In this document: piece by piece, positions 1 to 64,000 of the stretch
Position numbering within the stretch: position 1 is the stretch's first letter
Layout of the letters: each line of letters starts with the position of its first letter
IMG/VR virus record: IMGVR_UViG_3300032243_000867
Span: 64,001-128,000 of that record
Origin: a virus
Lineage: Duplodnaviria; Caudoviricetes
Length of the DNA: 64,000 nt
Reading direction: 5' to 3' (one strand)
The notes under the pieces: model-generated
What the model was told of the DNA's origin: nothing
Databases searched by the model: none
The model's input: the letters and a program-made list of their open reading frames with translations, nothing else
Made by a program: the position numbers and the translations under genes

Positions 1-2
1 TC

Positions 3-602
3 CCGGGTGACGCCTCCACGGACGGTGGGTGCAACGAGCAGGACGCCCTCAACTACTGGAAGCAGCACGGCGCACCCAATGGTTCGCACCAGATCGCCGG
101 GTGGCTCGCCGTGAACCCCGCTGACGTGAACGAGGTCAAGACGGCCCTTTGGCTCTTCGAGAACCTCGTGTTCGGCATCGAACTCCCCGACGCATGGCTG
201 AACGTCAACGCCTCGGGCTTCGTGTGGGATGCAGGTGCGCCCAACCCCAACAACGGCCATTGTGTCGTCGGATGTGGCTACAACGCGCAGGGAATCCAAG
301 TCTCGACGTGGGGCATGGTCGGAACGATGACGTGGGCGGCACTTGCCCGTGACGTGATCGCACAGTCGGGCGGCGAGCTCTACTGCGTGATCTCGCAGGA
401 CTGCCTCAACCGGGCTACCACCAAGACCCCGGCGGGTCTGAACTGGTCGCAACTCGTCGCGGACTTCAACGCCATCGGCGGGAACATTCCGGCACCGGCT
501 CCCGTCCCGCCCGCCCCCCCAGCCCCCGTGGCTGCACCGACCAAGGCGCAAGTTCTCGCAGCGGTGACCGCCGCCGTCAACAACTTGAAGTGGCCGACGT
601 GA
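3..602 (+). CDS. Papain-like (C1-type) cysteine peptidase, 5'-truncated by the window
   Basis: The frame is open from base 3 (PGDASTDGGCNEQDALNYW...). It has the GHCVVGCGY and STWG motifs of the papain-fold C-terminal half and a Pro/Ala-rich tail. Confidence 0.6.
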   Translation, partial: PGDASTDGGCNEQDALNYWKQHGAPNGSHQIAGWLAVNPADVNEVKTALWLFENLVFGIELPDAWLNVNASGFVWDAGAPNPNNGHCVVGCGYNAQGIQVSTWGMVGTMTWAALARDVIAQSGGELYCVISQDCLNRATTKTPAGLNWSQLVADFNAIGGNIPAPAPVPPAPPAPVAAPTKAQVLAAVTAAVNNLKWPT

Positions 603-630
603 ACCCCGCTTCGCGGGCGTAACGTCCACC

Positions 631-1623
631 ATGCCCGTCACCCTCGTCTGGAGGACCGACGTTCACCTGTCGGACCACACGCCCCGCTCCCGCACCGACA
701 ACTGGACTGACACGGTTCTCCGCAAGCTCGCGGCGGTAGGTGAGATCGCCCGCAACGTGGGTGCGAACGCCGTGATCGACGGCGGAGACTTCTTCGACAT
801 CAAGGCACCGGGCCGGAACTCGCACGCGCTGATTCGTCGCGCCATCGAGGTCCACCGTGACTACCCCTGCCCGGTGTACGCGAACGTCGGCAACCACGAC
901 TGCGTGTACGGGGACTACAGCTACCTCCCGCAGCAACCCTTGGGAGTGCTGTACGAAGCGGGTACGTTCCGCCGCCTGTACGACGAACACGAAGCCGTCT
1001 TCAGTTCCACCGAGGCCCTACGGGTGCCTTTGAAGGTTCGGGTGGTGGGGGTGCCCTATCACGGCACCCAGTACGACCTCGACCGCCTCGCCCGTATCAA
1101 GAAAGGCGACGAGGACTACCTGATGGTGGTGGGGCACCTGCTCGCCAGCCCGAAGCAATCCACCATGTTCGACGCCGAGGACGTGATTCGGTACGACGTT
1201 CTGGATCAGTACCCGGACGTGGACGTATGGGCGTTCGGTCACTGGCACATGGACCAGGGAATCGAACGCACACCCGGCGGCAAACTGGTGGTCAACACGG
1301 GAAGCCTCACTCGGGGGGCTCTCTCCCAAGACTCCCTCGACCGTATCCCCACGGTCACCGCTCTGCGATTCGGCCTTGAGGGTGTCACGGCTACGAAGGT
1401 GGTGGTCCCACACGCCCCAGCGAGCGAGGTATTCGACCTCGTAGCCAAGGACAAGGACGCGATCCGGCAGACAATGATCGAGGAGTTCGTCGATCACCTG
1501 TCGCAGACGTTCTCCCCGTCCACCCAGAAACCCCTCACCGATGCCGTGCGGGATATCCCCGGTGTGCCCGATGCCGTGCGCGAGCGGACCCTCAACTACA
1601 TCGAAAAAGCGGGCGGGCGGTAG
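631..1623 (+). CDS. SbcD/Mre11-like metallophosphoesterase nuclease
   Basis: Calcineurin-like motifs TDVH, DGGDFFD, VGNHD, GHLL and FGHWH, followed by NTGSLTR. Confidence 0.85.
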   Translation: MPVTLVWRTDVHLSDHTPRSRTDNWTDTVLRKLAAVGEIARNVGANAVIDGGDFFDIKAPGRNSHALIRRAIEVHRDYPCPVYANVGNHDCVYGDYSYLPQQPLGVLYEAGTFRRLYDEHEAVFSSTEALRVPLKVRVVGVPYHGTQYDLDRLARIKKGDEDYLMVVGHLLASPKQSTMFDAEDVIRYDVLDQYPDVDVWAFGHWHMDQGIERTPGGKLVVNTGSLTRGALSQDSLDRIPTVTALRFGLEGVTATKVVVPHAPASEVFDLVAKDKDAIRQTMIEEFVDHLSQTFSPSTQKPLTDAVRDIPGVPDAVRERTLNYIEKAGGR

Positions 1624-1635
1624 AGTGCCGATACC

Positions 1636-2610
1636 GTGAGCCGTACCTTTTATCTGTATTGGAGCAACATCGAAGCCTATGAGGCTTGCCCTCGTTCCTT
1701 TCTCTGGGGGCACGGGTGGGGGGCGATTGACCTTGGTCGGGGGCCGGGTCGGTCGAAGGCGAAACCCGTGCGGGACAGCAAGCACCATGCGGTCATGGGC
1801 ATTGTGCTCGCTCGCGCCATCGAGCACCTCTACAACGACGAGCTCTGGCGAGAGCCCGCGGCGCTCTCTCAGAATCTCACGGACCTCGTGACCCGCGAGT
1901 TCACGTTCGCCCTGAACGAGAACTACATCGACTGGAACGAGGCTCCGCCGAAGTCCGAGATGCTCGACGTGTGCGTCAAAGGTGCGCTGGGCTACCTCAA
2001 AACGATGAAGGCCAACAAGCTGCTGGGCCCCTACGCCAAGAGCGAGGTGGACCTGACCGCATGGGTGGATCAGTACACGCCCGTGGGCGGGCGTCCCGAC
2101 GTGATCATCCGCCGCGAGGACTCTGGGGTCACGATCCTCGACGGGAAGAACGCCCTGACTCCCGGCAAGTACACGAACCCGGACCAGCTTCGGTGGTACG
2201 CCCTCTGCTTCTACCTCGCGTACAACGTGCTGCCGTCCCGTCTGGCCTTCGCGTACTTCCGTTACCCCGAGGGGACACCTCCCAAGGATCACCCCGAGGG
2301 CACCCCGTGGACGGGGTTGGTGGAGGTTCCCTTCGACCGGGAGGACCTCAAAACGCTGGGGGTTCGCGCCAAGGAGACTCACCGCGCGATGCAAAAGGAG
2401 CTCTTCGACCCGGTGCCGTCGTCGAAGAACTGCCGTTTTTGTGACTACAAAACCGTGTGCGACGCCGCTCACCAACCCACGCCGCGAAAGCCCAAGGCCC
2501 TTCCCGTGGTCACCGAGGGCACGGTAGAGCACGCGATCTCAACTTCTGACGGGATCGTTGAGTTCGGGTTCGGGAACGAGTCGGTCGCGGGCGTAAAAGT
2601 GAAACCATGA
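1636..2610 (+). CDS. PD-(D/E)XK nuclease, Cas4/AddB/RecB-like with a probable 4Fe-4S cluster
   Basis: N-terminal ACPR, GRPDV...ILDGK core, QLRWYA and C-terminal CRFCDYKTVC (1+3 Cys staple). Confidence 0.8.
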   Translation: MSRTFYLYWSNIEAYEACPRSFLWGHGWGAIDLGRGPGRSKAKPVRDSKHHAVMGIVLARAIEHLYNDELWREPAALSQNLTDLVTREFTFALNENYIDWNEAPPKSEMLDVCVKGALGYLKTMKANKLLGPYAKSEVDLTAWVDQYTPVGGRPDVIIRREDSGVTILDGKNALTPGKYTNPDQLRWYALCFYLAYNVLPSRLAFAYFRYPEGTPPKDHPEGTPWTGLVEVPFDREDLKTLGVRAKETHRAMQKELFDPVPSSKNCRFCDYKTVCDAAHQPTPRKPKALPVVTEGTVEHAISTSDGIVEFGFGNESVAGVKVKP

Positions 2611-2879
2611 GCTCAGACCTAAAGACTCGCCTCGACGCGGCGGTCAAGAGGCGTGACGACCTCACCGCGAAGCGGCAGAGGTTGCTGGGCCGTCTCGAAG
2701 AGGCGGAACGAACCGCCGAGGAACTTCGGGCGAAGTGCCGCGCGAAGGGGATTGACCCGGACAACCTTGAGAGCGTAATCGCCAAACTGGAAACCGCTCT
2801 GGAGAAGTCCCTCCTCGACTTAGAAGCCAAGCTAACTGACGCCGAGAAATCCCTCGAACCCTATCTCAACAGGAAGTAA
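2607..2879 (+). CDS. Small coiled-coil hypothetical protein
   Basis: 90 aa heptad-rich ORF with an ATGA overlap on the upstream gene. Confidence 0.7.
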   Translation: MSSDLKTRLDAAVKRRDDLTAKRQRLLGRLEEAERTAEELRAKCRAKGIDPDNLESVIAKLETALEKSLLDLEAKLTDAEKSLEPYLNRK

Positions 2880-2882
2880 CCC

Positions 2883-4001
2883 GTGAACATCAACAGCACT
2901 GACCTCGAAATCGCCCTGAAGGTTGTCCGCGTCACCGTGGGAACCTCCAGCGACATCGCTTCCCACTACGTCTTCCGTTCGCGCGGGGGAAAGCTGGAGG
3001 TTCTCTCTTACGACGGGCGCACGTTCTCTTCGTGCTTCGTCCCCAACACGACGACGACCGAGGAGCTCTCTTTCACGGTGGAGGCGCGGCGTATTCACGT
3101 TCTCCTCGACAACGTCGGCGCGAACCAGCCCCTCGAACTCTCCTACTCGGAGGGCGGGGAGGTCACCGTCAAGGCTTCGCGCGGCAAGGTGACGTTCTCT
3201 TCTCTCGACCCGTCGCTGTTCCCGTACTGGGATGACGTTCTGACGGGTGCGGCGTCTACCGCGACGGTGGGGGCGGACCGCCTTCATTCCGCGCTCTCGA
3301 ACGCTCGGCAGTTCATCTACGACCAGGAGTCCAAGAACCCGGCTCTCTGCGTCGCGGAGTTCCGCAACGGGGTGCTTCACTCCACCGACCAGATGGCCGT
3401 CTCCCTCGTGAAGATGCCGGGGATGGAGGCGTGCAAGCTCCGCGTGTTCGTGAAGGATCTTCCCAACGTGCTCTCCTTCCTCGTTACGGCGAAGGGGGAA
3501 GATGTCGAGATTCTGGAGTCCGACCGGGCGAGCTTCCTCCGCCGCCCGTCGGGCGCGGTGTTCGGTGAGGCGGTGTTCGCGCACCGGTTTCCCGACATCA
3601 ACGTGGACTGGGCCCTGGAGGATGACCAGTCATGGGACATCTTCCAAGAGGAGCTCCTCGCGGGCATCGGGTTCCTTCAGTCGGGCGCGAAGCTCGACGA
3701 GCCCCGCGTCCGTTTCCAGCGCGACGAGAATCGGGTGAATCTCTCGATGACCTCGGTCAGCGGGAAGGCCCTTCCCCTCACCATCCCCCTCGTCGAGTTC
3801 AAGCAGAAGGAGGGGGGCGTAACGGAGATGCCGGTGTTCGCCGTCACCGATGCCTACGTCTCCAAGATTCTCAACGGCAACGGCAACACCAAGGTCCGCC
3901 TCGGCGTTTCCAAGAAGGGCGCTGGCGGCTGGGTGCGCGTTCGGGACGACCGCGGCCCCGATACCTACCTCACCACGGTCGCATGGTTGAAGAACGCCTG
4001 A
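2883..4001 (+). CDS. dnaN: DNA polymerase III beta sliding clamp-like protein
   Basis: 372 aa, matching clamp size. Motifs LEVLSYDG, FTVEARRI, FSSLDPSLFP and a repeated three-domain pattern. Confidence 0.7.
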   Translation: MNINSTDLEIALKVVRVTVGTSSDIASHYVFRSRGGKLEVLSYDGRTFSSCFVPNTTTTEELSFTVEARRIHVLLDNVGANQPLELSYSEGGEVTVKASRGKVTFSSLDPSLFPYWDDVLTGAASTATVGADRLHSALSNARQFIYDQESKNPALCVAEFRNGVLHSTDQMAVSLVKMPGMEACKLRVFVKDLPNVLSFLVTAKGEDVEILESDRASFLRRPSGAVFGEAVFAHRFPDINVDWALEDDQSWDIFQEELLAGIGFLQSGAKLDEPRVRFQRDENRVNLSMTSVSGKALPLTIPLVEFKQKEGGVTEMPVFAVTDAYVSKILNGNGNTKVRLGVSKKGAGGWVRVRDDRGPDTYLTTVAWLKNA

Positions 4002-4618
4002 AGTCCCTCAACAACTCGCTGCGTATCGCGCAGGGTCGCCGTGAAGAAGTACGGCTCTCCCTGAGCGATGCGCGCGGGTCTGTTACCCGCCTCGAAAACG
4101 AATCCCAACTCCTGGATCACGTCGCGGTCTTACTTCACACCCTCATCGACGGGGAAATCACCGAGGGCGTCAAGGCCATCGAGTCCCTTCAATCCGAAGG
4201 GGTGCGTGCGGTGTTCAACGACCAAGACATCACGGTGCGGGCCGACGTAGAGGTATCTCGCGGAAAGGTGAACGTCTCCCTCGTCACCTCCCAGCGTAAG
4301 GAGAACGGCGACCTGATCGAAGGGCTTGCCCTCGACGGGTTCGGCGGTGCGGTCAGCACCGTGCAGAGTATTCTTCTGCGCCTCGCGATCATTTTCCGGC
4401 GCGGGTTGCGACCCGTGTTGTTTCTAGACGAGACACTCCCAGCCTTCGACGACCGCTACGTCCACGCGATGGCCGCGTTCCTCAAGACCCTTTGCAAGCG
4501 CATGGGTGTGGACATCCTGCTGGTGACGCACAACCCGGCGTTGGTAGATGCCGGGGACCGCGCGTACCGTATTCGGCGGGACAAGGGGTTCTGCACGTTC
4601 CACAGGATCACCCAATGA
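3983..4618 (+). CDS. SbcC/Rad50-like ATPase, C-terminal half only
   Basis: ATG at 3983 overlaps the clamp gene. Coiled coil, then signature-like GFGG, Walker B VLFLDE and LLVTHN H-loop. No Walker A. Confidence 0.8.
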   Translation: MVEERLKSLNNSLRIAQGRREEVRLSLSDARGSVTRLENESQLLDHVAVLLHTLIDGEITEGVKAIESLQSEGVRAVFNDQDITVRADVEVSRGKVNVSLVTSQRKENGDLIEGLALDGFGGAVSTVQSILLRLAIIFRRGLRPVLFLDETLPAFDDRYVHAMAAFLKTLCKRMGVDILLVTHNPALVDAGDRAYRIRRDKGFCTFHRITQ

Positions 4619-5145
4619 AGACCGAAGGGCAGGTACGGCACAAGCTCCAGCAGGTGACCTACCGCCACATCCAGCGGGCCATTCGCACGGCCCTCTCCCG
4701 TCGCCCCGAGAATTGCGAGAACAACCGCCGCGTGAAGCTCCCGGTGTTGGGTTCCGAAGTTCGGTTCTGCACCGTGATCGAGGACGTGGACGGTGACTTC
4801 GTGCCGTGCGACGAACGGCACGGGGGTTTGGACCGTGCCGCCAAGTGCCCGCAGTTCGCGTGCGCTTCCACCAAGGAGTCCGTGAAGGCCGACTTCTCGG
4901 AATTCTTGAGTACGTCCGACGTGGCGACCATCGCCGCCCAGTACCCGGACATCGCCGCGCTTCTGTGGGCCCTCGATGACACCGCCCCGGTGCCCATCGA
5001 GGAGCCCCTAGCGCCGGAACCACCCCCTCCCCCCTACAACATCATCTACTTCACGGGGGGAGGGGCGATTTCCGTCCCCGCTGTGGGGCCGTTCACGGGT
5101 CACCGCGCCGTCACCTACAATGTCACGTTCGGAGCCGGGTCGTGA
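4615..5145 (+). CDS. Hypothetical Cys-rich protein
   Basis: ATG at 4615 overlaps the upstream stop (ATGA); several Cys residues. Confidence 0.6.
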   Translation: MKTEGQVRHKLQQVTYRHIQRAIRTALSRRPENCENNRRVKLPVLGSEVRFCTVIEDVDGDFVPCDERHGGLDRAAKCPQFACASTKESVKADFSEFLSTSDVATIAAQYPDIAALLWALDDTAPVPIEEPLAPEPPPPPYNIIYFTGGGAISVPAVGPFTGHRAVTYNVTFGAGS

Positions 5146-5663
5146 GTCTACTCCACGTCGTGTCCGTCCCGGCCCCCGGCAAGGGTGCCCCATTGTTCGT
5201 GGAGTTGCCCGTCCACCCGGACACGGCCCCGTACCTCGTCACCAGCAACAAGGGGATGTTGTGGATCGACAACAGCTTCAGCGGGAGCTTTGTCCGTTCC
5301 GCTGTCCTCCGTGAGCGATGGGGGGACTCCGTGGGTCACGTCACCTACGAGGCCATTGTGCGGTGCATCGTCCAGCGGGGTCGAGAACTCTCGTGGGGCA
5401 ACCAGTTCCCGGCGACGGCGGTAGGACTTCGTGGTGCCCGTGAGTACCTGAGGTCCTACGACTTGGTGGACTGCGATCTGCTGACCGGGAAGGGCGTGGC
5501 CTTGGGTGAGGGCATGGGGTGCCTTTGGGTTCCCGAGGGCTGTGCCGTGCTCGTGCCCCGCGACCGTTCGTACCTCGGCATCGTCGGGACGCTGGGCGAC
5601 GGGGCACACACGGTCATGGTCCACAACCCTTCCCGTGGCATGGCCGTGCTGGGCGCGTGGTGA
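5142..5663 (+). CDS. Hypothetical protein
   Basis: GTGA-coupled ORF with coding-like composition. Confidence 0.55.
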   Translation: MSLLHVVSVPAPGKGAPLFVELPVHPDTAPYLVTSNKGMLWIDNSFSGSFVRSAVLRERWGDSVGHVTYEAIVRCIVQRGRELSWGNQFPATAVGLRGAREYLRSYDLVDCDLLTGKGVALGEGMGCLWVPEGCAVLVPRDRSYLGIVGTLGDGAHTVMVHNPSRGMAVLGAW

Positions 5664-5680
5664 CGGGCGTAACGTCCCCC

Positions 5681-6403
5681 GTGAACTCCCCCATCGGTGA
5701 GTGGCTGGAAGCCCATCTCACCACCCTCTCCCTCTCCGAAGACTGCGAAGGCTACCTGCTGGGGCGAGGCGCGAGCCCCGACACCATCGAGCGGTTGGGC
5801 ATCCGCGAGTGGGAGCCAGCATCTACCCCCGCTCCCAGCGAGCACTTCACGTCCCGCTACGGTCGGCACGGCGAGAAGCTGACCGAGATGGTCACGATCC
5901 CCCTGCGTGGCCCCACGGGCACGCTCACGGGGATCGAAGCCCGTTCGTGGCACGAGAAGCGGGTGACGGACTTCCGGGTACCCGAGGCCGAGTGGAACCC
6001 CGTCGCTCTCGACCTACCGAGGGCGGCGGAAGCCATGTGGGCGGGCGGGTCCGTGTGGGTGGTCGAGGGCGTGTACGACCTGTGCGCCTTGGATTGGTGC
6101 ATCCCCAAGACCGACGCGGTGATCTCGACCCTGCGAGCGGGTCTGGGCAAAGACGTGCTGGAGTTTTTGGCCCGGTTCTGCACCAACACCGTGTACATGG
6201 TGTACGACAACGATGACACCGGGCGGCGGGCCACCCACGGCTGGAAAGACCCCGCCACGGGGAAGTACCGCCCCGGCGCTCTCGACCTCCTCAAGCGGGC
6301 TGGCGTGAGGGCGGTGGACTTCCGCTACCGGGGGAAAGACCCCGGTGAGGTGTGGCGAGCGGGCGGGCTGTCCAAGTTGCGGGAGACGTTCGGGCGGGCG
6401 TAA
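5681..6403 (+). CDS. DNA primase, TOPRIM domain (DnaG-like)
   Basis: VWVVEGVYDL, VYDNDDTG and KDPGE TOPRIM motifs. Start placed at GTG 5681, 5 nt after the GGGCG-TAACGT motif. Confidence 0.85.
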   Translation: MNSPIGEWLEAHLTTLSLSEDCEGYLLGRGASPDTIERLGIREWEPASTPAPSEHFTSRYGRHGEKLTEMVTIPLRGPTGTLTGIEARSWHEKRVTDFRVPEAEWNPVALDLPRAAEAMWAGGSVWVVEGVYDLCALDWCIPKTDAVISTLRAGLGKDVLEFLARFCTNTVYMVYDNDDTGRRATHGWKDPATGKYRPGALDLLKRAGVRAVDFRYRGKDPGEVWRAGGLSKLRETFGRA

Positions 6404-6411
6404 CGTCCCGC

Positions 6412-6885
6412 ATGAGCCCCGAAGCTATCGTCATCGCCATCCTCGCCCTGTTCCCCCACATGAGCGGGAACAACCGCCGCTGCATCGAGACGCAGCAAGA
6501 CCGCATCGTCCAACAGCTTCGTGAGGTATCCCAGCCCTACGAGCCCGGTGCGCCCGTGCCCCCGGTGGAGCTCACCGCTGCCGTTGCCTTCGCGGAGACA
6601 CACCTTGGGTGCGACATCAACGAAGGGGGCAACTGGGGTGCGCCCATCGACCCGCAGCACCGTCACACCGCCGGGACGCATATGCACGCCGTCCGCGCCC
6701 TGTCCCGTGGCTACCAGCGGTGCGGGGATTGGGACGGGGCCATCCTTCGGTTCCGCACGGGGCTCTGCAACCCCCGGCGCAGCCCGTCGGAGCGGGTACG
6801 CGAGCAGGGCGCGCACTACCTCCGGGTGATTCACCGCATCGTGGAGCGGGTTCGTCGGCACGCCGAAGAAGTACACGGCGAGTGA
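6412..6885 (+). CDS. Putative lytic-transglycosylase-like (SLT/lysozyme fold) protein
   Basis: Hydrophobic N-terminus, LTAAVAFAET (candidate catalytic Glu) and AILRFRTG...HYLRVI pattern. Confidence 0.45.
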   Translation: MSPEAIVIAILALFPHMSGNNRRCIETQQDRIVQQLREVSQPYEPGAPVPPVELTAAVAFAETHLGCDINEGGNWGAPIDPQHRHTAGTHMHAVRALSRGYQRCGDWDGAILRFRTGLCNPRRSPSERVREQGAHYLRVIHRIVERVRRHAEEVHGE

Positions 6886-7052
6886 CCCGGAACAACCTTC
6901 CGCGTATCCTCCGGGGCGGCAGCGGGTTCAGCCTAGAGACGGTGCCCGTTCGCGCGGCGACTCGCTACACGGTCGGGCCTTTGGTTTTGTACGACAGCGT
7001 CGGGTTTCGGTGTGGGTTGCGGGGCAGACAACCCGTGGGGGCTAAACCGTGA
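6882..7052 (+). CDS. Mini-ORF 1 (56 aa): FGE/CLec C-terminal (DGR VR-like) segment
   Basis: MTRNNLPRILRGGSGFSLETVPVRAATRYTVGPLVLYDSVGFRCGLRGRQPVGAKP; GTGA overlap with the upstream stop. Confidence 0.65.
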   Translation: MTRNNLPRILRGGSGFSLETVPVRAATRYTVGPLVLYDSVGFRCGLRGRQPVGAKP

Positions 7053-7210
7053 GCTTCGACAAGACTATGGTCGTCATCCGAGGCGGTAGCTGGGGGGATT
7101 CCCCGGAAATCTTCGCCCGTGCGACCTTCGATTCCGCGTACTCGCCCGTGACCCGCTACGAGTGCTTCGGGTTCCGCACCCCCCTTCCAGCCCGTCAGCC
7201 ACGGGCGTAA
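7049..7210 (+). CDS. Mini-ORF 2 (53 aa): FGE/CLec C-terminal segment
   Basis: MSFDKTMVVIRGGSWGDSPEIFARATFDSAYSPVTRYECFGFRTPLPARQPRA; GTGA-coupled; absent from the ORF track (<60 aa). Confidence 0.65.
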   Translation: MSFDKTMVVIRGGSWGDSPEIFARATFDSAYSPVTRYECFGFRTPLPARQPRA

Positions 7211-7218
7211 GTACCCGT

Positions 7219-7401
7219 ATGAACCCCCCCACCACCAAACCCACCTCCGACACCCTTCACCGCGTCTACCGCGGCGGCAGTTGGTGCAGCGGACCGTCGT
7301 TGGTACGCGCGGCTCGCAGCGCGGTCGTGCCTGCGTTCCGGTACAGCATCATCGGCTTCCGTTGCGCGCTGCGGGGATGTGAGAGGAAGGTGAAGCCGTG
7401 A
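7219..7401 (+). CDS. Mini-ORF 3 (60 aa): FGE/CLec C-terminal segment
   Basis: MNPPTTKPTSDTLHRVYRGGSWCSGPSLVRAARSAVVPAFRYSIIGFRCALRGCERKVKP. Confidence 0.7.
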   Translation: MNPPTTKPTSDTLHRVYRGGSWCSGPSLVRAARSAVVPAFRYSIIGFRCALRGCERKVKP

Positions 7402-7571
7402 GTGAGTCCAAGACCGACACCCGTTACCTCGTCTTCCGCGGCGGCGGTAGCTGGTACAGCTGTGGGCCGTCGAGGGTGCGCGCGGCCATTCGCAACGCGG
7501 ACGAGCCTGCGTACCGTGACGACAACCTGGGGTTTCGGTGCGCGCTGCGGGGAAGGGAACCACGGGCGTAA
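7398..7571 (+). CDS. Mini-ORF 4 (57 aa): FGE/CLec C-terminal segment
   Basis: MSESKTDTRYLVFRGGGSWYSCGPSRVRAAIRNADEPAYRDDNLGFRCALRGREPRA; GTGA-coupled; absent from the ORF track. Confidence 0.7.
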   Translation: MSESKTDTRYLVFRGGGSWYSCGPSRVRAAIRNADEPAYRDDNLGFRCALRGREPRA

Positions 7572-7579
7572 GTACCTAT

Positions 7580-7999
7580 ATGGACGACGACACTCTCAAG
7601 CAGTTCCTCCGATGGCGCGGTGTCCGCAACCCCTGCCCCAAGTGCAACGGGCGCGGCTGCTACCAGTACAGCAGCGGGGCGACGTGGCGCGGCGGCATGG
7701 GCACGGCATCCTACGAGTGGGACGTGTGCGACGTGTGCTGGGGCACGGGCGACGAATCCCGCACGGGCGTGGACCTCCGCAAGCAGCGAGACGAGTTCAA
7801 CGCCACCGTGGCGTTGGAAGCTGGGAAGCACCTGTCGCGGTTCGTCGGCGGCATCGGTGAAACGCGCCCCGCCATCGGGGCCATCGCGGACGAACTGGAC
7901 CGCCTTGCACGGGGCCGGAAGGATCGCCCCCGTCACTTTTACACGTTGGTGGGCTACATCGCGGACAAGGTGCGGGACATGGCGAAGGTGCCGACGTGA
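7580..7999 (+). CDS. Hypothetical protein with DnaJ-type CxxCxGxG zinc motifs
   Basis: CPKCNGRG and CDVCWGTG; ATG 5 nt after the GGGCG-TAAGTA motif. Confidence 0.65.
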   Translation: MDDDTLKQFLRWRGVRNPCPKCNGRGCYQYSSGATWRGGMGTASYEWDVCDVCWGTGDESRTGVDLRKQRDEFNATVALEAGKHLSRFVGGIGETRPAIGAIADELDRLARGRKDRPRHFYTLVGYIADKVRDMAKVPT

Positions 8000-8214
8000 G
8001 CGAGCCCCGGTACCAGTATGTGAACGTTGGGGTCTCGACGGGCCACCGTTGCGATTTCTGCGGAGAAGAGATACGGGACCCAAGTTGGGGTCTGCGCCGC
8101 GTGTGCAGCCTCCCCCCGGAGCACAAGGGGCACCCGTTGGGGCCGTGCCCCATGACGTGCGTGCAGACGTATGCGTGCCGCTCTTGTGCGCGGGCGGCGG
8201 GGAAGCATCCCTAG
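7996..8214 (+). CDS. Small Cys-rich hypothetical protein
   Basis: GTGA-coupled; CDFCG...CRSC. Confidence 0.5.
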   Translation: MSEPRYQYVNVGVSTGHRCDFCGEEIRDPSWGLRRVCSLPPEHKGHPLGPCPMTCVQTYACRSCARAAGKHP

Positions 8215-8216
8215 TC

Positions 8217-8429
8217 GTGAACGGCGACAACGAAGCGGCCTACCGCGCCGAGATCGCGGGTGCCCGGAAGGCCCTCGCCGCCGTGATCGCGATGCTGGAG
8301 TCCTGCAACGACCGTATCGTGCCCATCGGGTGGGACAGGACGGCATGGGAAGGTTTCTGCCTTCACCGCTACGGTGCGGCGGACGACGTGCGGGCGATGA
8401 AGCCCGAGGACATTCTGACGGAACGCTGA
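8217..8429 (+). CDS. Hypothetical protein
   Basis: GTG start at 8217 fills the gap between neighbouring genes. Confidence 0.45.
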   Translation: MNGDNEAAYRAEIAGARKALAAVIAMLESCNDRIVPIGWDRTAWEGFCLHRYGAADDVRAMKPEDILTER

Positions 8430-8443
8430 AAGGACAGACGACG

Positions 8444-8929
8444 ATGGCAACGGATACGTGGGAAGCTGGCAAGGACGTGTGGGAGCTCGTGCAGTACCAC
8501 ATCAGCAACAATCACCCCAACCTCGCTCTGGTGGACAAGGAGATCGCCGTGATCTTCCGGGCGAAGGCTAGCAAGTCGGGCGGGCAGGTGGTGCTGGGCA
8601 AGTCCCGCAAGGCCGGGGCGATCTTCAAGGTGCTGGGCAAGGCGGACTACAAGTTCATCTTGGAGATCGCGGGCGATGAGTGGGGCAAGATGGGCGATCC
8701 CCAGCGCAGCGCGCTGATCGACCACCTCCTCTGCGCGTGCAAGGTGGAGGAGGACGAGAAGACGGGCGACCTCAAGTTCAGCATCGCATCGCCCGAGGTG
8801 AGCTTCTTCTGGGATGAGCTCAAGCGCCACGGCGACTGGCGCACGCGCCCGCAGCAGGAAGCTGGCGACTCGACCAACGTCGAGGGCGTGCTGGGGATGA
8901 TGAACGACGACGCATCCGAAGAGAACTGA
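8444..8929 (+). CDS. Phage metallopeptidase-like domain protein, possibly inactive
   Basis: IAVIFRAKA...VLGK...KFILEI..DEW...RSALIDHLLCAC; SD-like AAGGA upstream of ATG 8444. Confidence 0.55.
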   Translation: MATDTWEAGKDVWELVQYHISNNHPNLALVDKEIAVIFRAKASKSGGQVVLGKSRKAGAIFKVLGKADYKFILEIAGDEWGKMGDPQRSALIDHLLCACKVEEDEKTGDLKFSIASPEVSFFWDELKRHGDWRTRPQQEAGDSTNVEGVLGMMNDDASEEN

Positions 8930-8957
8930 CGGTTACTGCGGGGATAGCGTTTCCATC

Positions 8958-9254
8958 GTGCCCCTTCCCACCGTTTACTTCATACAGGCCAACGGCCCCA
9001 GCGGCCCCGTGAAGATCGGCTACACGGGGCGAAGGGTGTCCCAACGGCTGGCCGAGGGGCAAACCTTCGCCCCGGAGGAGCTCACGGTGCTGGTAGAAGC
9101 CCCCGGTACGCCCGCCGATGAGGCGAAGCTGCACCGATTGTTCTCCCAGCACCGCATCCGGGGCGAGTGGTTCACCTACGGACCCGAGATTCAGGAGCTC
9201 GTCTGGTTCCTGATCGAAGGCGGGTCGCTGACGCTGTGGTTGGAAGCGTTCTGA
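8958..9254 (+). CDS. GIY-YIG-related (T5orf172-like) nuclease domain protein
   Basis: VYFIQA...PVKIGYT...RL...EAKLHRLF...IRGEWF. Confidence 0.8.
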   Translation: MPLPTVYFIQANGPSGPVKIGYTGRRVSQRLAEGQTFAPEELTVLVEAPGTPADEAKLHRLFSQHRIRGEWFTYGPEIQELVWFLIEGGSLTLWLEAF

Positions 9255-9285
9255 CGCGCTATCCCGTTTCTAGGGTAGGTCCGTT

Positions 9286-9567
9286 GTGGCGAAGATAATC
9301 AGCACCGCCGGGATGACCCCGTTCGAGGTGGTGATCGACGGAACCGTTCCCGGCATGGTGCGGTTCGTCCGCGCGTTGTCTAAGACGAGCGCGAAGGTAT
9401 CCAGCTCCCCGAAGAAGAGCCAACTTGGGAACCAAATGGTTTTCGTGGTTTGGCTGAGCCCGTTCTACATCGCCCTGTTTCGGACGTGGTGCGATCCCGC
9501 GGGCTTTCGGTTCATCTCGGCGGATTCCGTCCAGACGGACGGATCGGTCAAGAATCCAGAGCCTTGA
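9286..9567 (+). CDS. Hypothetical protein
   Basis: 93 aa ORF fills the gap after the nuclease gene. Confidence 0.5.
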   Translation: MAKIISTAGMTPFEVVIDGTVPGMVRFVRALSKTSAKVSSSPKKSQLGNQMVFVVWLSPFYIALFRTWCDPAGFRFISADSVQTDGSVKNPEP

Positions 9568-10042
9568 GGGAGTCTCCGAGGGAGCGGAGCGAATCAGCGG
9601 AGAGCTTCCCCGCCGAAGACTCCAGCTCACCGAGCTGAGCCGAGAACCTCTCGACGTTCCCTTCTATCTGGTCTGCAAGGACCCAGAACCGTTTGCGGCA
9701 CTCCACGGCGAGCGCGGCGACGTGCTTACACGCCGCCCGCCGTTGCTGAAGGTCGGGGCAGGTGCAGTTGAACCCCGGCTTCGGTTGGAAGGTGAGGCGG
9801 GTTTTGTATCCCGCCGACCCGGTGCTGGCCGATGCCGTCGCGGGAACTCCGCTGCCGTCCGGGAGCATCTGGGTAGTGATGATGACGTGGGACACGGGGA
9901 CGTTCGGGGCGCGTTGCGCCCTCGAAGGGGGGACCGCTCGTTCCAGACGGTTTAGCAGTTCGTTCGCCGTCTGAAGGTTCCCCAGGGTCTTCGAGAGGCC
10001 CAGAAGGGCGGAGGATGTAGATTGAAGAGGGTTCGCGTTCAT
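9548..10042 (-). CDS. SWIM zinc-finger protein
   Basis: FNCTCPD...ACKHV; GGAGG SD upstream of ATG 10042. Confidence 0.7.
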   Translation of the reverse strand: MNANPLQSTSSALLGLSKTLGNLQTANELLNRLERAVPPSRAQRAPNVPVSHVIITTQMLPDGSGVPATASASTGSAGYKTRLTFQPKPGFNCTCPDLQQRRAACKHVAALAVECRKRFWVLADQIEGNVERFSAQLGELESSAGKLSADSLRSLGDSLKALDS

Positions 10043-10085
10043 GCCTACCTCCCTCTTTTTACGCCCGCGAAGGTAAGGTAACGGC

Positions 10086-11918
10086 ATGGCCCGCCCCATC
10101 ACCACGTTGTTTCAGCCCACCGTCATTCTCCTCGCAGAAATGTCCCTCGTCCCTCAAGGGCTCGATGACCTCGTGGAGTGGGTCGGGGACTACCGCCCGG
10201 AGTGCCTCCCCGGTGAGAGCCCCACGGGCATGGACCTGTTCCCCCACGGTGGTGCGCGCGACGACGGGGGTGTGCTCACGGGCAATGAGCTCTTGGTCGA
10301 GCTCGCGGGCCGAAATTGTTATGACAAGGAGACCGAGGTACTCACGGAAACTGGGTGGGTGAAGTTCCCGGACCTCCCCCAAGGTGTGCCCATCGCCACG
10401 TACAACCAGGGTACCGGGATGGTCGAGTATCAAGTACCGACGGACTACATCCAGAAGAAGTACACCGGGGCGATGTATCGGGTGGATTCCCGGTCAGTCT
10501 CTCTTCGTGTGACCGAAGACCATGACATCTGGCATGGGGATCGGAGCCGCTGGTGGAGCTTCTCACCGGCTCGCGAGGTGGCTGGCCATTCCTACAGGCT
10601 CCTCCGTACGGCACCCTATGCAGGGGATGGGTTCGTGGAGCCCTTCTGGGAGGTTCCCACTGACAAGTCTCTGGCATGGGCTACGTTTCTCGGGTATCTC
10701 GTGACCGAGGGTTATGTGTTCGACGGGCGCGGGAGGGGCACTGGATCAAGGGTCACTCTTTTCCAGAAGCCTGCGAAGGCAGGTCCCATTCTCGCGTGTC
10801 TGGCAGAACTGGGTTTCACCCCCCGTGTCCAGACCGATGCGCGGAATGGTGTTCTCCAGATCACTGTGGGGAACACCAAACTCGCACAGGCACTCCTCCC
10901 TTGGGCGGGGGTGCTGTCTCATCACAAGCGTCTCCCCAACCATGTTTTCAACTGGCCGATGGGTGTTCGGGCTGCGCTGGTCAACGCCATGATGGCTGGT
11001 GATGGGACCGTCACCAATGGGCACCGGGTCTTCTACACGTCTTCACCGGGGCTCGCTGAAGACATGCAGCGCCTCATCACTCTCTCCGGGAAACCGGGGT
11101 CTCTGCACAACGTCCAGAGGGTGCAACGGGAGACCGGGTTCTCGTCGCGTCACCCGAGCTACACTGTTCGGGAGTGTGGACGGAACGAAGTCACCCTCAA
11201 CAAGCACGGTGTGGCCCATGACGGGTGGGAGGAGACATCAGATGAGGATGTCTACTGCGTGACGGTGCCCAATCGAACCCTTCTCGTCCGCCGTGACCAG
11301 AAGGTGGTGGTGTGTGCAAATTGCTACCACTCCTACGGGGCCAAGGCGGGCAAGAAGTCCAACGCGGACTACATCGCCCACACCCAGAGCGGGAGCGTCC
11401 CGCACCGTTCGATCATGTACCACGCCAAGATGACCTTCTTCGTCGGCGGCATCTCACGGCGGGTCAGTCACGAGCTCATCCGGCACTACGTCGGTGCAGA
11501 CCGTAGCGAGGAAGGTTCACCGTCGCAGGAGTCCACCCGGTACACGCACCACCCGGGGCACTTTGTCGTCCCCCCGAAGATGATGGGGGACGGTAACGCC
11601 GTGGAGCAGTTCATGGCGTCGATGAGCTCCGCGTACACCGCGTACCACGAGTACATCGACCGGGAGACGGAAGCCTATCGTGCGGCGTCGGGAGAGGAGC
11701 CCAAGGGGCTGTCCCGCAAGCGCATCTACGAGGCGGCGGCGGGGTTGCTACCGATGCAATCTGCCACGTCTCTCGTGTGGACGGCCAACCCGGTGAGCCT
11801 CGCCAAGATGTTTGCGGAACGCACGGACGAAACCTCCGACGCGGAGTTTCAGCGCCTCGCCCTCCGGTGGCAGAAGCTGTGTGTCGCCCGGTGGCCCAAT
11901 CTGTTTCCGAGGGCGTAA
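10086..11918 (+). CDS. thyX: Flavin-dependent thymidylate synthase ThyX with an intein
   Basis: After intein removal it reads AGRN/CYHS, HRSIMYH, GISRRVSHELIRH and SQESTRY, all ThyX motifs. Confidence 0.85.
   Translation: MARPITTLFQPTVILLAEMSLVPQGLDDLVEWVGDYRPECLPGESPTGMDLFPHGGARDDGGVLTGNELLVELAGRNCYDKETEVLTETGWVKFPDLPQGVPIATYNQGTGMVEYQVPTDYIQKKYTGAMYRVDSRSVSLRVTEDHDIWHGDRSRWWSFSPAREVAGHSYRLLRTAPYAGDGFVEPFWEVPTDKSLAWATFLGYLVTEGYVFDGRGRGTGSRVTLFQKPAKAGPILACLAELGFTPRVQTDARNGVLQITVGNTKLAQALLPWAGVLSHHKRLPNHVFNWPMGVRAALVNAMMAGDGTVTNGHRVFYTSSPGLAEDMQRLITLSGKPGSLHNVQRVQRETGFSSRHPSYTVRECGRNEVTLNKHGVAHDGWEETSDEDVYCVTVPNRTLLVRRDQKVVVCANCYHSYGAKAGKKSNADYIAHTQSGSVPHRSIMYHAKMTFFVGGISRRVSHELIRHYVGADRSEEGSPSQESTRYTHHPGHFVVPPKMMGDGNAVEQFMASMSSAYTAYHEYIDRETEAYRAASGEEPKGLSRKRIYEAAAGLLPMQSATSLVWTANPVSLAKMFAERTDETSDAEFQRLALRWQKLCVARWPNLFPRA
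10317..11321 (+). mobile_element. Intein (335 aa) with LAGLIDADG homing endonuclease in thyX
   Basis: Starts CYDKETEVLT; block B VTEDH; LAGLIDADG motifs FLGYLVTEG and LVNAMMAGDG; ends VYCVTVP...VVCAN before Cys+1. Confidence 0.9.
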
Positions 11919-11928
11919 GGTAGGGCAC

Positions 11929-12009
11929 GCGAGCGTGGCGGAATGGCAGACGCGCCGGATTTAGGCTCCGGTGCCGCAAGGCGTGGAGGTTCGACCCCTC
12001 TCGCTCGCA
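11929..12009 (+). tRNA. tRNA-Leu(TAG)
   Basis: Acceptor GCGAGCG/CGCTCGC, anticodon arm CCGGA-TTTAGGC-TCCGG, long variable arm, T-arm GGAGG-TTCGACC-CCTCT; CCA not encoded. Confidence 0.95.
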
Positions 12010-12021
12010 CTGGAGACGGCA

Positions 12022-12357
12022 ATGCACACCCTGCTTCAAGGCTTCTATCACGTCGGGCGCGACCCGTTCCCCGGGCACCTCTGCACCCTCCCCAACTCGC
12101 GGGAGCCCGAGGTCATGGATTCTTCCGGCGACGCCTACCACGTCGTGGTTCTCGTAGATTGCAGGTTTTCCGTGCATGGTAGGATCGCCAAGATGAAGCC
12201 CTACACGGCCCGCGACGACGAAGACGGTTCGTTGCTATACGGGTGGGTAGACGCGAACGGCAACTTTTCGGACCACGGCGAGAAGTACATCCACGGCGAC
12301 CATGAGAAGGTGGTCGCTTGGAAGCCGTGCCCTGCCGACTTCGACCTTCGAGTGTGA
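12022..12357 (+). CDS. Hypothetical protein
   Basis: ATG at 12022 with GGAG upstream. Confidence 0.55.
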   Translation: MHTLLQGFYHVGRDPFPGHLCTLPNSREPEVMDSSGDAYHVVVLVDCRFSVHGRIAKMKPYTARDDEDGSLLYGWVDANGNFSDHGEKYIHGDHEKVVAWKPCPADFDLRV

Positions 12358-12367
12358 CCGAAAACTG

Positions 12368-12592
12368 ATGGAAAAGCACATGGCTTGGGACGCGAACGGA
12401 TCGCCCATCGAGGGCTCTCAACACCACACCCCTGCTCCTACCCCCTCCCCGTCGCGTAAGGGAGCCCTCTCCGACCTCTTCGTCGGATACCGGGAGGCGC
12501 TTTCGCTTGCCCTGTCGGACGGCGACCTGTCGAAGCTGGACGAGGCTCACGAGGCCCTCAAGGCCCGCATCCGTGAGGACCGACTTCGATGA
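12368..12592 (+). CDS. Hypothetical protein
   Basis: Short helical ORF, coupled to the next gene by ATGA. Confidence 0.5.
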   Translation: MEKHMAWDANGSPIEGSQHHTPAPTPSPSRKGALSDLFVGYREALSLALSDGDLSKLDEAHEALKARIREDRLR

Positions 12593-12816
12593 TCCGCAAC
12601 CTTCGCAAGATGTCCTACGCCCGACTCGCCGCCATCTCACACGCACCCGAGGTCAAGGCGGAGTTGGAACGCCGAAGGCTTCGCCGCTCCGTTCGCAAGC
12701 CTTCAGGGCAACCGAGCAATGACTACGACCTGATCGTGAGAGACACGGTGGACCGTGTGCGGAGCGCGATCCTTGCGAAGATACTTTCCAATCTCGGCCT
12801 CCCCTCGCGGGGGTAG
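12589..12816 (+). CDS. Hypothetical basic protein
   Basis: ATGA-coupled 75 aa ORF. Confidence 0.5.
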   Translation: MIRNLRKMSYARLAAISHAPEVKAELERRRLRRSVRKPSGQPSNDYDLIVRDTVDRVRSAILAKILSNLGLPSRG

Positions 12817-12824
12817 GTCAACAC

Positions 12825-12889
12825 GGACGGGTGCCCGAGCGGCCAAAGGGAGCAGACTGTAAATCTGTCGGCTTATGCCTACGGTGGTT
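12825..12889 (+). pseudogene. Truncated tRNA-Tyr(GTA), 3' part missing after the start of the T-loop
   Basis: GGACGGG-TG-CCCGAGCGGCCAAAGGG-A-GCAGA-CTGTAAA-TCTGT, variable arm, then GGTGGTT. The expected CGAATCCACC/CCCGTCC does not follow. Confidence 0.8.
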
Positions 12890-12965
12890 ACTCCTCAACA
12901 GTTCTTCTACCTTCTGGTCAGTGCCGCCCTCGTTTGGGCGGTGACCCAAGCCGTCACGTACCCCC

Positions 12966-13127
12966 ATGACAGAAGATGCCAAAGCGAAATTGTCTGCTGC
13001 CCGCAAGGGTGTCCCGAGACCCCCCGAGGTTGGAGCAAAAGTGAGTGCGGCACTCAAGGGGCGACCCTGGACACCTGAGCGCAAAGAAGCCGCCCGTGTC
13101 CGTGCAGCACAGCGTAAGGGGGGATAG
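12966..13127 (+). CDS. NUMOD3-like DNA-binding repeat peptide (homing endonuclease remnant), 53 aa
   Basis: MTEDAKAKLSAARKGVPRPPEVGAKVSAALKGRPWTPERKEAARVRAAQRKGG; the in-frame TGA at 12942 limits it upstream. Confidence 0.6.
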   Translation: MTEDAKAKLSAARKGVPRPPEVGAKVSAALKGRPWTPERKEAARVRAAQRKGG

Positions 13128-13129
13128 AC

Positions 13130-14506
13130 ATGTCGCTAGACACGAAGCACCGCCCCCGCACCTACGCCGACGTTCTCGGCCAGCGCGAAACGATCACGAT
13201 CCTCAAGCAGTACGTCTCGACGGGCGCGGGCTTTCATCAGTCCTACCTGTTCGCGGGGCCGTTCGGGAGCGGCAAGACGACCCTCGCACGGGTGCTCGCC
13301 CGCTCCCTTCTGTGCTCCGCGCCCGTAGAAGGCGAGCCCTGCGACCGTTGCACCTCGTGCAAGTCTCTCTTGGAAGGGGGCTCTTCGCCCGACTTCTCCG
13401 AGATCGACGCGGCGACGAACAGCGGCAAAGATTCCGTCCGCCGCATCGTGGACGAGATTCAGTACAGCACCTTCAGCGGGAAGCGGAAGCTGTACCTCCT
13501 CGACGAGTCTCACCGCTTGTCCACCGACGCCCTCGACGCCCTTCTCAAACCCTTGGAGGACAACTACCCCGGCACGCAGGACAAGCTCCTCGTCTGTATC
13601 TTCTGCACGACCGAGCCCGAGCGGATGCGAAACACCATCCTCTCCCGATGCGCCCCGGCGTTCGTTGTTCGCCCGGTACTCCCTGCCCAAGTGGGCGAGC
13701 GCCTCGCCGCGGTCTGCGAGTCCGAAGGCATCCCGTACGAGCGCCCCGCCCTCGATCTGATCGGTGAAATCACCGAGTGCCACATCCGCGACGCACTCAA
13801 GGCCGTGGAGGGGGTCTCGATGCTGGGGGGGATCACCGTCGCCAACGTGGCCCAATACCTCCACCTCGACTATGCGGAGTCGGCTCTGGAGGTTCTGTCT
13901 CTCATCAAGACGGACCTCCCCTCCGCCCTTTCCCGCGCCGAGGGGTTGCTCAAGACCATGAGCCCTATCACCTTGTACGAGAGACTCTCGGACATGGCGA
14001 TGTTGTCCTATCGTTCTTCTCTGGGGTCCGCTACGATCCCGACCTACTTGAGTCGGGAAGCCGTTGAAAGCCTTGGCCGAACGGTAGGAACCGAACTTCT
14101 CGACTACTCGGAGAAACTGTCTTCCCGTCCGGGCCGTCCGACGGCGGCGATGCTTCTGTGTGACCTATCCCAGTTGCACCGGGGGCCTCGGCGGTTCTCC
14201 CTCGTACCTGAATCCTCTCCGACCCCCGCCCCCCTTTCAAAGAAGGAGGGTAACGTCAAGCCGCCCAATGCGGATAAACCTTCTATTGTCGATTCGGTCT
14301 ACCTCCACCCCCGCGCCGTCAACGCGAATCGCGACCGGGTCGAGCCTTCTTCGTCTGCTGTGTCCGCTTCGTCTGGGTACACGCCGTTGGAGTTTTTTCA
14401 ACTCGTCAAGCGCCGCGTACAGGAACTAGAACAGCAGGGCGGATCGAATGGCGGATCAACGGGACGAGACGACATGGGCGACTCTGGAACTCACGAAACT
14501 CGGTGA
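13130..14506 (+). CDS. dnaX: DNA polymerase III gamma/tau clamp-loader subunit
   Basis: KHRPRTYADVLGQ, GPFGSGKTT, C...CDRCTSC zinc motif, DAAT, LDESHRL, TTE and SRC. Confidence 0.9.
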   Translation: MSLDTKHRPRTYADVLGQRETITILKQYVSTGAGFHQSYLFAGPFGSGKTTLARVLARSLLCSAPVEGEPCDRCTSCKSLLEGGSSPDFSEIDAATNSGKDSVRRIVDEIQYSTFSGKRKLYLLDESHRLSTDALDALLKPLEDNYPGTQDKLLVCIFCTTEPERMRNTILSRCAPAFVVRPVLPAQVGERLAAVCESEGIPYERPALDLIGEITECHIRDALKAVEGVSMLGGITVANVAQYLHLDYAESALEVLSLIKTDLPSALSRAEGLLKTMSPITLYERLSDMAMLSYRSSLGSATIPTYLSREAVESLGRTVGTELLDYSEKLSSRPGRPTAAMLLCDLSQLHRGPRRFSLVPESSPTPAPLSKKEGNVKPPNADKPSIVDSVYLHPRAVNANRDRVEPSSSAVSASSGYTPLEFFQLVKRRVQELEQQGGSNGGSTGRDDMGDSGTHETR

Positions 14507-15062
14507 GCAGAAGGCCATAGAGGGGAAGCTGGAAGCGTCTCTTCGCTCCCTACTTTCTGTAGACTCCTCCTTTCCTATATTCGTCCCCTACGCGACGTAC
14601 ACTAAAGGGGGGAGGACGGTTAGCGTCCGTTTGATCGAGGGCTATGCCTTCATCGCGACGGGGTTGCCCGAGACTTCTTACTTTCGCCTCGAACGATCCC
14701 AGCTCGTATCGCGGGTCTTCAGCTCCCAGCAACGGAACGGGATGCGGGTTCTTCACTCCTTGCCGAACGGCGAAGTGGAGTCGATGCGGGAACGCTTGGC
14801 GGATTCTCTGGGGGCAGACCTGGAGGTCGGGGCGAAGGTTCGTATCACGGGCGGGAATTACCGCGACCTGGAGGGGGTCGTCATGGATCTGTACGAGAAG
14901 CGCGCCGCTGTTCAGGTCGTATTTCGATCCCTCACGGCGATAGCGGTGGTACCGAGGAATTTGGTCACCTTCTCAAGCCCGGAAGTTTTCCAGACCTCAG
15001 ATTCGGAATCTGAGATTACGGTATCCCTGGAAGAACTACTGGAGGGGGGCTCCCAGCTATGA
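14448..15062 (+). CDS. NusG/RfaH-family transcription elongation factor
   Basis: NGN domain (IFVP...LIEGYAFI) plus KOW (VGAKVRITGGNYRDLEGVV). Confidence 0.85.
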   Translation: MADQRDETTWATLELTKLGEQKAIEGKLEASLRSLLSVDSSFPIFVPYATYTKGGRTVSVRLIEGYAFIATGLPETSYFRLERSQLVSRVFSSQQRNGMRVLHSLPNGEVESMRERLADSLGADLEVGAKVRITGGNYRDLEGVVMDLYEKRAAVQVVFRSLTAIAVVPRNLVTFSSPEVFQTSDSESEITVSLEELLEGGSQL

Positions 15063-15634
15063 CGGAATGGTTGACGAACCTGTCCGAAGAGGACGTGATC
15101 ACCAGCTTCGGAAGCATCTTCACGGACCCGGACGAGGATGACCTTCGGGTCATCGAGAGGGTTCGCAAGATCCTAGACCGTCTCCCGGTGATCGAGGCCG
15201 ACTTCATCGACTTGTACTTTTTCCGTCACCTCCGTCAAACGGACATCGCCGCGATTTTCGGGGTGTCTCAGCCCACGGTGTGTTACCGCCTACAGAGGGG
15301 CATCCAGCGCATCAAGTACCTACTCGAAGTCCCGAAGGTGAATGCGGTAACGCTTCGCTCGGACCTTCGGAGATTCTTCACCGACCCCACGGACATCGAA
15401 ATTCTCGTTCTCATGTACGAGACGACGTGCCAGAGTGAGACGGCGAAGCGTCTGGGGGTCACGCAGGGGTTCGTCCGACACCGTTTCGTGAGATCCACGA
15501 AGCGTATGAACTCTCACCCCGCCATGAGGTTCTACGGCGAGGTGTTCACTGTCGTTTCCGACAACCTGAACCTACTTCGCGAGGTCCAGCGCACCCTTCC
15601 CGCCGTTCGCGGGGGGTACGTCTTGGACTCTTGA
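15059..15634 (+). CDS. Protein with two sigma-70 region-4-like HTH domains
   Basis: LDRLP...LYFFRHLRQTDIAAIFGVSQPTVCYRLQR, then LMYETTCQSETAKRLGVTQGFVRHRF. Confidence 0.75.
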   Translation: MTEWLTNLSEEDVITSFGSIFTDPDEDDLRVIERVRKILDRLPVIEADFIDLYFFRHLRQTDIAAIFGVSQPTVCYRLQRGIQRIKYLLEVPKVNAVTLRSDLRRFFTDPTDIEILVLMYETTCQSETAKRLGVTQGFVRHRFVRSTKRMNSHPAMRFYGEVFTVVSDNLNLLREVQRTLPAVRGGYVLDS

Positions 15635-15671
15635 CCCGCCGCTACCTTCCTTATCTTTCCGCGGTAGGTAG

Positions 15672-16007
15672 ATGGAACCTGACGACAATCCCCTTACCGT
15701 GCGGGTGGTTATGGCCCGATCCGTCGCGGATCGCTGGCTTCGGGGACACACCCGTAGCGAGTACCGCTTCACGGTCTTCGGGTTTCAGAGCCCCGCGAAG
15801 GCCAAAAGGTTCGCTTCGAGCCTTCGGTCCATTCGGGACCGTCAGCTTCGCGTCTCCTCGCACCCCACCCATCTGCCCGTGATTGCGGATCTTGGGGTCA
15901 AAGAGAAGGGGGACGCTGTCGAGCTCTGGTCTTCCAACGTAGAGGCCCTGCGAAAGATCGCCCGCTGGGCGGAGTCCGCGGGAATGAACACCGACTTCAT
16001 CTGGTGA
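15672..16007 (+). CDS. Hypothetical protein, first gene of the virion cluster
   Basis: Contains the SVADRWL motif near its N-terminus. Confidence 0.6.
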   Translation: MEPDDNPLTVRVVMARSVADRWLRGHTRSEYRFTVFGFQSPAKAKRFASSLRSIRDRQLRVSSHPTHLPVIADLGVKEKGDAVELWSSNVEALRKIARWAESAGMNTDFIW

Positions 16008-16010
16008 ACC

Positions 16011-16439
16011 GTGGCCTACCAGCGAACACTCTCGGCGTTCACTTACCGTAGCGGGGTCGCCCCGAACTACTACTACTTCACGATCTGCCTCGACCAAGGC
16101 GGACTCGTCTCGGTCAAGAACATCGAGAGCCCGCAGGGTCGGATCGTTGACTCACAGACTTCCATCCCGCAGTCCGTGACCGACGACATCCAGTCGGCCA
16201 TCGCCCAAGTGGAGAACCTCGTGGCCCAGACCAGCGCCGTGAATGGCCAACTCACCTTCGCCGGGGAAACCACCAAGACGGTGGCCTTCGTGACGCCCTT
16301 CTCGGGCACGTCCTACCGGGTGGTGTTCTCGGTGCAGGACTTCGTGCCCGTGCGGGTCACCAACAAGCTCACCACGGGCTTCACCGTGTCGGTGGGCGTG
16401 ACCTATTCCGGCACCATCGGCTATGACGTGTTCGTCTAA
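16011..16439 (+). CDS. Putative virion protein
   Basis: C-terminal beta-rich module (VAFVTPF...YRVVF...VTNKLTTGFTV) shared with the next gene. Confidence 0.6.
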   Translation: MAYQRTLSAFTYRSGVAPNYYYFTICLDQGGLVSVKNIESPQGRIVDSQTSIPQSVTDDIQSAIAQVENLVAQTSAVNGQLTFAGETTKTVAFVTPFSGTSYRVVFSVQDFVPVRVTNKLTTGFTVSVGVTYSGTIGYDVFV

Positions 16440-16449
16440 GGCTTGACCA

Positions 16450-17634
16450 ATGACCCAGCCCAACATCCAAGCGGACGGGGTGAGAATCGAGCCGGGTTCC
16501 GGCCAGACCCTCACCATCACCCGGGACGCCTCCACGGGCTCCCTGCGCTTTGTGGACAACGCGGTCCCAGGCGGCATCAACCTGTCGTCGCTCGCGGGGC
16601 TGGGCACCATCTCGGGCGTGCTGGTCGTGGGCGCTTCGGGCACGGGCGCGCAGTACACGACCCTTCAGTCGGCCATCAATGCCGTCCCGGCGAATGCCAG
16701 CCTCACGAACCCCTACGTCGTCCTCGTGATGCCCGGTGTGTACAGCGAGAATGTCACCATCGAGAAGGCCGGGATCACCGTGCAGGGCATCGGGCGCGCG
16801 GTGATCCAAGCCGCCGCCGTGGCGGGCACCCTCACGGTGCAGGAAGCCGTCGCTTCCGTCCCGACCTCCCTTACCCTGCGAAACCTCGTGCTCGTCAACG
16901 CCAACAACGGCGAGGCGTGCGTGGACATCGTCGGCGGCGCGGGTAGCACCGTGGGCGCAGACGGGATCACCCTCGACGGGTGCGATCTCCGTCCCACGGG
17001 CGTGGGCGGGTACACGGTCTACGCCGACACGGTGAACTACGTCACCCTCACGGGGTGCCAAGCCACGGGTGCTCCCGGCACGGCGAGCCTTCGGGTGAAC
17101 CAGTGTGCGGGTTTCACCGCCCTCAACAGCGCCCTCCCCGCCGTCCAAGCGGACTACACCACGGCGGGCAGCATCCCTTCGGTGGTGGGCAGTGCCTACT
17201 ACCTGTCGGGATGTCCCTCCGTTGGGAACGTCCTTTCGACACTCACCAACGCCGGGTCGCTGGTCATCAGCGGGTGCCCCTCCGTGGGGAATCTGACCCT
17301 CAACGGAAACCGCACCCTCGCTGTAACCACCTCCAGCGTCGGAAACGTCACGGTCAACGGAAGCACAGCGGCGGCGCTTCGGAACTCGACGCGGGGCACG
17401 GCTGCGGGCGCGGGCACCTTGCTGGAGTCCCAACTGTCGGGCTCGACGGTGTTCGCGGCAAGCGCCACGGAGACAGTGACCTTCCCTGTCGCCCGACCGA
17501 ACGCCAACTACACGGTCGCCTTCGACACGGGGCTGAACACCGTGTCGCGGGTCACGAACAAGCTCGCCACCAGCTTCGACATCGTGTTCACCGCCCCCGT
17601 CAACACCACCGTCTACTGGACCGTTCTCTCATAG
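16450..17634 (+). CDS. Putative tailspike/fibre with a pectin-lyase-like beta-helix
   Basis: QYTTLQSAINAVP...VLVMPGVYSENVTI...ITVQG beta-helix cap, repeated GCPSVGN turns and the shared C-terminal module. Confidence 0.65.
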   Translation: MTQPNIQADGVRIEPGSGQTLTITRDASTGSLRFVDNAVPGGINLSSLAGLGTISGVLVVGASGTGAQYTTLQSAINAVPANASLTNPYVVLVMPGVYSENVTIEKAGITVQGIGRAVIQAAAVAGTLTVQEAVASVPTSLTLRNLVLVNANNGEACVDIVGGAGSTVGADGITLDGCDLRPTGVGGYTVYADTVNYVTLTGCQATGAPGTASLRVNQCAGFTALNSALPAVQADYTTAGSIPSVVGSAYYLSGCPSVGNVLSTLTNAGSLVISGCPSVGNLTLNGNRTLAVTTSSVGNVTVNGSTAAALRNSTRGTAAGAGTLLESQLSGSTVFAASATETVTFPVARPNANYTVAFDTGLNTVSRVTNKLATSFDIVFTAPVNTTVYWTVLS

Positions 17635-17701
17635 CGATAGATACCCTATCGCGGCCCGTTCACTAGGCGGACCCCAGCCTTGGGTTTCGCCGCTGAGGTG
17701 A

Positions 17702-18235
17702 ATGGTGAGCAACTTCTGGGAAAGCGGCGGTTTCTTCGTCCCGGCTACGGCGGGTTCGCTAGACGCCCACCTGTCGGGAAACTCGACGGTGCGGGACTAC
17801 GCCCGGGGCCGTACGGCTTCCGTGGGGTCAGTCCCCTCGGGAACCCGCGTGGCGTTCGACGGCAAGCTGTCCTCCTTGCTCGCCTACCCCGTGCCCCCGG
17901 AGCGGGGTGACATCGGGACCGTGGTGAGGGTCCGCACGGCGATGGGCGACACCACCGAACACAACGGCATGGTGTTCGTGAAGTTTGACGGTGGCCGGTT
18001 CATGGGCGTTCACCGGGCACACCTCGTCTCTGCCCCGACCGTTACCCGCACCGCGAACGCCTACCGAAGGACGGTCACGGCGATGGGAGATCTCACGGAC
18101 TTTTTGAAGAGTGCGGGGGGTGGGGATGACCTTATCCACAAGAGCTCCAAGGACTTGTGGAAGCTGTCGAAGTCAGACGGCGAGTTCGTGATCGAGCGAC
18201 TGTTCGACGAGACGGGCAAGCCCCTGAAGGTGTGA
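17702..18235 (+). CDS. Hypothetical virion-cluster protein (SH3-like segment)
   Basis: GDIGTVVRV...VFVKFDGG pattern; RTANAY linker. Confidence 0.55.
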   Translation: MVSNFWESGGFFVPATAGSLDAHLSGNSTVRDYARGRTASVGSVPSGTRVAFDGKLSSLLAYPVPPERGDIGTVVRVRTAMGDTTEHNGMVFVKFDGGRFMGVHRAHLVSAPTVTRTANAYRRTVTAMGDLTDFLKSAGGGDDLIHKSSKDLWKLSKSDGEFVIERLFDETGKPLKV

Positions 18236-18236
18236 G

Positions 18237-19172
18237 ATGACCGACCGCAAGCCCGACCCCAAAAACATCGCGCGCCGCGCCATGATCCGCACGGCGGGTG
18301 AGGTCCGCTTCATCAAGGACAAGTCGAACGACGCCAACCAGTGGGCGTGGAACGACTCCGGTCCCCAAGAGCGGAAGATCACCCCGGACTTCGCGTTCGA
18401 CCCGAGGAACACCAAGCCCCTCGCCAAGGTGCTGCGGTCCACCAACGCGGCACTGGGCCATGCCATGTCGGCCTACGCCATCTTCACGAAGATCAAGTCG
18501 GCGGATGTCTCTCCCGACGGCAGCTTGGGTGGCAAAGGGTACATCCAGAAGATCGCGGAGATGCGACGGGCTTACATGAACGTGGTGGAAGCCATGAGTG
18601 CCCTGTCCGACACCCTGTACGACGAGATCCGTGCGCCTCACTGGGCGGCGGTGTCCCGGCAGGAAGATCCCGAGGAGCGCGCCGAGGTCGAGCAGATCGT
18701 CGAGGATGCCATCGAGATCAAACAAGACCCCGAGGGATGGGCCGAGGACCAAGAAGAAGAGATGGACGAGGAGAACGAGGAAGAGATGGCGAAGGCCGTC
18801 AAGCTCGCGTCTCACCGTTCGTTGGTGTCCTCTATGGATACCGTTCTCACCCCGCAGCAAAAAAAGGCGTTCGCCCGGGTTTCGGGGGAGTTCTATACGG
18901 GGGCGACTTCTTCTCCGAACGCCTTGGTGGCCTCGGTTGAGAGAATCTTGGCTTCGTCCCCTCAGTTGAAAGGGGTGGAGTTTGGGCTGGCCTATGGCGA
19001 ATACGACGGGGACTTCTACGTTCTGTACGTCGGTCCCTTCGATCCTAAAGGCCCAGACGTTTCTAGAGCCGCAAGGGCCAGAGCTTCGACTCTGGCCTAT
19101 GAACTCGATCTGGACGACGGCGGGAAAGACTGGATTATGGATTCCATCCTAACGCAATGGGTGATGGCATGA
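18237..19172 (+). CDS. Hypothetical virion-cluster protein
   Basis: Acidic linker, then KLAS, then an appended, apparently lower-GC C-terminal domain. Confidence 0.65.
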   Translation: MTDRKPDPKNIARRAMIRTAGEVRFIKDKSNDANQWAWNDSGPQERKITPDFAFDPRNTKPLAKVLRSTNAALGHAMSAYAIFTKIKSADVSPDGSLGGKGYIQKIAEMRRAYMNVVEAMSALSDTLYDEIRAPHWAAVSRQEDPEERAEVEQIVEDAIEIKQDPEGWAEDQEEEMDEENEEEMAKAVKLASHRSLVSSMDTVLTPQQKKAFARVSGEFYTGATSSPNALVASVERILASSPQLKGVEFGLAYGEYDGDFYVLYVGPFDPKGPDVSRAARARASTLAYELDLDDGGKDWIMDSILTQWVMA

Positions 19173-21325
19173 GCTCCCGCACGCCCGATGGCGGCTATAT
19201 GCCTACTTTCGCGAGCAACTATATGCTCGACGGCTTCGATTTCTCCGAGGAGTACGGAGAAGGGCCGCTGATGAACCACAAGGTTCCTACCACGTCCCGT
19301 ACGACGGGTATGCCTGCTGCCGCCCGTTCCGAAGCGGGCATGGCGAAGCTCCCAGACGGGATCGTCACCGCCGACGACCAAGATCGCGAGTCCGCCGAGC
19401 AGTACCCGATGGGGCTCAACGTGTTCGCGGGTGCGGAGGGCACAAACTTGGGAGACCTGTCGGGCATGGTCCGAGAGGCCAACCACATCACCGACCTGTC
19501 GTGGCTAGAACTCGCGGAACAGGACCCCGACCGCCTTCCCCAGCAGCACAACGACAAGGCCCTTCAGGGCCTGGTGGAAGCGTGGGGCACCAACAAGCGC
19601 ACGGACGGGGTAGAGGTCATTCCCAACGTCGTGGTTCCTCCCGCGTCCCGGTCGCAGGTGGCACTTCTTCCCGGCGACGACGCGATGCGTCAAATGGTTG
19701 CCAGCGCGATGCGGAAGTCGGCCTTCGGGGTCCCCTTCGGGAACATCTTGTCCGACCTCGCCGCCCATCTAGGGCCGAACGCCCTGTCCCTCGTGGAAAC
19801 CGACCCCCGGTTTCAGCGGTTCGCAGCGGCGGTGCGCTCGGTCAAGGCCGAACACGGCATCTCGGGCACCCTGTACCTGCGGGATAGCGCGTTCCCCGGG
19901 CTTCTCTCGGGTAAGTGGGATCGGGAGATCAAGAAGCGGTGCGCCAGCGCCCGCTACTGGCTGACCCGTCCGGGATCGAAGCTGGCCGCGTACCAGAACT
20001 ACCTCGGCAAGCAGGTGGTGACAGAGATTCCTTGGAACGAGGCTCTCTCTCACTACCGCCCGACGTTGGAAGCATCCGGCAAACGCCTCGCTTCGGGAAA
20101 CGCCAAGACGGTGCTCGTCTCCGCGCTACGGGCAGAAGCAACCCGTGTCGCACGGGAAACCCATCACACCTATCACCTCACCCCGTCCGAAACGGTGACC
20201 TCGCGCGAGGCGTGGCGGGTGTTTGCGAGTGCCGCGCCCCCCAAGCGGGAGATCCTCCAGAAAGACTCGGTGAGGGTCACCCTCGATCAAGCTCGGCAGC
20301 GGTTCGCTAGCTGGGTACGGGCCGGGATGCTCTCCGAAGACATGGCGCGGAAGGTTCTCGCTTCCGACTTGTCTGTCGAGGACAAGCTGCGGAACGGCGC
20401 GGCGATTGTTGCCCGTGCGACAAAGTCGTCGAAGTATGACGGGCAGGGCGTAGGGGCGAAGTCCCCGGAACGGGCGTCGAAGACCGCCCTCGACGCGGAC
20501 CTCGACGCGCAGCGCCTCGCGGCTGACGTAGAGGCTCGCCGCACCCGTGCGGTGGAAGCGAAGGTCGCAGCCCGGTTCGCTAGCTGGGTGAAGGCGGGGA
20601 TGCTTACGGAAGGGCAGGCGGCAGACCTGATCGGTCGCGACGCCCCGGCCATCGACCGTGTGAGAGCGGGCGCAGCCCTCGCTTCCAAGGCTCGCATCGC
20701 CCAGTACGCGGGAGAAGGCGTCGGGTCCAGCGTTCACACGGGCATCCGCAAGGCTAGCGAAGGTGGGGATACCCGCCCGGTGCTGAAGTACGCGATGCAG
20801 AAGATGAACGAGGGGGCGGCAGGTAACGACCTGGACGTTCTTCTGAACTCGCACTTCTCGCAGGGGTACCTCAAGGGCGCGGGCGAACAGTTGGTGCAGC
20901 TTCGCCGGAAGCACGAAGGTCTGGCGGGTCACGTCTACGTTGCGGCGGATGCATATGCCAGCAAGATGGGGACGACCGGGTGCGACCAGGGCTCTCTGAT
21001 CCACCGGGCGAACCAAGTGAAGGCCGTCCTCCAGATGGAACGCTGCGGTAGCTGCACCCACAACACCGAGGGTCACTGCCAGAAGTACGCGAAGCAACTG
21101 GTGTCCGCCGCCCCGGTGGCTAACCCCGCGAAGTACCAGCGGGAGACCATCCGACTCGCGAATGCCGACGACAGCGAGCGAACGGCGGCGATGTTCAACA
21201 ACTACGACCCCGGCGAGTTCGACCTTCAGAACGACTCTCTCGACACATTCAACTACGACAACCTCCCCGATCACGGAACCCTTCACGGGATTCTGTTCGA
21301 GGGGATGACACTTCCCGAGGAGTGA
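19169..21325 (+). CDS. Large hypothetical virion-cluster protein with an internal duplication and a Cys-rich C-terminus
   Basis: ATG overlaps the upstream stop; two RFASWV(R/K)AGML...Y(D/A)G(Q/E)GVG units; CGSCTHN...C. Confidence 0.7.
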   Translation: MSSRTPDGGYMPTFASNYMLDGFDFSEEYGEGPLMNHKVPTTSRTTGMPAAARSEAGMAKLPDGIVTADDQDRESAEQYPMGLNVFAGAEGTNLGDLSGMVREANHITDLSWLELAEQDPDRLPQQHNDKALQGLVEAWGTNKRTDGVEVIPNVVVPPASRSQVALLPGDDAMRQMVASAMRKSAFGVPFGNILSDLAAHLGPNALSLVETDPRFQRFAAAVRSVKAEHGISGTLYLRDSAFPGLLSGKWDREIKKRCASARYWLTRPGSKLAAYQNYLGKQVVTEIPWNEALSHYRPTLEASGKRLASGNAKTVLVSALRAEATRVARETHHTYHLTPSETVTSREAWRVFASAAPPKREILQKDSVRVTLDQARQRFASWVRAGMLSEDMARKVLASDLSVEDKLRNGAAIVARATKSSKYDGQGVGAKSPERASKTALDADLDAQRLAADVEARRTRAVEAKVAARFASWVKAGMLTEGQAADLIGRDAPAIDRVRAGAALASKARIAQYAGEGVGSSVHTGIRKASEGGDTRPVLKYAMQKMNEGAAGNDLDVLLNSHFSQGYLKGAGEQLVQLRRKHEGLAGHVYVAADAYASKMGTTGCDQGSLIHRANQVKAVLQMERCGSCTHNTEGHCQKYAKQLVSAAPVANPAKYQRETIRLANADDSERTAAMFNNYDPGEFDLQNDSLDTFNYDNLPDHGTLHGILFEGMTLPEE

Positions 21326-21329
21326 CCCC

Positions 21330-21959
21330 ATGCGCGTTGCCGCCCCGCCCAAGTTCAAGGTGCTTGTCGCGAACCTATCGGGAAGCTCCGACCCTGCCCG
21401 TAATACGGGCGGCAACCCCGTGAAGCTCCGCACGGGCTTCGTTCTACAGATGCTCCACACCCCTGCGGGAAACGTGCGGACGGGCGGGACTACGCAGCAG
21501 CCCCCGCCCGTCAGCGCGGTCAACAACATGGCCCGGATTCAAGTCGCCGCGGCGACGTACTGGGACCCGTCAGTGGCTCCCCCCGGCCCGTTCTACTACC
21601 AGGAGGAGTGCCGCGCGTTCGACCAGTACCCTCTAGCCGCGACGGATTTCGGCGTGGGTAACGGTAGCGGCGCAGGCCCTGTCAACACCATCGCCAGCGA
21701 CCTTTCCGACTGGTTCAATGCTTCCGTTCCGGGGGTTAGCGCGACCTCCGTGGGCGACACTGTGTACCTCAGTACGAACCGGGTGGACCCCTTGTTTCCG
21801 GTACAGGCCACGAACGATATGTCCGCCCTTCTCGGAGGGGTCACGTTCAACGTCAAGGACGGGGCGGGGACTACTCTCAACGTGGCGGGTCAGAGGCGGC
21901 GTTCGTTCTTCCTACCGAAGACGGTGAAGAGCCAGTCCGCTCCGACGATCCTGCCCTGA
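21330..21959 (+). CDS. Putative virion protein
   Basis: Gly/Thr/Asn-rich 209 aa ORF within the structural cluster. Confidence 0.55.
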   Translation: MRVAAPPKFKVLVANLSGSSDPARNTGGNPVKLRTGFVLQMLHTPAGNVRTGGTTQQPPPVSAVNNMARIQVAAATYWDPSVAPPGPFYYQEECRAFDQYPLAATDFGVGNGSGAGPVNTIASDLSDWFNASVPGVSATSVGDTVYLSTNRVDPLFPVQATNDMSALLGGVTFNVKDGAGTTLNVAGQRRRSFFLPKTVKSQSAPTILP

Positions 21960-21973
21960 AGGTAGGGTTTTAT

Positions 21974-22732
21974 ATGTCTGACGACGTAGACGAGATTCTC
22001 GACGAAGAGCTACCTCCCGTTTCGGTGAAGCGGGAAACGAAGTCCCCCTCCCCTTTTATCAAGGTGGATGAGAAGGGCGTTCGTCGATACAAAGGGTACG
22101 TCATCCCTCCAGAGGCCGTCCGAATCAAAGTCGTGGACGAGCTCGGAAAAATTCGCCTTCGGAAGTTCGAGGACCTTCAGAAAGGGGACACTCCGTCCCT
22201 CAACGACTCGGGGCTCCCGATTTTTCTTGAGGGCCAGATCGGTAAACCCAAGAAGGAGGACGACGGGCTTCTTCCCCCGGCGTCGCCTCTGGTCGGGGAT
22301 CTTCTCCGAATCAAGCAGGGGCAGCTACGGAACGATCCCATCCTTCAAGCCGCCGAGTCAGCACCCGAATCCGCCGAGGTTCTGAACCAAGTGGTTCTGG
22401 CCATCGGTGAGGAAGCGGCATCCCTACGCTTCGAGCGCATGGAGGCCGAGCGCAAGGGCACGGACACCTCCCAGCTATCCATGCGCCGCGTCGCGGCCCT
22501 GAAGGCCATCGGAGACACCTGGATCAAGAGGAAAGAACAGATCCAGAGCCGAATGATCGACCTGGAGTCCCCGTCGTTCCAAGCCCTGTTTCAGTTCATC
22601 AGCGAGACGTTCGTGCGGGCGATGCAAAGCGCGGGCGTTCGCCAGGAACTCTCCGACACGGTGATCGCCCAGTTTGCGAAGCAACTGGACGACTCTTGGA
22701 AAAACGAGGCGAAGTCCCGCATGAAGGATTGA
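21974..22732 (+). CDS. Hypothetical protein, candidate terminase small subunit
   Basis: Helical protein immediately upstream of TerL; the assignment is positional only. Confidence 0.4.
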   Translation: MSDDVDEILDEELPPVSVKRETKSPSPFIKVDEKGVRRYKGYVIPPEAVRIKVVDELGKIRLRKFEDLQKGDTPSLNDSGLPIFLEGQIGKPKKEDDGLLPPASPLVGDLLRIKQGQLRNDPILQAAESAPESAEVLNQVVLAIGEEAASLRFERMEAERKGTDTSQLSMRRVAALKAIGDTWIKRKEQIQSRMIDLESPSFQALFQFISETFVRAMQSAGVRQELSDTVIAQFAKQLDDSWKNEAKSRMKD

Positions 22733-22742
22733 CGGCACTCCC

Positions 22743-24590
22743 ATGACCCTTGCCAACCTCGTTCTCTCTGGTGCGCGTGCGGTTTCTCCCGCGAACGCCT
22801 CTACTTCTGTCGCGAACATCATCGAGTTCGTTGAGGAGCCTTGGGGCCTCGGGATGCAACTGTTCCCGATCCAGAAGATCATCCTCAAGGCTCACTATGG
22901 ACTCCCTCTCGATGACACGCAGACCTTCACGGTGACCGATTGGCGGCGGCAGAACCCCCGCCAGATGACCGAGAAGGAGTACCTCGCCTACCTGTACAGC
23001 GAGGGGCGGTCGAACATCAAAGAGGTGGTGCCGGGGCACGAGCGCCGGGAGATGATCCTCTCCATCGGTCGCCGTTCTGGCAAGACCACAATCAGCGCGT
23101 GCATCTCCGCCTACGAGACGTACAAGCTCATCTCGAAGGGCGACCCCCAGGCGTACTACGGGCTTCCGCAGAGCAACATGATCCAGTTGATCTCGGTCGC
23201 CACCGACAAAGATCAGGCGGGTCTGCTCTACCAAGAGGTGTCCGGGCACTTTCGGAACTGTGCGTTCTTCGGCCCGTACACCGCCAACAACACCATGTCC
23301 TATGCGCGCTTCCAGACGCCGAAGGACGTAGAGCGGTACGGGGCCTACTCAGACGATCCGAGCGCGAAGGCCACCGTCAAGGTCACCTTCCGTAGCTGCG
23401 TCGCTAAAGGTCTCCGTGGCGCGGGCAACATCGTCGTGATTCTCGACGAGGTGGCGCACTTCACCGACGCGGGGCAGTCCTCCGCCGACGCCGTGTACAA
23501 CGCCGTCGTCCCGTCTACCTCCGCGTACTCGGCCAAAGATCCCAAGGACCGCCGCAAGCCCATCGGTCAGGTAGAGGGCCGAATCATCCTGATCTCCAGC
23601 CCACTGGGTAGGCAGGGGCTGTTCTACAAGATGTTCCAGATCGGCATGGGCGGCGGAATGGCCGCAGAGAATATGCTCTGCATCCAAGCGCCGACGTGGG
23701 AGGTGAACCCCACGGTCCCGGCGCACGAATTTGAGAAGCACTACCTGAAGGACCAAGCGGTCTTCTTCACGGAGTACGGCGGCGAGTTCAGCGACCGCAC
23801 CCGTGGGTGGATCGAGCGGGGCGACGACCTCGTGGCGTGCGTGGAAACGTCTGCGCGCCCTCAGCAGAGGGGAATCCCCCGCGTTGCGTACTTTCTCGGC
23901 CTGGACTTGGGCCTCGTTGGGGACGGTACGGCGGTATCCATCGGTCACCTAGACCCGAACGGGCACATCGTCGTAGACCTCGTAGACCAGATCAAGGCGG
24001 GTGCCGGGAAATACGTCGGAAAGGAACGGCTGGAGTTCGACGACGTGGCCGACTGGGTTCTGGACCTGTCGAAGCGGTTCTACATTCAGGAAGGAATGTT
24101 CGACCAGTGGTCGGGCATTCCGTTCGAGCAAGCTCTCTCCAAGAGGGGGCTGAGCCAGATGAAGTCGCATCCCATGACGAAACAACTCACGTCCCAGATG
24201 TTCCAGAACTTCAAGGACATGATGTGGGACAAGAAGCTGGTTCTCTACGACTTCCCTATCGCCCCGAACGAGGGTCACTGCCCATACATCGCGGAGCTTC
24301 TAGAGCTACAGGCCGAGTACCACAGCAAGTTCGTGACGACCGTGGAAGCGCCGAACATCGACGGAAAGCACGACGATATGTCCGACGCCCTTGTTCGCAT
24401 GGTGTGGCTGGCGTCGAACCGCCTCTCCAAGAACATTCACCTCTCTGGGGTTCAACGTCAGAACGGTCCGGTAATCCCCGGATACTCCCGCGTAGTTATG
24501 CGCGCGAAGCTACTCCAGAGCGGGTCGCACGAGTCTCGTCAGATCCCTCGTCATGGGTCGGGGGGTCTGCGAAAGTGGGGTCCACGATGA
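22743..24590 (+). CDS. Terminase large subunit
   Basis: Walker A IGRRSGKT, Walker B VILDEVAHF, ISSP coupling motif, RNase H-like FLGLDLG and HDDMSDA. Confidence 0.92.
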   Translation: MTLANLVLSGARAVSPANASTSVANIIEFVEEPWGLGMQLFPIQKIILKAHYGLPLDDTQTFTVTDWRRQNPRQMTEKEYLAYLYSEGRSNIKEVVPGHERREMILSIGRRSGKTTISACISAYETYKLISKGDPQAYYGLPQSNMIQLISVATDKDQAGLLYQEVSGHFRNCAFFGPYTANNTMSYARFQTPKDVERYGAYSDDPSAKATVKVTFRSCVAKGLRGAGNIVVILDEVAHFTDAGQSSADAVYNAVVPSTSAYSAKDPKDRRKPIGQVEGRIILISSPLGRQGLFYKMFQIGMGGGMAAENMLCIQAPTWEVNPTVPAHEFEKHYLKDQAVFFTEYGGEFSDRTRGWIERGDDLVACVETSARPQQRGIPRVAYFLGLDLGLVGDGTAVSIGHLDPNGHIVVDLVDQIKAGAGKYVGKERLEFDDVADWVLDLSKRFYIQEGMFDQWSGIPFEQALSKRGLSQMKSHPMTKQLTSQMFQNFKDMMWDKKLVLYDFPIAPNEGHCPYIAELLELQAEYHSKFVTTVEAPNIDGKHDDMSDALVRMVWLASNRLSKNIHLSGVQRQNGPVIPGYSRVVMRAKLLQSGSHESRQIPRHGSGGLRKWGPR

Positions 24591-24847
24591 AGACGGCAAA
24601 ATTCGACCCCCTAAAACCTAGTCGAGCGGACTACCGCTTGATCCGAAAGATCCTCGACAGCTCTTTTCCGGGGAAGGTGCTGCACACGGAGGACAGTTAC
24701 GAGCTTCTCGTCCGTGTCTTCCAGAAGGCGGGCGGGTCGTGGGAGAAGCTGTTTCTCGGATCGTCCGATGATATGAGCCTTCTGAAGAAGGTTCTGAAGG
24801 TAGCGTTCAAGGAGGGACACCTTCCCAAAGCCCCGGACTGGAGATGA
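24587..24847 (+). CDS. Hypothetical protein
   Basis: ATGA-coupled to TerL, 86 aa. Confidence 0.55.
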   Translation: MKTAKFDPLKPSRADYRLIRKILDSSFPGKVLHTEDSYELLVRVFQKAGGSWEKLFLGSSDDMSLLKKVLKVAFKEGHLPKAPDWR

Positions 24848-24853
24848 CCCCCC

Positions 24854-25168
24854 TTGACCCGGTTGCGCGCGACCCTTTCATCGCTCCCTATCGACCGTCA
24901 GATCGCGGGTCACGTCGATACCGCCCAGCGGTCTATCCGTGCCGCGCTTCGGGCGTGCGAAGGGATTGAGGTTAGCCCCGTTCAGCGTCGGCGTGTGGCG
25001 GCGGTGCGTCGTGACCTTGAGAACATTCTCGGTGCCCTGACTTCAGTACGTCGGGTCGGTTCCCCGTACGACCTGAATGACCCGGACCTCATGGACACCC
25101 CGAGGGCATCCCAACCGAAGCGGGAAGCTCCCCCCACCCCAGCCCCGCCTACGGTTGACGGAGAATAG
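24854..25168 (+). CDS. Hypothetical protein
   Basis: TTG-start ORF between TerL and portal. Confidence 0.5.
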   Translation: MTRLRATLSSLPIDRQIAGHVDTAQRSIRAALRACEGIEVSPVQRRRVAAVRRDLENILGALTSVRRVGSPYDLNDPDLMDTPRASQPKREAPPTPAPPTVDGE

Positions 25169-25173
25169 CCCCC

Positions 25174-26862
25174 ATGCCCAAGACAAACGAAGATGCGGTT
25201 GAGGTGAAGCGCGTCGCGCCCAAGGAGAAGGGCGCGAAGGTCGGCAAGCCCGGAAAGATCGTCACGTCGTCCATGCGGTCGAAGGTGGCTTTCCCCGCGT
25301 CGGGCGGCACCGTGGGCGGCACGGGGGGCAACTTCTACTCGCCCGAGCTCTCGACCGACTTCCTAGAGCTCCCGCAGTCGCTCGACGAGAAGCGCAACTA
25401 CTTTCGGTTCTTCTACCAGAACGATCCCTTCGTCGGTCAGGCTATCGACCTTCACACCATCCTCCCGCTGTCAAAGACCCGGCTGACCACGCCGAAGGCG
25501 AAAGATCCCGAGCTCGCGCAGAAATCACTGAACTTCTGCACCCGGTGGTCGCGCGAGATCGGGCTCCTTCACCGTCTTCTCGAAATGGTCCACGAGTACA
25601 ACCTCCTGGGGGAAGTCTTTGTCTTCGCAGAAGACACCTCGCCCGATATGCCCGAGGAGGTCACCCACGAGGTGATTCGCGAGCTTGACGAGGACGGCAA
25701 TCCCACCGAGCGCACGGTGCGCCGGGAGGACGCCGACGCCCGCGCCGAGAAGTGGTTGAAGCGCAACTACAGAGGTTGGACGGCGATCCGTGTGCTCCCC
25801 CCGGAGCAGGTCCACATGGAGAGCTTCCCGTTCACCGACGAGAAGATGATTGAGCTCATCCCGGACAGCAAGACCAAGGACATCGTGAACCGCGCCGACA
25901 TGGGCGACGAGTCCGCCATGCGGATCGTCAAGTCCATGCCCGAGGGTGTGGTCAACGCCATCCGAGAAGGCACGAACATCCCGTTGAACACGGACCCCGA
26001 CGCCGGGTCGTTCGTCCACTACATGGCCCAGAAGAAGTCGCAGTACGAGCCTCGCGGGCACTCGATTCTGCAAAGGTGCCTCCGCACCCTCGTGTACCGG
26101 GACAAGCTGCGCCAAGCGCAGACCAGCATCGCTTCGCGCCACATGACGCCCATTCGCATCGTGACGGCGGCGGATATGTCCGCGACGGATACGGACGCCC
26201 TGCGCGACCAGGTGGACCTCGCCCTTCAAGACCCGGATTACTCGATCATCACGAACTTCGAGGTGAACTGGAACGAGATGGGATCGCAGGGGAGGCTCCT
26301 AGAGCTCTCCAGCGAGTACGACATGACCGACCGCCAGATGTACGCGGGGCTCGGTGTGACGGAGTCCCTACTGTCGGGCGAGAGCTCGTACTCGGGCGAC
26401 CGCATCAACCTCGAAGTCATCAACACCCGGTATATGCTCCTGCGAGAAGTCTTGCAGGACATGGTCGAGGACAAGATGCTTCGCCCGATGTGCCGCCGCA
26501 TGGGGTTCATCGAGACCGACGAAGACGGTAACGAGACGGTCATCTGCCCTTCCCTGTCGTTCACGCGCCTCGCACTCCGGGACAACGCGGACACGTTCGA
26601 CGCCCTGTTCAACCTCTACCAGAAGGGCTCGCTGGACGTGGACGTGATTCTGGAGCTGCTGAACATCGACCCGTACACCACCCGCGAGCGGCTCAAGCGC
26701 GACGTGTTCACGTTCAACGACAGCAAGTTCAACGACGTGCTGGGGGGGATCTACTCCGAGGCGGGCCGCGCCCTCGCGGAGAACAGCGACGTGGTGGCGA
26801 AGATCGCGGAAACCTTGGGGTTGAAGTACGCGAAGCCCCAGACCGAGGAGGGGCGTTTCTGA
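25174..26862 (+). CDS. Portal protein
   Basis: 562 aa after TerL; FFYQNDPFVGQAIDLH, helical core and RMGF clip/crown pattern typical of large-phage portals. Confidence 0.8.
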   Translation: MPKTNEDAVEVKRVAPKEKGAKVGKPGKIVTSSMRSKVAFPASGGTVGGTGGNFYSPELSTDFLELPQSLDEKRNYFRFFYQNDPFVGQAIDLHTILPLSKTRLTTPKAKDPELAQKSLNFCTRWSREIGLLHRLLEMVHEYNLLGEVFVFAEDTSPDMPEEVTHEVIRELDEDGNPTERTVRREDADARAEKWLKRNYRGWTAIRVLPPEQVHMESFPFTDEKMIELIPDSKTKDIVNRADMGDESAMRIVKSMPEGVVNAIREGTNIPLNTDPDAGSFVHYMAQKKSQYEPRGHSILQRCLRTLVYRDKLRQAQTSIASRHMTPIRIVTAADMSATDTDALRDQVDLALQDPDYSIITNFEVNWNEMGSQGRLLELSSEYDMTDRQMYAGLGVTESLLSGESSYSGDRINLEVINTRYMLLREVLQDMVEDKMLRPMCRRMGFIETDEDGNETVICPSLSFTRLALRDNADTFDALFNLYQKGSLDVDVILELLNIDPYTTRERLKRDVFTFNDSKFNDVLGGIYSEAGRALAENSDVVAKIAETLGLKYAKPQTEEGRF

Positions 26863-26872
26863 ACTCCGATAC

Positions 26873-28111
26873 TTACGGGGCCGTCCCCTGATCGGTTCTC
26901 GTTTCAACGGAATCTGCCCGGATCGCTCCGGGTCTTACGTTTCCTCCACGAGCAGTAACCGGGGTTCCCCCGGCCAGAAAGTTTAGACCCCAACCCCGAA
27001 GGTTGAGTGCCGCGTTCACGTCGCGGTCTTGGGCGTACCCACAACAGTCGCAAACGTAGATGCGCTCCGATAGGGGTAGCGACGACTTCACGTCCCCGCA
27101 GCCGTTACAGGTCTTGCTGGACGGATAGAAGCGGTCTGATACAACGAGCTTCACCCCGTACCACTCACACTTGTACGTCAGTTGACGGCGAATCTCCGCG
27201 AACGATGCGGAGCTTACAGACCGGGCTAGGCTGAGGTTCCGGGTCATACCCGTCACGTTCAAGTCCTCGATGACGATAGCAGCGGGCCGCTTGGTTTTCA
27301 CGATCTCGCTGGTCATTTTGTGGAGGGCGTCCGCCCGTTGATTGCTGATCCGTGCGTGAGCGCGGGCGAAGCGGTCCTTGGTCTCGGCCCTCCGTTGCGA
27401 TCCTTTCTGTTGTCGCGATAGCTTCCGTTGAAGGCGTGCTAGGGACGCTTGCGACCGTTCAAGGTGCTTCGGGTTCTGGTAGTCCGTTCCGTCCGATAGC
27501 GTCGCGAGGGTCTTGATGCCGAGGTCGATTCCGAGAACCTCCCCAGTCGTTTCGACCTTCGGAGGGTCGGGTACTTCAACCAGAACGGTTGCGAACCACC
27601 GCCCTGCGACCTCGCTCACGGTGACGGTCTTGAGGGGTACGTCCGTGGGGACGTAGCCCCGCTGCTTCAACCGCACGGGGCCGATCTTCGGAAGTCGAAC
27701 GTGCGTCTGGGTGACCGAAGCCTTTTGCGGAAATTGAAACGACGGTTTGGACACCCCGCGCTTCTTGAACTTTGGGTAGCCGGGGGTCTGTCCCGCCTTC
27801 ACCCGGCGGAAAAATCCTTGAAACGCCCGGTCGAGATTACGAACGGACATCTGGAGGGATTGAGCGGTCACCTCCGCGAGCCAAGGACGCTCGACCTTCA
27901 ATGCCGGGAGGCGGGCTTGAAGATCGAGGGGACGTAGGGCTCCCTTCACCTTCTCGCCTTCGGGGGTCGCGGCCTTTCGATCCGCGTAGTCCTTCGTCAA
28001 GGTAGCGAGGCCCCAGTTGTAGACGAACCTCACCGCCCCGGCATGACGGACGAAGGCAGTCCGCTGCCGGTCGTTGGGGTCCAACTCCACCCTGTAGGCC
28101 CGCAGGATCAC
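26873..28111 (-). CDS. tnpB: TnpB RNA-guided nuclease (IS200/IS605/IS607 family)
   Basis: GTG at 28111 (ILRAYRVELDP HTH); RuvC-I GIDLGIK, RuvC-II IVIEDL, zinc ribbon CNGC...CDCC and RuvC-III DRDVNAA, all intact. Confidence 0.93.
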   Translation of the reverse strand: MILRAYRVELDPNDRQRTAFVRHAGAVRFVYNWGLATLTKDYADRKAATPEGEKVKGALRPLDLQARLPALKVERPWLAEVTAQSLQMSVRNLDRAFQGFFRRVKAGQTPGYPKFKKRGVSKPSFQFPQKASVTQTHVRLPKIGPVRLKQRGYVPTDVPLKTVTVSEVAGRWFATVLVEVPDPPKVETTGEVLGIDLGIKTLATLSDGTDYQNPKHLERSQASLARLQRKLSRQQKGSQRRAETKDRFARAHARISNQRADALHKMTSEIVKTKRPAAIVIEDLNVTGMTRNLSLARSVSSASFAEIRRQLTYKCEWYGVKLVVSDRFYPSSKTCNGCGDVKSSLPLSERIYVCDCCGYAQDRDVNAALNLRGWGLNFLAGGTPVTARGGNVRPGAIRADSVETRTDQGTAP

Positions 28112-28263
28112 TCGACAGGTGCCTTCGGTTGCGAGGCCATCTCGCGGAGGACGAGCTCGCGAATGACTTGGGCGCGAGGCACCCGACGCCGAATACTCTC
28201 GGCTTTGAGCCATTCGATTTGGTCCGGGTCAAACCCAACAAGCACTTGAACCTTCGCTGACAT
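28108..28263 (-). CDS. Ribbon-helix-helix (CopG-like) protein, 51 aa, coupled to tnpB
   Basis: MSAKVQVLVGFDPDQIEWLKAESIRRRVPRAQVIRELVLREMASQPKAPVE; its stop overlaps the tnpB GTG (GTGA); absent from the ORF track. Confidence 0.75.
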   Translation of the reverse strand: MSAKVQVLVGFDPDQIEWLKAESIRRRVPRAQVIRELVLREMASQPKAPVE

Positions 28264-28344
28264 ATAACATGAAGTCAATATAAGCAAGGTAACGGAGTAA
28301 TCCGTTTCCCCCTCTATCCCCCGGCGGTAAGTGAGACAGCCCCG

Positions 28345-28788
28345 ATGAACCGCCGCGCCGACGAGACGCCTGACCTCCTACCGATCATGCACCCCCTCTA
28401 CAACATGAGGGAGGTGTGCAAGCAGACGGCGTTGCTTGAGGACCACCTCAACAACGAGCGCAAGCGGTGTACGGACTGCATTCGTAAGCACTTCCTCACC
28501 ATCGAAGCCCTGCTGGAAGAGGCGGTCAGCCTCGACAACAAGGCCAAGTGGGCCGACCTCCTCGGCGGCAAGGTCGAGCTCGTGCGGGAATGCCAAGCCC
28601 GCTGGATCGACGGCGAGGAGCCTTGCGACATCGCCCAAGACCTCCGCGTGGTCCGCAAGGAGCTCACCCCAGAGTGCTTCGACCTCCGAGAGATGACCTC
28701 CGAGTCTCGGCTGGCTAGCTCCCGGTCGCCCCTATACCGTCAGGTCGCGGGCCGGTACCTTTCGCGCGGATTCCACTTCTGTCGGTGA
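28345..28788 (+). CDS. Hypothetical head-cluster protein
   Basis: CKQ...LLEDHL...CTDCIRKH; C-terminal RQVAGRYL motif. Confidence 0.65.
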   Translation: MNRRADETPDLLPIMHPLYNMREVCKQTALLEDHLNNERKRCTDCIRKHFLTIEALLEEAVSLDNKAKWADLLGGKVELVRECQARWIDGEEPCDIAQDLRVVRKELTPECFDLREMTSESRLASSRSPLYRQVAGRYLSRGFHFCR

Positions 28789-28791
28789 CGT

Positions 28792-29337
28792 ATGACCCCC
28801 ACGAAGATCGCGGTATTTGACTTCGACGGGACGCTGTTCCGCAGTCCCGAGAAGCCCGATAGCTGGGCCGAAGGGTGGTGGGGCAACCCCGTTTCCCTGA
28901 ACCCGCCCGTGGTGCCGGAAGCCCCCGGTGTGGGTTGGTGGAACGCTTCCGTGGTGCAGCGGGCGAAGGAGGACATCGCTAGCGACGAGGTCTTCGCCGT
29001 GATGGTCACGGGGCGGCTGGCCAAGAAGTTCACCGCGCGCGTGAAGGACTTGCTGGCGCACGCGGGTCTGAAGTTCGACCGAATCTACCTAGCCCCCGGC
29101 GGCGACACGGAGTCGTACAAGCTGCGGGTGATCGGTGATCTCATCAAGGAGTTTCCCACCGTCACGGGCGTGGACCTCTGGGAAGACCGCGCCCCGCACC
29201 TTGCGAAGTTCTCGGATTTCGTGGAGTCGAAGGGCCGTGCGGCGTTCCCGCACCTTATCACCGTGTCGGCCCAGAAGCCCGAAGGGTTGCCCAGCGCCGC
29301 GAAGGTGGCGAGCTTATACCTGTCGCGGAGGCAGTGA
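28792..29337 (+). CDS. HAD-family phosphatase, Swiss-Army-Knife RNA-repair-like
   Basis: FDFDGTLFRSP, WW...WN, MVTGR, K and WEDR HAD motifs I-IV; ends KVASLYL. Confidence 0.8.
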   Translation: MTPTKIAVFDFDGTLFRSPEKPDSWAEGWWGNPVSLNPPVVPEAPGVGWWNASVVQRAKEDIASDEVFAVMVTGRLAKKFTARVKDLLAHAGLKFDRIYLAPGGDTESYKLRVIGDLIKEFPTVTGVDLWEDRAPHLAKFSDFVESKGRAAFPHLITVSAQKPEGLPSAAKVASLYLSRRQ

Positions 29338-32300
29338 TGTCGGTCGGACTGTTCCTACCCCTTCCCGAGAAGCTCGCGTCAAAATTCCCCTCGCTAGGGG
29401 ATCATGACACGTCGCCCCCGCACGCGACCCTTCTGTACTTCGGGGACGCCCCCGAGGACCGGGAGCGGTTTCTCGCGGTCATCCGTTCGCACCTGAGCCA
29501 ATGGCCGGGGAAAATCACCGCGACACTTCGCGGGCTCCGTCACTTCGACAACGCCGATGCCACGGTGGCCTACGACAGCGTGCGCTTCGACGCCGATGTG
29601 GCGGGTCTGCGTTCTTCCCTCATCGCGCACCTGTCGGACAACGGGTTCCCCTCGACGGATAGGTCTCCCGTCCGCTACTTCCCCCACGTCACGCTGGCCT
29701 ACCTACCGCCTAACAGCGTAGGTGCGTACGGGGGTCCGGTGCCCGTGGGTTCATGGACCTTCGACGAGGTGGAAGTCTGGGGTCTGGAGGATGACCCGGT
29801 GGTGCTACCGCTGGGCGGTGTATCCGTTACCCGCGTCGCCGCCCGTTACAAGTCCAAGAAGAAGATCGAAACCAAGGACGGCGACGAAGCCACGGTGTAC
29901 GAGTACAGCGACCGTCAGGTCGCCAACCGTCACCGTGAAAAGGCCGAGCGGGTCGAGCACCTGCGAAACCACATCACGGACCTCCGCGCGCGGGTGAAGG
30001 ACGATCTGAAGTCCGACGACCCCATGACCCGGATGACGGCCCTCGCCGTGTCTCTCATGGACCACACCTGTGAGCGGGTGGGGAACGACGACAGCGCAGA
30101 CGACGGCCACTACGGCGTCACGGGCTGGCTGAAGAAGCACATCACCATCCGGGACGGCAAGGCCACGATCAAGTACGTCGGCAAGTCCGGGGTCGATCAC
30201 GAAAAGACCGTGGACGACGGCCCCACGGTCACCGCCCTGAAGGAACTGTGCGAAGGGCTTGGGAAGGAAGACGCCATCTTCGACACGGACGACGCGAAGG
30301 TCAGCGCCGACGAGGTGAACGACTACCTCGCGGAGTTCGATGTCACCGCCAAGGACATCCGGGGCTTTCGCGCCAACGACGAGATGTGCAAGGCCCTACG
30401 GGCGGAACGCGCCAAGGGACCGAAAGAGCTCCCCCGCGCCCGCAAGGAGAAGGACGAGATCCTCAAGGCCGAGTTCAAGCGGGCGCTGGAGACGGTCGCG
30501 GAGGTGGTGGGCCACGAAGCCGCCACCCTACGCTCCCAGTACCTCGTGCCGGGGCTGGAAGACCAGTACGTACACGACGGGACGGTGCTGAAGTCCCTCA
30601 AGGTAGGCACCAAGACCGAAGCCCAGCGCGAGGACGAGGCCACGGAGAAGTTGGTGAAGCCCGCGCCGAAGGCAAAGCCCCCGCGCCACGATCTACGGAA
30701 CGAACGGGTGGAAGCTGAGGGCGACCCCGACCTCGACGACACCGACGACGACCTGTCGCTGAACTTCAAGAAGGTCGCGGGGATCGTTCGTGCGGCGCTG
30801 TTTGCGGGAATGTCTCGCCGCGTGTTGTCGAGATCTCAGAGCAAAGTACAAGAGTTCAAGAAGTTTCCCACTCGGGCGGACACCCGGCACCGAGTACAAG
30901 AGTTCCCCGCAGTTGATGCGAAGGCCGTTCAAGAAGAGTCGGAGTTTCAGAAATACGTCGAAGGTGAGAAATTTCGCACGAACAAGTCGGACCGAGAAGA
31001 AGGCGTGTCTTTCTCCTACCTGGAAAAGATCGACCCCCAAGCGGCCAAGAAGGTCCGAAAGGATTGGGGCAAGAAGAGAACCCAGGACACCCCTCAAGAC
31101 TCCCTTAAAAATCGGGAGAAGAAGCAAAAGGAACTGTCGAAGCCCTCTTCCCCCGAACAAATCCAGAAGCTGGTAGAGGAAATCCAGTCTTCGGAATCCG
31201 CCAAGGCTATGACCGAGGGGGACCGCGAAAACGTATCGAACCTGATCTCTTCCGTCATGGACGGTCAGAGCGGCAATTCCAACGAGAAGCTGAACGCTCG
31301 TATCGAGAAGTACAACGCGGAATCCGTCGAGAAGCTCAAGGGCGGAACGGACCGCAAGACGGTGGACGCTCTGCGAAAGGTGCCCGAGGGGCTCTACGGC
31401 AAGGGCGTGAAGATGACCACGTTCGACTCGAAGAAGTCGGGCGACGCCATCGCCAAGAAGCAGAAGGCCCGCGACAAGATCCAGAAGGACCTCGAACAAG
31501 CCAAGCGGGACGGGGAGAGCCTTCCGTCTGAAATCGAGCGGGCGAAATATGAGAAGAAGGTCAAGGAACAAGAACTCAAGGGCGAACAAACCAAGCTGAA
31601 AGGTTTGAAAGAGGGCACCCCGGAGCACGCACGCCGGAAGTCGAGAGTGTCCACGCTTCAGGCGGCTATCGAAAAGCTGGACGTTTCGATAACGGGCGGC
31701 ACCAAGAAGAGGGATGCCGACGAAAAGCTCCTTCCGGCACTGAAGGCGTCTCTGGACAAGGAGACGAGCGAACTCAACGCGATGACGGCGTATCACGTCT
31801 CGCAGGAGCACCTGTCGTCGCGTTTGACCGATATGTCGTCGTTGAAGTCGGACTCCCCCTCGGAGCGCCTTTCCGAAGCCTCCAAGCACTTGCAGGCGCT
31901 GCCCCCTGAGATGCGGGACAAGTCCATCGAACGGTCGAAGGCACGGCGGGACGAGAAGAAGAAGGAGCTGGACAACGCCTCGTCGGACGAGGAACGGGCG
32001 GCGTTGCAGAAGGAAGTCGATCTGGCCGACGCCGAGCTCGCAGCGGGGACCCACGACAAGTACCTGCGAATGGACGAGAGGGAAGCGGACGAAGACCCGA
32101 AGGCGTCCCTCTTCCGTTCGCTGAATGACCGGGGTATCGGGGTCAACGACCCCCACGTACAGACGTTGCTCCATGAGAAGGCCAACCAAGCAGACGCGGC
32201 GAAAGCTGTACGCAATCTCTCCACAGAACTATCCGACGAGGAACTCTCGGAACTGTCCAAGAAGTCTTCAACCCTCGGTCACGCCTATGAGAGTCTCAAG

Positions 32301-32804
32301 GATTCCCCCTTCCTCGCCCAGATGCTCCGAGAGATGATCGTCGAGGAGATGGTGGGGGAGTTCCAGAAGGGGCGCGCGAAGGGTAAGTCCGACAAGGGTA
32401 AGCCCCGGGACGCCGAGAAGGTGAAGGAGCTCGCGGAAGCGGCTAAGGACCTGCCCGAGAAGGACCGGGAGACCGTCAAGAAGGTCGTCCGTGAAAAAGC
32501 CAAGGACCTCCCCGCCGCGGACCGCGAGACCGTCGAGGACATCGTCGATCTGGACATCCCAGACGCCTCCAGTACGTCTACGTCAGAAGGCGGGAAACAA
32601 AAACAGACGTTGAGCCTGCCGGAGTACCGTCAGATGCTTCTCGACGGAGCCAAAGACGCCGACGCTCGCCGAAAGACCCAGGAGATGAGCTCCGAGGATC
32701 TTAAAAAGCGTTGGGAGTCATACAAAGCCGGAAAGACCGCTGGTGCCCCCCTCCCGGAGTCGGTTGCCCGCCGTTTTCTCTCTTATTCGCGGCGGGGTAG
32801 GTAG
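29334..32804 (+). CDS. Fusion protein: 2H phosphoesterase + type IB topoisomerase catalytic domain + long Lys/Glu coiled coil
   Basis: HATL and HVTL (2H); ERVGN, GKSG, AKDIRGF and VVGHEAATLRSQY (TopIB R-K-R-H-Y pentad); charged helical C-terminal region of about 680 aa. Confidence 0.85.
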   Translation: MMSVGLFLPLPEKLASKFPSLGDHDTSPPHATLLYFGDAPEDRERFLAVIRSHLSQWPGKITATLRGLRHFDNADATVAYDSVRFDADVAGLRSSLIAHLSDNGFPSTDRSPVRYFPHVTLAYLPPNSVGAYGGPVPVGSWTFDEVEVWGLEDDPVVLPLGGVSVTRVAARYKSKKKIETKDGDEATVYEYSDRQVANRHREKAERVEHLRNHITDLRARVKDDLKSDDPMTRMTALAVSLMDHTCERVGNDDSADDGHYGVTGWLKKHITIRDGKATIKYVGKSGVDHEKTVDDGPTVTALKELCEGLGKEDAIFDTDDAKVSADEVNDYLAEFDVTAKDIRGFRANDEMCKALRAERAKGPKELPRARKEKDEILKAEFKRALETVAEVVGHEAATLRSQYLVPGLEDQYVHDGTVLKSLKVGTKTEAQREDEATEKLVKPAPKAKPPRHDLRNERVEAEGDPDLDDTDDDLSLNFKKVAGIVRAALFAGMSRRVLSRSQSKVQEFKKFPTRADTRHRVQEFPAVDAKAVQEESEFQKYVEGEKFRTNKSDREEGVSFSYLEKIDPQAAKKVRKDWGKKRTQDTPQDSLKNREKKQKELSKPSSPEQIQKLVEEIQSSESAKAMTEGDRENVSNLISSVMDGQSGNSNEKLNARIEKYNAESVEKLKGGTDRKTVDALRKVPEGLYGKGVKMTTFDSKKSGDAIAKKQKARDKIQKDLEQAKRDGESLPSEIERAKYEKKVKEQELKGEQTKLKGLKEGTPEHARRKSRVSTLQAAIEKLDVSITGGTKKRDADEKLLPALKASLDKETSELNAMTAYHVSQEHLSSRLTDMSSLKSDSPSERLSEASKHLQALPPEMRDKSIERSKARRDEKKKELDNASSDEERAALQKEVDLADAELAAGTHDKYLRMDEREADEDPKASLFRSLNDRGIGVNDPHVQTLLHEKANQADAAKAVRNLSTELSDEELSELSKKSSTLGHAYESLKDSPFLAQMLREMIVEEMVGEFQKGRAKGKSDKGKPRDAEKVKELAEAAKDLPEKDRETVKKVVREKAKDLPAADRETVEDIVDLDIPDASSTSTSEGGKQKQTLSLPEYRQMLLDGAKDADARRKTQEMSSEDLKKRWESYKAGKTAGAPLPESVARRFLSYSRRGR

Positions 32805-32890
32805 TGGGAGAATCCCGCCGGGGCCTCCCCCCGTTCCAGTTCAAGAGCGCCCACGGTGACCCCGGCGGGACCAGAAGGAGACTCAATCTC

Positions 32891-33526
32891 ATGACCACGA
32901 AGAAGGCTTCCAAGACGGGTGCTCGTCGCGTCACGGCGACCCTCGATTCCCTCGCTTCTCTGTTCCAGAACCACCACGCCTCGCTCGGCATCCCGAGCAA
33001 GGTGGCGATGGACTTCGCGCTTCGTTGTGACCTTCTGTCGGACAGCATCGACCGCCGCAAGCAGGCGGGCTACTTCAACCCCGCCGAGATCGGTGAGGAG
33101 CAGCCCGGTCCGATGATGTTCGACGAGAACAACCCCTTCATGGAGGGTGAGTTCACGCAGGAGGAGAAGCGCGACCTCAGCGAGAAGCAGATGGCGGGCG
33201 AGCTCGCGGCGAACGCGGCGAAGCACGTCGCGGACCCGAAGCTCGCTTCGGACATCAAGAAGGCCGCGTACGACGCTGCCCTCGCCGCTCTCCGCAAGGC
33301 CAAGAAGGCCGACGAGAGCGAGAAGGACGCCGAGGACGAGAGCGAGAAGGACGCCGAGGACGAGAGCGAGAAGGACGAAGCGGCGCAGAAGACGGCCATG
33401 ATGGCCCAGCTCTACAACCGCATCCGCCGTCAGGCCAAGAAGTCCGAGGAAGCCCCCGCGAAGGAGGCCGACGACGAGGGTGAGGAACCCGCCAAGACGG
33501 CCAGCCTCTTCGGCCTGTTTCGCTGA
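32891..33526 (+). CDS. Acidic low-complexity head/core protein
   Basis: AGAAGGAG SD before ATG 32891; DESEKDAE 24-nt repeats at about 33310-33380; many KxA/RQAKK motifs. Confidence 0.7.
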   Translation: MTTKKASKTGARRVTATLDSLASLFQNHHASLGIPSKVAMDFALRCDLLSDSIDRRKQAGYFNPAEIGEEQPGPMMFDENNPFMEGEFTQEEKRDLSEKQMAGELAANAAKHVADPKLASDIKKAAYDAALAALRKAKKADESEKDAEDESEKDAEDESEKDEAAQKTAMMAQLYNRIRRQAKKSEEAPAKEADDEGEEPAKTASLFGLFR

Positions 33527-33529
33527 ACG

Positions 33530-34090
33530 GTGACCCCCATGAAGCCGTCCCGTAGGGCCACTTACGTCAACTACCAAGCCCGTGCCAGCGCCTTCAAGGT
33601 GGGGGACCGGGTGTACCCGATCCTCAAGGGCAACCCGAGTAACGGCGGAACCGTCGTTGCGGTGTGGCCCGCTATCGGGATGGTGGACGTTCAGTACCCC
33701 CACGGGACGGCTCGTGCCCCGGTGGAAGACCTCCTCATCGACCGTGGAACCACCATCGAGTCCGAGGTAGACATCCAATCGGATACCGTTCCGGGGGGCA
33801 CCCACACGGTGCCCGTGTCGGGCGGTCCCGGCCCCGAGAGAACGGACTCCACTCACCGGGTCGCCTCCCGGCACCTCAAGAGAGCCGTGTATTGGGCAGC
33901 GCCCAACCGTCAGTACCGCCCCACGAAGCAAGAGCTCGTCACAAACAAGCTGTGCTGCCCCCGCTGCGACGAGAGCTATCTGAGGAGGTCCACCTACAAG
34001 ATGGAGGAGGGGACTCAGGTCAAGCTGTTCGTATGTCCCTCGTGCCTTTTCATCGTTCGTCGCGACGACGTTGCAGGATTCGGGGAGTGA
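33530..34090 (+). CDS. Hypothetical protein (SH3-like + zinc ribbon)
   Basis: FKVGDRV...GTVVAV...VDVQY; RVASRHL; CPRC...CPSC. Confidence 0.6.
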   Translation: MTPMKPSRRATYVNYQARASAFKVGDRVYPILKGNPSNGGTVVAVWPAIGMVDVQYPHGTARAPVEDLLIDRGTTIESEVDIQSDTVPGGTHTVPVSGGPGPERTDSTHRVASRHLKRAVYWAAPNRQYRPTKQELVTNKLCCPRCDESYLRRSTYKMEEGTQVKLFVCPSCLFIVRRDDVAGFGE

Positions 34091-34097
34091 TCTGACC

Positions 34098-36827
34098 ATG
34101 CCTCTGATGAAGTACGCCAAAGCGATAAAGGCCCCTACCCTTTCCGCAAGCCTGTACGGCGGGGGTTGGGATAACGTCCGAGTTGCAGCTTCCCAAACCC
34201 GACTTGACCGCAACCTTTCCGATCAAGCCTCCAAGATTCTGAAGGAGACCTTCGATCCGTCGAAGTACCTCCTCAGCCATTGTACGATCGTAGCCTCGGT
34301 GGATACCGTAGAGGTACCCTCCTCCCGCCTCGGGTCTTCGATGGTGGATGGTAAGAAGGTCGTTCGTAAGACGACCGCCTACCGCATTACCCCTTCGACC
34401 GAGTGCTATGTGAACAACAACTTCGATAGCTGGGCGCGGCCCGTGCTGCTGAAGTCGTACAAGACGTTCACGGGGGCGTTCAACTTTTTGGAGCACGTCC
34501 AGATCGAGGACTTGTCCAAGGGTCGCATCCTGGACGCCGTTGCCCGGGACATCGGGGACAGCGTTTACGTTGACATCCTCATCGCCACGGATCGCAAGCA
34601 CACGGAGCTCATCAAGGACATCGAGAGCGGTGAGCTTTCTACCCTCTCGATGGGCTGTTTCCTCCCCGGCACGCAGGTGTCTCTCGCAGACGGCACCCGC
34701 GTTGCCATCGAGGACGTGCAAGTCGGGGACATGGTGCTCACCCACAAAGGCCGTTCCCGCGAGGTTCTGAACAAGCAGATCCGAGGCGGCAAGTGGGGCG
34801 TGAGGCGTATCGAAGCGGTAGGTGTACCGTCCGCCATCACGGCGACGGACATACACCCGTTCTTCGTCTTTCGTCTACCCGACGTGTGCGCGTGCGGATG
34901 TGGCGAGTCCCTACCGGCGTCCTACTCGTCGGGCAAGAGGACGGCACTACCCAATCGCCTCTCGCGGCGGTTCAAGGACGGCCACAACCTCCGCATACTC
35001 AATCCTAACGGGACGTACTCGCTGGAGGAGCGGGCCGCACGACAGGACCGTCTCGATGCCCTCTTCTCCCCCCGTATGGAAGAGGTGAAGGCGGCGGATC
35101 TCAAGGTCGGGGACTTCCTGTGTTTCCCGAGATCGCAGTTCGGCACAGGGGTGGACACCCCCCCTGGTCGAGCTCGCCTCTTGGGGTATTTCCTCGCGGA
35201 GGGAAACTTCCAGAAGCGGGACGGGAAGCACCACACCGTCGAGTTCAACTTCTCACTCCACGAGCGGGACACCTACGCCGCCGAGGTGATGAGGCTGCTG
35301 ACCGAAGAGTTCCCCGGATGCAACCCCCGGCTCTACACGGCGGGCGAGTCAGATGGGTGCGCGGCGACCGTGGTCGTCGCGGGCTCCGACATCGCGGCGT
35401 GGTTCCTTAAGCACGGCGGGGAGTACAGCCACGGGAAGCGCCTTCATCCCGACGTGATGGCGTGGAGCGTCGAGAACCAACTCCACCTTCTCGGTGCGTG
35501 GGTCAATGGTGACGGGAACCTCCAGAAGGGGGGTGCCACTTCTGTCACTACCGTGTCCTACGACCTCGTCTGCCAGATGCACGCGATCATGGCGCGCTGC
35601 GGCATCTACGCCCGAATGTACGGGTTGGTGCAGGGTAAGTCGGTCGATGTCGCGGAGGTGGTGAACGGGGGGCTCGTGCAGACCCTCTGTGACGACGGCT
35701 CTTACCGCCGTCCGTCGTTCCAACTAGACTTGGGGCAGACCCAATCACAAGCCCTTCGCGGACGGTGTGATAAGGTCAGGCTTGACCCCAAGTTCCAGAC
35801 GCAAGCCTGTCGCGTGCAGGATGACGTGGTGATGTTCCCGATCACCTCCATCGAGGCCCAGACCTACGAGGGCTGGGTTCACGACATGGAAGTCGAGGAA
35901 GACCACTCCTACGTCGTGGAGGGTGTGGCCGTACACAACTGCTCGATCGACGGCAGCACCTGCACCAAGTGCGGACATTGGGCCGCTGACGAGACTGAGT
36001 TTTGCGACCATGTCAAGTACATGAAGGGCAACACCTTCTACGACGAGAAGGGTGTGAAGCACCGCATCGCGGAACTGTGCGGCGACGTGACCCTAGATCC
36101 TACGGGCGGGGTGCAGTTCATCGAAGCTAGCTGGGTGAAGGTCCCGGCGTTCAAGGGCGCGGTTGCTCGTAACCTCATCACCCTGTCCAGCGACGACAAG
36201 GGCAAGACCGCCAAGCGCATCCAGAAAGTGGTGGGCACCCCGGCTCCGAAGGTTCCCGCCGACGGGTACTTGAAGGCGGCTCGTCGAATTCACGCTGACG
36301 AGTTTGGGCTGGACGACGCGGGCGAAGATGCCGCGAAGGAACCCGAGGCCCCCCCCGGGCCCGCCGACCCTTTGAAGGGCATCACGGACGAACTCAAGAA
36401 GTACGTCCTCGACAACCTAGCGAAGTCGCTGAAGGAAGACCTGTCGAAGTCGGACCTCACCAAGGCTCTCCTCCCCCCGGAACCGTCTACCGCACCCAAC
36501 GACACGGTGGTGAAGCAAGCTCGCGCGAAGCGGGCCGCGTACCTGTCACAGGTGCGTAGCATCGTCCGCACGGCCAGCACCGACCGGGATTTGGTACAGA
36601 AAATCGCCCGCCTGAATCGAGAACACGCGATTTTTGTTCCCGTAATTCTCTATCGCACAGCCCTAAAGGTCGGGGGTTCGCACCGTTACGCGAGCCTTTC
36701 CTCTTTCATCGGCGGGTGCCAGAAGTGTCTTGGCCGATACCCCACGGTTGGGGAAGCCCGTACGCTGATTCGTTTGGCCAAGCTGATCACAACCCGTTCT
36801 GTCGGCGTCACGCCGAAGAAGCCCTAA
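34098..36827 (+). CDS. Capsid maturation (prohead) protease with an intein
   Basis: FLEH, LSMG/C...CTKCG...CDH and FIEASWVKVPAFKGA, the HK97/assemblin-type protease pattern; located before scaffold and MCP. Confidence 0.8.
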   Translation: MPLMKYAKAIKAPTLSASLYGGGWDNVRVAASQTRLDRNLSDQASKILKETFDPSKYLLSHCTIVASVDTVEVPSSRLGSSMVDGKKVVRKTTAYRITPSTECYVNNNFDSWARPVLLKSYKTFTGAFNFLEHVQIEDLSKGRILDAVARDIGDSVYVDILIATDRKHTELIKDIESGELSTLSMGCFLPGTQVSLADGTRVAIEDVQVGDMVLTHKGRSREVLNKQIRGGKWGVRRIEAVGVPSAITATDIHPFFVFRLPDVCACGCGESLPASYSSGKRTALPNRLSRRFKDGHNLRILNPNGTYSLEERAARQDRLDALFSPRMEEVKAADLKVGDFLCFPRSQFGTGVDTPPGRARLLGYFLAEGNFQKRDGKHHTVEFNFSLHERDTYAAEVMRLLTEEFPGCNPRLYTAGESDGCAATVVVAGSDIAAWFLKHGGEYSHGKRLHPDVMAWSVENQLHLLGAWVNGDGNLQKGGATSVTTVSYDLVCQMHAIMARCGIYARMYGLVQGKSVDVAEVVNGGLVQTLCDDGSYRRPSFQLDLGQTQSQALRGRCDKVRLDPKFQTQACRVQDDVVMFPITSIEAQTYEGWVHDMEVEEDHSYVVEGVAVHNCSIDGSTCTKCGHWAADETEFCDHVKYMKGNTFYDEKGVKHRIAELCGDVTLDPTGGVQFIEASWVKVPAFKGAVARNLITLSSDDKGKTAKRIQKVVGTPAPKVPADGYLKAARRIHADEFGLDDAGEDAAKEPEAPPGPADPLKGITDELKKYVLDNLAKSLKEDLSKSDLTKALLPPEPSTAPNDTVVKQARAKRAAYLSQVRSIVRTASTDRDLVQKIARLNREHAIFVPVILYRTALKVGGSHRYASLSSFIGGCQKCLGRYPTVGEARTLIRLAKLITTRSVGVTPKKP
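34656..35939 (+). mobile_element. Intein (428 aa) with LAGLIDADG endonuclease in the prohead protease
   Basis: Starts CFLPGTQVSLADG; block B ATDIHPF; LLGYFLAEG and LLGAWVNGDG; ends VHDMEVEEDHSYVVEGVAVHN before Cys+1. Confidence 0.95.
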
Positions 36828-36839
36828 CAGGAGAAATCA

Positions 36840-38366
36840 ATGACTCGACGCCGACTGACGTGGAATGGCCGTATGGCCAGCGCGCCCCCCGCGATGCCGG
36901 GGTACCAGGAGCCCAGCGTTCACCCCGCCGCGTACCCCGATCCCGAGGCCGACGCCTACGAGAACGGTGACACGTCGTCGTGGGCCGAGGACCCGCACCC
37001 CGGCCCCTACCCGAACACGTTCCACCCGGCGCTTCCGGGCACCGAGGAGCCCATGGGGCACCCGGCGACGGACCCGAAGCACTACTTCCCGGCGGGCGTG
37101 ACGAAGCAGGCGAGCCGCCAGCTTCGCGCCGCGATGGAAGTCAAGGCCGCGAAGTGCATCCGCATCGCGCAGTCGATGCTGGGTCGCAAGGCGTCGGTCA
37201 GCGCCATCGAGGATCAGGCCCTCGACCTGATGAACCTCACCGAGCGTCAGATCGCCGCTGCGCTTTCGCGCATCGCGGATGACGGCATGGCGCAGGACGT
37301 TCCGACCGAGGCCAGCATGGACCTCCTCGCCGTCGAGAACATGACCCTCACCCCGGAGCGCACGAGCGACGAGGATCTTCTCGCGGAGATGCTTCAAGCG
37401 GGCGGTGACGAAGGCCCTATGTCCGATGAGCAGATCCTCGCGGGGATGATCGCGGAGCAGAAGGCCAAGATGTCGGGTATGCACATGGCGTCGCGCAAGC
37501 GCGCCTTCGGTGCGTACGACAAGATGCCCGGTGACCAGAACGACCCGGCTCACTACAACTTCCGCGCTGAGGGCGTTCTCGCTTCGGCCAAGAAGTCGGA
37601 AGACGCCGAGGCCGAGGAGATGCTCTCCGAAATGGTGAAGGAGGAGAAGAAGGCTTCCCTTCGCCGTCAGGCCAAGAAGTCCGAGGACGAGACCGCCGAA
37701 GAGGCCCCCGAAGCCGAGACGGCGGGCGAAGAGGAGCCCAAGGCCGAGAAGAAGGCCGCTCACTTCAAGCGCCTCGCGGCGTACTGGGAGCGCGTCGCCA
37801 AGAAGGCCGAAGAGGAGCCCAAGGCCGAAGAGGAGCCCAAGGCCGAAGAGGAGCCCAAGGCCGAAGAGGAGCCCAAGGCCGACAAGAAGGCCGCTGCCCG
37901 CAAGGCCGCGATTCGCCGTCTCGCTGGCCTGGAGCTCTCGGCGGAGGCCCAGCAGGCTATCGCCGCTCTTCTGAAGGCCGATGCCCAGGAGCCCGTGGCC
38001 GACGAGATCATGGGTGAGGACCTTCCCGTTGCGGGCGAAGATCCCACGGCGGACGACTTCATGATGGACGACATGGGCCTCGAAGACCCGATGCTCATGG
38101 ACGACATGGGCGTGGACGAGCTTTCGATGCTCTACGGCATGAGGCAAGCCAAGAAGTCCGAAGAGGATGAGGCCACCGAGGCCGAAGAGGAGCCCAAGGC
38201 CGAAGAGCCCAAGGCCGAGAAGAAGGCGGCGGTTCGCCCGCAGCCCCGCAAGGCGTCGAACGGCATCAAGTCGGTCGGAGCGGTCGCCAAGGTCGCTTCC
38301 GGCGACGTGAACGACCTGTCGAAGCTGTGGGAGTCGGCTCCCGACGTGAGCAAGATTTTCGGTTGA
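36840..38366 (+). CDS. Putative head scaffold/core protein
   Basis: Acidic, Ala/Glu/Lys-rich, with (KAEEEP)n 18-nt repeats at about 37802-37880; lies between the protease and the decoration/MCP genes; strong SD AGGAG. Confidence 0.65.
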   Translation: MTRRRLTWNGRMASAPPAMPGYQEPSVHPAAYPDPEADAYENGDTSSWAEDPHPGPYPNTFHPALPGTEEPMGHPATDPKHYFPAGVTKQASRQLRAAMEVKAAKCIRIAQSMLGRKASVSAIEDQALDLMNLTERQIAAALSRIADDGMAQDVPTEASMDLLAVENMTLTPERTSDEDLLAEMLQAGGDEGPMSDEQILAGMIAEQKAKMSGMHMASRKRAFGAYDKMPGDQNDPAHYNFRAEGVLASAKKSEDAEAEEMLSEMVKEEKKASLRRQAKKSEDETAEEAPEAETAGEEEPKAEKKAAHFKRLAAYWERVAKKAEEEPKAEEEPKAEEEPKAEEEPKADKKAAARKAAIRRLAGLELSAEAQQAIAALLKADAQEPVADEIMGEDLPVAGEDPTADDFMMDDMGLEDPMLMDDMGVDELSMLYGMRQAKKSEEDEATEAEEEPKAEEPKAEKKAAVRPQPRKASNGIKSVGAVAKVASGDVNDLSKLWESAPDVSKIFG

Positions 38367-38391
38367 TCTGACCGAGACTCGCGCCTTCTAG

Positions 38392-38428
38392 AACCCCCGC
38401 AAGAGAAATCTTGCGGGGGTTTTCGTTT
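38392..38428 (+). terminator. Rho-independent terminator
   Basis: 13-bp stem AACCCCCGCAAGA/TCTTGCGGGGGTT, GAAA loop and a T-rich tail. Confidence 0.85.
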
Positions 38429-38562
38429 GTTAGCCGATAGTTCCCCCCGTAGTACGGAAGCGCCTTGCTTCCATTTCACTTGAGGTTATCCCGGCAATGG
38501 TGTTGGGAGGGCCGCAAGAGTAGACCCCGCACCCCTGTAAACAGGGGTCAAAGGAGCACATC

Positions 38563-39243
38563 ATGCCTTTGACTGGACAGGCGAGCGGTGGCTGGACGGA
38601 GTCGTCGTCGGCTCTACGGATTCTCCACGTTGGTGTTCGTAACACCGTGGGCGTCCTGACTGACGATGCTTTCACCCAGACCAACCCTCCGATCATCAAG
38701 ACTGCTGGGACGGTTTCGACCTCCCCCGGCGCTCTCACCGAAGTTCTCGGCGTCCTCTCGGGCTCCGTGGCCTTCACCCGCCCGGACGCGGGAAGCAACT
38801 TCATCGGTGGACCGACCAAGACCGCGATGGCCCTCCCGGCCAGCGTGACTCAGGTCCTCCCGCTGGGCTGCTTCATCAACTCGGCGGCGGGCAACCCCTA
38901 CGAGAACCTCCCGGCGGTCGCGTCGGGCAAGGGTCCGTACGTGGCCGCGATGGGCACCTACGGTTCGCGCCTGTTCGAGACGCAGGTTCTCGTGACCACC
39001 AACGGCGGTACGGCGGCGGGCACGGCCCTCACCTACGTCGCTGGTATGCGCCTCGTGGCGAGCCAGAACGGCTACCTCATGCCCAGCGTCGTGTTCGCGG
39101 GCGGTGTTCTCGATCCGGTCGATGCGGGCGCGGCCTTCAACACGCTTGAGGGCGTGAACGGCGGCACGGCGACGACCATCGGCATCCTCAAGCTCGCTCC
39201 CGACTCGGTCCAGAACGAGATCGTGTTCGACCAGCGCATCTGA
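38563..39243 (+). CDS. Putative capsid decoration/cement protein
   Basis: Directly upstream of MCP; Gly/Thr/Ala-rich, with TYVAGMRLVASQNGYL. Confidence 0.6.
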   Translation: MPLTGQASGGWTESSSALRILHVGVRNTVGVLTDDAFTQTNPPIIKTAGTVSTSPGALTEVLGVLSGSVAFTRPDAGSNFIGGPTKTAMALPASVTQVLPLGCFINSAAGNPYENLPAVASGKGPYVAAMGTYGSRLFETQVLVTTNGGTAAGTALTYVAGMRLVASQNGYLMPSVVFAGGVLDPVDAGAAFNTLEGVNGGTATTIGILKLAPDSVQNEIVFDQRI

Positions 39244-39264
39244 TCGAAGGGAAGGAACACGAAC

Positions 39265-40146
39265 ATGACTACGCCGAACGTCAGCACCGAGATCAAGCAG
39301 AAGATCATCGGGGACTACATCAAGACCGCCGCTGGCCGCGCGAAGCTCGCCGCCAGCATGACGCAGCCGCTCCGTACCCGCCGCGACTACATGAGCGTCG
39401 GTCGCAAGACCTTCCTCGTGGAGCAGCTCCCGGACGGCGCGCTTCCGATCTACGACAAGGACCCGGACGTGACCGCGTACGTGGTGGGTGAGGAAGGCGA
39501 GAACATCCTCGCTATCACCAAGCCCCGCCGCGTGATCTTCCCCCTCTTCGAGATCGCCAGCAACCCCGAGATCCCGCTCACGCAGATCAAGGAGCGTCGC
39601 TTCGACCTCATCGAGCGTTCGCAGGACCTCGCCCGCGCGATGATTCAGGCGGCGGAAGACGAGCGCGTCTTCGCCGTTCTCGACGCCATCGCCGTCAACG
39701 GGTTCGACTCGATCCCCGGCGGCACCAACCCCGACATCCCCGTGGTCGCCCCGCTCAACGGCGCGGTCCTCGCGGATGCGTTCGCCCTCATCGAGCGCCA
39801 CGACCTCCGCGTCGCCCGCGTGTACATGAACGCCCGTGACTACGCGGACGTTCGCAAGTTCGGTCGCGACATCCTCGACATCGAGTCTCAGGCGACCCTG
39901 CTCAAGACCGGCCTCCAGGCGACCCTCTGGGGCGCTCAGGTCATCACGAGCCGTCTCGTCCCCGCTGGCACGGTGTACGTTTGCTGCGAACCGGAAATGT
40001 TCGGTCGGATTCCGGTCCGTACCGAGCTCACGGTCCTCAGCGCCGACGACCCCAAGGCCCGCACCATCGGCTTCTCGGTGTTCGAGAATTTGGGCATTGG
40101 CGCCTACAACCCCCGTGGTCTCGCCCGCCTGACGATCACCCGCTGA
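39265..40146 (+). CDS. Major capsid protein (HK97-fold probable)
   Basis: GRAKLAASM..PLR..RDY...RK...VEQLPDGA...YDKD, FEIASNP and RRFDLIER...EDERVF; highly biased codons; followed by a strong terminator. Confidence 0.8.
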   Translation: MTTPNVSTEIKQKIIGDYIKTAAGRAKLAASMTQPLRTRRDYMSVGRKTFLVEQLPDGALPIYDKDPDVTAYVVGEEGENILAITKPRRVIFPLFEIASNPEIPLTQIKERRFDLIERSQDLARAMIQAAEDERVFAVLDAIAVNGFDSIPGGTNPDIPVVAPLNGAVLADAFALIERHDLRVARVYMNARDYADVRKFGRDILDIESQATLLKTGLQATLWGAQVITSRLVPAGTVYVCCEPEMFGRIPVRTELTVLSADDPKARTIGFSVFENLGIGAYNPRGLARLTITR

Positions 40147-40171
40147 AGCGAAATCCTGGGTAAAACTAGGT

Positions 40172-40222
40172 AAAAGCACTAGGCCCGGATCTCGAAAAGG
40201 GTCCGGGCCTAGTGCTTTTTTA
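40172..40222 (+). terminator. Rho-independent (bidirectional-looking) terminator after MCP
   Basis: AAAAGCACTAGGCCCGGA...TCCGGGCCTAGTGCTTTT long stem. Confidence 0.9.
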
Positions 40223-40308
40223 CTCTCCCTCGTCGGGAATCTCTCCCATAGGTTAGATTCTCAAAGTTTCCGATACCGTTCGTTTCTGTGTTAGGTTATG
40301 CTTCAAGC

Positions 40309-42642
40309 ATGACTATGCGGACGTTCGTGTGTAAGGAGTGTGGGGTTTCGTTCCGCACAGATTTGCCGGGTAGGTTCACTACCTGCGATCCGTGCAAAGA
40401 ACGGAAGATTCGAGAGTCTCGTGCGAAGGTTTGTGTTTACCGTCACTGTGGTAAACCGTTCTCCGATGAGTCGTCTCAGAACTCTATGAAGTTCTGTACT
40501 CCCGAGTGCGCTCGACGGGAGAAGATGTTTCGGTCAGGAAAAGCCGGGGACGAGTCCTACTTCCGCATTCCAGGGGGGACCGGGAAACGAAATTGTACGG
40601 CGTGCGAAAAAGTCTTCGTGCCTTCTCCGGGCGAGGAGAAAACAGGCAGATGTGAGGCGTGCAGGGAGTCTCTTCGCAACAAAGAGTGCCTCATTTGCGG
40701 CACTCGATTTCGAGACGATTCTCTCAAGAACACTCGCCGTTACTGTGACGGGCATTCCATCGTAGGAGCCGCTCGCAACGTATACGTTGCTCCGAGCCGG
40801 TCGAAATCTGAGGGGGGGGATTTGAAGTCGCTTACTCCCTTCACCACCACATGGTGGGGGAGGGTGGGGGAGGTTCTTGTTCTTCATCTCCACCCGGAGT
40901 TTTTCGATGCCGTGAAGATGTACGGGAATCTCACGCCTTACGATCTGTACGACCGAGAGCGGGGGAAGATCGCCGTTAAGACGGCTGGTGCGTACTACAC
41001 ATCGCACGGTCGGAAGTGCTGGAAGTTCCAGTTCGGTTCCGACTCTCGTAGGTGCGACGCAGCGTTCATGTTGGGTTTTTCTGAGGATCGGCAACGGCTG
41101 GAACGGGCTTGGTTCCTACCGTTCTCAGAGTTACCGGATCGGTTGAAGGTGATGAGCCCGGATTCCAAGGAGTACATCCCAGACGGGGAGCTACCTCAGA
41201 CCGATGTGGCCGTGATGGATCGAAAGTTTCGGGTCATCCTCCGTGATCTCCCCTCACCCCTCGCATCCCCTACGAAGAGAGTTTCGGATCACACTGTGGT
41301 AGGGCGTCTTGGGGAGAGAGTCTACGCATCTCTTCATCCCCGGTCTGACCACGTTGCCTTGAGGGAGCCTACCTCTCGTTATGACTTCTTGGACGAGGGA
41401 GGGACCAAGGTAAACGTCCGCACTCGTCGCCCCGAGGAGGACGGTTCGTGGAAATTTGCCGTGCCGCATGAGGGGGGGTCCGACGTGTTCTATTTTCTGG
41501 CCTTGAACGCAGAGGGGTCAGAGGCAGAAGCCGCGTACCGAGTTCCCGTACGGGACGTGGAGTCTGGGATCGCCTCGGTTTGCTTGACTGATTCTTGGGT
41601 CGCGTACGCTCAGGGAGGATTCCCGGTGCCGGTTTCGTCTCTGGTGGAGATGTCTGAGTCGGAACAAGATCAGCTTTTTCTCAGTTCCCGAGAGATCGCC
41701 TCATACCCCAAGTCTGAGGTAGTTTCCCGCGCTCTTCGATACCACAGAGAACAAGGTTTTCCGTACCCTGAGATTCCATCTGACGTAGAGCTCGGAGACG
41801 CCCTATCTGCGATTCGTACCTACCAGACCGCAACGGATTTCCCCCCTACAACGGCGGGTTTGTCGGCCCTCTCGGGTTACTTCCCGCATCGGTTCGAGTC
41901 TCGCAATGAAAACTCCGATTTTTCCGCCGTGGGGGCATTCTGGGATGACGAGAGGTTCAAAAGAGCTCTCGCGTACACGGCAAACGGCCCTTCCCCGTCT
42001 TTCACAAGGGGATCGGTTCGCGGGGTCCTCACCGCCTTGAACCGCACGCCGGGTCAGTTCTCTCCCGGCGTAGCGAAGGAGTTGGTACGAAGGTTCTGTC
42101 CGTCTGGGGGGATTGTATTCGATCCGTGCGCTGGTTGGGGCGGGCGTCTGGTAGGGACGCTTGTGGCGGGTGCCCGGTACTACGGTTTGGATGTGAGCGC
42201 CCGTACCGCGAACGCTCTCGGAGTTCTCGGCACACGAGTTCGAGATTATCTCGGTCTCCCGCCCGAAACGGTATCCGTCGCGTGTGGTGATATCGAGAAG
42301 TTTGAAGCCCCCACTGAAGCGTTCGACTTCGCTGTTACCTCCCCGCCGTATTGGGGGAGAGAGCAGTACGATGTAGCAGAGGAACGAACCTACGAAGACT
42401 GGCGGAAATCGTTTCTCGGAAACCTCTTCGAGAAGGTCTACCGCTGTCTCAAGCCCGGTTCCTACTTCGCTTTGAACGTGAGCGATTACCAAGACGGGGG
42501 GAGCACCGTCCCGCTCGTACGGGATTCTAAGGAGGGGGCCTACCGTTCCGGTTTCGTTTTCGATACGGAGCTTCGCATGGAGAAGCACCCGTCATCGAGT
42601 TCTCGTTCTTATGAGCCTATTTTGGTGTTCAAGAAGGTTTGA
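40309..42642 (+). CDS. Fusion: Zn-finger array + two degenerate PD-(D/E)XK-like domains + amino (N4C/N6A) DNA methyltransferase
   Basis: Repeated CxxC pairs; two GRxGE...YD...WKF units; VFDPCAGWGGRL (motif I) then TSPPY (motif IV). ATG lies 6 nt after TATGCT. Confidence 0.75.
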   Translation: MTMRTFVCKECGVSFRTDLPGRFTTCDPCKERKIRESRAKVCVYRHCGKPFSDESSQNSMKFCTPECARREKMFRSGKAGDESYFRIPGGTGKRNCTACEKVFVPSPGEEKTGRCEACRESLRNKECLICGTRFRDDSLKNTRRYCDGHSIVGAARNVYVAPSRSKSEGGDLKSLTPFTTTWWGRVGEVLVLHLHPEFFDAVKMYGNLTPYDLYDRERGKIAVKTAGAYYTSHGRKCWKFQFGSDSRRCDAAFMLGFSEDRQRLERAWFLPFSELPDRLKVMSPDSKEYIPDGELPQTDVAVMDRKFRVILRDLPSPLASPTKRVSDHTVVGRLGERVYASLHPRSDHVALREPTSRYDFLDEGGTKVNVRTRRPEEDGSWKFAVPHEGGSDVFYFLALNAEGSEAEAAYRVPVRDVESGIASVCLTDSWVAYAQGGFPVPVSSLVEMSESEQDQLFLSSREIASYPKSEVVSRALRYHREQGFPYPEIPSDVELGDALSAIRTYQTATDFPPTTAGLSALSGYFPHRFESRNENSDFSAVGAFWDDERFKRALAYTANGPSPSFTRGSVRGVLTALNRTPGQFSPGVAKELVRRFCPSGGIVFDPCAGWGGRLVGTLVAGARYYGLDVSARTANALGVLGTRVRDYLGLPPETVSVACGDIEKFEAPTEAFDFAVTSPPYWGREQYDVAEERTYEDWRKSFLGNLFEKVYRCLKPGSYFALNVSDYQDGGSTVPLVRDSKEGAYRSGFVFDTELRMEKHPSSSSRSYEPILVFKKV

Positions 42643-42710
42643 TAGTCGAGGAAGATCCCGAAGGCATCCTCTGCAAGGCGCCTTAGTTTTTCTATACGTC
42701 CCCTAGGTGC

Positions 42711-42941
42711 ATGAACCGATCCCTCTTCATCCTTGCTCTGTGCTTCGTCGGATGCGGTGAATCTACCCCCTCGACCTTCGACGCCACTCTCGATCACGCG
42801 GACGCTAGCGACGCGGCGTCGGAGGTTTTCTCTGACGCGGACGCCCCGGCGGACGCCTCGATGGAAGCCCCCCGCGACGCCTCGATGGACGCTCTCACGG
42901 ACGCTTCTATTATGGACGCCCGCTCCGACTCGCGCGACTAA
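42711..42941 (+). CDS. Small lipoprotein-like protein with DAS/DAA repeats
   Basis: MNRSLFILALCFVGC lipobox-like signal; Asp/Ala/Ser-rich tail. Confidence 0.55.
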   Translation: MNRSLFILALCFVGCGESTPSTFDATLDHADASDAASEVFSDADAPADASMEAPRDASMDALTDASIMDARSDSRD

Positions 42942-42958
42942 AGGAACCTCCCGACGCC

Positions 42959-43795
42959 ATGAACCTCGAACACATGATCCGCACAGCGGCGGCGCTTCCC
43001 GAGGGCAGCGCCGACCGCCGCGCACTTCTCGCGGCGATCAAGGTCGCTATCGCCCCGGACACTGAGGACTTCGTGGAGTGGGTTCTCGCCACACAGAAGC
43101 CCATGAGCGAGTCTGAGATGGTCCGCTTCCTCGAAGCGAAGCTCGGTCGTACCCCGGACCCCGCCCCGGCGAAGGGTCAGTCGGGCCGTAAGAGCCCCAC
43201 CACCCCGCTCTCTGTGGGCGAGAAGGTGATGGTGGACAAGACCAAGAACGCGAACCCCCTCAACACGGATGCTTGCGAGCAGTATCACAACCGCGTGGCT
43301 CAGATCGCGGAAGTGACCAACGAGGGTCTGATCGTTCAGTTCTACCGCGGAAACATGGACTCGTGGGCCGACGAGCTCACGGGCGAGAAGCAGCTATTCA
43401 ACGGCTTCCAGTCGGGTCAGAAGTCGGGCCTGTATCGCTGGACCCCGAAGTCGGCCATCGTCGAGAACAGCACGGACAAGAAGATCTTGTTCGAGTGCGT
43501 ATACCTCCGTGGCGGTACGTCCGTGGATACCCGCCGTATGGAGCAGATCGAGCAGTACGTCGAGCAGGGCGTTCTCAAGGGAGAGTCCCGAAGCACCGTG
43601 TACTACACGGGTCTCGTCGGGCGCTTCGCGGAGAACCAGCAGGGCGAGGTCTACTTCGGCCTGGTCGCCCAGCAGCGCGATGTCCCCACCTTCATCAACC
43701 CGAAGAAGGGTCAGCTTCTCTACATCGGCGTCGCGGGCAAGCGCCCCGGCGGGTGGATGGAAGAGGCTGTGAAGCTCGGCCTTCGAGTTCCCTGA
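42959..43795 (+). CDS. Hypothetical virion-cluster protein
   Basis: N-terminal MIRTAAALPEGSADRRALLAAIKVA leader and an SH3-like segment. Confidence 0.65.
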   Translation: MNLEHMIRTAAALPEGSADRRALLAAIKVAIAPDTEDFVEWVLATQKPMSESEMVRFLEAKLGRTPDPAPAKGQSGRKSPTTPLSVGEKVMVDKTKNANPLNTDACEQYHNRVAQIAEVTNEGLIVQFYRGNMDSWADELTGEKQLFNGFQSGQKSGLYRWTPKSAIVENSTDKKILFECVYLRGGTSVDTRRMEQIEQYVEQGVLKGESRSTVYYTGLVGRFAENQQGEVYFGLVAQQRDVPTFINPKKGQLLYIGVAGKRPGGWMEEAVKLGLRVP

Positions 43796-43805
43796 AAGGT
43801 GCCTC

Positions 43806-44321
43806 ATGCGAGTACATCGTAACGCCCACCTCTCTTCTATTCGGTCGGCTCGGGCTACGTTCAACCGCGTCCCTCCGGTGGTTGAGGAATCCGCCCCGGT
43901 GCCGGTGGTTGAGGAATCCGTCCCGGTAAAGGCGGCTTCAGTGCCCGTCAAGACTTTTCACCTCCCCCCTCTCAAGGTGAGGTTGAAGGCACCCGAGCCT
44001 GCCTCCGTGGCTGTTGAAACCGCCGCTCCCGTAGCGGAAGTTTCCGTAGCGGAAGTTTCCGTAGCGGAAGTTCCCGTAGCGGAAGTTCCCGTAGCGGAAG
44101 TTCCCGTAGCGGAAGTTCCCGTAGCGGAAGTTCCCGTAGCGGAAGTTCCCGTAGCGGAAGCTCCCGTAGCGGAAGCTCCCGTAGCGGAAGCTCCCGTAGC
44201 GGAAGCTCCCGCCCCGGCGAAGCGCGCCCGCAAGCGCAAGGCCGAAGCCGCCGAGGCTCCCGCCGTCGAGTCTCCCGCCGTCGAGTCTCCCGCCGTCGAG
44301 TCTCCCGCCGTCGAGTCTTGA
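43806..44321 (+). CDS. Low-complexity (V/A)PVAE-repeat protein
   Basis: Repeat-encoded acidic Pro/Ala/Val/Glu protein. Confidence 0.55.
   Translation: MRVHRNAHLSSIRSARATFNRVPPVVEESAPVPVVEESVPVKAASVPVKTFHLPPLKVRLKAPEPASVAVETAAPVAEVSVAEVSVAEVPVAEVPVAEVPVAEVPVAEVPVAEVPVAEAPVAEAPVAEAPVAEAPAPAKRARKRKAEAAEAPAVESPAVESPAVESPAVES
44026..44318 (+). repeat. Coding tandem repeats: 12 x 15 nt (..CCGTAGCGGAAG) and about 4 x 15 nt (GCCGTCGAGTCTCCC)
   Basis: Counted directly at 44026-44205 and about 44262-44318. Confidence 0.95.
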
Positions 44322-44360
44322 AAGTTTCTTGGGCGGTAAGGTTCTGCCCAAGGAGTCCCC

Positions 44361-45605
44361 ATGGCCGATCTACTGTTCACCGCAGGTTCCTTTCGTTCGT
44401 TCCGCGCCGCCGTCCGCTTCCATCTCGGAAAGATCCAGCAAGACGTTCTGAAAGATGATGTCGTCGAGTTCGACGGCACCACCTTGAAGCTGAACGGGAC
44501 CACCCACGCCCTTCCCGAGCTTCGGAGTGCGATCAAGGCCGGTTGGCTCTCTCCGACGGGTTCGACGGTTAACGACTACGTTCCTCAGTCCGCGAACGTG
44601 AAGGTTCGCGCCGCGATGGACAAGGACAAGGGCAAGACGGTCTCCACCGAGGTCCAGCAGGACGAGACGTTCGTCGGAAGCGCCCGCAAGGCGAGCACGA
44701 CGGATGGTGTGCGAATCGAGTCCAAGGCTTTCAATGCGACTCTGGTTCGGGATACCGAGGGCGACGGTCGCACTGTCGGTGCCGCCACCAAGAAGTCCGT
44801 GCCCGCGGGGGGCGACGCCACGGAAGGTGAGCCCGTGGCGAAGATCAAGACCGCCGCGAGGCGGAGCTTCTCCGTGGACGGCAGCACCAGCATGAACGCG
44901 GACGCGGACGCGGGTTCCGACGTGACGGGCGTGGTCGAACACATCAAGGGGGTGACCCCGAGGGTGGCCCCCGGAGGCGAGGCAGAGGAGATCACCCGCG
45001 AAGGTCAGTCCAGCGACGGCGGAAAAGTCATCGCCAACGTGAAGACAGCCGCGAAGCGCAAGGTCGTCCTCACGGACGCCAACTCCGCGGACCAAGAGAT
45101 CAGCAAGCTGGACAACAGCACCCGCTCTGCCCTCGCCCCCCGGGGCAAGCGAGACATCGCGGCCCTCGCGGGTGATACGCTTGAGGAGATCGTCCCTGCG
45201 AACGAGCCCGAGAACCGCGGGCGTATGTTGGCCGAGCAAGCCAAGGCCAAGCGTCTCGCGGCCCTCAAGGCCAAGGAGGCCCTCCCCGTCGCGGAGATTG
45301 AAGCTGAGGCTCCCGAGGGGGGTGACATCCCCGAGAACCACTGGAAGACCCCCGAGAAGGCGGCGAACGCGACCCCCCCGGTGAAAGTCACGGCGAAGCA
45401 GCCGAAGTCGGTGGAGGATTTCGCCGTGAACGGCGACGAACTGGAGCTCGCCCCCGGTGTCCGCTGGAACAAGAAGCTCCACTGGAAGACCCGCGTGAAG
45501 CAAGCCCTCCAGTACCGGGACCGCCCCGAGATCCTCAACCTCATTCGCGGCTACGAGGTTCCCTCCGTCGTGAACTCCATCGACGAGGCCCTCTCGTCGC
45601 CCTAG
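44361..45605 (+). CDS. Hypothetical virion-cluster protein
   Basis: AAGGAG SD; internal repeats (A(K/N)(I/V)KTAA(R/K)R). Confidence 0.7.
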   Translation: MADLLFTAGSFRSFRAAVRFHLGKIQQDVLKDDVVEFDGTTLKLNGTTHALPELRSAIKAGWLSPTGSTVNDYVPQSANVKVRAAMDKDKGKTVSTEVQQDETFVGSARKASTTDGVRIESKAFNATLVRDTEGDGRTVGAATKKSVPAGGDATEGEPVAKIKTAARRSFSVDGSTSMNADADAGSDVTGVVEHIKGVTPRVAPGGEAEEITREGQSSDGGKVIANVKTAAKRKVVLTDANSADQEISKLDNSTRSALAPRGKRDIAALAGDTLEEIVPANEPENRGRMLAEQAKAKRLAALKAKEALPVAEIEAEAPEGGDIPENHWKTPEKAANATPPVKVTAKQPKSVEDFAVNGDELELAPGVRWNKKLHWKTRVKQALQYRDRPEILNLIRGYEVPSVVNSIDEALSSP

Positions 45606-45644
45606 TCGAGCGGCGTTTTCTAGCCTTTCGCGCGCACCTTTGCG

Positions 45645-46370
45645 ATGCGCGATCCCCGCAAAGCCTCCAGTCAAGTCTCGTGGTCCCTTCTAACCGAAGG
45701 GGTCACTCAGGCTCGCGTCGAAGCACACCGCCTCCGTCTGATGCTGGATCGTGCCTTGGCCCTAGTGAACACGTCCCCGGCGCGGGAGCATCTGTGGCAA
45801 GTCAGCGGGGACCTTATTCAAGGGTTTCCAGAGCGCCTCTCCGACCTCGAACGGTCCCTCGACCGCACCAGCTACGCTTTGGTGGTGATGGGGGAGGATT
45901 TTCTACGCGGGCGCATCCCCGCTGATGACCGCTACGTCGTGGACGAGGCCACGAAGGCCCACCCGTACGCGGGCGTGCGCCAGAAGGACTCGTTGGCGGA
46001 GCGGGTCGCCCATCGGCACCTACAGGCGAAGTTCAACGGTGCGGCCCCTAGTGCCGAGCACCACTTCTTCGACAACCCCAAGAAGCGGGAAACGCGCGAG
46101 TTCGCCCAGACCAAGGCTCTGTCCAACGAGGTTCCCACGGCGGTGAAGGCCATCAAGGAGATGGACAACCCGGACAAGACCGTGGCCAAGGCCCGAAGCG
46201 AGGCGAACAAAGCCCCGCCGACGCCAGCGGAGATCCGTAAGGAACCGGGGGGCAAGCAGTTCAGCACCTTGAACCGCCACGTCATCGTGACCGAGCAACC
46301 CAAGGTGAAAGGCGTCCCGGTCAGTCGCGAAGACCTACCGAAGAGCGAGAAGCCGAAAGGAAACCTGTAA
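45645..46370 (+). CDS. Hypothetical virion-cluster protein
   Basis: Helical N-domain, then RVAHRHL, then a basic C-domain. Confidence 0.65.
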   Translation: MRDPRKASSQVSWSLLTEGVTQARVEAHRLRLMLDRALALVNTSPAREHLWQVSGDLIQGFPERLSDLERSLDRTSYALVVMGEDFLRGRIPADDRYVVDEATKAHPYAGVRQKDSLAERVAHRHLQAKFNGAAPSAEHHFFDNPKKRETREFAQTKALSNEVPTAVKAIKEMDNPDKTVAKARSEANKAPPTPAEIRKEPGGKQFSTLNRHVIVTEQPKVKGVPVSREDLPKSEKPKGNL

Positions 46371-46951
46371 TGCCGCGCCAGACGTTCTTCGCCAACCTCA
46401 ACCAGTACACGGTTCAGCGCCAGCTTTCGATTTTCCACAAGGGCGATTCCATGCCCATGAAGATCGACGCCACGATGGCGGCGCGCGGTTGGGTGGGGGG
46501 CACCTTCGTGCGTTGGATCGACGACGGTTCGGGCGAACCGTGCGTTACCATCGCGGACGGGCGCTACTGCGGGTTCACCCCGTGGGGCTCGAATGAGCCC
46601 GCCGATCAGTACACGTCCCTCACCCAGACGAACCCCACCTACAAATACATCACGATGTTCTTCGGGGGAAACTTCGCGGCGACTACGTCGTTCGAGAAGT
46701 ACACGTACATCTCCCGGAACGGCGGTGGCCCGTTGGTCCCGCTGGTGTACGCCCCGCAGGACTTCCTGTACGTCAGTGAGAACGGGCTGATCACCAACCA
46801 GGACGAGAGCAACGTGCTGGTGAACCCCGGCCACACGTTCCCCAACGGCGATCCCATTCTCGTTCCGTTTCTCTACTTCGGTCTGTGTTCGGTGCCCCCC
46901 AGCACCCTCACCGATGGCCGGATACTTTTTCAGTCCAACGTGGGCGTTTGA
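46370..46951 (+). CDS. Putative virion protein (decoration-like)
   Basis: YAPQDFLYVSENGLIT resembles the YVAGMRLVASQNGYL segment of 38563-39243. Confidence 0.5.
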   Translation: MPRQTFFANLNQYTVQRQLSIFHKGDSMPMKIDATMAARGWVGGTFVRWIDDGSGEPCVTIADGRYCGFTPWGSNEPADQYTSLTQTNPTYKYITMFFGGNFAATTSFEKYTYISRNGGGPLVPLVYAPQDFLYVSENGLITNQDESNVLVNPGHTFPNGDPILVPFLYFGLCSVPPSTLTDGRILFQSNVGV

Positions 46952-46953
46952 CC

Positions 46954-49017
46954 ATGCGCGGCTTGCGTGCAGACCTGTTTCCGATTCTGGGCAAGAACCC
47001 CGGCCCGTGCAAGGTGGTGGACCGCATCTACCAGCGGGTGCGTAGCCCCATCGAGCAGAAGGAGCTCGTCAATACGGTCGAGGGGAACCGCAACCTCACG
47101 AACGCACAGGCCGTCACCATCTACAACGGGTTCGACAAGAACCCTTCCGCGTCGAATTTTCGTCAGTTCGCTATCTCTCCGCACGCTCAGTACCGCATGG
47201 TCCTACGCGGGATCACCGTCGCGCAGGTGCAGAAGGCGCTTCTGAAGTTGGGCGGGGTATTCGGCAACCCCAAGCATCGTGCGATGCTTCAGAAGCTCAA
47301 CGAGGCGAATAACCTTCAGTTGAACTACGAAGCCTCTAGTGACGTGCTGAAGATCGACGACGAACCCGTCCGAGCGGGCTACGAACGCCGCGGCAAAACG
47401 ATCCGGGTTGACGATTCGGACATCTCGGTCACTTTCAGCCTCAGCGGCGACCTCGTGACGGTAGTCACCGCGTACCCAAAGAGCGGAAGCGATCCGAAAG
47501 CCCCTCCGGGCGGGTGCTCGAAGCCCGGGAAGACGGCGAAGGGATACCAGGCCCCCGCGGGTGAGCTTTCGGGATACCGCACCTACCCGAGCGAAAAGCC
47601 CAGCAAGGGCATTGACGAGCCCAGCGGGGATAGCATCCGCCACTCCCCCGGCGAGTCCCCTCGTTCGGACCGGGATCGCGCGGCCCCGATGCGTCCGGGG
47701 CAGAAGGACGAGCTTCTTCAGAAGACGCCCGCGAACGTGGTATTCAACGCCCCCGGGCCTTCCTCTAAGGAAGAAGGAACGAAGATCCACGTTCGCTCCC
47801 CCGGCACCCCCGGCGAGGAGTACGGGCACCCCTTCAAAGAGAACATCATGCCGCGCCGTACGGAAGCGGCGATCTACCCCTCGTACAACCAGAGACAGCG
47901 AAAGCAACGCGGGGAAGCCCGGTTGTATCAACGCCGATACTACCAGCGGCACCGCAGCAAAATTCGCTCGCGCGCGAAGATCGACTATCTCCACAAAAAG
48001 AACAGCCCGACCTTCAAAAAGCAGCGGACGTATCGCAACAGCCAGAAGTACGGATGGCGGTTCAACCGTCTTCCTTCGGGCGGGTATCGCCGTCCCGCTG
48101 ATCGCACTCGGGACCACCGCAACAAGAAGGCAGAGGTTTCCATCCCGTTCTACCACCCCAACTACGGGATGGGGTACGTTCTCGACGTGCGCGACCAAGA
48201 GGTTGTCATCGAGCAGACGAACTCCCTGGGCGGTGAATCCCTCGGCACGGGAACCGTCCCGTTTTTCACGTTTCTGCGCGGCGTCGAGTTCGACGACGAA
48301 ACGAGTATCGACGCCTTCTTCGACCTCGCGGACTCCGACTTCGACCTTGACGACGAAGCCCAACGGCTGGCGTCTTTCTACCGCGAGACGTTCCGGCCCG
48401 GTGACAACCTCGACCCGGGAGACGGCGTGCGGGACCTGGGCGAGCCCTCCCCCGTGAACCCTATCCTTCCGTATTTCGACACGGATCACAACAGCCGCAA
48501 ACCGGGCGAGGTGATGAACAACCTCGGCCCGACCGACAACAACCCGGGCTCTGCCAAAGTGATCCCCGAGGGGCACGACTTCGAGAACCGCAAGGCCAGC
48601 GCCGTGCGTGTCGCCGCGAAGATGGCCGAGATCATCCAAGGGATCGACCCCAGCATCCAATCACGCGCGCGGGGTATTTCACCCAAGGTGAAGCGCCGTG
48701 ACCCCGGCAACGTGGCCTACTCGTTCGCCGTGCCGGGGAGCAAGGGAGAGTCCTACACCGTGAAGGTGAAGGGGCTACCCAGCAAGAACATCCGCACCCT
48801 CGGCAAGATGGACCTGAAGCTGTCCTGCACCTGTGACTTCTGGCGCTACCAAGGCCCAGAACACTGGGCGAAGGCAAATGACTACCTGTTCGGCAAACCC
48901 GGTGGCACGGCGGACCGACCCGACGTGAAAGACCCGAAGGGCCACAACCGCGTGTGCAAGCACGCCTTGGCGGTTCTGAACATGATCAGCAAGTGGCCCG
49001 CAGCGGGGAAGCGGTAA
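46954..49017 (+). CDS. Multidomain protein: DUF4258-like N-domain + basic segment + C-terminal SWIM zinc finger
   Basis: ISPHAQYRMVLRGIT...VVTAYP; CTCDFW...CKH; linkers KTAKG, RLASFY and RKASAVRVAAK. Confidence 0.7.
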   Translation: MRGLRADLFPILGKNPGPCKVVDRIYQRVRSPIEQKELVNTVEGNRNLTNAQAVTIYNGFDKNPSASNFRQFAISPHAQYRMVLRGITVAQVQKALLKLGGVFGNPKHRAMLQKLNEANNLQLNYEASSDVLKIDDEPVRAGYERRGKTIRVDDSDISVTFSLSGDLVTVVTAYPKSGSDPKAPPGGCSKPGKTAKGYQAPAGELSGYRTYPSEKPSKGIDEPSGDSIRHSPGESPRSDRDRAAPMRPGQKDELLQKTPANVVFNAPGPSSKEEGTKIHVRSPGTPGEEYGHPFKENIMPRRTEAAIYPSYNQRQRKQRGEARLYQRRYYQRHRSKIRSRAKIDYLHKKNSPTFKKQRTYRNSQKYGWRFNRLPSGGYRRPADRTRDHRNKKAEVSIPFYHPNYGMGYVLDVRDQEVVIEQTNSLGGESLGTGTVPFFTFLRGVEFDDETSIDAFFDLADSDFDLDDEAQRLASFYRETFRPGDNLDPGDGVRDLGEPSPVNPILPYFDTDHNSRKPGEVMNNLGPTDNNPGSAKVIPEGHDFENRKASAVRVAAKMAEIIQGIDPSIQSRARGISPKVKRRDPGNVAYSFAVPGSKGESYTVKVKGLPSKNIRTLGKMDLKLSCTCDFWRYQGPEHWAKANDYLFGKPGGTADRPDVKDPKGHNRVCKHALAVLNMISKWPAAGKR

Positions 49018-49026
49018 GGTTTTCCC

Positions 49027-49407
49027 ATGCCCACGTACACCTACGTTTGCACCGAGTGCCGAGCCTCCTTCGAGCGGTTCATGTCCATCACCCGATGCGA
49101 CGACCCTCAATACTGCGAAGAGTGCGGTTCTCTCGGCAAGAAGACCATCTCGATGCCCAACTTCATCTTGAAGGGGGATGGCTGGACGGGCAAGAACATC
49201 AAGATCGCGGGTCAGATGGCCGCGAAGAATCGCACCCTCGACAAGAAGCAAGACGAGCGCAAGCGGGACGCTCCCGGTGTGCGCCTCGCGCCCAACGTGG
49301 ACGGAGAGCGGGTGGACAACTGGGCCGACGCCCAGAAGCTCGCGGCGTCGAAGGGCAAGAACACCGAGAGCTACGACGCCAAGGTGCGTGAGGAGAAGGC
49401 CAAGTGA
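49027..49407 (+). CDS. FmdB-type zinc-ribbon protein
   Basis: MPTYTYVCTECRASFE...CEECGS. Confidence 0.8.
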   Translation: MPTYTYVCTECRASFERFMSITRCDDPQYCEECGSLGKKTISMPNFILKGDGWTGKNIKIAGQMAAKNRTLDKKQDERKRDAPGVRLAPNVDGERVDNWADAQKLAASKGKNTESYDAKVREEKAK

Positions 49408-50153
49408 CCCGTCAGCGAGAAATCCCTTCGGTCCTGTACCGACAGCCCAACTACATCAACATGACGTTCCCGATCCTCCCCGGGGTGCCCAAGATCCGGG
49501 TGTCTGGGGCGGCGCGTCTGAACGACGCCTACGGCAACGTGGCGGGTGTCGGTGGCGGCGGGGTCCTCCCCATGTTTGAGGTGCTCTCGGGAGCCACCTT
49601 CGCTTCGCCCAGCGTGCGCGCCAAGAAGGTCCCGTTTGAGGACACGAACCGGGGCGTGACCCGGATGATCTTCGACCCGGATGACTTCGCCACCCCGGCA
49701 CAACCACCCGGCACGAGCTACCTCCCCACGGACGATCAGACGCTCTACCTGCGGATCGAGACGTGGAACCCGGTGACTTCGGCATGGAACCCACCGGGGC
49801 CGATCATCATCATCCCGCCCTACGACTTTTTCACGACGAAGGAGCCCGTGTTCACGGTGACGGGGTTGGCCCCCAACATGGCGCTGGGCGCTTGGCCAGC
49901 GGGGTTGCCTGACTTCATGCGGCCCGCCACCATGAACTTCCTCCTGCCCGCGTACTCCCAGACCATCTCGGTCGGGAACCTCGACTCGGGCAAGGTCCTG
50001 TTCGTTTCGTTTCACCCCGGTATGCCGCCCACGGTCATCATGCCCAAGACCGACCTCGGTCTCACGGGCTCAGGCGTCCCTGAATACTTCGTCGGGTGCC
50101 CGGACGGAAACATCTGGTTCACCCTCCGCATCGCCGTGGTGAACAGCGCCTAA
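49404..50153 (+). CDS. Putative virion protein
   Basis: GTGA-coupled, Pro/Gly-rich beta-type sequence. Confidence 0.55.
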   Translation: MTRQREIPSVLYRQPNYINMTFPILPGVPKIRVSGAARLNDAYGNVAGVGGGGVLPMFEVLSGATFASPSVRAKKVPFEDTNRGVTRMIFDPDDFATPAQPPGTSYLPTDDQTLYLRIETWNPVTSAWNPPGPIIIIPPYDFFTTKEPVFTVTGLAPNMALGAWPAGLPDFMRPATMNFLLPAYSQTISVGNLDSGKVLFVSFHPGMPPTVIMPKTDLGLTGSGVPEYFVGCPDGNIWFTLRIAVVNSA

Positions 50154-50319
50154 CGGCCCTACGGTGAGACCGTATCACCTCACCATCATCTACGAGTAAG
50201 CCCTCCCCGCGCCGTTTTCCGTTCTATTCCTCGGCGGGTAGGTAGGGCGGATTTCGTTCCCCCGGACCCCGTGGACTCTGCCACCGACACCCGGTGGAAA
50301 CGAAAACAGGAGCAAACCA

Positions 50320-51012
50320 ATGCCGTTCATCTGCCTCGCTCGTACCGACATCCCGAACTCGACCCTTCAGGTCACCGACCTCTGGCCCAACAAGAGCCAG
50401 ACCAACCCCGTGATCGACCCCCCGGCGGTCGGCCCGCTGTACATCAACGCGCCGACGACGGCCACCGTGACCCTCACCACGGTGGGCGCGGTCAAGACCT
50501 TCACCATCGCGGCGTCGGGCCTCGCGGCGTACCTCCTCGCCAACGTCCAAGCGGCGGGCGCGGGCGGCATCGCCCTCACCCCGGCTCAAGCCAACGCGGC
50601 GGCGGCGGCGATCATCGCGGCCATGCGGGCGGGCTCGGCCCTCTCCCTCGCGGCGATCAACGCCCTCCTCGTGGCGGCGGCGGGCGCGGGCACGGAGCTC
50701 ACCACGGCGGGCGGCTCGCTCTCGACGGGTGCCGTGTCGGACGTTCTCCGCATCCTCGGCGGCATCACCTACACCGTCCCGGCGGGCACGCAGATTCAGG
50801 GCGCGGGTCCGATCTTCACCGCGCAGGCGGGTGCGGCGGCGTGGAACGCGGCGAACTTCGCGGACCACAAGGACATCCTTCCGACGGACTCGTCGTTCTA
50901 CCAGAGCCTCGCCTACGGCAAGATCGCTGGCTTCAAGGCCGCGACCTTCTCGTACGTCGGCGTGACGGGTGCGGCGATCACCGTGTATGACGACGCGGGC
51001 GGGGTGTACTGA
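50320..51012 (+). CDS. Putative virion protein
   Basis: AGGAG SD, Ala/Gly/Thr-rich, highly biased codons. Confidence 0.6.
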   Translation: MPFICLARTDIPNSTLQVTDLWPNKSQTNPVIDPPAVGPLYINAPTTATVTLTTVGAVKTFTIAASGLAAYLLANVQAAGAGGIALTPAQANAAAAAIIAAMRAGSALSLAAINALLVAAAGAGTELTTAGGSLSTGAVSDVLRILGGITYTVPAGTQIQGAGPIFTAQAGAAAWNAANFADHKDILPTDSSFYQSLAYGKIAGFKAATFSYVGVTGAAITVYDDAGGVY

Positions 51013-51040
51013 GCCAACCCCCATAGAAGGGAACTAGACC

Positions 51041-51505
51041 ATGACCATCGTAGCAGCAATTGGCGCGACCGACGCCACAGCCCTCGGCAGCGCCGGGGCG
51101 GTGACGGGGCCTCGCTCGCTTCTCTTCTTCGGAACTGCGAACATCGCGGCGGGTGACAACGCCACCCCCGCGAGCTCGACCCCGGTGCAATCGGGCTTCT
51201 GCGGCGCGTCAACCATCGTCGTTGGCGTCCCCATGATCCGTCCCGGTTTCGTCACGGGGCTGGGCATCCGGCTCTCGGGCGCGGCAGCGGGCAGCGTGGC
51301 GATCTTCGGTGTCTATAAGAACGGCACCATCGTCGCCTCATTGAACATCGGCATCACGGGGGGCCAGAACTTCGCCACCTATCCAGAGGGTCGCTATGCC
51401 TTCGCGGCGAACGACGTGATCGACGTTCGCATCCGCACGGGCTCGGGCTGGTCGGCCACCACGGTGGATGCGGCCATCTCGGTCGAGATCCAAACCACCA
51501 CCTGA
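51041..51505 (+). CDS. Putative virion protein
   Basis: Beta-sandwich-like Gly/Ala/Thr-rich ORF. Confidence 0.55.
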   Translation: MTIVAAIGATDATALGSAGAVTGPRSLLFFGTANIAAGDNATPASSTPVQSGFCGASTIVVGVPMIRPGFVTGLGIRLSGAAAGSVAIFGVYKNGTIVASLNIGITGGQNFATYPEGRYAFAANDVIDVRIRTGSGWSATTVDAAISVEIQTTT

Positions 51506-51549
51506 TCCCCCCCGCATCGCGGTAGGAAGGCTTTTACCCGCCTACCGCG

Positions 51550-51906
51550 ATGTCCACCGATGCCTACATCGGGAGCCCTTTCGTGTTCCAAGTCGGGTAC
51601 TTGGACGACACGGGTCAACCCATCACCGTTACGGGCGTGAACCTCACCCTGTTCGTGTTCGACGCGAACACAGGCGTTCGCACCACTCTGGTTTCGGCGG
51701 CACCTATGGCTCCTATCGTGCCGCCGATGCCCAGCCGCTACTACTACGCCTATACGATCCCGCCTACGTTGGAAGACGGCACCCCGCTCTACGCGGAGTA
51801 CCGAGCTACGAGCGTTCTCACGGGATTCGACGTGGTGGTTTCAGATACGCTGAACCTACACGCGAAGCCATCAGACCTCGGCCTACGCTCCCGGTTCGTG
51901 AGGTGA
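51550..51906 (+). CDS. Putative Ig-like virion protein
   Basis: Similar in character to the N-terminal domain of 56941-57711. Confidence 0.5.
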   Translation: MSTDAYIGSPFVFQVGYLDDTGQPITVTGVNLTLFVFDANTGVRTTLVSAAPMAPIVPPMPSRYYYAYTIPPTLEDGTPLYAEYRATSVLTGFDVVVSDTLNLHAKPSDLGLRSRFVR

Positions 51907-52142
51907 ACCCCGTGATCTGGCTCAAAGACTTTCGTATGGCAGGGTTTCTCATTTCTCGCGGGTTCCCCATGTCCGACATGAGGCTGGACGCGCGTGGGGA
52001 CGTTGAGATTTCCTTCAACGACGAGGACCGCAAGGTTTCCGACTCCCTTCGCGAGTATCCGCAATCCGTGGAGTTCAAGTACGACACGTCTTGCAAGGTC
52101 GTCCACGACCTCATTCGTCTCAAACTCAGGAATGGGCGATGA
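51903..52142 (+). CDS. Small hypothetical protein (DUF5659-like)
   Basis: GTGA-coupled; KDFRMAGFLISRG...VEISF pattern. Confidence 0.45.
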   Translation: MNPVIWLKDFRMAGFLISRGFPMSDMRLDARGDVEISFNDEDRKVSDSLREYPQSVEFKYDTSCKVVHDLIRLKLRNGR

Positions 52143-52672
52143 ACCGCAAACAGCGCCGCGCGGCGGAAAAGTCCGCTCGCCGGTATCCATTCAAAACGCA
52201 ACGCACAGGGGAAAGAAAAGTCATGTCTCTCGCTCGCATCGAAGCCGACATCCTCGCCGCTCAAGAAGAGGGCAAAGCCGCCATCGCCAAGTACAACGAC
52301 TACGCGAAGTCGGTGACCGAAGAAGTACACAACCTGCTTCGCCAAGCGGGCCTGTTCGATGCGATCAATGCCCTTGAGATGGATCGACTGGAAGTCCGCA
52401 AAGAACTTCAAGCCAAGATCGAAGGGGTCAACGCGAAGATCTCAGAGCTTCAGAAGGTACGTTCTTACCTCGCGGCCCCCGCTCCCGAAGCCCCCGCTCC
52501 CGAAGCCCCCGCCCACGAGGAAGTCTCCGAGGAAGCCCACGAGGACGCCCCGGAAGTCACCCTCGTCGAAGAGCCCGCCGCCGAGAAGAAGACCCGCAAG
52601 AAGAAGACGGCACCCGCTCCCGAGGCACCCGCCCCTGTCGTCGCCCGAAAGCTCGAACGCCCCCAGTTCTGA
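52139..52672 (+). CDS. Coiled-coil protein with a Pro/Glu/Ala tail
   Basis: ATGA-coupled; MNRKQRR start; APAPE repeats. Confidence 0.6.
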   Translation: MNRKQRRAAEKSARRYPFKTQRTGERKVMSLARIEADILAAQEEGKAAIAKYNDYAKSVTEEVHNLLRQAGLFDAINALEMDRLEVRKELQAKIEGVNAKISELQKVRSYLAAPAPEAPAPEAPAHEEVSEEAHEDAPEVTLVEEPAAEKKTRKKKTAPAPEAPAPVVARKLERPQF

Positions 52673-52844
52673 TTCTTTCGGTTCCGCGCCTATACAAGCC
52701 CCCCTAGTGTAGATCCGACCCCCCGCGCCTCTTCTCCTATCAGGCCGGGACCATCCTATCAGTATCCCCCATCGCCCGAATGCTTCGGGTGGGGCTGGTA
52801 ACTGATCCGACTACGACCCCTTCGCGGGTCTAGGATGGTCCATC

Positions 52845-55337
52845 ATGGCCTCGATTCAGTACAACAAGATCCTCGCAGTTCCCTCTTCGGGCCTCAAGAA
52901 CCCGGCGGCTCCCAAGGCCGTTGACAGCCTCGCCCTGTCTCTCGCTCAGACGAGCATTCAACTCGGCGCGAGCGGCTTTTTCAAGCTGCTCGACAGCGCG
53001 GGCGCGGACCTCCTCAACGCCCAGAACTCGGCCATCTCGTTCGCCCCGGACGCGAGCTTCTCGCAGGACCTCACGGTCAGCGGCGACACCATCCTCGCGG
53101 CCCTCTCGGCCACGAACGCCTCGTTCTCGGGCACGCTCGGCGTGACCGGGGCGTCCACCCTCGGCGTGCTCTCGGCGGGCGCGACGGACGTGGACAGCCT
53201 CTCGGTGGACGTGAACGCCTCGGTGGGCGGCGAGCTCACGGTCAGCGGCGACTCGAACCTCGCGGACCTGTACGCGGCGGCGGCTTCGTTCTCGGGTGAC
53301 GTGTCCGTCTCGGGCAACCTGACGGTCAACGGCAAGGTCACCACGATCAACTCGGACCAGATCATGGTCCACGATCCGATCATGGTGCTGGCCGACGGCA
53401 ACACGGCGGACACCTTCGACATCGGTTTCGTGGGCAAGCGCAAGGTCGGCGCGGCCTTCGAGAACGTGTCGTTCTTCTACGACCAGTCGGCGGGCGAGTT
53501 CGCCGTCGCCAACGTCGGCACGACCTACGGTCAGGACGGCAGCAACAACTACCAGTCCCTCACCGTGGCGTCCTACATGGACCTCCACATCGCGGACCTC
53601 GCTGCGGCCAGCGCGGACTTCTCGGCGAACGTGTCGATCTCGGGCACCCTCTCGGCGGGCAACACCACCGTTGCCGACCTGACGGCTGAGGACGGCACGT
53701 TCTCGGGCAACATCGCAGCGGTCAACGCGACCCTCTCGGGCAACATCTCCGCGGTGGACGGCACGTTCTCGGGCGACATCTCGGCGGACGACATCTCGGC
53801 GGCGACGGCGACCCTCTCGGGTGCCCTCTCGGCGGCTTCGGCCTCGATCTCTGGCGCGGCCACCATCGGCTCTACGCTCGACGTGACGGGTGCCCTCTCG
53901 GCGGCTTCGGCCAGCATCACGGGCGCGATGTCTTCGGGCTCCGTCTCGACGGGGAACCTCACCGCCTCGGGCTCGGCCACCGTTGCCGGTACGCTCTCGG
54001 CGGGCGCGACGGACGTGGACAGCCTCTCGGTGGACGGCAACGCCTCGGTGGGTGGGAACATCACCGCCGTGGACGCCACCCTCTCGGGCGACCTCGCTGC
54101 GGTTGACGCGACCCTCTCGGGCGACCTCGCCGCCGTAGGCGGCACGTTCTCGGGCAACATCGCCGCGGTTGACGCCACCCTGTCGGGTGACCTCGCGGCG
54201 GTTGACGCCACCCTGTCGGGCAACATCGCTGCGGTTGACGCCACCCTGTCGGGTGACCTCGCTGCGGTTGACGGCACGTTCTCGGGCAACATCGCGGCTG
54301 TGGACGCGACCCTCTCGGGTGACCTCTCGGCTATGGACGCGGCCCTCTCGGGCAACGCCACCATCGCGGGTACGCTCGGCGTGACGGGAGCCCTCTCGGG
54401 CTCTTCGGCCTCGTTCAGCGCCAACATCGCGGCGGTTGACGCGACCCTCTCGGGCGACCTCGCGGCGGTTGACGCGACCCTCTCGGGCGACCTCACGGTC
54501 GCGGGTGCGGCGGACCTCGACGCCCTCACCGCTTCGGGCGCGGTTCACTTCACGGCGACTGACGATGCCCTCTCCATCACCATCCCCGCGATGGCGGTCA
54601 CCGAGAACTACGCTCTCGAAGTCGAGGGCGGCGTCCACATGGACGGCCACCTCTACCTCGCCAAAACGGGCGGCTCGCTCGACCTGAGCAGTTCTCCCGT
54701 CACCCCCGACTTCATGGTCGATGGCAAGTCGGTCTTCGCCGCGCGTCTGCACTCGGGCTCGGCGTCGAACCCCGACTTCATGGTGGTTGGTCACGCCCGG
54801 TTCAACTCGGGCTTCGTGGTGGACAGCGGGGCCGCTGCCTCGATCACCGTCGCCAACGTGTCGGGCGACGCCATCTCGTTCTCGACGGGCACGGACGGCC
54901 ACATCCACCTCGACGCTGCCAAGATCCTCCGTCTCTCGGCGGCTCAGGGCATCGCGACGAACCACACCGCGAACGCCTCGGGCGCGGTGGCGGCGAACCT
55001 CGCCGTTTCCATCAACGCCACGGGGGACTTCGTCGCCGTGCGCGCCAACGAGAAGAACGCCCTCGTCCTCGGCGTGTCGCTCGCCAGCATCGCTGGTTCG
55101 ACCTCGGCCAAGGGCAAGGTTGCCGAGTTCGGCAAGGTGGACATCGCCGTCGAAGGCGGGGCCAGCATCGCCATTGGCGACCTTCTGTACCTGTCGGCCA
55201 GCGAGGCGGGCAAGGTCACGAACGTCGTCCCGGTTGACGCGGACAGCACCGCGTACCTCATGGGCAAGGCCCTCCAGGCCCCCGTCGCGGGCAAGGTCAG
55301 CATCGCGCTGCACCGCCAGTTCCTCTACAACAACTGA
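52845..55337 (+). CDS. Fibre protein with 11-aa repeats and a C-terminal DUF2190/cement-like domain
   Basis: (LSGDLAAVDAT)n 33-nt repeats; C-terminal IGDLLYLSASEAGKVT...MGKAL. Confidence 0.7.
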   Translation: MASIQYNKILAVPSSGLKNPAAPKAVDSLALSLAQTSIQLGASGFFKLLDSAGADLLNAQNSAISFAPDASFSQDLTVSGDTILAALSATNASFSGTLGVTGASTLGVLSAGATDVDSLSVDVNASVGGELTVSGDSNLADLYAAAASFSGDVSVSGNLTVNGKVTTINSDQIMVHDPIMVLADGNTADTFDIGFVGKRKVGAAFENVSFFYDQSAGEFAVANVGTTYGQDGSNNYQSLTVASYMDLHIADLAAASADFSANVSISGTLSAGNTTVADLTAEDGTFSGNIAAVNATLSGNISAVDGTFSGDISADDISAATATLSGALSAASASISGAATIGSTLDVTGALSAASASITGAMSSGSVSTGNLTASGSATVAGTLSAGATDVDSLSVDGNASVGGNITAVDATLSGDLAAVDATLSGDLAAVGGTFSGNIAAVDATLSGDLAAVDATLSGNIAAVDATLSGDLAAVDGTFSGNIAAVDATLSGDLSAMDAALSGNATIAGTLGVTGALSGSSASFSANIAAVDATLSGDLAAVDATLSGDLTVAGAADLDALTASGAVHFTATDDALSITIPAMAVTENYALEVEGGVHMDGHLYLAKTGGSLDLSSSPVTPDFMVDGKSVFAARLHSGSASNPDFMVVGHARFNSGFVVDSGAAASITVANVSGDAISFSTGTDGHIHLDAAKILRLSAAQGIATNHTANASGAVAANLAVSINATGDFVAVRANEKNALVLGVSLASIAGSTSAKGKVAEFGKVDIAVEGGASIAIGDLLYLSASEAGKVTNVVPVDADSTAYLMGKALQAPVAGKVSIALHRQFLYNN

Positions 55338-55377
55338 GTGACCCGGTAGCCCTCGCGCTACCGACACTCCCCCGCCG

Positions 55378-55420
55378 GAAAACCCCCCAGAGGCGTCGCC
55401 CTCGGGGGGGTTTTCTTTCT
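55378..55420 (+). terminator. Rho-independent terminator
   Basis: GAAAACCCCCC...GGGGGGTTTTC stem with a T-rich tail. Confidence 0.75.
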
Positions 55421-55437
55421 ATAGGGCGGGGTGTTCG

Positions 55438-55848
55438 ATGTCCGACGAGAGCGCCCCGCAAGTCAACAAGTACCTTCACATGGGCCTCGGGGAAGCCGTG
55501 CGTAGGCTCCTCGACGTTGAGATCCAGTACCGGCACGGCCAGCGGGGGGAAGCCCTCGTGAAAGAACGCGACCTGATTCTATCGGCCCTGAACCGGGTCG
55601 AGCTTCAGCTAGGGTTCGATTGCAACTCCGATGGGGTGCCCGACACTGTGGAGATTTTCCAGCAAGCTGCGGAAACCTCCTGCTGCCGTATCACCTCGTT
55701 CGACCCTCCCGCCGCGCCCTCCCCCAAGGGGGAGTCCCTCATCGTTCTCGATTCCTCGCGGTCGCCCGACCCCCCCGCGACGGTCGAAACCGTCGCGGAG
55801 TCTGAAGGTCTATTCGCCCGACTGTTCGGAACAGGTAAGAAGAAATGA
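55438..55848 (+). CDS. Hypothetical protein
   Basis: Contains a DCNSDGVPD (Ca-binding-like) loop. Confidence 0.55.
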   Translation: MSDESAPQVNKYLHMGLGEAVRRLLDVEIQYRHGQRGEALVKERDLILSALNRVELQLGFDCNSDGVPDTVEIFQQAAETSCCRITSFDPPAAPSPKGESLIVLDSSRSPDPPATVETVAESEGLFARLFGTGKKK

Positions 55849-56129
55849 CCCCCTCGATCCCCTACCTCCTCGCAGCCTACGGGCTCACGTTCGGCCTGCA
55901 AAACAAGGCTCCGTTCCTTCGCGGGAAGTTTCGGTTCACCGATGCTCTGCTGAAGTGCAGCTATTGCACGGGGTTCCACGCAGGGTGGGTCACCTACCTC
56001 GCGTCCGTCCCGCTAGAACACTCGCACCTGACAAGGTGGTCCCTCGTCGCCGCCTTGGTGTGGGCGTTCGCCTCGTCGGCCTTCAGCTACTCCGTGGACA
56101 CCGCCGTGCGACGCTTGGAGACTAAGTAG
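55845..56129 (+). CDS. Small membrane protein (DUF1360-like)
   Basis: Hydrophobic segments flanking CSYCTGFHAGW. Confidence 0.55.
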   Translation: MTPSIPYLLAAYGLTFGLQNKAPFLRGKFRFTDALLKCSYCTGFHAGWVTYLASVPLEHSHLTRWSLVAALVWAFASSAFSYSVDTAVRRLETK

Positions 56130-56133
56130 CCTC

Positions 56134-56604
56134 GTGCCCCTCGTCATCATCCCCCGTAACCCGTCTACGTCTACCTCGACGAACGTCGTCATCGACGGGG
56201 CCGTGTTCACGCCCCCCGGCGAACCCCCTATCTCGGGCGGCACGGGAACCCTTCGGTATCTGGGGATGGCCGTCGGTGCCCTCATGGACCTCGCAACGGG
56301 ACAACTCAACCTGTTCCCCGTGGGCTCCCGCACGGAAGACAACCCGCTGATGTTCTACGGGTTCCTCACGGGCATGGGCGGGTCGGGAATCATCGTCGCC
56401 ACGGGGCGGGGTTCCATCGTCACCCCGCTGTCCAAGGACGAAGGACCCCTTGAACCGGGGAAAGACGTGTTTCTGTCTCTCGTACCCGGCTACGTCACCC
56501 AAGGGTACGAGATGGAAACCGAAGGATCGGCGTACCTGCGGATCGGATACGCCCTCGACGGAACCCGCATCGTCATCGCCACCGACACCCGCATTCAGTT
56601 CTGA
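56134..56604 (+). CDS. DUF2190/cement-like virion protein
   Basis: LEPGKDVFLSLVPGYVT...RIGYA. Confidence 0.5.
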   Translation: MPLVIIPRNPSTSTSTNVVIDGAVFTPPGEPPISGGTGTLRYLGMAVGALMDLATGQLNLFPVGSRTEDNPLMFYGFLTGMGGSGIIVATGRGSIVTPLSKDEGPLEPGKDVFLSLVPGYVTQGYEMETEGSAYLRIGYALDGTRIVIATDTRIQF

Positions 56605-56613
56605 GAGACTGCC

Positions 56614-56931
56614 ATGACCCCCAGCCTGCCGATGGAAGGGCGAACGACGCCCGTCCCCTCAGCGCACGAAACGCGACTCCCCTACGACGTGCTGCAAGAC
56701 CGCCGCGAAGCCCTCTTGGTAGCGGCCCTCGCAGTCGTCGCGGTCGTCGCGGTCGTCGCCCTTGCGTTGCACTTCCGCCACCCCACGTCCACCCGCGCGC
56801 CCACCACGGAGCACCCCTGCCCTACCTGCCCCGCCGTGCCCCCGTGCCCTGCGGTGCCCCCGTGCCCCGCGTGCCCCGCGTGCCCCGCGTGCCCGACGTG
56901 CCCGCCCGAAAACACCGCAGAGCCCCTGTAG
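56614..56931 (+). CDS. Single-TM protein with CPxCP repeats
   Basis: TM segment ALLVAALAVVAVVAVVALAL, then (CPAVPP/CPA)n. Confidence 0.55.
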   Translation: MTPSLPMEGRTTPVPSAHETRLPYDVLQDRREALLVAALAVVAVVAVVALALHFRHPTSTRAPTTEHPCPTCPAVPPCPAVPPCPACPACPACPTCPPENTAEPL

Positions 56932-56940
56932 GAGGAACCC

Positions 56941-57711
56941 ATGTCAGTAGTCTTCAACCCCGGACAGACCATCGGGCAGGGTGATCTAGACATCTTCCTG
57001 ACCAACGCGGGCGGGTTTCCTGCCAATGCGGCGTCGATAACCTACGCCCTGTACTACGTCTCCCCCGGACCGCCTGAGACGGAGGTGCTCATCGGGTCCG
57101 CCACCCGCACGCCCGTCAACCCCACGGTGGGCGAGTACTACGCCTCCCTCACCGTGCCCGCGATGGCGACGCCCGGTGACTATCGCATCCGGTGGACGTT
57201 CCAGCAGTTCGCGGGTTCGCCCCCGCAACAAGTGGTGATGGAGTGGGGCGTCGTCTCGGCAGGGCTCATCGCCGTGGGTGCGTACAGCACCCTCACCCAA
57301 GGGATGATCGACAAGTTGCGGTTGCTCCTCCGAGACCAGAACCCGGACAAGTTCTACCACTTCCGGCCCCCGGAGGCCGAGGGGAACATCGGCGCGTACA
57401 ACCGCGTCTTCGGTTACGTCTGGCAGGACAACGAGCTCTTCGAGTACCTAGAGCGCGGGATGGACTGGTGGAACATGATGCCGCCCAACACGGGCGGCTT
57501 CACCCTCGACCAGATGGTCCAGCAGAAGCCCGAATGGCGCACGGCGGTCCTCTGGGACGCCATCACCCACGCTTGCTTCGCCCTCGCGTGCAATTGGGTC
57601 GTTGACGAGTTCTCGGTGAGTTCGGTTACACTACTTCACCTATCCCTGCCCGATGGTAGGAAGGTCGAGGTACCCATTGGCGAGCTCTACGACATCTGCA
57701 CCGACGAGTGA
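56941..57711 (+). CDS. Neck/head-completion-like virion protein N-extein (224 aa) + split-intein N-fragment (32 aa, 57613-57708)
   Basis: ...NWVVDEF, then SVSSVTLLHLSLPDGRKVEVPIGELYD (intein block A pattern), then stop. Confidence 0.75.
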   Translation: MSVVFNPGQTIGQGDLDIFLTNAGGFPANAASITYALYYVSPGPPETEVLIGSATRTPVNPTVGEYYASLTVPAMATPGDYRIRWTFQQFAGSPPQQVVMEWGVVSAGLIAVGAYSTLTQGMIDKLRLLLRDQNPDKFYHFRPPEAEGNIGAYNRVFGYVWQDNELFEYLERGMDWWNMMPPNTGGFTLDQMVQQKPEWRTAVLWDAITHACFALACNWVVDEFSVSSVTLLHLSLPDGRKVEVPIGELYDICTDE

Positions 57712-58657
57712 CCTGTCTCCCCGTCAAGTGTCCGTTCGGTACGGGTTCAACTCCCGCGCCGTGATGGATCTTGTTTCCGATGGAACCCTCGTGTTGAGGG
57801 GCCGGAAGGTCACCGCCGCAAGCCTATCCGCCCTCGTCGAAGGGGTGCATTACGTTCGGTGTCGGGAGTGCGGGGCGTTCGCCGCGATGATCCACTCGGC
57901 ACATCTGAAGGCGTGTTCCGGCTTGGCCTCTCTGGGCGAGTACCTAGCGAAGCATCCCGGTGCGCCCGTGATGTCGGAGCGGAACAAGGCCCGGAAAGCC
58001 AAGACCCCCTCACAGCGGGAAGCTCAGTCGCAGAAGCTCAAGGCCCGCTTCCAGACCGCCGAAGGTGATGCAACCCGCCGACAAATCGCGGACTCCTCGC
58101 GACGGATGCAAGCGTCGGAGTCCGGGCAACGTTGCAAGGATCACCTCCGCAAGATGAACTCGGACCCCGCCGTGAAAGCACAACGTAGGGCCGACACCAA
58201 AGCCCGATGGGAGTCGGGTGCCCTTCGTGAAGCCGTCGAAGGGTGGCACCGGGAACACCGGGACGAGTCCCTGTCGTCCGCCCTTCAAGCTAGGCGCTAC
58301 ATTCAACGGAAACGCACGGGCCTCCACCTCAAGTTCAAGGCCCTCATGGAGAGCAACGGGCTCCACGGGTTCGTCACCGAGTACGAGGTCGGGTACCACG
58401 CCGTGGACGAAACCCGCCCCGACTTGAAGATCGCAGTCGAAATAGACGGCTGCTACTGGCACTCTTGCCCCCAGTGCGGGCTCACCGGACCCCGGAGCAC
58501 CCTCCGCACGGACAAGACCAAGACCGCCTACTTGACCAATCGTGGGTGGACGGTGCTCCGCCTCTGGGAGCACGACATCAACCGCGACCCTATGGGGTGC
58601 CTAGATCGTATTCGTCAACTCGTCGCGGACAAGGAACGTGAGAACCATGTTGGATGA
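57653..58657 (+). CDS. Free-standing Vsr/DUF559-like endonuclease with an HTH/Zn-finger N-region
   Basis: CRECG..H..C, basic helical repeats, FVTEYEV...VD...IAVEIDGCYWH...DKTK...RGWTVLRLWEHDI; start codon uncertain. Confidence 0.8.
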   Translation: MVGRSRYPLASSTTSAPTSDLSPRQVSVRYGFNSRAVMDLVSDGTLVLRGRKVTAASLSALVEGVHYVRCRECGAFAAMIHSAHLKACSGLASLGEYLAKHPGAPVMSERNKARKAKTPSQREAQSQKLKARFQTAEGDATRRQIADSSRRMQASESGQRCKDHLRKMNSDPAVKAQRRADTKARWESGALREAVEGWHREHRDESLSSALQARRYIQRKRTGLHLKFKALMESNGLHGFVTEYEVGYHAVDETRPDLKIAVEIDGCYWHSCPQCGLTGPRSTLRTDKTKTAYLTNRGWTVLRLWEHDINRDPMGCLDRIRQLVADKERENHVG

Positions 58658-59276
58658 AGCAACCCGAGCCGCAATCCGTGAAGCCTACCGGGCTGGAAAA
58701 CTCAAGGTCGAAGCCGTAGACCCGGCGACGGGGGCAGCTTCTCTTCAGACCGTCACCGCCGTCCTGCGGCACCGCACCCCCCACAAAGACATGGTCCGGG
58801 TGACGCTGACGGACGGTCGATGGGTGGAATGCACCGTGGACCACAGCCTCTTCACCATGGCCGGGGAAGGCGTCACGCCCGTTCCCGCCGGGGAGCTCCA
58901 CGCCGGGGCCTTCATCGCCACGGTCGAGGGCGGGGTAGCCAAGGGTGTCGAGGTGGCCTCCGTCGTGTCCCTACCCCCCGAGGAACACACCTACGACCTG
59001 TCCGTGCCGGGACCCGAGAACTTCGTCCTCGCCAACGGAATCCTCGCCCACAACTCGTACTCCATCGGTGGCGTCTCGTTGGACATCGAAAAGGCCAGCA
59101 AGTACGAGAGCCTCAAGCAAAACGCTGAGTCCCAGTTCGACAAGGCGGCGGAAGCCAAGGCCCGCACCGTCAAGTTCATCCGGGGCATTCAGCAGCCCAA
59201 GTACGGGGTGGGTATTCGCAGTTCCTTCGGACCAAATGTAGGTAGAGGTGTGCTAAGTCCCCGTAATTTCCTTTGA
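58647..59276 (+). CDS. Split-intein C-fragment (136 aa, 58647-59054) + C-extein (73 aa) of the virion protein
   Basis: AAGGA SD; LKVEAVDP...block B CTVDHSLF; TYDLSVPGPENFVLANGILAHN, then Ser+1 SYSIGGVSLDIEK. Confidence 0.85.
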   Translation: MLDEATRAAIREAYRAGKLKVEAVDPATGAASLQTVTAVLRHRTPHKDMVRVTLTDGRWVECTVDHSLFTMAGEGVTPVPAGELHAGAFIATVEGGVAKGVEVASVVSLPPEEHTYDLSVPGPENFVLANGILAHNSYSIGGVSLDIEKASKYESLKQNAESQFDKAAEAKARTVKFIRGIQQPKYGVGIRSSFGPNVGRGVLSPRNFL

Positions 59277-59358
59277 ACCTCGTGTAGGCAGCGGGGTATT
59301 GACTCCTCGAACCGGAGTCCCACCGCCCCCGCCCTCAATAAAAAGTACGGTGCAGGGG

Positions 59359-59393
59359 TTGACTTCCCCAATACGGGGCTTACGATTCGGGTC
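59359..59393 (+). promoter_or_regulatory. Sigma70-like promoter for an apparently leaderless endonuclease gene
   Basis: TTGACT-16 nt-TACGAT-7 nt-ATG(59394). Confidence 0.6.
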
Positions 59394-60875
59394 ATGGAAT
59401 ACCGACCTGAAGCCCCGTGTCCCGCCTGTCAACAATCCGTCCCCCTCAAGGGTCTCGCGAAGCACGCCTCGGGGTGCCCAAAATGGGGCACGCTGGGTGT
59501 TCCCGCGTCCCTGTTCAACTGGGACGGGTACTTCAAGCGCGGCCCCTATGCGGACGGGTTGACGGAGGGCACCGACTACGTTCGGTGTCAGGAGTGCCCG
59601 GACGGGGCGCGGGGGGATCGCGGCCTCCGTCTGATGGATCACGTCAAGAAGGTTCACGGCTTGACGAAAGAGACGTACCTAGAGCGGCATCCGGGTGCCC
59701 TTCTCAACGTCCCCGCCACCTTAGAGCGCCGCAAGGCTACGGTGTCGGAGCGGTACGACGGGGCGACCAATGTGTTCCAAGTGCCCGACGTGAAGGATCG
59801 CATTCGGGACGTGATGGCCGAGAAGTACGGTGGGACCGGGGTTGGGTCTCCCGAGCTACGGGCGAAGATTGAGCAGACCAACGAGGCGCGGTACGGGAGT
59901 GCCAACCCGTTCGGGTCCGACGAGGTGCAGGAGAAGATTCGGGCGACGTGGCGGGAGAAGTACCAGTGCGACAACCCTAACCAGTCTCCTGAGATCATGG
60001 CGAAGCGTATTGCGACGAACCGCAAGACGCACGGTGCGGATCACTACGTCGAGACCGACGATTTCAAGGGGAAGTTCAAGGCGGCGAGCCAAGAGCGGTT
60101 CAAGGCGGACCATCCGATGCAATCGGAAGAGGGTAAGCAGCTTTGTTTTGATGGGGTACAAGCAAACCACGGGGTTGATACCGTATTCAGTTTGCCTGAA
60201 GTCCAGAAGCGGGCCTACGAGTCCAACCTTGCAAACCACGGCGGGAAGCACTCGCAGCAGTGCCCCGAGGTGCTGGAGAAGGCGCGGGAGACGTGGCGGG
60301 AGAAGTACAACACGGACAACCCGTCGAGGGTCGAGGCCGTCAAGCAGAAGATCAAGGACGTGTGGGAGGGGAAGTACGGGGTTCCGTTTCCGCCGCAGAG
60401 CTTGTGGCTGAACCAGACGCACTCGTCTCCCAACGGGCTGGAGCGGAAGGTTCAAGCGATGCTCCCCGTGTACGTCCTCTACACGGGGGACAAGACGTAC
60501 AACGTGAGGTTGCCCGGTACTTCACGGGACAAGTACCCCGACTTCGTGGTGCTGGCCCCGGATCAGTTGCTGGCCTACCAATCTGGGACGCCCTTGAAGT
60601 CCCTTCGGATCGAGGCTGTCTGCGAGGCGTTTGGTTCGTACTGGCACGGCCCGGAAATGACGGGGGTGTCCCGCGACGACCACTACAACGAGGTCATGGA
60701 CTACTATGCCCGGTGCGGACTTCGGTGCTTGATCTTGTGGGAGCACGACGTAGACGGGCAACCGGGCGAGGTGGCCGATCAGCTTCGGCGGTTCCTGTCC
60801 GACGTGGCGGGGGACGTAACACCTTCTGGCGGCGGGGGTGACCCGTCTGTTCTGGATTTTTTTCGAGGGGCTTGA
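59394..60875 (+). CDS. Free-standing homing-endonuclease-like protein (Zn fingers + EKYG/NP helical repeats + Vsr-like nuclease)
   Basis: CPAC..H...C, CQEC...H, repeated (E/R)(K/R)YG..NP motifs, KYPDFVV...EAFGSYWH...ILWEHD. Confidence 0.75.
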   Translation: MEYRPEAPCPACQQSVPLKGLAKHASGCPKWGTLGVPASLFNWDGYFKRGPYADGLTEGTDYVRCQECPDGARGDRGLRLMDHVKKVHGLTKETYLERHPGALLNVPATLERRKATVSERYDGATNVFQVPDVKDRIRDVMAEKYGGTGVGSPELRAKIEQTNEARYGSANPFGSDEVQEKIRATWREKYQCDNPNQSPEIMAKRIATNRKTHGADHYVETDDFKGKFKAASQERFKADHPMQSEEGKQLCFDGVQANHGVDTVFSLPEVQKRAYESNLANHGGKHSQQCPEVLEKARETWREKYNTDNPSRVEAVKQKIKDVWEGKYGVPFPPQSLWLNQTHSSPNGLERKVQAMLPVYVLYTGDKTYNVRLPGTSRDKYPDFVVLAPDQLLAYQSGTPLKSLRIEAVCEAFGSYWHGPEMTGVSRDDHYNEVMDYYARCGLRCLILWEHDVDGQPGEVADQLRRFLSDVAGDVTPSGGGGDPSVLDFFRGA

Positions 60876-60878
60876 GAC

Positions 60879-61451
60879 ATGAGTTCATTCATCCGTCCGT
60901 CACCGATTCGCGCGGTTCACTTCGCCAAGCAGAACGTCACGGAGACACTTCGGGAGGAGTGGGACGAGGGGGGGGTGATGTACCAAGGGCAGATCCCATC
61001 CGGCGTCAAGGTGGGCGACCCGTTGGTGGTGCGGCCCAGTGAAAGGGTGACTTGGTGGTTGGTGATCGAGGGCAGCGAGAGCGATCTTCGGGCTCGTCGG
61101 TGTCGCGCCCGGATCACCTTGATCCGTGACCGGGACGAGGTGGAGTACCTTCAAGGGGTGGTTGAGACGGCCCTGTTGCGGTTTGTTGCCCACGAGTTCC
61201 CGTCGTACCGGGTGACGGTCGAACGGGACCGGGCTCCGCAGCGCGGAGTCACCTTGTTCGCGGTAGGCCCGGAGAAGCCCCTGCACTACGGGTCTGGGGG
61301 GAAGCTATCAAAGGGGTGGACGAACCTCGTTCTCGGGGACATCCCGCACGAGAGGGACGCGAAGCACCCGTACGTCAGTTCGGTCAAGGTGGCCGACGCG
61401 GGCACGGAGGGCGAGCTTCTCAAGTACCGGATTCGTGCCGAGATCATCTAG
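60879..61451 (+). CDS. Hypothetical protein
   Basis: 190 aa ORF filling the gap. Confidence 0.55.
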   Translation: MSSFIRPSPIRAVHFAKQNVTETLREEWDEGGVMYQGQIPSGVKVGDPLVVRPSERVTWWLVIEGSESDLRARRCRARITLIRDRDEVEYLQGVVETALLRFVAHEFPSYRVTVERDRAPQRGVTLFAVGPEKPLHYGSGGKLSKGWTNLVLGDIPHERDAKHPYVSSVKVADAGTEGELLKYRIRAEII

Positions 61452-61472
61452 TAGAGCGTGCCTCGTCCTGCG

Positions 61473-62133
61473 AGGTGAAGACCGACCCCGAGGGTGTGGG
61501 CGATGGTCCAACCCTGTACGCCCACGGGCGTAACGTCTACCGATGCCCACAAGGTTCCCAACTGGTGTCACGGTGTCCGAGGCGTGGTGGGGCACCCTCC
61601 CCGACTCATCTCGAAAGAACTGGCGGAGGGTGTTTCGGGCGTATGCTCGGTACGGGGTCAAGGTCATTGCGGACCCCTCCCACCGTGTTAATTTTCAGGG
61701 TTACGTCTACTCAGAGGGTGAGGCATCGCTCTTCACCGATGTGAAGGGCAACGACCCCGCTATCGCCCTCCACGATTTAGCACACTGGCGGGTGGCCCCC
61801 GTTGAGCGTAGGAACCTCCCCAACTGGGGTCTGGGGGATTTCCCCGACTACGACGACAAAGCCCCCCGCACGGTGGACTATGAAGTCGCCTTAGAGGAGG
61901 AGTCTCTCGCATCCACATTGGGTGGTTTCATGGCGGGGGAGATCCTCGGTCTGGAATACCGGCGCTATGTGATGCGCGCCCTTGATGGGGGTGACACGGA
62001 GAGCATCCACATCTTGACTCAGCGGGGTCTGCTTGTGAAGCGGCCACGGAGTTACCGGGTGGTGTGGTAGAGGGTCACGTCGGGTTGTGGGTCCCTCCGG
62101 GTGCGGGCTGTAGGTGAAGACCGACCCCGAGGG
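61473..62133 (+). repeat. 22-nt intergenic direct repeat AGGTGAAGACCGACCCCGAGGG at 61473-61494 and 62112-62133
   Basis: Identical copies, each 53-54 nt upstream of a GGGCG-TAACGT motif. Confidence 0.9.
61543..62070 (+). CDS. Hypothetical protein, EpmC/metallopeptidase-like HxxxH segment
   Basis: IALHDLAHWRVAPVERRNLPNWGL. Confidence 0.45.
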   Translation: MPTRFPTGVTVSEAWWGTLPDSSRKNWRRVFRAYARYGVKVIADPSHRVNFQGYVYSEGEASLFTDVKGNDPAIALHDLAHWRVAPVERRNLPNWGLGDFPDYDDKAPRTVDYEVALEEESLASTLGGFMAGEILGLEYRRYVMRALDGGDTESIHILTQRGLLVKRPRSYRVVW

Positions 62134-62182
62134 CGTGCGGTCTCGTCTCGCGGCGCACCTCGCTGGGGCGTAACGTGCCCCG

Positions 62183-62533
62183 GTGAACCTCCTTCACGTC
62201 GCCGCGCGCATCGCCACGGACCTTCGCGGGAAGCAGCGGCAGGGGTACTACCTCGCCGCCGTGGGGGTGCGTCGGGACGGTGCCCTCGTGCGCGCCACCA
62301 ACAAGGCCAAGCTGGCGAACGGGTACCTCCCGGTGCCGTCTACTCACGCGGAGGCGCGACTGTGCCGCAAGCTCGACGCGAGTGCGGAGGTGTACGTCGC
62401 GCGAGTTCTGTGGAACGGGCAGTGGGCGATGTCTCGCCCGTGTGAGCGATGCCGTCTGGCGCTGGGGGCTCGCCGGGTGCGGCGGGTCTACTACACCATC
62501 GGCCCCGGCGAGTACGGGGTGATGGACTTTTAG
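62183..62533 (+). CDS. Zinc-dependent cytidine/dCMP-deaminase-fold protein
   Basis: THAEARL and SRPCERC motifs. Confidence 0.8.
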   Translation: MNLLHVAARIATDLRGKQRQGYYLAAVGVRRDGALVRATNKAKLANGYLPVPSTHAEARLCRKLDASAEVYVARVLWNGQWAMSRPCERCRLALGARRVRRVYYTIGPGEYGVMDF

Positions 62534-62739
62534 ATTCGGTCACCGTTCCCGTTGACGTGGAACGTCTCGGTGATCGTGACGGTGAATCCGTTAGGTCGGC
62601 GGTGGATGCGGACGGCCTTACCGGGGCACCGGGCTTTCCACGTCTCGGACATCTTGTCGATGTCGCTCTGTATGTAGTGTTGGGGGGACAGAGATAGGTC
62701 GGGACGGAGGGCGTCCGCGGGGACGGTGGTGATCTTCAT
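62530..62739 (-). CDS. Small hypothetical protein (69 aa)
   Basis: ATG at 62739, 5 nt after a minus-strand GGGCG-TAACAC motif; MKITTVPADALRPDLSLSPQHY. Confidence 0.55.
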   Translation of the reverse strand: MKITTVPADALRPDLSLSPQHYIQSDIDKMSETWKARCPGKAVRIHRRPNGFTVTITETFHVNGNGDRI

Positions 62740-62847
62740 GCGGGGTGTTACGCCCGCACTGTGGGGGAGAACCTCTAGCGGGGCGTAAGGTGGACCGCCC
62801 GATGTTGGTAGAGTGCCTTTACTGGTACTCTGCCGAAGGAGTCTCTC

Positions 62848-63999
62848 ATGAATCAGCCGCACCCCCTCGCGAAGCTCAACAACAAGAACGGTCTCGGATG
62901 GTGGGATTGGGTCCGCCCCGAGGACGGCGTTCGTCAGATCGTCCTCACGGGAGAGGGTTGTCTGTCCGACGCCCATACCGAATCCCTCGCCGGGGAGTTC
63001 CTTACGGACTCTCACTACGAGGTGCTTCTACGCCCCGAGGACGGAGACGTGGACGTGTACAAGCCCCGGGTTGTCGGGGCGTTGGATATGCTCATGGGCG
63101 AGGGGGAGAGCGCGGGAGAGCTTTCCGAGTCTCGTCTCCTCCTTTCTATCCGTCGCAAGAGGTTCCCGGCGGGTCTGTGCTCCGTTGCCCGTGATTCTCT
63201 TCGCGCCGCAGCCTTTCCGTCGCGCAACCGAGGTGCGGCAGCGGGGAAGGCAGACCCGGAGAAGATGAAGCGTGATTCGTCGTTGGTTCTCTCCCGGGGG
63301 AACACGGCGAAATACTACACCAAGGACGGATTGCTCTCGAACACCACCGAGAGCAACTGGGTGAATTCTGGGATCGTAGGGTACTTCAACGCCACGTCCC
63401 GGAACCCCTACTGCCGTCAGACCGCGTACACCCGCGACAACGCGGACAAGTTCGCGGCGGCGATGCCCTTCCTCGAAGAAGTCAACCGGGCGTTTCGAGA
63501 CGTGTCCCCGGCGCGGTGGGGGGCTCAGAACCGTTACGTCTCGGAGGAGACGGACCTCCGCGAGAAGGGCTGGCTTCTCGGGGACACGGTGTTCTCGACG
63601 GTCACCGTCAACAAGAACTACCGCACGGGTTGCCACCAAGACGCCGGGGACTACCACCCCGGGTTCGGCAACCTCACCGTTTTCGAGGGTTCCGCCCACC
63701 GCTACGCGGGCGGGTACACGGTGTTCCCGAAGTTCCGCTGCGCCGTGGATCTCCGCGAGGGGGACTTCATCGGGATGGACGTTCACGAGTGGCACGGGAA
63801 CACGGAGATGACGGCGGCGGTCCCGGGAGAGGATGACTGGGAGCGGGTTTCCCTCGTCTGCTACGTTCGGGTGGACATGACCCGGTGCGGCACCCGCTCT
63901 GAAGAAGAGCGGAAGCGAGAGGAGTGGACCAAGACCTGGAGGAACCCGGTCGAGCAGCACGCCTTCCGTCTCGAAGAGGATCGACATCAGCAAGAGGGT
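62848..63999 (+). CDS. TET/JBP-family 2OG-Fe(II) dioxygenase, 3'-truncated by the window
   Basis: AAGGAG SD before ATG 62848; frame open to the window end; SRNRGAAAG, SGIVGYF, CRQTAY, TVTVNKNYRTGCHQDAGD (HxD), VHEWHGN (H) and RVSLVCY (R). Not in the ORF track because it has no stop. Confidence 0.85.
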   Translation, partial: MNQPHPLAKLNNKNGLGWWDWVRPEDGVRQIVLTGEGCLSDAHTESLAGEFLTDSHYEVLLRPEDGDVDVYKPRVVGALDMLMGEGESAGELSESRLLLSIRRKRFPAGLCSVARDSLRAAAFPSRNRGAAAGKADPEKMKRDSSLVLSRGNTAKYYTKDGLLSNTTESNWVNSGIVGYFNATSRNPYCRQTAYTRDNADKFAAAMPFLEEVNRAFRDVSPARWGAQNRYVSEETDLREKGWLLGDTVFSTVTVNKNYRTGCHQDAGDYHPGFGNLTVFEGSAHRYAGGYTVFPKFRCAVDLREGDFIGMDVHEWHGNTEMTAAVPGEDDWERVSLVCYVRVDMTRCGTRSEEERKREEWTKTWRNPVEQHAFRLEEDRHQQEG

Positions 64000-64000
64000 C

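Follow-up and report, generated by a model that had tools for sequence, protein, structure and literature searches.

Free-standing lectin variable-region mini-genes in a freshwater jumbo phage and their possible diversification by a host DGR

To our knowledge, DGRs are the only natural machines for targeted protein hypermutation, and the DGR targets known to us so far are single genes in which the variable region (VR) is fused to its scaffold, with the reverse transcriptase (RT) and the template repeat (TR) in the same genome. The 64,000-nt stretch of phage DNA analysed here (the window) raises the question of what VRs might be doing on their own. On its plus strand, positions 6882 to 7571 hold four consecutive intact ORFs of 53 to 60 amino acids, W1 to W4 (Table 1), with GTGA stop-start overlaps at the W1/W2 and W3/W4 junctions. 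A first-pass annotation of this DNA had described two coupled pairs of free-standing small genes, each encoding a VR-type C-terminal segment of an FGE/C-type-lectin fold, and the array exists as it was described, own start codons and overlaps included.

In each ORF the Pfam match to PF03781 (FGE-sulfatase) is confined to profile positions ~207 to 254 of 255, in agreement with the proposed segment, and the E-values are 0.21, 2.3e-4, 6.2e-5 and 9.4e-6 for W1 to W4. All four ORFs align to the FGE C-terminus, but the gathering cut-off of 23.3 bits was passed by W4 only (25.9 bits, versus 23.2 for W3, 21.4 for W2 and 11.7 for W1). None of the four contains a complete FGE domain (positions ~1 to 255) within one polypeptide. 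All carry the same part of the domain and are therefore not fragments of one decayed full-length FGE gene, an origin against which the annotation had cautioned.

Table 1. Features of the mini-gene locus and the separate scaffold ORF (window positions unless marked as genome positions)
Feature	Position	Strand	Description
GGGCGTAA motif	6396-6403	+	8 nt before ATG at 6412
Gene upstream of W1	6412-6885	+	157 aa, ATG start; GTGA-coupled to W1
W1	6882-7052	+	56 aa, GTG start; diverged FGE C-terminal segment (RGGSGF ... GFRCG)
W2	7049-7210	+	53 aa; FGE C-terminal segment, GFRT tail
17-nt repeat copy 1	7199-7215	+	Contains W2 stop and GGGCGTAA, 8 nt before W3 ATG
W3	7219-7401	+	60 aa, ATG start; leader, DGR-type VR (about 7258-7369), tail ending KVKP
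W4	7398-7571	+	57 aa; leader, DGR-type VR (about 7425-7545), tail LRGREPRA
17-nt repeat copy 2	7560-7576	+	Contains W4 stop and GGGCGTAA, 8 nt before ATG at 7580
Gene after W4	7580-7999	+	Cys-rich, zinc-ribbon-like protein
Scaffold ORF	genome 263,930-264,799	minus	About 73 kb from W1-W4 across circular junction

W1 to W4 belong to a family of at least 25 mini-genes in a freshwater jumbo phage of ~266 kb. Nearly all of the 25 cassettes in this genome are linked by ATGA or GTGA overlaps, and in every one the start codon is either part of an exact stop-start overlap or preceded by GGGCGTAA. Homologous arrays of variable copy number had been proposed as a check, and the array has four copies in the window and seven in two relatives. 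The identical 17-nt repeat in which both W2 and W4 finish with PRA-stop was likewise confirmed. A promoter role peculiar to this repeat was rejected: the window contains its 13-nt core only twice, and the shorter GGGCGTAA is a genome-wide signal, found 50 times versus about 10 expected and mostly 7 to 9 nt before a start codon. Ahead of the upstream gene the motif probably acts as promoter or start signal for the unit formed by that gene, W1 and W2.

The annotation had assumed that there is no N-terminal scaffold, an assumption that the whole genome contradicts. A single 289-aa phage ORF matches PF03781 at positions 12 to 193 and ends ...GNVWEWTSTVHK-stop without a VR; the domain breaks off exactly where the mini-genes begin, and the stop codon shares bases with the start codon of the first adjoining mini-gene. 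This split is retained in five related phages, with the stop/start spelled ATGA, GTGA or TAGTGA. A programmed frameshift joining scaffold and mini-gene was considered and discarded, given the varying spelling of the junction in relatives and the lack of a conserved slippery site. When scaffold residues 105 to 289 were modelled in complex with W4, the score was 0.94, a value that was also reached in 51 of 78 solved complexes and in 2 of 108 mismatched pairs, and the best of three controls scored 0.00. The model has about 200 contacts, spanning W4 residues 9 to 52. W4 is predicted to complete the phage scaffold fold in trans, with the qualification that the score may stem from intact FGE folds which the model had already learned. 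An Atlas search with the N-terminal ~120 residues of the scaffold returned no informative match. The gene upstream of W1 (157/177 aa) was dismissed as a second scaffold, having no FGE match and only a weak TPR match.

Neisseria pilE/pilS and Borrelia vlsE are systems of silent-cassette antigenic variation, and the phage resembles them in having arrays of partial variable-segment copies near one constant-part gene; five copies cognate to the TR described below are arrayed directly downstream of the scaffold. If the phage copies were silent in the same manner, only a copy recombined beside the scaffold would be expressed. The variable copy number among relatives would suit such a scheme, as would contig joints that skip 176 to 217 nt or step back 173 nt, unit lengths that point to recombination among copies. 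The cassette option, also raised by the annotation, nevertheless sits badly with the data: each copy retains a start codon of its own together with its coupling, or follows GGGCGTAA, and unlike in pilE/pilS and vlsE the gene for the constant part lacks any variable segment. Furthermore, the scaffold is fused to a VR in none of the five relatives, and dispersed arrays such as W1 to W4 sit in other transcription units. We regard silent cassettes as very improbable.

W1 and W2 are older, stable members of the family. W1 is 98.8% identical to its ortholog on a related contig (L128) and the gene upstream of it 93.7%, while W2 is 96.4% identical, with a 24-nt indel. Stable members as a group are 93 to 99% identical to their orthologs, and pooled over these mini-genes pN/pS is 0.50 (36 synonymous and 52 non-synonymous changes), which suggests selection of only moderate strength. 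These values bear on whether the ORFs might be untranslated DNA, open only since AAC-based mutagenesis cannot make stops and the DNA is GC-rich. Alternative frames across the mini-ORFs are likewise long and open, and among the sequencing runs searched no RNA run carrying the locus was found, as this explanation would have it. The conservation of start codons, overlaps and split point across relatives speaks against it, as do the identity and pN/pS values of the stable members and the strong prediction of complementation, and we give it the least credence of all the explanations considered.

The annotation was correct that no RT or TR lies in the window, and the same holds for the genome: searches of the phage and three relatives for RT, Avd and TR, with the Pfam profiles RVT_1 and bAvd, with the TR in blastn and with six DGR RTs in tblastn, gave nothing beyond chance. 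Along its whole length the contig is colinear with the relatives G001 and G003, and in G003 its two ends are adjacent; the phage genome is therefore essentially complete. A CheckV completeness of 59% was considered as a sign of an RT in a missing part, which this colinearity and the joined ends speak against; a DGR cassette could just conceivably lie exactly at the assembly break.

A TR elsewhere in the phage genome had been suggested, but the only matching TR found adjoins an RT in a bacterial MAG. The MAG contig ('uncultured delta proteobacterium'; 2.5 kb, and one that could be mis-binned) carries the RT, the TR (...RGGSWNNNEPSW...RNTNEPANRNNN...GFRCA) and, in convergent orientation, a full FGE target, with which the phage scaffold shares 39% protein identity. 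The MAG's own VRs have 3 to 4 non-A mismatches to the TR in 92 sites. The named relatives of the RT are from Polyangiales, where they are chromosomal, and related Polyangiales DGRs have TRs that depart from the MAG TR at 19 to 28 of 91 non-A sites. Phage and MAG have their habitat type, freshwater lakes, in common; among the holders listed, no run or study was shared by the phage and the MAG DGR contig.

Compared with this TR, W3 is mismatched at 15 of 24 adenine sites and 8 of 88 other sites, with two 3-nt deletions, and W4 at 14 of 26 adenine and 11 of 92 other sites, with one 3-nt insertion. The enrichment at TR adenines that had been foreseen is therefore strong in these two, but W1 (16/24 adenine and 15/88 non-A mismatches, 14 gap columns) and W2 (15/24 and 28/90, not fitting the TR) do not follow it cleanly. 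Judged by a cognate TR and adenine-concentrated mismatches, W3 and W4 are DGR VRs at the sequence level and W1 and W2 are not cleanly so. A direct codon alignment of the whole W3 and W4 ORFs has 31 mismatches at positions 1 and 2, of which 22 involve an A, and 15 at third positions. The adenine bias reported earlier for this pair is thus present, although at 22/31 it is weaker than the 11/13 given for the core, and far less marked than the bias seen in the comparison with the TR.

The signature is clearest over the family as a whole. In 52 phage cassettes pooled, 779 of 1339 adenines (58%) and 276 of 4769 other sites (5.8%) are mismatched to the TR, with A>T (355) and A>G (327) changes exceeding A>C (97). 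The hypervariable codons are NNC and the framework is nearly invariant, third positions included. The best phage copies have 0 to 2 non-A mismatches to the TR, down to 0/92. W3 and W4, with indels and a non-A divergence of 9 to 12%, may therefore no longer be homing targets.

One possibility is that the copies are relics of past DGR activity, left by a lost phage DGR or by host target pieces captured once and then amplified, with no diversification today and inherited variation shuffled by recombination only. A phage without RT, Avd and TR would be expected under such a history, and the indels and 8 to 11 non-A mismatches of W3 and W4, a non-A divergence that runs continuously from 0 to about 18 over the cassettes, and the unit-length contig joints are all compatible with it. 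It accounts less well for phage lineages with 7 to 30% backbone divergence that all keep copies departing from one bacterial TR at no more than 0 to 2 of its 92 non-A sites. Similarly, 7.6% of non-A third codon positions differ between phage VRs and TR, versus 31% of terminase third positions between the phage and G001, a contrast that points to recent exchange with this TR lineage, and the W3 VR is just 80.9% identical to its L128 ortholog, though the neighbouring W1 and W2 are at 96 to 99%. We consider relics rather unlikely, while giving them more weight than any other rival. In Logan contigs the W3-W4 stretch is broken into short unitigs, with which paralogs and variants are both compatible.

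The best reading, which we hold with slightly better than even confidence, is that the mini-genes encode subunits of a split lectin, and that a host DGR supplies or rewrites their variable parts in trans. The mini-genes would be translated as small proteins, W1 and W2 via coupling to the upstream gene and W3 and W4 behind their own GGGCGTAA, and each protein would complete, in trans, the single VR-less FGE scaffold of the phage, which would therefore present many alternative binding tips at once. In W3, W4 and no fewer than 11 sister copies the core is a true DGR VR, diversified through adenine-specific mutagenic reverse transcription of a template that the phage appears not to carry, and W1 and W2 are older, fixed members. 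With the matching TR and RT in a freshwater bacterial MAG and the RT relatives chromosomal in Polyangiales, the most likely route is that phage copies are supplied or rewritten by a host DGR during infection, or via recombination with host VRs.

Such homing between genomes has a laboratory precedent, in which avd-TR-brt on donor plasmids homed into the VR of a replicating phage deleted for its own DGR (PMC3240598). Remote targets diversified in trans exist inside one bacterial genome (PMC10907252), and like the phage copies their VRs are distant from the RT and match the TR at non-adenine sites (PMC5758913; PMC10907252); here, in contrast, two genomes are involved, with the VRs in a phage and the matching TR in a bacterium. 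A non-exhaustive literature search turned up neither VR-only mini-genes nor a phage that depends on a host DGR, and no report of a natural phage-VR/bacterial-TR pairing across genomes.

What the assembled protein might be for is suggested by the bacterial side. In the MAG, the cognate TR has as its other target a Peptidase_C14 caspase with an FGE fusion, TIR_2-Pkinase-FGE proteins are the targets of related DGR loci, and such targets have been proposed as antigen sensors (PMC10907252). The mini-proteins, with or without the scaffold, could therefore be counter-defence mimics that copy the variable sensor tip of host DGR-diversified conflict proteins such as caspase-FGE and TIR-kinase-FGE and interfere with sensing, for example as soluble decoy receptors or by poisoning sensor folding; these targets lend some colour to the decoy idea of the annotation. 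However, the conserved scaffold of the phage suggests a self-contained two-part protein, random diversification alone would not mirror host specificities, and a host domain that is already complete is unlikely to take up a foreign strand; we find the mimic proposal improbable. It concerns purpose and is compatible with diversification in trans.

The most specific form of the host-DGR reading can be offered only tentatively. An RT-less jumbo phage that keeps a single VR-less scaffold would have its VR-only mini-genes, about 25 in number, rewritten during infection by the chromosomal DGR of a presumably myxobacterial host, which also diversifies the host's caspase-FGE. Rewriting by that DGR would thus yield a many-headed split lectin drawn from the sequence space of the host sensors, for adsorption or as decoy receptors.

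If the host-DGR reading is true, the format is modular, one scaffold with many separately encoded variable tips, giving many specificities per cell at small coding cost and a possible inspiration for split-display engineering. The virus would depend on a host diversifier, and its variation would be coupled to a system proposed to diversify bacterial immune sensors. DGR surveys that require an RT-adjacent VR will overlook such targets (PMC8144416).

Treponema TvpA is a DGR target of the FGE-type C-type-lectin class. The phage copies share with FGE-type DGRs (TvpA; the myxobacterial and Thiohalocapsa DGRs of PMC10907252) a VR formed by the C-terminal RGGSW...GFR segment and placed at the 3' end of its ORF, NNC variable codons derived from TR AAC, and TR mismatches concentrated at adenines. 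Unlike in those systems, the phage VR is a separate gene of 53 to 60 amino acids rather than the end of a target gene, about 25 copies per genome accompany one scaffold, and the genome that bears them has no RT, Avd or TR. Bordetella phage BPP-1, whose tail-fibre tip Mtd is likewise a phage binding tip of CLec fold varied by a DGR, has its own avd-TR-brt and one VR fused to Mtd, neither of which is present in this phage, whose assembled protein may reside in the virion or in the cytoplasm. Just downstream of a DGR VR one expects an IMH (initiation of mutagenic homing) sequence and a hairpin or cruciform. In most phage copies the VR has a GC-rich end with a hairpin after it (5-bp stem, 7-nt loop), imperfect in W4 and absent from W3; the hairpins of described phage DGRs have a stem of 7 to 10 bp and a GRNA loop.

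The array of four mini-genes in the window (W1 to W4; see the table), the GTGA overlaps joining W1 to W2 and W3 to W4, and the identical 17-nt repeat containing the ends of W2 and W4 were borne out on the sequence as the first-pass annotation had described them, and the junction between the upstream gene and W1 is likewise coupled. All four matched the Pfam FGE-sulfatase profile, a similarity that had been proposed, and did so only over positions 207-254 of 255, the last 50 or so (E-values of 0.21, 2.3e-4, 6.2e-5 and 9.4e-6 for W1 to W4). Since they all span the same part of the domain, they are not consecutive pieces of one decayed FGE gene, an origin that had also been considered. W2 is polymorphic in length at window 7131-7160, where three freshwater runs omit 12 nt and the related phage contig L128 lacks 24 nt. 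The gene after W4 (7580-7999) has a Cys-rich product of 139 aa, whose zinc-ribbon and DnaJ CXXCXGXG-like matches are weak; the gene is missing at that position in L128, where three further mini-genes are found instead.

Mini-genes (cassettes), scaffold and upstream motif in the phage genome
Feature	Coordinates	Strand	Remarks
W1	window 6882-7052	+	intact ORF, 56 aa
W2	window 7049-7210	+	intact ORF, 53 aa
W3	window 7219-7401	+	intact ORF, 60 aa
W4	window 7398-7571	+	intact ORF, 57 aa
Cassettes	genome 5.0-5.6 kb		4 copies
Cassette	genome 36.9 kb
Cassettes	genome 41.7-42.1 kb		2 copies
Cassettes W1-W4	genome 70.9-71.6 kb		4 copies
Cassette	genome 252.2 kb
Cassettes	genome 254.0-255.0 kb		3 copies
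Cassettes	genome 261.3-262.1 kb		4 copies
Cassettes	genome 262.9-263.9 kb		6 copies
Scaffold	genome 263,930-264,799	-	289-aa ORF
GGGCGTAA	window 6396-6403		before gene coupled to W1
GGGCGTAA	window 7203-7210		before W3
GGGCGTAA	window 7564-7571		before next gene

A search with a profile built from the copies found 25 cassettes in the phage contig, almost all of them chained by ATGA or GTGA overlaps. At the W1-W4 position there are 4 mini-genes in this phage and 7 each in L128 and the related contig G001. The Pfam search found a single scaffold, a 289-aa ORF that covers profile positions 12-193, the N-terminal four-fifths of the FGE domain, and terminates six residues past GNVWEW. A 58-aa mini-gene, whose start codon overlaps the stop of this ORF, carries the missing segment, and five more mini-genes come after it. 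Modelling scaffold residues 105-289 together with W4 gave a complex score of 0.94, a mark that 51 of the 78 solved complexes and 2 of the 108 mismatched pairs also met; the highest-scoring of three controls stayed at 0.00. The roughly 200 predicted contacts span W4 residues 9-52. The model supports completion of the scaffold fold by W4, while its score may partly reflect knowledge of intact FGE folds. With this ORF and its predicted complex, the earlier view that the peptides have no N-terminal scaffold no longer stands.

Five related phages retain the split, with a junction spelled ATGA, GTGA or TAGTGA, and this variation argues for selection for the split itself; a conserved frameshift site was rejected because of the same differences. 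A second split FGE scaffold is present in the related contig G003 at about 26,536 (L024 region); its reading frame closes with GNVWEWCDSLYYR-stop, and GTGA-coupled mini-genes come next. The four GFRT-tailed mini-genes at genome 5006-5641 are 93-99% identical to their G001 and L124 orthologs and do not fit the template described below, and so would represent a branch of the family that is stable and not diversified.

In a codon alignment of the 14 copies with a GFRC tail, framework codons are nearly invariant, third positions included, and the hypervariable codons, about ten in number, are NNC with AAC the most frequent; pN/pS is 1.84 in codons holding adenines of the template described next, against 0.32 in framework codons. 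When three collections were scanned with a degenerate framework pattern, the hits were confined to contigs of related phages and to a single bacterial MAG, 'uncultured delta proteobacterium KT_bin-2017'. One 2.47-kb contig of this MAG carries an RT ORF (RVT_1, E 3e-14), directly followed by a 118-nt repeat with Asn at every variable position in translation, and a convergent, complete FGE gene whose variable region (VR) shows 16/26 adenine and 4/92 other mismatches to the repeat. This is a canonical diversity-generating retroelement (DGR); the matching template repeat (TR), for which a place elsewhere in the phage genome had been raised as one option, lies beside an RT on a bacterial contig.

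The 52 phage-contig cassettes, pooled, mismatch this TR at 779 of 1339 adenine sites (58%) and 276 of 4769 other sites (5.8%), with adenine changes of A>T (355), A>G (327) and A>C (97). Among the best copies are those at genome 261,509 (11/26 adenine, 0/91 other mismatches) and in the related contig L124 (18/26, 0/92). The adenine mutagenesis claimed for the window array holds for W3 (15/24 adenine, 8/88 other; two codon deletions) and W4 (14/26, 11/92; one codon insertion) and is not cleanly seen in W1 (16/24, 15/88; many gaps) and W2 (15/24, 28/90). From these counts and indels, W3 and W4 are aged members of the TR-cognate class and W1 and W2 diverged ones. Classic DGRs share both this mutagenesis signature and this fold segment.

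The absence of RT and TR noted for the window extends to the whole contig and three related viral contigs, in which we found no match to RVT_1 or bAvd, to the TR by blastn or to six family RTs by tblastn. No phage-contig cassette is itself a TR, since each has at least 10 adenine-site changes. The IMG/VR contig (265,895 bp, G+C 64%), of which the window takes up bases 64,001-128,000, is that of a phage, with terminase, portal and head protease genes inside the window. Its three relatives are colinear with it: G001 matches about 1-173 kb, and G003 about 173-261.5 kb before running on into 10.5-13 kb; both contig ends map adjacent to each other in G003. Because of this colinearity and the adjacent ends, the genome is probably circular or circularly permuted, about 266 kb and essentially complete, and the CheckV estimate of 59% looks too low. 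A DGR cassette lying exactly at an assembly break is still conceivable, as assemblies tend to break at repeats; each phage genome's break is bridged by another genome, with no RT at that place.

Several comparisons point to a recent exchange between phage cassettes and template. The phage scaffold and the MAG target share only 39% protein identity, and outside adenine sites the VRs agree with the TR at 94-100% of positions. At non-adenine third codon positions, phage VRs and TR differ at 150 of 1969 (7.6%); for terminase third positions between the phage and G001 the figure is 148 of 484 (31%). Identity to L128 is 93.7% in the upstream gene, 98.8% in W1, 96.4% in W2 and only 80.9% in the W3 VR, whose L128 ortholog differs from the TR at 1/92. 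Logan contigs from four freshwater runs cover W1, W2 and the flanks in long pieces and break the W3-W4 stretch into fragments, whose joints jump ahead by 176-217 nt or back by 173 nt. The VR-TR closeness, the W3 divergence, the copy-number change and this fragmentation fit repeated overwriting from the TR, or recombination with host VRs, better than simple descent. They bear on past exchange, not on present-day homing or on whether W3 and W4 are still targets. The reading of the cassettes as relics of past activity seems rather unlikely, and that of silent recombination cassettes very improbable.

Contigs named Polyangiales, Polyangiaceae or Sandaracinaceae, the longest of 606 kb, carry RTs 64-73% identical to that of the MAG. 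The three of these loci that were analysed have bAvd, an RT and a convergently oriented target, which is TIR_2-Pkinase-FGE, Pkinase-FGE or an FGE domain by itself. Their TRs differ from the MAG TR at 19-28 of 91 non-adenine sites, so the phage cassettes match one particular TR lineage. A second MAG protein (571 aa; locus L129, 4287-5999, minus strand, contig C407) joins an N-terminal caspase domain (Peptidase_C14) to a C-terminal FGE domain, and its VR mismatches the TR at 14/26 adenines and 3/92 other sites; it is a remote DGR target and looks like a conflict-system sensor-effector. Such DGR-diversified proteins have been proposed as antigen sensors in multicellular bacteria (PMC10907252). 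That the cassettes are counter-defence mimics of host sensors, a reading compatible with trans-diversification, we consider improbable. The MAG contig and the phage both occur in freshwater/lake metagenomes; because no phage DNA was found in the MAG and the runs listed do not overlap, we can only infer that a bacterium of this type is the host.

We lean towards a chain in which the single phage scaffold would gain many binding tips from mini-proteins that complete it in trans, and in which a DGR outside the phage, most likely that of its host, would supply or rewrite the TR-cognate subset. In the laboratory, plasmid-supplied avd-TR-brt homes into the VR of a replicating phage without its own copy, given a downstream IMH and hairpin in the target (PMC3240598); the short hairpin 3' of the VR in the phage cassettes is unlike the hairpins described. 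We found no description in searchable papers of a VR encoded separately from its scaffold in a mini-gene, of about 25 VR mini-genes per scaffold, or of an RT-less phage with VRs fitting a bacterial TR.

No RNA run contained the locus. Indirect evidence suggests that the mini-genes may be expressed, and their being untranslated DNA is hardly credible: frames are intact and start/stop overlaps conserved in all copies, pooled pN/pS between orthologs of stable members is 0.50, and GGGCGTAA, present 50 times in the genome (266 kb) where about 10 copies would be expected, mostly stands 7-9 nt before an ATG or GTG that opens an ORF of at least 40 aa. In many of these copies the sequence is GGGCGTAACGT, consistent with a TANNNT -10 box spaced for leaderless transcripts.

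Follow-up and report, generated by a model that had tools for sequence, protein, structure and literature searches.

A head-module protein of a huge phage joins an RNA-end phosphoesterase and a complete type IB topoisomerase to a helical tail

A gene in the head module of a huge uncultured phage encodes a single long protein in which an RNA-end phosphoesterase, a complete type IB topoisomerase (TopIB) of poxvirus type, and a helical tail follow one another. It lies in the window, the 64,000-nucleotide stretch of DNA analysed here (positions 64,001 to 128,000 of IMG/VR record IMGVR_UViG_3300032243_000867), and represents what is apparently a large, undescribed family of head-module enzyme carriers in a clade of such phages: no cultured close relative of the protein was found, and a literature search returned no description of a head-module TopIB family. 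The identities of the domains, their intact catalytic residues, the synteny of the head module, the shuffling of modules among relatives, and the distribution of a short motif were established directly. On balance, we consider it probable, by a small measure, that the protein is a motif-delimited cargo polyprotein that is cut and carried in the capsid, with packaging read from gene context and motif.

Two enzyme domains and a helical tail in one polypeptide

The open reading frame at 29334–32804, reported in a preliminary description made from the sequence alone, exists on the + strand and is a real gene of 1155 or 1156 aa. Of two candidate start codons, GTG at 29334 and ATG at 29337, the latter is the likelier, since it overlaps the stop codon of the upstream HAD gene (TGATG) and orthologs begin at that Met. 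From this ATG, the gene (29337..32804, + strand) encodes 1155 aa in the order 2H domain, TopIB, extension, helical tail, and terminal tag. All motifs listed in the preliminary description were recovered: HxT at aa 30 and 118, RVAARY at 167, ERVGN at 247, GKSG at 283, KDIRG at 340, VVGH at 391, SQY at 401, and KKVAG at 479. When searched with the whole protein, Pfam detected the 2H and TopIB domains only, and an AlphaFold model of aa 1–480 (pLDDT 82.9) matched structures of the same two in Foldseek. A PHROG profile search with the whole gene product returned zero matches.

The N-terminal 2H domain (aa 2–160; 29337..29813, + strand) has a LigT/CPDase-like fold and carries HxT motifs at aa 30–32 and 118–120. 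Pfam 2_5_RNA_ligase2 (PF13563) matched aa 24–128 with E 2.4e-10 and 41.1 bits vs a cut-off of 27. The model of this domain, at a pLDDT of about 90, matched the D. radiodurans CPDase 5h7e in Foldseek (E 5.5e-6), with further matches to 5ldm, 1iuh, and the rotavirus VP3 PDE 4ye2 (E 1.2e-4). Both motifs, H30-x-T32 and H118-x-T120, are retained in 8/8 aligned 2H homologs. With two HxT/S motifs and a duplicated alpha+beta lobe, the domain is a 2H phosphoesterase of the LigT/CPDase branch; profile, model fold, and conserved HxT motifs thus bear out the original 2H assignment.

The TopIB core (aa 172–422; 29847..30599, + strand) carries the catalytic residues R248, K284, R343, H394, and Y403. Pfam Topoisom_I (PF01028) matched aa 198–398 with E 4.9e-27 and 95.2 bits vs a cut-off of 23.7, and PDB sequence matches included 6z01 (1.1e-9), 2f4q (2.5e-7), and 2h7f. 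The model, with pLDDT above 85 over aa 173–422, matched the variola enzyme 2h7f (Foldseek E 4.6e-12, TM 0.61 to target) as well as 3m4a and 1ej9. The pentad aligns with the conserved boxes of 2f4q, and its five residues are invariant in 45/45 diverse homologs in one alignment and in 28/28 in another. A profile match above the curated threshold, the ordered pentad Arg-Lys-Arg-His/Asn-Tyr, and the fold together identify a type IB topoisomerase, in agreement with the earlier claim of a TopIB domain with five catalytic-type residues. By its sequence the enzyme appears catalytically complete and of poxvirus/bacterial type, and relaxation activity is predicted. The module continues into a conserved, charged C-terminal extension that is predicted to be disordered (aa 423–478; 30600..30767, + strand). 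At the border of core and extension, aa about 422–428 form a hot spot for domain insertion in homologs.

The remainder is an all-alpha tail (30810..32732, + strand) with two very long helices at aa about 699–756 and 763–832. An AF2 model of the tail (686 aa, pLDDT 78.8) is all-alpha, with the helices of 58 and 70 residues arranged as a hairpin; a fold search with this model gave no significant match to known folds. Conserved islands in the tail are confined to the nearest relatives, and the tail is missing from many orthologs of about 500 aa (loci L006, L007, and L001). The protein ends in a tag region (aa 1134–1156; 32733..32801, + strand) with one core 4-mer followed by an xVAxxFL-type terminal motif.

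Head-module synteny and shuffling of modules

The preliminary description placed the gene between the portal and prohead protease genes, a position that holds, with four other genes also in that interval. The block begins with TerL and the portal gene (25174..26862, + strand; phrog_16240, E 5.3e-34), and continues, after a TnpB insertion, with g147 (28345..28788, + strand), a small Cys/His protein, and a HAD phosphatase of the Swiss-Army-Knife (SAK) RNA-repair type (28792..29337, + strand; PF10307, HAD_SAK_1, E 1.6e-21), both of which end in the terminal tag. The 2H-TopIB gene is followed by g240 (32804..33526, + strand), an acidic and possibly scaffold-like head-module protein with a conserved C-terminal peptide, whose start may really be the ATG at 32891. 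Then come g186, the probable prohead protease (34071..36827, + strand), g508, g226, and the major head protein (39265..40146, + strand; phrog_2522, E 1.8e-48), which is 80–99% identical across the clade. The protease, assigned from a weak PHROG match (E 2.3e-8) and synteny, is split by a Hint and LAGLIDADG intein. Start and stop codons overlap, and a search for + strand terminators between 28345 and 38390 found none, so that the genes form a single terminator-free block.

At E<=1e-30, 602 representative clusters contain the TopIB module; the proteins are 354–3381 aa long, and its place within them varies. Relatives occur on 168 IMG/VR contigs of up to 536 kb, 80 of which were kept for locus comparison. 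Nearly all of these follow the order TerL–portal–[variable]–TopIB–[variable]–g240–g186–protease–g508–g226–MCP; in one subclade (L035, L055, L074, L076, and L091) the TopIB gene lies between TerL and portal, and 7/80 loci have no recognisable head genes near it. The partner modules vary and comprise 2H, HAD, PAP2, pyrophosphatase, CCA-adding enzyme, RNA ligase, g147, and g240. Among 150 representatives, Rosetta-stone fusions to TopIB involved 2H in about 40, HAD in 18, g240 in 18 (C-terminal), and g147 in 13. One relative (P0061) combines RNA ligase, CCA-adding enzyme, HAD, 2H, and TopIB, and another (P0018) 2H, CCA, and TopIB. Some relatives contain inserts with an HExxH sequence.

A motif that recurs at junctions and C-termini

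The modules are bordered by a short motif, [KR][VTIL]A[SAG], to which x[FYW]L is usually appended; it also occurs at the C-terminal end of g147, HAD, the 2H-TopIB protein, a second TopIB, and a CCA enzyme. Two short sequences singled out earlier, RVAARY and KKVAG, turned out to be copies of it, and the modular, polyprotein-like build proposed at that time is supported. Junction motif 1 (RVAARY, aa 166–172; 29829..29849, + strand) sits in the low-confidence linker between 2H and TopIB, where AlphaFold pLDDT falls below 50 (aa 163–172), and opens the TopIB module in every aligned homolog. Junction motif 2 (KKVAG, aa 479–492; 30768..30809, + strand) is a degenerate copy of the motif that trails the TopIB module in relatives. 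Across 151 proteins, the pattern [RK][VIL]A..[YFW] occurred 284 times vs 32.7 in shuffles, located at domain borders.

In this genome, the motif lies within the last 25 aa of 6/248 genes of a greedy gene set vs 0.8 expected, and of seven genes once the HAD gene, which that set had dropped, is included. Two of the tagged genes, those for the second TopIB and the CCA enzyme, lie away from the head module. Orthologs of portal, TerL, MCP, protease, g186, and g226 lack the motif at their C-termini. The core 4-mer occurs 20 times in head-region genes vs 4.7 expected, compared with 62 vs 60.9 in the rest of the genome. In the protease it is found at aa 37 and 833, and 40/56 distinct protease orthologs have it near the N-terminus vs 2.3 expected, a conservation that is non-independent evidence among orthologs.

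We tentatively suggest, as a minority possibility of some weight, that [KR][VTIL]A[SAG]-x-[FYW]-L serves a general cargo-loading system of the clade as both address and cleavage signal, marking at least seven enzymes of this genome for procapsid entry and release by the head protease. These may comprise two TopIBs, HAD, 2H, CCA-adding enzyme, g147, and small unknown proteins, some of them encoded far from the head genes. Alternatively, the motif may serve for docking or linkage and have nothing to do with the capsid, and the tagged proteins whose genes lie elsewhere than in the head module would be just as consistent with a hub outside the capsid. Short capsid signals are familiar from the CTS of T4 internal proteins, which is cut by gp21, from the M-site of the herpesvirus scaffold (Ala/Ser cut, 'Ala|Ser') with its C-terminal capsid-binding tail, and from encapsulin cargo-loading peptides. 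Like the phage motif, all are short linear signals on cargo of an HK97-fold shell. The phage motif is terminal or junctional, its core recurs in the protease and head proteins, and its sequence differs from those of the known signals, so that the likeness is one of logic only.

A candidate packaged cargo and its alternatives

The conserved head-module position, the g240 fusions, and the restriction of motif-core enrichment to head proteins make virion packaging of the 2H-TopIB protein plausible at the level of sequence. Packaging, cleavage, ejection, and substrates are the steps that we infer in the following scheme. The protein would be made late, together with the head proteins, and would enter the procapsid via its tail and/or terminal tag. 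The head protease would cut at the [KR][VTIL]A[SAG] junctions to yield separate 2H, TopIB, and helical fragments, which would exit the capsid along with the DNA. In the next cell, TopIB might provide a swivel for the ~450-kb genome as it enters, like the encapsidated poxvirus TopIB that aids early transcription. TopIB would be the constant part of such cargo and nucleic-acid end-processing enzymes the variable parts, represented here by the LigT-type 2H cyclic phosphodiesterase, with the SAK-type HAD phosphatase as an adjoining gene. Together, 2H and HAD may heal RNA in which cleavage by host anticodon nucleases, or by other metal-independent nucleases, has left 2',3'-cyclic-phosphate ends.

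A packaging-time helper is possible, if rather improbable: a late protein that stays in the cytoplasm beside terminase and portal, where TopIB relieves torsion or untangles replicated ~450-kb DNA during head filling and the partner enzymes serve as late repair functions. The gene invariably neighbours TerL and portal and lies between them in one subclade; the invariant pentad implies that catalysis matters, and the family is restricted to very large genomes, as contigs of up to 536 kb attest. Such a role nevertheless leaves unexplained the motif common to the protease and other head proteins, the g240 fusions, and the presence of RNA ligase, CCA-adding enzyme, and phosphoesterases in the same polypeptide, and we know of no tailed phage that needs a topoisomerase at its packaging motor.

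We regard as unlikely the original proposal that the 2H domain is an Acb1-like phosphodiesterase directed against CBASS or cyclic oligonucleotides and delivered with the DNA. Acb1 and viral 2'-5' phosphodiesterases have the 2H fold in common, the rotavirus VP3 PDE was among the structural matches, and a survey of polyvalent proteins proposes signal-nucleotide degradation for their 2H domains (PMC5512222). However, beyond the generic 2H fold an Acb1 identity found no specific support: in structure the domain is best matched by CPDase and LigT, Acb1 chains are absent both from the Foldseek matches listed, up to E about 1e-3, and from a phmmer search of PDB sequences up to E 10, and there was no PHROG match. 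In relatives, the domain is found together with SAK-type HAD, CCA-adding enzyme, and RNA ligase, partners that point to healing of RNA 2',3'-cyclic phosphate ends; judged by these sequence associations, an RNA-end-repair theme appears to fit better than anti-CBASS activity. The domain is also deleted, collapsed, or replaced in close relatives, and is thus dispensable to the core role of the family.

Less probable again is a mainly structural protein, in which the helical tail and g240-like parts form an internal scaffold or inner body and a TopIB clamp grips DNA non-catalytically, for example to anchor a genome end. The long, charged, helical tail with its conserved islands and the fusion of scaffold-like g240 to TopIB proteins in 18 representatives are in its favour, but a pure clamp would not need five catalytic residues invariant in 45 diverse homologs, and many orthologs of about 500 aa lack the tail. 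Least probable is DNA-centred healing, in which TopIB cuts at ribonucleotides in phage DNA, where such enzymes reportedly make 2',3'-cyclic phosphate ends (a finding ascribed to Sekiguchi and Shuman in 1997), and 2H and HAD restore a 3'-OH at the nicks: HAD, 2H, PAP2, and pyrophosphatase partners are all phosphoesterases, but the CCA-adding enzyme and RNA ligase point to tRNA, not DNA.

The packaged-cargo reading can be set beside known systems. Poxvirus and bacterial TopIBs (variola/vaccinia 2h7f and 1a41; Deinococcus radiodurans 2f4q and 3m4a) have the same core fold and the full R-K-R-H-Y pentad, and the phage module, at about 315 aa, is close to the poxvirus enzyme in size. In contrast to these, the phage enzyme is embedded in an 1155-aa protein of a tailed-phage head operon, shows recognisably only the last hairpin of the N-terminal domain, and carries a conserved, charged extension at its C-terminus and junction motifs on its flanks; identity is about 20%. 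PMC1540416 lists the vaccinia H6R topoisomerase among the known virion enzymes. The enzyme classes of Swiss-Army-Knife and T4-type RNA repair (HAD_SAK, 2H CPDase, Pnkp, RNA ligase, and CCA-adding enzyme) also recur here, with HAD_SAK_1 in the neighbour gene, LigT-type 2H in the protein, and fused relatives that contain RNA ligase and CCA-adding domains. Unlike in those systems, the 2H-TopIB gene and its immediate neighbours encode no kinase or ligase, and the enzymes are linked to TopIB and the head module, not to an early or middle repair operon.

Polyvalent proteins, including MuF- and portal-fused effectors of phages and conjugative elements, are likewise large, variable, multi-enzyme proteins among virion genes (Iyer, Burroughs, Anand, de Souza, Aravind 2017, PMC5512222). 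That study predicts that they are packaged and injected, proposes that peptidases process them, and catalogues 2H as one of their domains, found in virion-gene contexts. The present family has the same hallmarks, namely at least two unrelated enzyme domains, highly variable architectures, and genes within the virion and packaging set, while Pfam detected none of the described hub domains (MuF, portal, zincin MPTase, N4 vRNAP-like) in the 2H-TopIB protein. In the same text, 'topoisomerase' occurs once and 'tyrosine recombinase' nowhere, so that TopIB is apparently not a catalogued polyvalent domain; the junction/terminal motif is not described there, and polyvalent 2H versions are said never to join RNA ligases, unlike in relative P0061. 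Stand-alone TopIBs of the jumbo phages phiRSL1, Lu11, PaBG, and Motura are also phage enzymes of large genomes (Iyer et al. 2021, PMC7824862), and PhiXhv/Ep032-type Xanthomonas/Erwinia jumbo phages encode a distant TopIB, that of PhiXhv-15 (668 aa) near a head-tail connector gene. These stand-alone enzymes are just 26–27% identical to the 2H-TopIB protein, and the literature treats them as replication/topology enzymes and reports no 2H or HAD fusions or motif system.

A literature search turned up no tailed phage with a TopIB described as part of its virion or head module. To our knowledge, poxviruses are the only viruses with a virion TopIB. If the packaged-cargo reading is true, the virions of an entire clade of the largest known phages contain a type IB topoisomerase, and interchangeable RNA-end-repair and phosphoesterase modules would travel beside it. 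Genome size would then be tied to the need for an injected DNA swivel, tRNA repair would join the list of pre-packed counter-defences, and the short peptide would be a candidate capsid-loading/cleavage tag. Were the motif indeed an address and cleavage signal, a TopIB swivel and a tRNA-repair kit would be injected with half-megabase genomes by a programmable cargo system whose logic would resemble that of encapsulin loading peptides. Given the 602 clusters of the family, annotating one member would annotate hundreds of giant orphan proteins.

Domains of the fusion protein and its gene

The IMG/VR record spans 265,895 bp at a CheckV completeness of 59%, which puts the full phage genome at roughly 450 kb; the closest public record is that of a 485-kb uncultured phage (LR745208.1). 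On the + strand of the window, the open reading frame at 29334-32804 (1156 open codons) encodes the multidomain protein studied here, henceforth termed the focal protein. A GTG at 29334 is directly followed by an ATG at 29337, whose A also belongs to the stop codon that ends the preceding gene (TGATG). Since the orthologs also begin at the methionine corresponding to 29337, this position is the likelier start.

The preliminary description had recognized a 2H phosphoesterase and a type IB topoisomerase (TopIB) and had proposed to check each domain by HMM and structure prediction; both identities hold by these means, and all of the listed motifs are found in the order and place described. Pfam profiles, both well over their curated cut-offs, assign aa 24-128 to 2_5_RNA_ligase2 (E 2.4e-10) and aa 198-398 to the catalytic core Topoisom_I (E 4.9e-27). 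Sequence matches to solved TopIB structures include an archaeal enzyme (6z01, 1e-9) and those of D. radiodurans (2f4q, 2.5e-7) and variola virus (2h7f, 2e-3). An AlphaFold model of aa 1-480 built from 27 homologs has a mean pLDDT of 82.9 and contains two confident domains connected by a low-confidence linker (aa 163-172), with disorder after aa 424. In Foldseek searches, the TopIB domain matches variola, bacterial, and human TopIB (best 2h7f, E 4.6e-12), and the 2H domain matches D. radiodurans CPDase, E. coli LigT, Usb1, and the rotavirus VP3 phosphodiesterase. The catalytic residues R248, K284, R343, H394, and Y403 are invariant in all 45 diverse homologs, a conservation pattern suggesting that the TopIB works as an enzyme, and both HxT motifs are retained in 8 of 8 aligned 2H-bearing homologs. 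The C-terminal region of about 680 aa, described as helical, is indeed all-alpha in a predicted model of the remaining 686 residues (pLDDT 78.8), with helices of 58 and 70 residues, but it could not be linked to a known fold: Foldseek returned no significant match (best AhlC, E 0.05; a phage ejectosome chain, E 0.88). The focal protein has no match in PHROGs.

A modular interval between portal and protease

The neighboring genes in the window were named by PHROGs and Pfam. The large terminase (TerL, 22743-24590) and the portal (25174-26862) are followed by an inserted IS605-type TnpB gene on the - strand (26873-28213; OrfB_IS605, Cas12f1-like TNB, and HTH), the Cys/His protein g147 (28345-28788), a HAD phosphatase of the Swiss-Army-Knife RNA-repair family (28792-29337), and the focal gene. 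Downstream lie the conserved genes g240 (32804-33526) and g186 (33530-34090), a probable prohead protease, weakly assigned from its sequence and split by a Hint and LAGLIDADG intein (34071-36827), g508 (36840-38366), g226 (38563-39243), and the major head protein (MCP, 39265-40146; phrog_2522, E 1.8e-48). These identities bear out the earlier placement between portal and protease, although four further genes occupy that interval. From 28345 to 38390 the genes abut or overlap, and this region contains no strong + strand terminator.

The protease intein lies at about aa 196-623, and intein-free orthologs measure about 470 aa (e.g., L005:10572-11984; L-numbers denote IMG/VR loci with relatives); the extein has no Pfam or PDB match. 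Inserts of 1.2-2.4 kb interrupt the TerL orthologs of L006, L010, and L016 and the portal orthologs of L018, L028, and L040. A TnpB remnant occupies the same place between portal and g147 in L005 and L015, and full copies occur near TerL in L001 and L027. In g240, a stretch of acidic repeats is combined with a C-terminal peptide that is strongly conserved and directly preceded by the core motif discussed below; the protein looks scaffold-like. Its ESM Atlas matches are restricted to unnamed viral clusters (0.77-0.80) that yielded no fold or family evidence; as the Atlas holds g240 only from residue 30, translation may in fact begin with the ATG at 32891.

Scanning IMG/VR uncovered 168 contigs with relatives, the longest of 536 kb, of which 80 were kept and their gene order mapped by tblastn with the window head proteins. 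In nearly all 80, the order is TerL, portal, variable modules, TopIB, variable tail, g240, g186, protease, g508, g226, and MCP; in one subclade, TopIB sits between TerL and portal. Seven of the 80 loci lack head genes recognizable by tblastn, and PHROGs were uninformative on these. Genomic contexts of giant representatives were drawn from IMG/VR loci only.

When aa 1-480 served as the query of an exhaustive profile search, 3166 representative clusters were retrieved at E<=1e-3 (602 at E<=1e-30), in which the location of the TopIB module varies widely within proteins of 354 to 3381 aa. Topoisom_I is present in all of a sample of 45 relatives, with changing partners: 2H in 7-10, HAD_SAK_1 in 4, PAP2 in 4, DUF5661 in 3, and one case each of an inorganic pyrophosphatase domain, a PolyA_pol/CCA-type nucleotidyltransferase, and GNAT. 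Among the giant representatives, P0061 (2792 aa) combines RNA ligase, CCA-type nucleotidyltransferase, HAD, 2H, g147, and TopIB, and P0018 (3381 aa) combines 2H, a CCA-type enzyme, and TopIB. By BLAST, window neighbors are often fused into the TopIB proteins of the 150 best representatives: 13 of these contain g147, 18 contain HAD, about 40 contain 2H, and 18 contain g240, which is fused at the C-terminus every time. Because these neighbors are so often fused into TopIB proteins, the portal-to-protease interval behaves, as judged from these gene fusions, as one modular polyprotein split at differing places among phages.

Individual close relatives illustrate the exchange of partners. L001 encodes a HAD-TopIB fusion of 508 aa without 2H or tail, and L006 and L007 encode 2H-TopIB only. 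An internal deletion in L010/L041 (IMGVR_UViG_3300023174_000057) merges the two HxT motifs into one and leaves TopIB intact, which shows that the 2H module is decaying next to a preserved TopIB. In the metagenomic representatives P0007 and P0012 (TopIB 70-92% identical; P0007 92%), an unrelated domain of ~130 aa without a Pfam family stands in place of 2H; comparison of frames ruled out that this segment is 2H DNA in an alternative frame. Inteins were likewise ruled out in interrupted TopIB genes, where the read-through consists of in-frame extra domains at a hot spot at aa ~422. Separately, an 810-bp stretch (L011:9190-10001, also in L012 and L013) interrupts the TopIB gene after about aa 228. 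It contains stops in the frame shared by the flanking TopIB pieces (single frame read), has no Rfam match, and may be an unrecognized intron, a mobile insert, or a split gene.

A recurring motif at domain borders and protein ends

RVAARY and KKVAG, noted previously on either side of TopIB, are two copies of one motif with the consensus [KR][VIL]A[SA]R[FYW]L. It starts the TopIB module in every homolog, usually recurs after it, and in giant relatives also marks other domain borders. A set of 151 proteins contains 284 copies, versus 32.7 in shuffles, and the motif forms the C-terminal end of 17 of them. In this genome, 6 of the 248 genes in a greedy set carry the motif within 25 residues of the C-terminus (0.8 expected); counting HAD, which was dropped from that set, there are seven. 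They encode g147, HAD, the focal protein, a second TopIB paralog, a CCA-adding enzyme, and two small proteins of no assigned family, with the paralog and CCA enzyme genes located far from the head genes. Stand-alone HAD proteins end with the motif in 3 of 3 cases. It is absent from the C-termini of orthologs of portal (0/46), TerL (0/41), MCP (0/32), protease (0/47), g186 (0/51), and g226 (0/45).

The second TopIB paralog (G000:C1:34665-36083 of this phage's own record; L004:946-2352) comprises 468 aa, is 24% identical (PF01028, E 6e-11), and lies about 58 kb upstream of the head module; its neighborhood contains a weak virion-structural match and an endolysin and no replication genes. The CCA-adding tRNA nucleotidyltransferase belongs to a 711-aa protein (G000:C1:196051-198186, L094; phrog_2244, E 9e-33) with the motif at an internal domain border (aa 299) and at the C-terminus. 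Enzymes of this class are also joined to TopIB in P0061 and P0018.

The core 4-mer [KR][VTIL]A[SAG] is enriched in the + strand genes of window positions 19000-49100 (20 versus 4.7 expected) and not in the rest of the genome (62 versus 60.9). At protease aa ~30-40 it is conserved in 40 of 56 distinct orthologs (2.3 expected), which are related and not independent evidence; it also occurs at MCP aa 20-31 and just ahead of the g240 C-terminal peptide. A maturation-protease site would look like this. The terminal copy could, in analogy to herpesvirus scaffold, act as a capsid-binding address.

A candidate capsid cargo polyprotein

Our preferred interpretation, with modest confidence, is that the focal protein is a capsid cargo polyprotein. 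It would be synthesized alongside the head proteins and would enter the procapsid. Cleavage at the motifs by the head protease would yield a 2H, a TopIB, and a helical piece, which would exit with the DNA. TopIB might then serve the incoming genome, by analogy with the encapsidated poxvirus enzyme; H6R is listed as a known poxvirus virion enzyme (PMC1540416). That the protein instead acts as a cytoplasmic helper of DNA packaging seems unlikely to us.

The TopIB partners, namely SAK-type HAD, LigT-type 2H, CCA-adding enzyme, and RNA ligase, form an RNA-end-repair set. Such a set speaks for the repair of tRNA cut by nucleases and against an Acb1-like breakdown of cyclic oligonucleotides. The anti-defense role suggested earlier was not borne out, as neither the Foldseek matches listed to E of about 1e-3 nor a phmmer PDB search revealed Acb1 similarity; with such partners, we regard an Acb1-type enzyme as improbable. 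A mainly structural role appears slightly less probable still, and DNA-centered healing of cyclic-phosphate nicks made by TopIB is the least probable reading.

Phage polyvalent proteins were defined by Iyer et al. 2017 (PMC5512222), who list 2H among their domains and state that these 2H versions never accompany RNA ligases; since "topoisomerase" occurs there only once, TopIB does not seem to be one of the domains. In Iyer et al. 2021 (PMC7824862), TopIB is mentioned solely as a stand-alone enzyme of a few jumbo phages. A literature search on the virions of jumbo or huge phages found no relevant report of TopIB, and no virion data on the topoisomerase are given in the papers on PaBG and PhiXhv. 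Xanthomonas phage PhiXhv-15 (L100, PV764602.1, 191173-193179) encodes a protein of 668 aa whose TopIB core lies at aa ~304-527, and in cultured jumbo phages of this type (227-229 kb) the gene lies 2.7 kb upstream of an annotated head-tail connector gene. These cultured phages offer a possible experimental handle for virion proteomics.

What the first reader, a model, noticed from the sequence alone, without database searches (positions are those of the whole stretch)
56941..59276. Virion gene fractured by an atypically split intein (32-aa N-fragment) with a free-standing Vsr-like endonuclease gene inside the split
Seen in sequence: ORF 56941-57711 ends with NWVVDEF|SVSSVTLLHLSLPDGRKVEVPIGELYDICTDE-stop, which is intein block A only. 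ORF 58647-59276 carries the rest of a mini-intein (block B TVDH, blocks F/G ...ILAHN) followed by Ser+1 SYSIGGVSLDIEK. A DUF559/Vsr-like nuclease ORF sits between them and overlaps both. Established knowledge: fractured phage genes with split inteins flanking Vsr-like homing endonucleases are known, mostly in replication/metabolic genes and with long N-fragments; short-N-fragment (atypical) splits are rare and valued for protein engineering. Inference: trans-splicing joins 224+73 aa into a neck/head-completion-like protein of about 297 aa with the junction DEF-SYS, using Ser at both position 1 and +1. An atypical split in a structural gene would be unusual.
Basis: partly seen in the sequence, partly recalled or inferred. 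Interest (0 to 1): 0.82.

Follow-up and report, generated by a model that had tools for sequence, protein, structure and literature searches.

The report
Split-intein phage neck gene, serine type
A giant phage encodes its head-to-tail adaptor (neck) protein as two genes that must be joined by a two-piece, serine-using self-splicing element with a selfish nuclease gene between them; the layout is a known kind, but the serine chemistry combined with a short first piece has one published natural precedent.

Summary

**What is there**
- ORF1 (56941-57711) is a 224-aa N-extein plus a 32-aa intein N-fragment that starts with Ser.
- ORF3 (58647-59276) is a 136-aa intein C-fragment (TVDH, ...AHN) followed by Ser+1 and a 73-aa C-extein.
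- A DUF559/Vsr-like nuclease ORF lies between them in a third frame.

**Main evidence**
- Over 180 retrieved intein-free homologues of about 297 aa read ...DEF-[D/S]YSIGG... without a break.
- One metagenome contig lacks exactly 57613-59054.
- The three-ORF layout recurs in four fetched relatives and in one independent contig from another sample.
- IntC and the nuclease are under purifying selection (dN/dS about 0.2).
- The two intein pieces are predicted to dock: score 0.84, best control 0.00.
- The extein folds like phage head-to-tail adaptor and neck proteins.

**Wider picture**
- Of the copies retrieved at this site, 127 are split and 19 are one-piece.
- A homologous intein occupies a second site of the same gene and is split at the same loop by an unrelated TnsA-like nuclease.

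**Verdict:** a new member of a known kind. A March 2026 paper names PolB16 as the only known natural Ser1/Ser+1 atypically split intein. First readers of this scan noted the same family on other DNA. Splicing itself is untested.

The parts
56941..57612 (+). N-extein (224 aa) of the head-to-tail adaptor/neck-like protein: an N-terminal beta-sandwich plus most of the helical domain
   Evidence: ORF. Homologues. AF2 model of the intein-free homologue P0005. Fold matches to phage adaptor/neck chains.
57613..57711 (+). Intein N-fragment: 32 aa, Ser1 at 57613-57615, one non-catalytic Cys29, then the stop at 57709-57711
   Evidence: Sequence. All about 19 fractured N-halves among the best hits carry a Ser-first tail at the same place. 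The equivalent stretch of the one-piece homologue P0268 aligns to TIGR01445 positions 2-33. It docks on IntC in the complex model.
57653..58657 (+). Free-standing homing-endonuclease-like gene (up to 334 aa; the start may be 57653, 57731 or 57764). It has an N-terminal C-x2-C...H-x3-C zinc-finger-like motif (about 57860-57916) and a C-terminal DUF559/Vsr-like nuclease domain (about 58370-58627, motif DGCYWH)
   Evidence: Pfam DUF559 at 26.6 bits (cut-off 20.6), MTES_1575 and a weak Vsr hit. PHROG endonuclease and homing-endonuclease families. TIGR00632 vsr at 30 bits, below its cut-off. Conserved residues in four homologues. dN/dS 0.21.
58647..59054 (+). Intein C-fragment (136 aa). Its own ATG overlaps the nuclease stop. 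Features: candidate motif-NX R41-H42, block B T63-x-x-H66 (58833-58844), block F YDLSVPG, terminal H135-N136, one non-catalytic Cys62
   Evidence: The His in VL[RQK]H is invariant in all 28 homologues printed. dN/dS 0.19.
59055..59276 (+). C-extein (73 aa), starting with the Ser+1 nucleophile at 59055-59057; stop at 59274-59276
   Evidence: The sequence continues without a break in intein-free homologues.

Best explanation
The gene for the head-to-tail adaptor (neck) protein of an uncultured freshwater huge phage is a 'fractured gene'. A class-1 mini-intein sits at the invariant ...DEF|xYSIGG... site. A free-standing DUF559/Vsr-like homing-endonuclease gene has landed in the loop about 32 residues into that intein and cut it in two.

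The phage therefore makes two polypeptides:
- N-extein plus a 32-aa IntN;
- a 136-aa IntC plus the C-extein.

Inferred mechanism:
1. The two intein pieces dock into one Hint fold.
2. Ser1 forms an ester at Phe(-1).
3. Ser+1 attacks that ester.
4. Asn136 cyclises.
5. A 297-aa adaptor is released with the junction DEF-SYS.

The nuclease presumably spreads the cassette to alleles that lack it during co-infection.

Shown here: the anatomy, the empty-site and one-piece alleles, conservation of the layout, purifying selection, and predicted docking.
Inferred: trans-splicing, its efficiency, and nuclease activity and target.
For: **Anatomy and domain models:**

**Empty site**
- 98 of the best 120 N-half hits are 295-328 aa and read across the site.
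- Over all sets, 190 empty-site sequences were found.
- Tunturiibacter phage Tunturi_5 gp319 and the LR745208.1 homologue also read across it.
- An X5 contig joins 57612 to 59099 with 44 nt between. That is an allele lacking exactly the 1442-bp cassette.

**Same layout elsewhere**
- L008, L009, L010 and L011 come from four other samples, with C-half (ORF3-equivalent) identity to the window falling to 55%.
- The X3 contig spans the whole stretch with only three compensated indel pairs.

**Catalytic set**
- The best 120 C-half hits all carry HN followed by Ser (104) or Thr (16).
- Every N-tail printed starts with Ser.
- The His preceded by R/K/Q that marks Ser1 inteins (PMC10189870) is invariant in the homologues printed.

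**Selection against L011:** dN/dS is 0.15 for the N-extein, 0.21 for the nuclease, 0.19 for IntC and 0.06 for the C-extein.

**Docking:** ipSAE 0.84 against a best control of 0.00. That mark was reached by 51 of 78 solved complexes and 2 of 108 mismatched pairs.

**One-piece forms at the same site:** 19 were retrieved, including P0269 on a 444-kb contig.

**Host protein**
- The helical domain of the model matches phage portal-tail and neck chains. Examples are 7z47_A (Z 9.9, rmsd 2.7, 104 aligned), 9nwi_A, 7wmp_m, 9k09_d, T4 neck entry 9lu4_D (Z 8.7) and the phage 812 neck chain 8q01_b.
- PHROG 17327 'head-tail connector' hits at E 1e-3 and spans the junction only in the joined form.
Against: - No experiment and no RNA or protein data. 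All runs that hold the stretch are DNA assemblies.
- The docking score may partly reflect the model's memory of solved split inteins (caveat).
- The window's own IntN is too short to hit any HMM. Its assignment rests on position, on one-piece homologues and on the docking model.
- IntN had only three substitutions against L011, so its dN/dS is uninformative.
- The adaptor assignment rests on middling Z scores for a helical domain (the tool warns that Z under about 13 can be generic for helical folds), one weak PHROG hit and another record's annotation.
- The nuclease is below the true-Vsr cut-off (30 bits against 97.85). Its start codon is unsettled.
Confidence: 0.88

Rival explanations
1. The intein halves are remnants that no longer splice. 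Either the two adaptor halves work as a non-covalent pair held together by the docked intein pieces, or the gene is dead and another gene supplies the adaptor.
For: Splicing has not been observed. The docking model would equally fit non-covalent complementation. Ser1 inteins are often slow (PMC10189870).
Against: Ser1, TxxH, the candidate NX His, HN and Ser/Thr+1 are kept in over 100 diverged copies. A non-splicing scaffold would not need them. Every retrieved allele that bears the intein has Ser or Thr at +1, whereas most empty alleles have Asp. Both exteins are under strong purifying selection. I did not search the 266-kb record for a second adaptor gene; the record is only about 59% complete.
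Confidence: 0.08
2. Assembly or sequencing frameshifts make a contiguous intein with an internal nuclease domain look like three ORFs.
For: The window comes from a metagenome assembly. The only run holding all of it may be its own source.
Against: Four fetched relatives from other samples show the same stop after IntN, the same third frame for the nuclease and the same ATG-over-stop overlap. An independent contig spans the stretch with compensated indels only, none at an ORF border. All split C-halves begin with Met at the homologous position.
Confidence: 0.02
3. The 1.4-kb insert is a self-splicing intron carrying a nuclease ORF, removed at the RNA level.
For: Vsr-like nucleases also occur in group I introns (PMC2677866).
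Against: No Rfam intron model matches at E up to 1. Both borders carry in-frame intein motifs that are conserved as protein. One-piece protein versions without the nuclease exist.
Confidence: 0.01

Closest known systems
'Fractured genes' of Dassa, London, Stoddard, Schueler-Furman and Pietrokovski 2009 (PMC2677866)
   Same: A phage gene in two pieces on one strand, each piece carrying one intein half. A free-standing Vsr-like putative homing-endonuclease gene lies between them, with overlapping reading frames.
   Different: Their hosts were DNA synthesis, repair and packaging enzymes: gp41 helicase, IMPDH, DnaE, NrdA, NrdJ, ligase and terminase. Here the host is a virion neck/adaptor-like protein. 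Split and one-piece forms and a second occupied site can all be compared within one gene family.
PolB16 OarG intein (Pasch et al. 2023, PMC10189870)
   Same: Naturally and atypically split. Ser at both position 1 and +1. A His preceded by a basic residue upstream of block B (motif NX). Two non-catalytic cysteines, one of them in block B.
   Different: PolB16 has a 15-aa IntN and a 168-aa IntC, sits in a PolB polymerase and came from a sheep gut metagenome. Here IntN is 32 aa, IntC is 136 aa, the host is an adaptor gene and the source is freshwater huge phages. No structural comparison with PolB16 was made here. Activity here is untested.
AceL-TerL, GOS-TerL and VidaL atypically split inteins (cited in PMC13014065; names and lengths partly from my own knowledge)
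   Same: A short N-fragment within the published natural range of 15-37 aa. Phage or metagenome origin.
   Different: PMC13014065 describes VidaL as cysteine-dependent. That the TerL inteins use at least one catalytic Cys is from my memory. Their hosts are terminase or other enzymes. I did not compare sequences with them.
Site-a intein of the same gene family in LR745208.1 (L002 6001-8375)
   Same: Homologous intein (32% identity, E 4e-15) in the same adaptor gene, split at the same loop with a 33-aa IntN.
   Different: Inserted at LLRDQ|CPD, 91 residues upstream. It uses Cys1/Cys+1. The intervening nuclease is TnsA-like (PF08722, 39 bits) and unrelated to the window's.

Membership tests
Class-1 intein (Hint domain), split form | Nucleophile (Cys/Ser) as the first intein residue, directly after the N-extein | tested here: met
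   Ser225 of ORF1 follows ...DEF, the last residue shared with intein-free homologues.
Class-1 intein (Hint domain), split form | N-terminal splicing region (blocks A and B, with TxxH) | tested here: met
   TIGR01445 matches ORF3 over profile positions 34-83 only (26.3 bits, cut-off 24.5). The one-piece homologue P0268 matches positions 2-82 starting at its residue 225. TVDH is at ORF3 63-66. The window's own 32-aa IntN is too short to score alone.
Class-1 intein (Hint domain), split form | C-terminal splicing region (blocks F and G) ending in His-Asn, followed by Ser/Thr/Cys at +1 | tested here: met
   TIGR01443 scores 37.2 bits (cut-off 15.6) at ORF3 114-137. H135-N136-S137.
Class-1 intein (Hint domain), split form | Homologues without the insert read continuously across the site | tested here: met
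.
Class-1 intein (Hint domain), split form | Protein (trans-)splicing activity | not testable with these tools
   Only a docking prediction: 0.84 against a best control of 0.00. That mark was reached by 51 of 78 solved complexes and 2 of 108 mismatched pairs.
Fractured gene (Dassa 2009) | Two gene halves with intein halves, separated by a free-standing endonuclease ORF in its own frame | tested here: met
   Frames 1, 2 and 3. The layout recurs in L008-L011.
Vsr-like putative homing endonucleases (Dassa 2009) / DUF559 | Vsr-type nuclease core with the conserved Asp, the aromatic-Trp-His motif and a later Asp | tested here: inconclusive
   DUF559 is above its cut-off (26.6 against 20.6). Pfam Vsr and TIGR00632 are below theirs. 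P256, E263, D265-G-C-Y-W-H270 and D287 are invariant in four homologues. No structural alignment to Vsr was made. A close relative has YYH in place of YWH.
Atypically split inteins | Short N-fragment (published natural range 15-37 aa) and a long C-fragment | tested here: met
   IntN is 32 aa and IntC is 136 aa. The range is from PMC13014065.
Cysteine-independent (Ser1 with Ser/Thr+1) inteins with motif NX | Ser at position 1 and Ser/Thr at +1 | tested here: met
   S225 of ORF1 and S137 of ORF3. Among homologues, 104 have HN-Ser and 16 have HN-Thr.
Cysteine-independent (Ser1 with Ser/Thr+1) inteins with motif NX | Conserved His preceded by Arg/Lys upstream of block B | tested here: inconclusive
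   R41-H42 in IntC. The His is invariant in the 28 homologues printed and is preceded by R, K or Q. Equivalence to PolB16 His68 was not checked on a structure.
Cysteine-independent (Ser1 with Ser/Thr+1) inteins with motif NX | No cysteine anywhere in the intein (strict sense) | tested here: not met
   Cys29 in IntN and Cys62 in IntC. Wild-type PolB16 likewise has two non-catalytic cysteines.
Phage head-to-tail adaptor / neck protein (T4 gp13-like, podovirus adaptor-like) | Adaptor helical-bundle fold | tested here: inconclusive
   At least 12 of the top 50 chains by VIA-align come from portal-tail or neck complexes, at Z 7.3-9.9 over residues 113-294. Every helical-domain match in the top 50 is a phage tail, portal-tail or neck chain. 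Z is middling for a helical domain. Foldseek against PDB gave only Ig-like matches to the N-domain. A sequence profile against PDB found nothing.
Phage head-to-tail adaptor / neck protein (T4 gp13-like, podovirus adaptor-like) | Presence in virions at the portal | not testable with these tools
   Only the annotation of Tunturi_5 gp319 as 'head-tail connector protein' and PHROG 17327 at E 1e-3.

The most novel reading that the evidence does not exclude
This is the second natural family of atypically split Ser1/Ser(Thr)+1 inteins after PolB16, and by far the more diverse one. Well over 100 diverged natural split variants were retrieved, along with matched one-piece forms.

Because these inteins must build a stoichiometric virion part at ambient temperature, some may splice fast. 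That would supply the efficient cysteine-independent, short-IntN tool the field says it lacks (PMC13014065).

The family also shows three further things:
- one intein loop invaded by two unrelated nucleases;
- repeated switching between split and one-piece states;
- an extein Asp that moves from +1 to +10 whenever +1 must be Ser or Thr.
Probability: 0.55. Interest if true: 0.68.

Novelty: new member of a known kind. Interest (0 to 1): 0.58.

Why it matters
**For protein engineering**
- Split inteins that need no cysteine and have a short first piece are wanted for protein semisynthesis under oxidising conditions.
- A March 2026 paper states that PolB16 is the only known natural one, and that it is slow (PMC13014065).
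- This family offers more than 100 natural variants with 32-37-aa N-pieces, plus one-piece relatives for comparison.

**For biology**
- An essential virion part of many huge freshwater phages depends on protein trans-splicing.
- Empty, one-piece and split alleles, two insertion sites and two unrelated nucleases all occur in one gene family. That makes it a natural series for studying how fractured genes arise and revert.

Tried and rejected
- **Megablast against phage records:** 6 kb around the locus gave no match.
- **Foldseek of the whole adaptor model against PDB:** only Ig-like matches to the N-terminal domain.
- **Sequence profile of the adaptor family against PDB:** no hit.
- **BFVD:** only unnamed phage proteins, including Bacillus phage G gp165.
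- **Rfam scan of 56800-59400:** nothing.
- **Promoter and terminator scan:** no signal inside the cassette. The only promoter-like site lies upstream of the next gene.
- **dN/dS against L008 and L010:** unusable because synonymous sites are saturated. L011 was used instead.
- **Three-piece version of the gene (both sites split):** not found among the best 120 hits of three searches. This does not exclude it.
- **RNA evidence:** no run on record as RNA holds the stretch.
- **Papers on inteins in adaptor or neck genes of phages:** none found in the library searched. That is not proof that none exists.
- **Frameshift artefact and intron readings:** considered and rejected (see the rival explanations).
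Full report
**1. What is in the sequence**

- ORF1 (56941-57711, 256 aa) ends ...NWVVDEF followed by a 32-residue tail that starts with Ser and stops after ...DICTDE.
- ORF3 (58647-59276, 209 aa) starts with its own ATG. It carries TVDH at residues 63-66 and ...ILAHN at 132-136, then continues SYSIGGVSLDIEK.
- The middle ORF (57653-58657) overlaps both neighbours.

Domain models agree with this reading.

- Pfam finds Intein_splicing in ORF3 (E 1.6e-13) and DUF559 above its cut-off in the middle ORF.
- NCBIfam finds the intein C-terminal region above its cut-off.
- NCBIfam also finds the intein N-terminal region in ORF3, but only from profile position 34 onwards. The first third of the domain is therefore missing from ORF3.
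- In a one-piece relative (P0268) the same model matches from position 2, starting directly after ...EEF.
- The closest solved relatives of IntC are archaeal mini-inteins (Pho CDC21-1, E 1.7e-9; Pho RadA, E 1e-7). The alignment offset is about 31-33 residues, the size of the missing N-piece.

**2. Where it comes from**

The window is part of a 265,895-bp viral record judged 59% complete, that is, a huge phage. The stretch, or parts of it, occurs mostly in freshwater, lake and subsurface metagenomes.

**3. The empty site**

- The N-half has 831 database relatives. Of the best 120, 98 are 295-328 aa long and read ...NWV.DEF-xYSIGG... without a break. They include P0005 (297 aa; 91% identity over 95% of ORF1).
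- The cultured Tunturiibacter phage Tunturi_5 (309 kb) has an intein-free homologue annotated as head-tail connector.
- At DNA level, a 307-bp contig from a subsurface metagenome joins position 57612 to 59099 with 44 letters between. That is an allele lacking exactly 57613-59054, the 1442 bp that encode IntN, the nuclease and IntC.

**4. Not an assembly artefact**

- The same three-gene layout occurs on contigs from four other samples: an N-half (256 aa where complete), a nuclease of 297-322 aa, and a C-half of 209-230 aa whose start overlaps the nuclease stop. These are L008, L009, L010 and L011, with C-half (ORF3-equivalent) identity to the window falling to 55%.
- An independent 7.8-kb lake-water contig covers the whole stretch at about 90% identity. 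It differs only by three compensated indel pairs, none at an ORF border.
- No intron model matches.

**5. Is the intein intact?**

- All of the best 120 C-half relatives carry the Pfam intein domain. They end in His-Asn followed by Ser (104) or Thr (16).
- Every N-tail printed begins with Ser.
- Pasch et al. 2023 describe a His preceded by Arg/Lys as a mark of Ser1 inteins. A matching His stands at R41-H42 of IntC and is invariant in the homologues printed. I did not confirm the equivalence on a structure.
- Against the close relative L011, dN/dS is 0.15 (N-extein), 0.21 (nuclease), 0.19 (IntC) and 0.06 (C-extein). IntN had too few changes to judge.
- A complex prediction of IntC with the last 46 residues of ORF1 scored 0.84 against a best control of 0.00. 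That mark was reached by 51 of 78 solved complexes and 2 of 108 mismatched pairs. Because split inteins have been solved, part of the score may be memory.

**6. The nuclease**

- Its C-terminal domain matches DUF559, MTES_1575 and, weakly, Vsr.
- The motif DGCYWH, a preceding Glu and a later Asp are invariant in four homologues. [quoted passage not shown] 2009 described in half of their fractured genes.
- It falls short of the true-Vsr cut-off, so I call it Vsr-like only.
- Its start codon is unsettled. Gene callers differ, and a conserved YGFN motif lies upstream of the ATG at 57764.

**7. The host protein**

- An AlphaFold model of the intein-free homologue (mean pLDDT 73) has a beta-sandwich (1-105) and a helical domain (117-270). 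The insertion site lies just after the long helix 197-221, in a stretch with the invariant residues E223, F224, Y226, S227, G229 and G230.
- An exhaustive structural comparison matched the helical domain to chains of phage portal-tail and neck complexes: SU10, Pa223, KHP30, cyanophage A4, GP4, VP1, the T4 gp13/gp14 neck entry and the phage 812 neck, at Z 8-10. The beta-sandwich matched generic Ig-like domains.
- Z values of this size are not decisive for helical folds. However, every helical-domain match in the top 50 is a phage tail, portal-tail or neck chain.
- PHROG 17327 (head-tail connector) hits weakly, and spans the junction only in the joined form.
- I therefore treat 'head-to-tail adaptor' as probable, not proven.

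**8. The wider family**

- Over all retrieved sequences, site b (the window's site) holds 127 split and 19 one-piece inteins.
- A second site, 91 residues upstream (LLRDQ|[C/S]PD), holds a homologous intein (32% identity, E 4e-15). It is split in 82 retrieved sequences and one-piece in 3.
- In LR745208.1 that second intein is split at the same loop (33-aa IntN). The nuclease there is TnsA-like (PF08722) and unrelated to the window's.
- Some genes have site a split and site b one-piece (P0268, P0269, P0291). I found none with both sites split.
- I built a tree of the C-parts from 109 rows and 131 columns. It used a random subsample of the split forms and left fragments out. Site-a inteins form one clade (SH-aLRT 99).
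- In that tree, one-piece and split forms are interspersed. Well-supported branches force at least 3 changes at site b. This suggests repeated gain or loss of the nuclease gene, but resolution is low.

**9. An extein detail**

- Empty alleles with Asp at +1 have Ser, Thr or Asn at +10 (161 sequences).
- Alleles with Ser, Thr, Asn or Gly at +1 almost always have Asp or Glu at +10. This holds for 123 of 125 intein-bearing alleles and for all 26 such empty alleles.
- The acidic residue seems to move when +1 must be a nucleophile.
- The sequences are related to one another, so this is an observation and not a test.

**10. Comparison with what is known**

- The layout is that of the fractured genes of Dassa 2009, whose hosts were replication, repair and packaging enzymes.
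- Natural atypical splits have N-pieces of 15-37 aa. [quoted passage not shown]
- The present intein has the same chemistry and, like wild-type PolB16, two non-catalytic cysteines.
- I found no paper on an intein in a phage adaptor gene.
- First readers of this scan have noted the same family on other DNA: e1-5368067, e1-5376826 and e1-5376832. Related fractured terminase, uvsX and clamp-loader genes have been followed up.

**11. Verdict**

This is a real, intact-looking, naturally and atypically split Ser1/Ser+1 intein with a Vsr-like nuclease gene, in a probable neck gene of a huge phage. It is a new member of a known kind. Its practical interest lies in its rare chemistry and its large natural diversity. 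Trans-splicing, its speed and the nuclease's target remain to be shown.

Noticed in passing
window 59394-60875: A free-standing DUF7487 homing-endonuclease-like gene (493 aa, PHROG 'homing endonuclease') lies just downstream of the fractured gene. A sigma-70-like site sits at 59359-59386. A homologous gene holds the same place in L002, L008, L009, L011 and L012 but is absent in L010.
   Followed up: partly
L002 6001-8375 (LR745208.1): The same adaptor gene is fractured at another site (LLRDQ|CPD) by a homologous Cys1/Cys+1 intein with a 33-aa IntN. The intervening nuclease is TnsA-like and unrelated to the window's. Two different nucleases therefore hit the same intein loop.
   Followed up: yes
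C-extein positions +1 and +10 (window 59055-59057 and 59082-59084) across about 315 homologues: Near-perfect swap. Asp at +1 goes with Ser/Thr/Asn at +10. Ser/Thr/Asn/Gly at +1 goes with Asp/Glu at +10. Twenty-two empty alleles carry the intein-type Ser+1/Asp+10 pattern; they may be lost-intein or receptive alleles.
   Followed up: partly
relatives P0190/P0209 and P0303/P0285 in the tree: One-piece and split forms of the intein are interspersed on the tree, which suggests repeated gain or loss of the nuclease gene. The alignment is short and support is limited.
   Followed up: partly
window 34071-36827: A 918-aa ORF carries a conventional large intein with a LAGLIDADG domain (about residues 196-623). 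The host protein was not identified.
   Followed up: no
window 10086-11918: A 610-aa ORF has a ThyX domain at its C-terminus and a LAGLIDADG_3 hit at about 295-343. It may be another intein or a nuclease fusion.
   Followed up: no
own genome G000:C1:53098-54027 and C1:176401-176502 (outside the window): Two further Intein_splicing matches lie in long open frames (1022 and 929 aa). The phage is rich in inteins.
   Followed up: no
window 29334-32804: A 1156-aa ORF combines a eukaryotic-type topoisomerase IB catalytic core (E 5e-27) with a 2'-5' RNA ligase-like domain.
   Followed up: no
window 56614-56931: A small ORF just upstream of the adaptor gene has a hydrophobic segment and a run of Cys-Pro repeats (CPxCP, VPPCP), encoded by a short tandem DNA repeat.
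   Followed up: no
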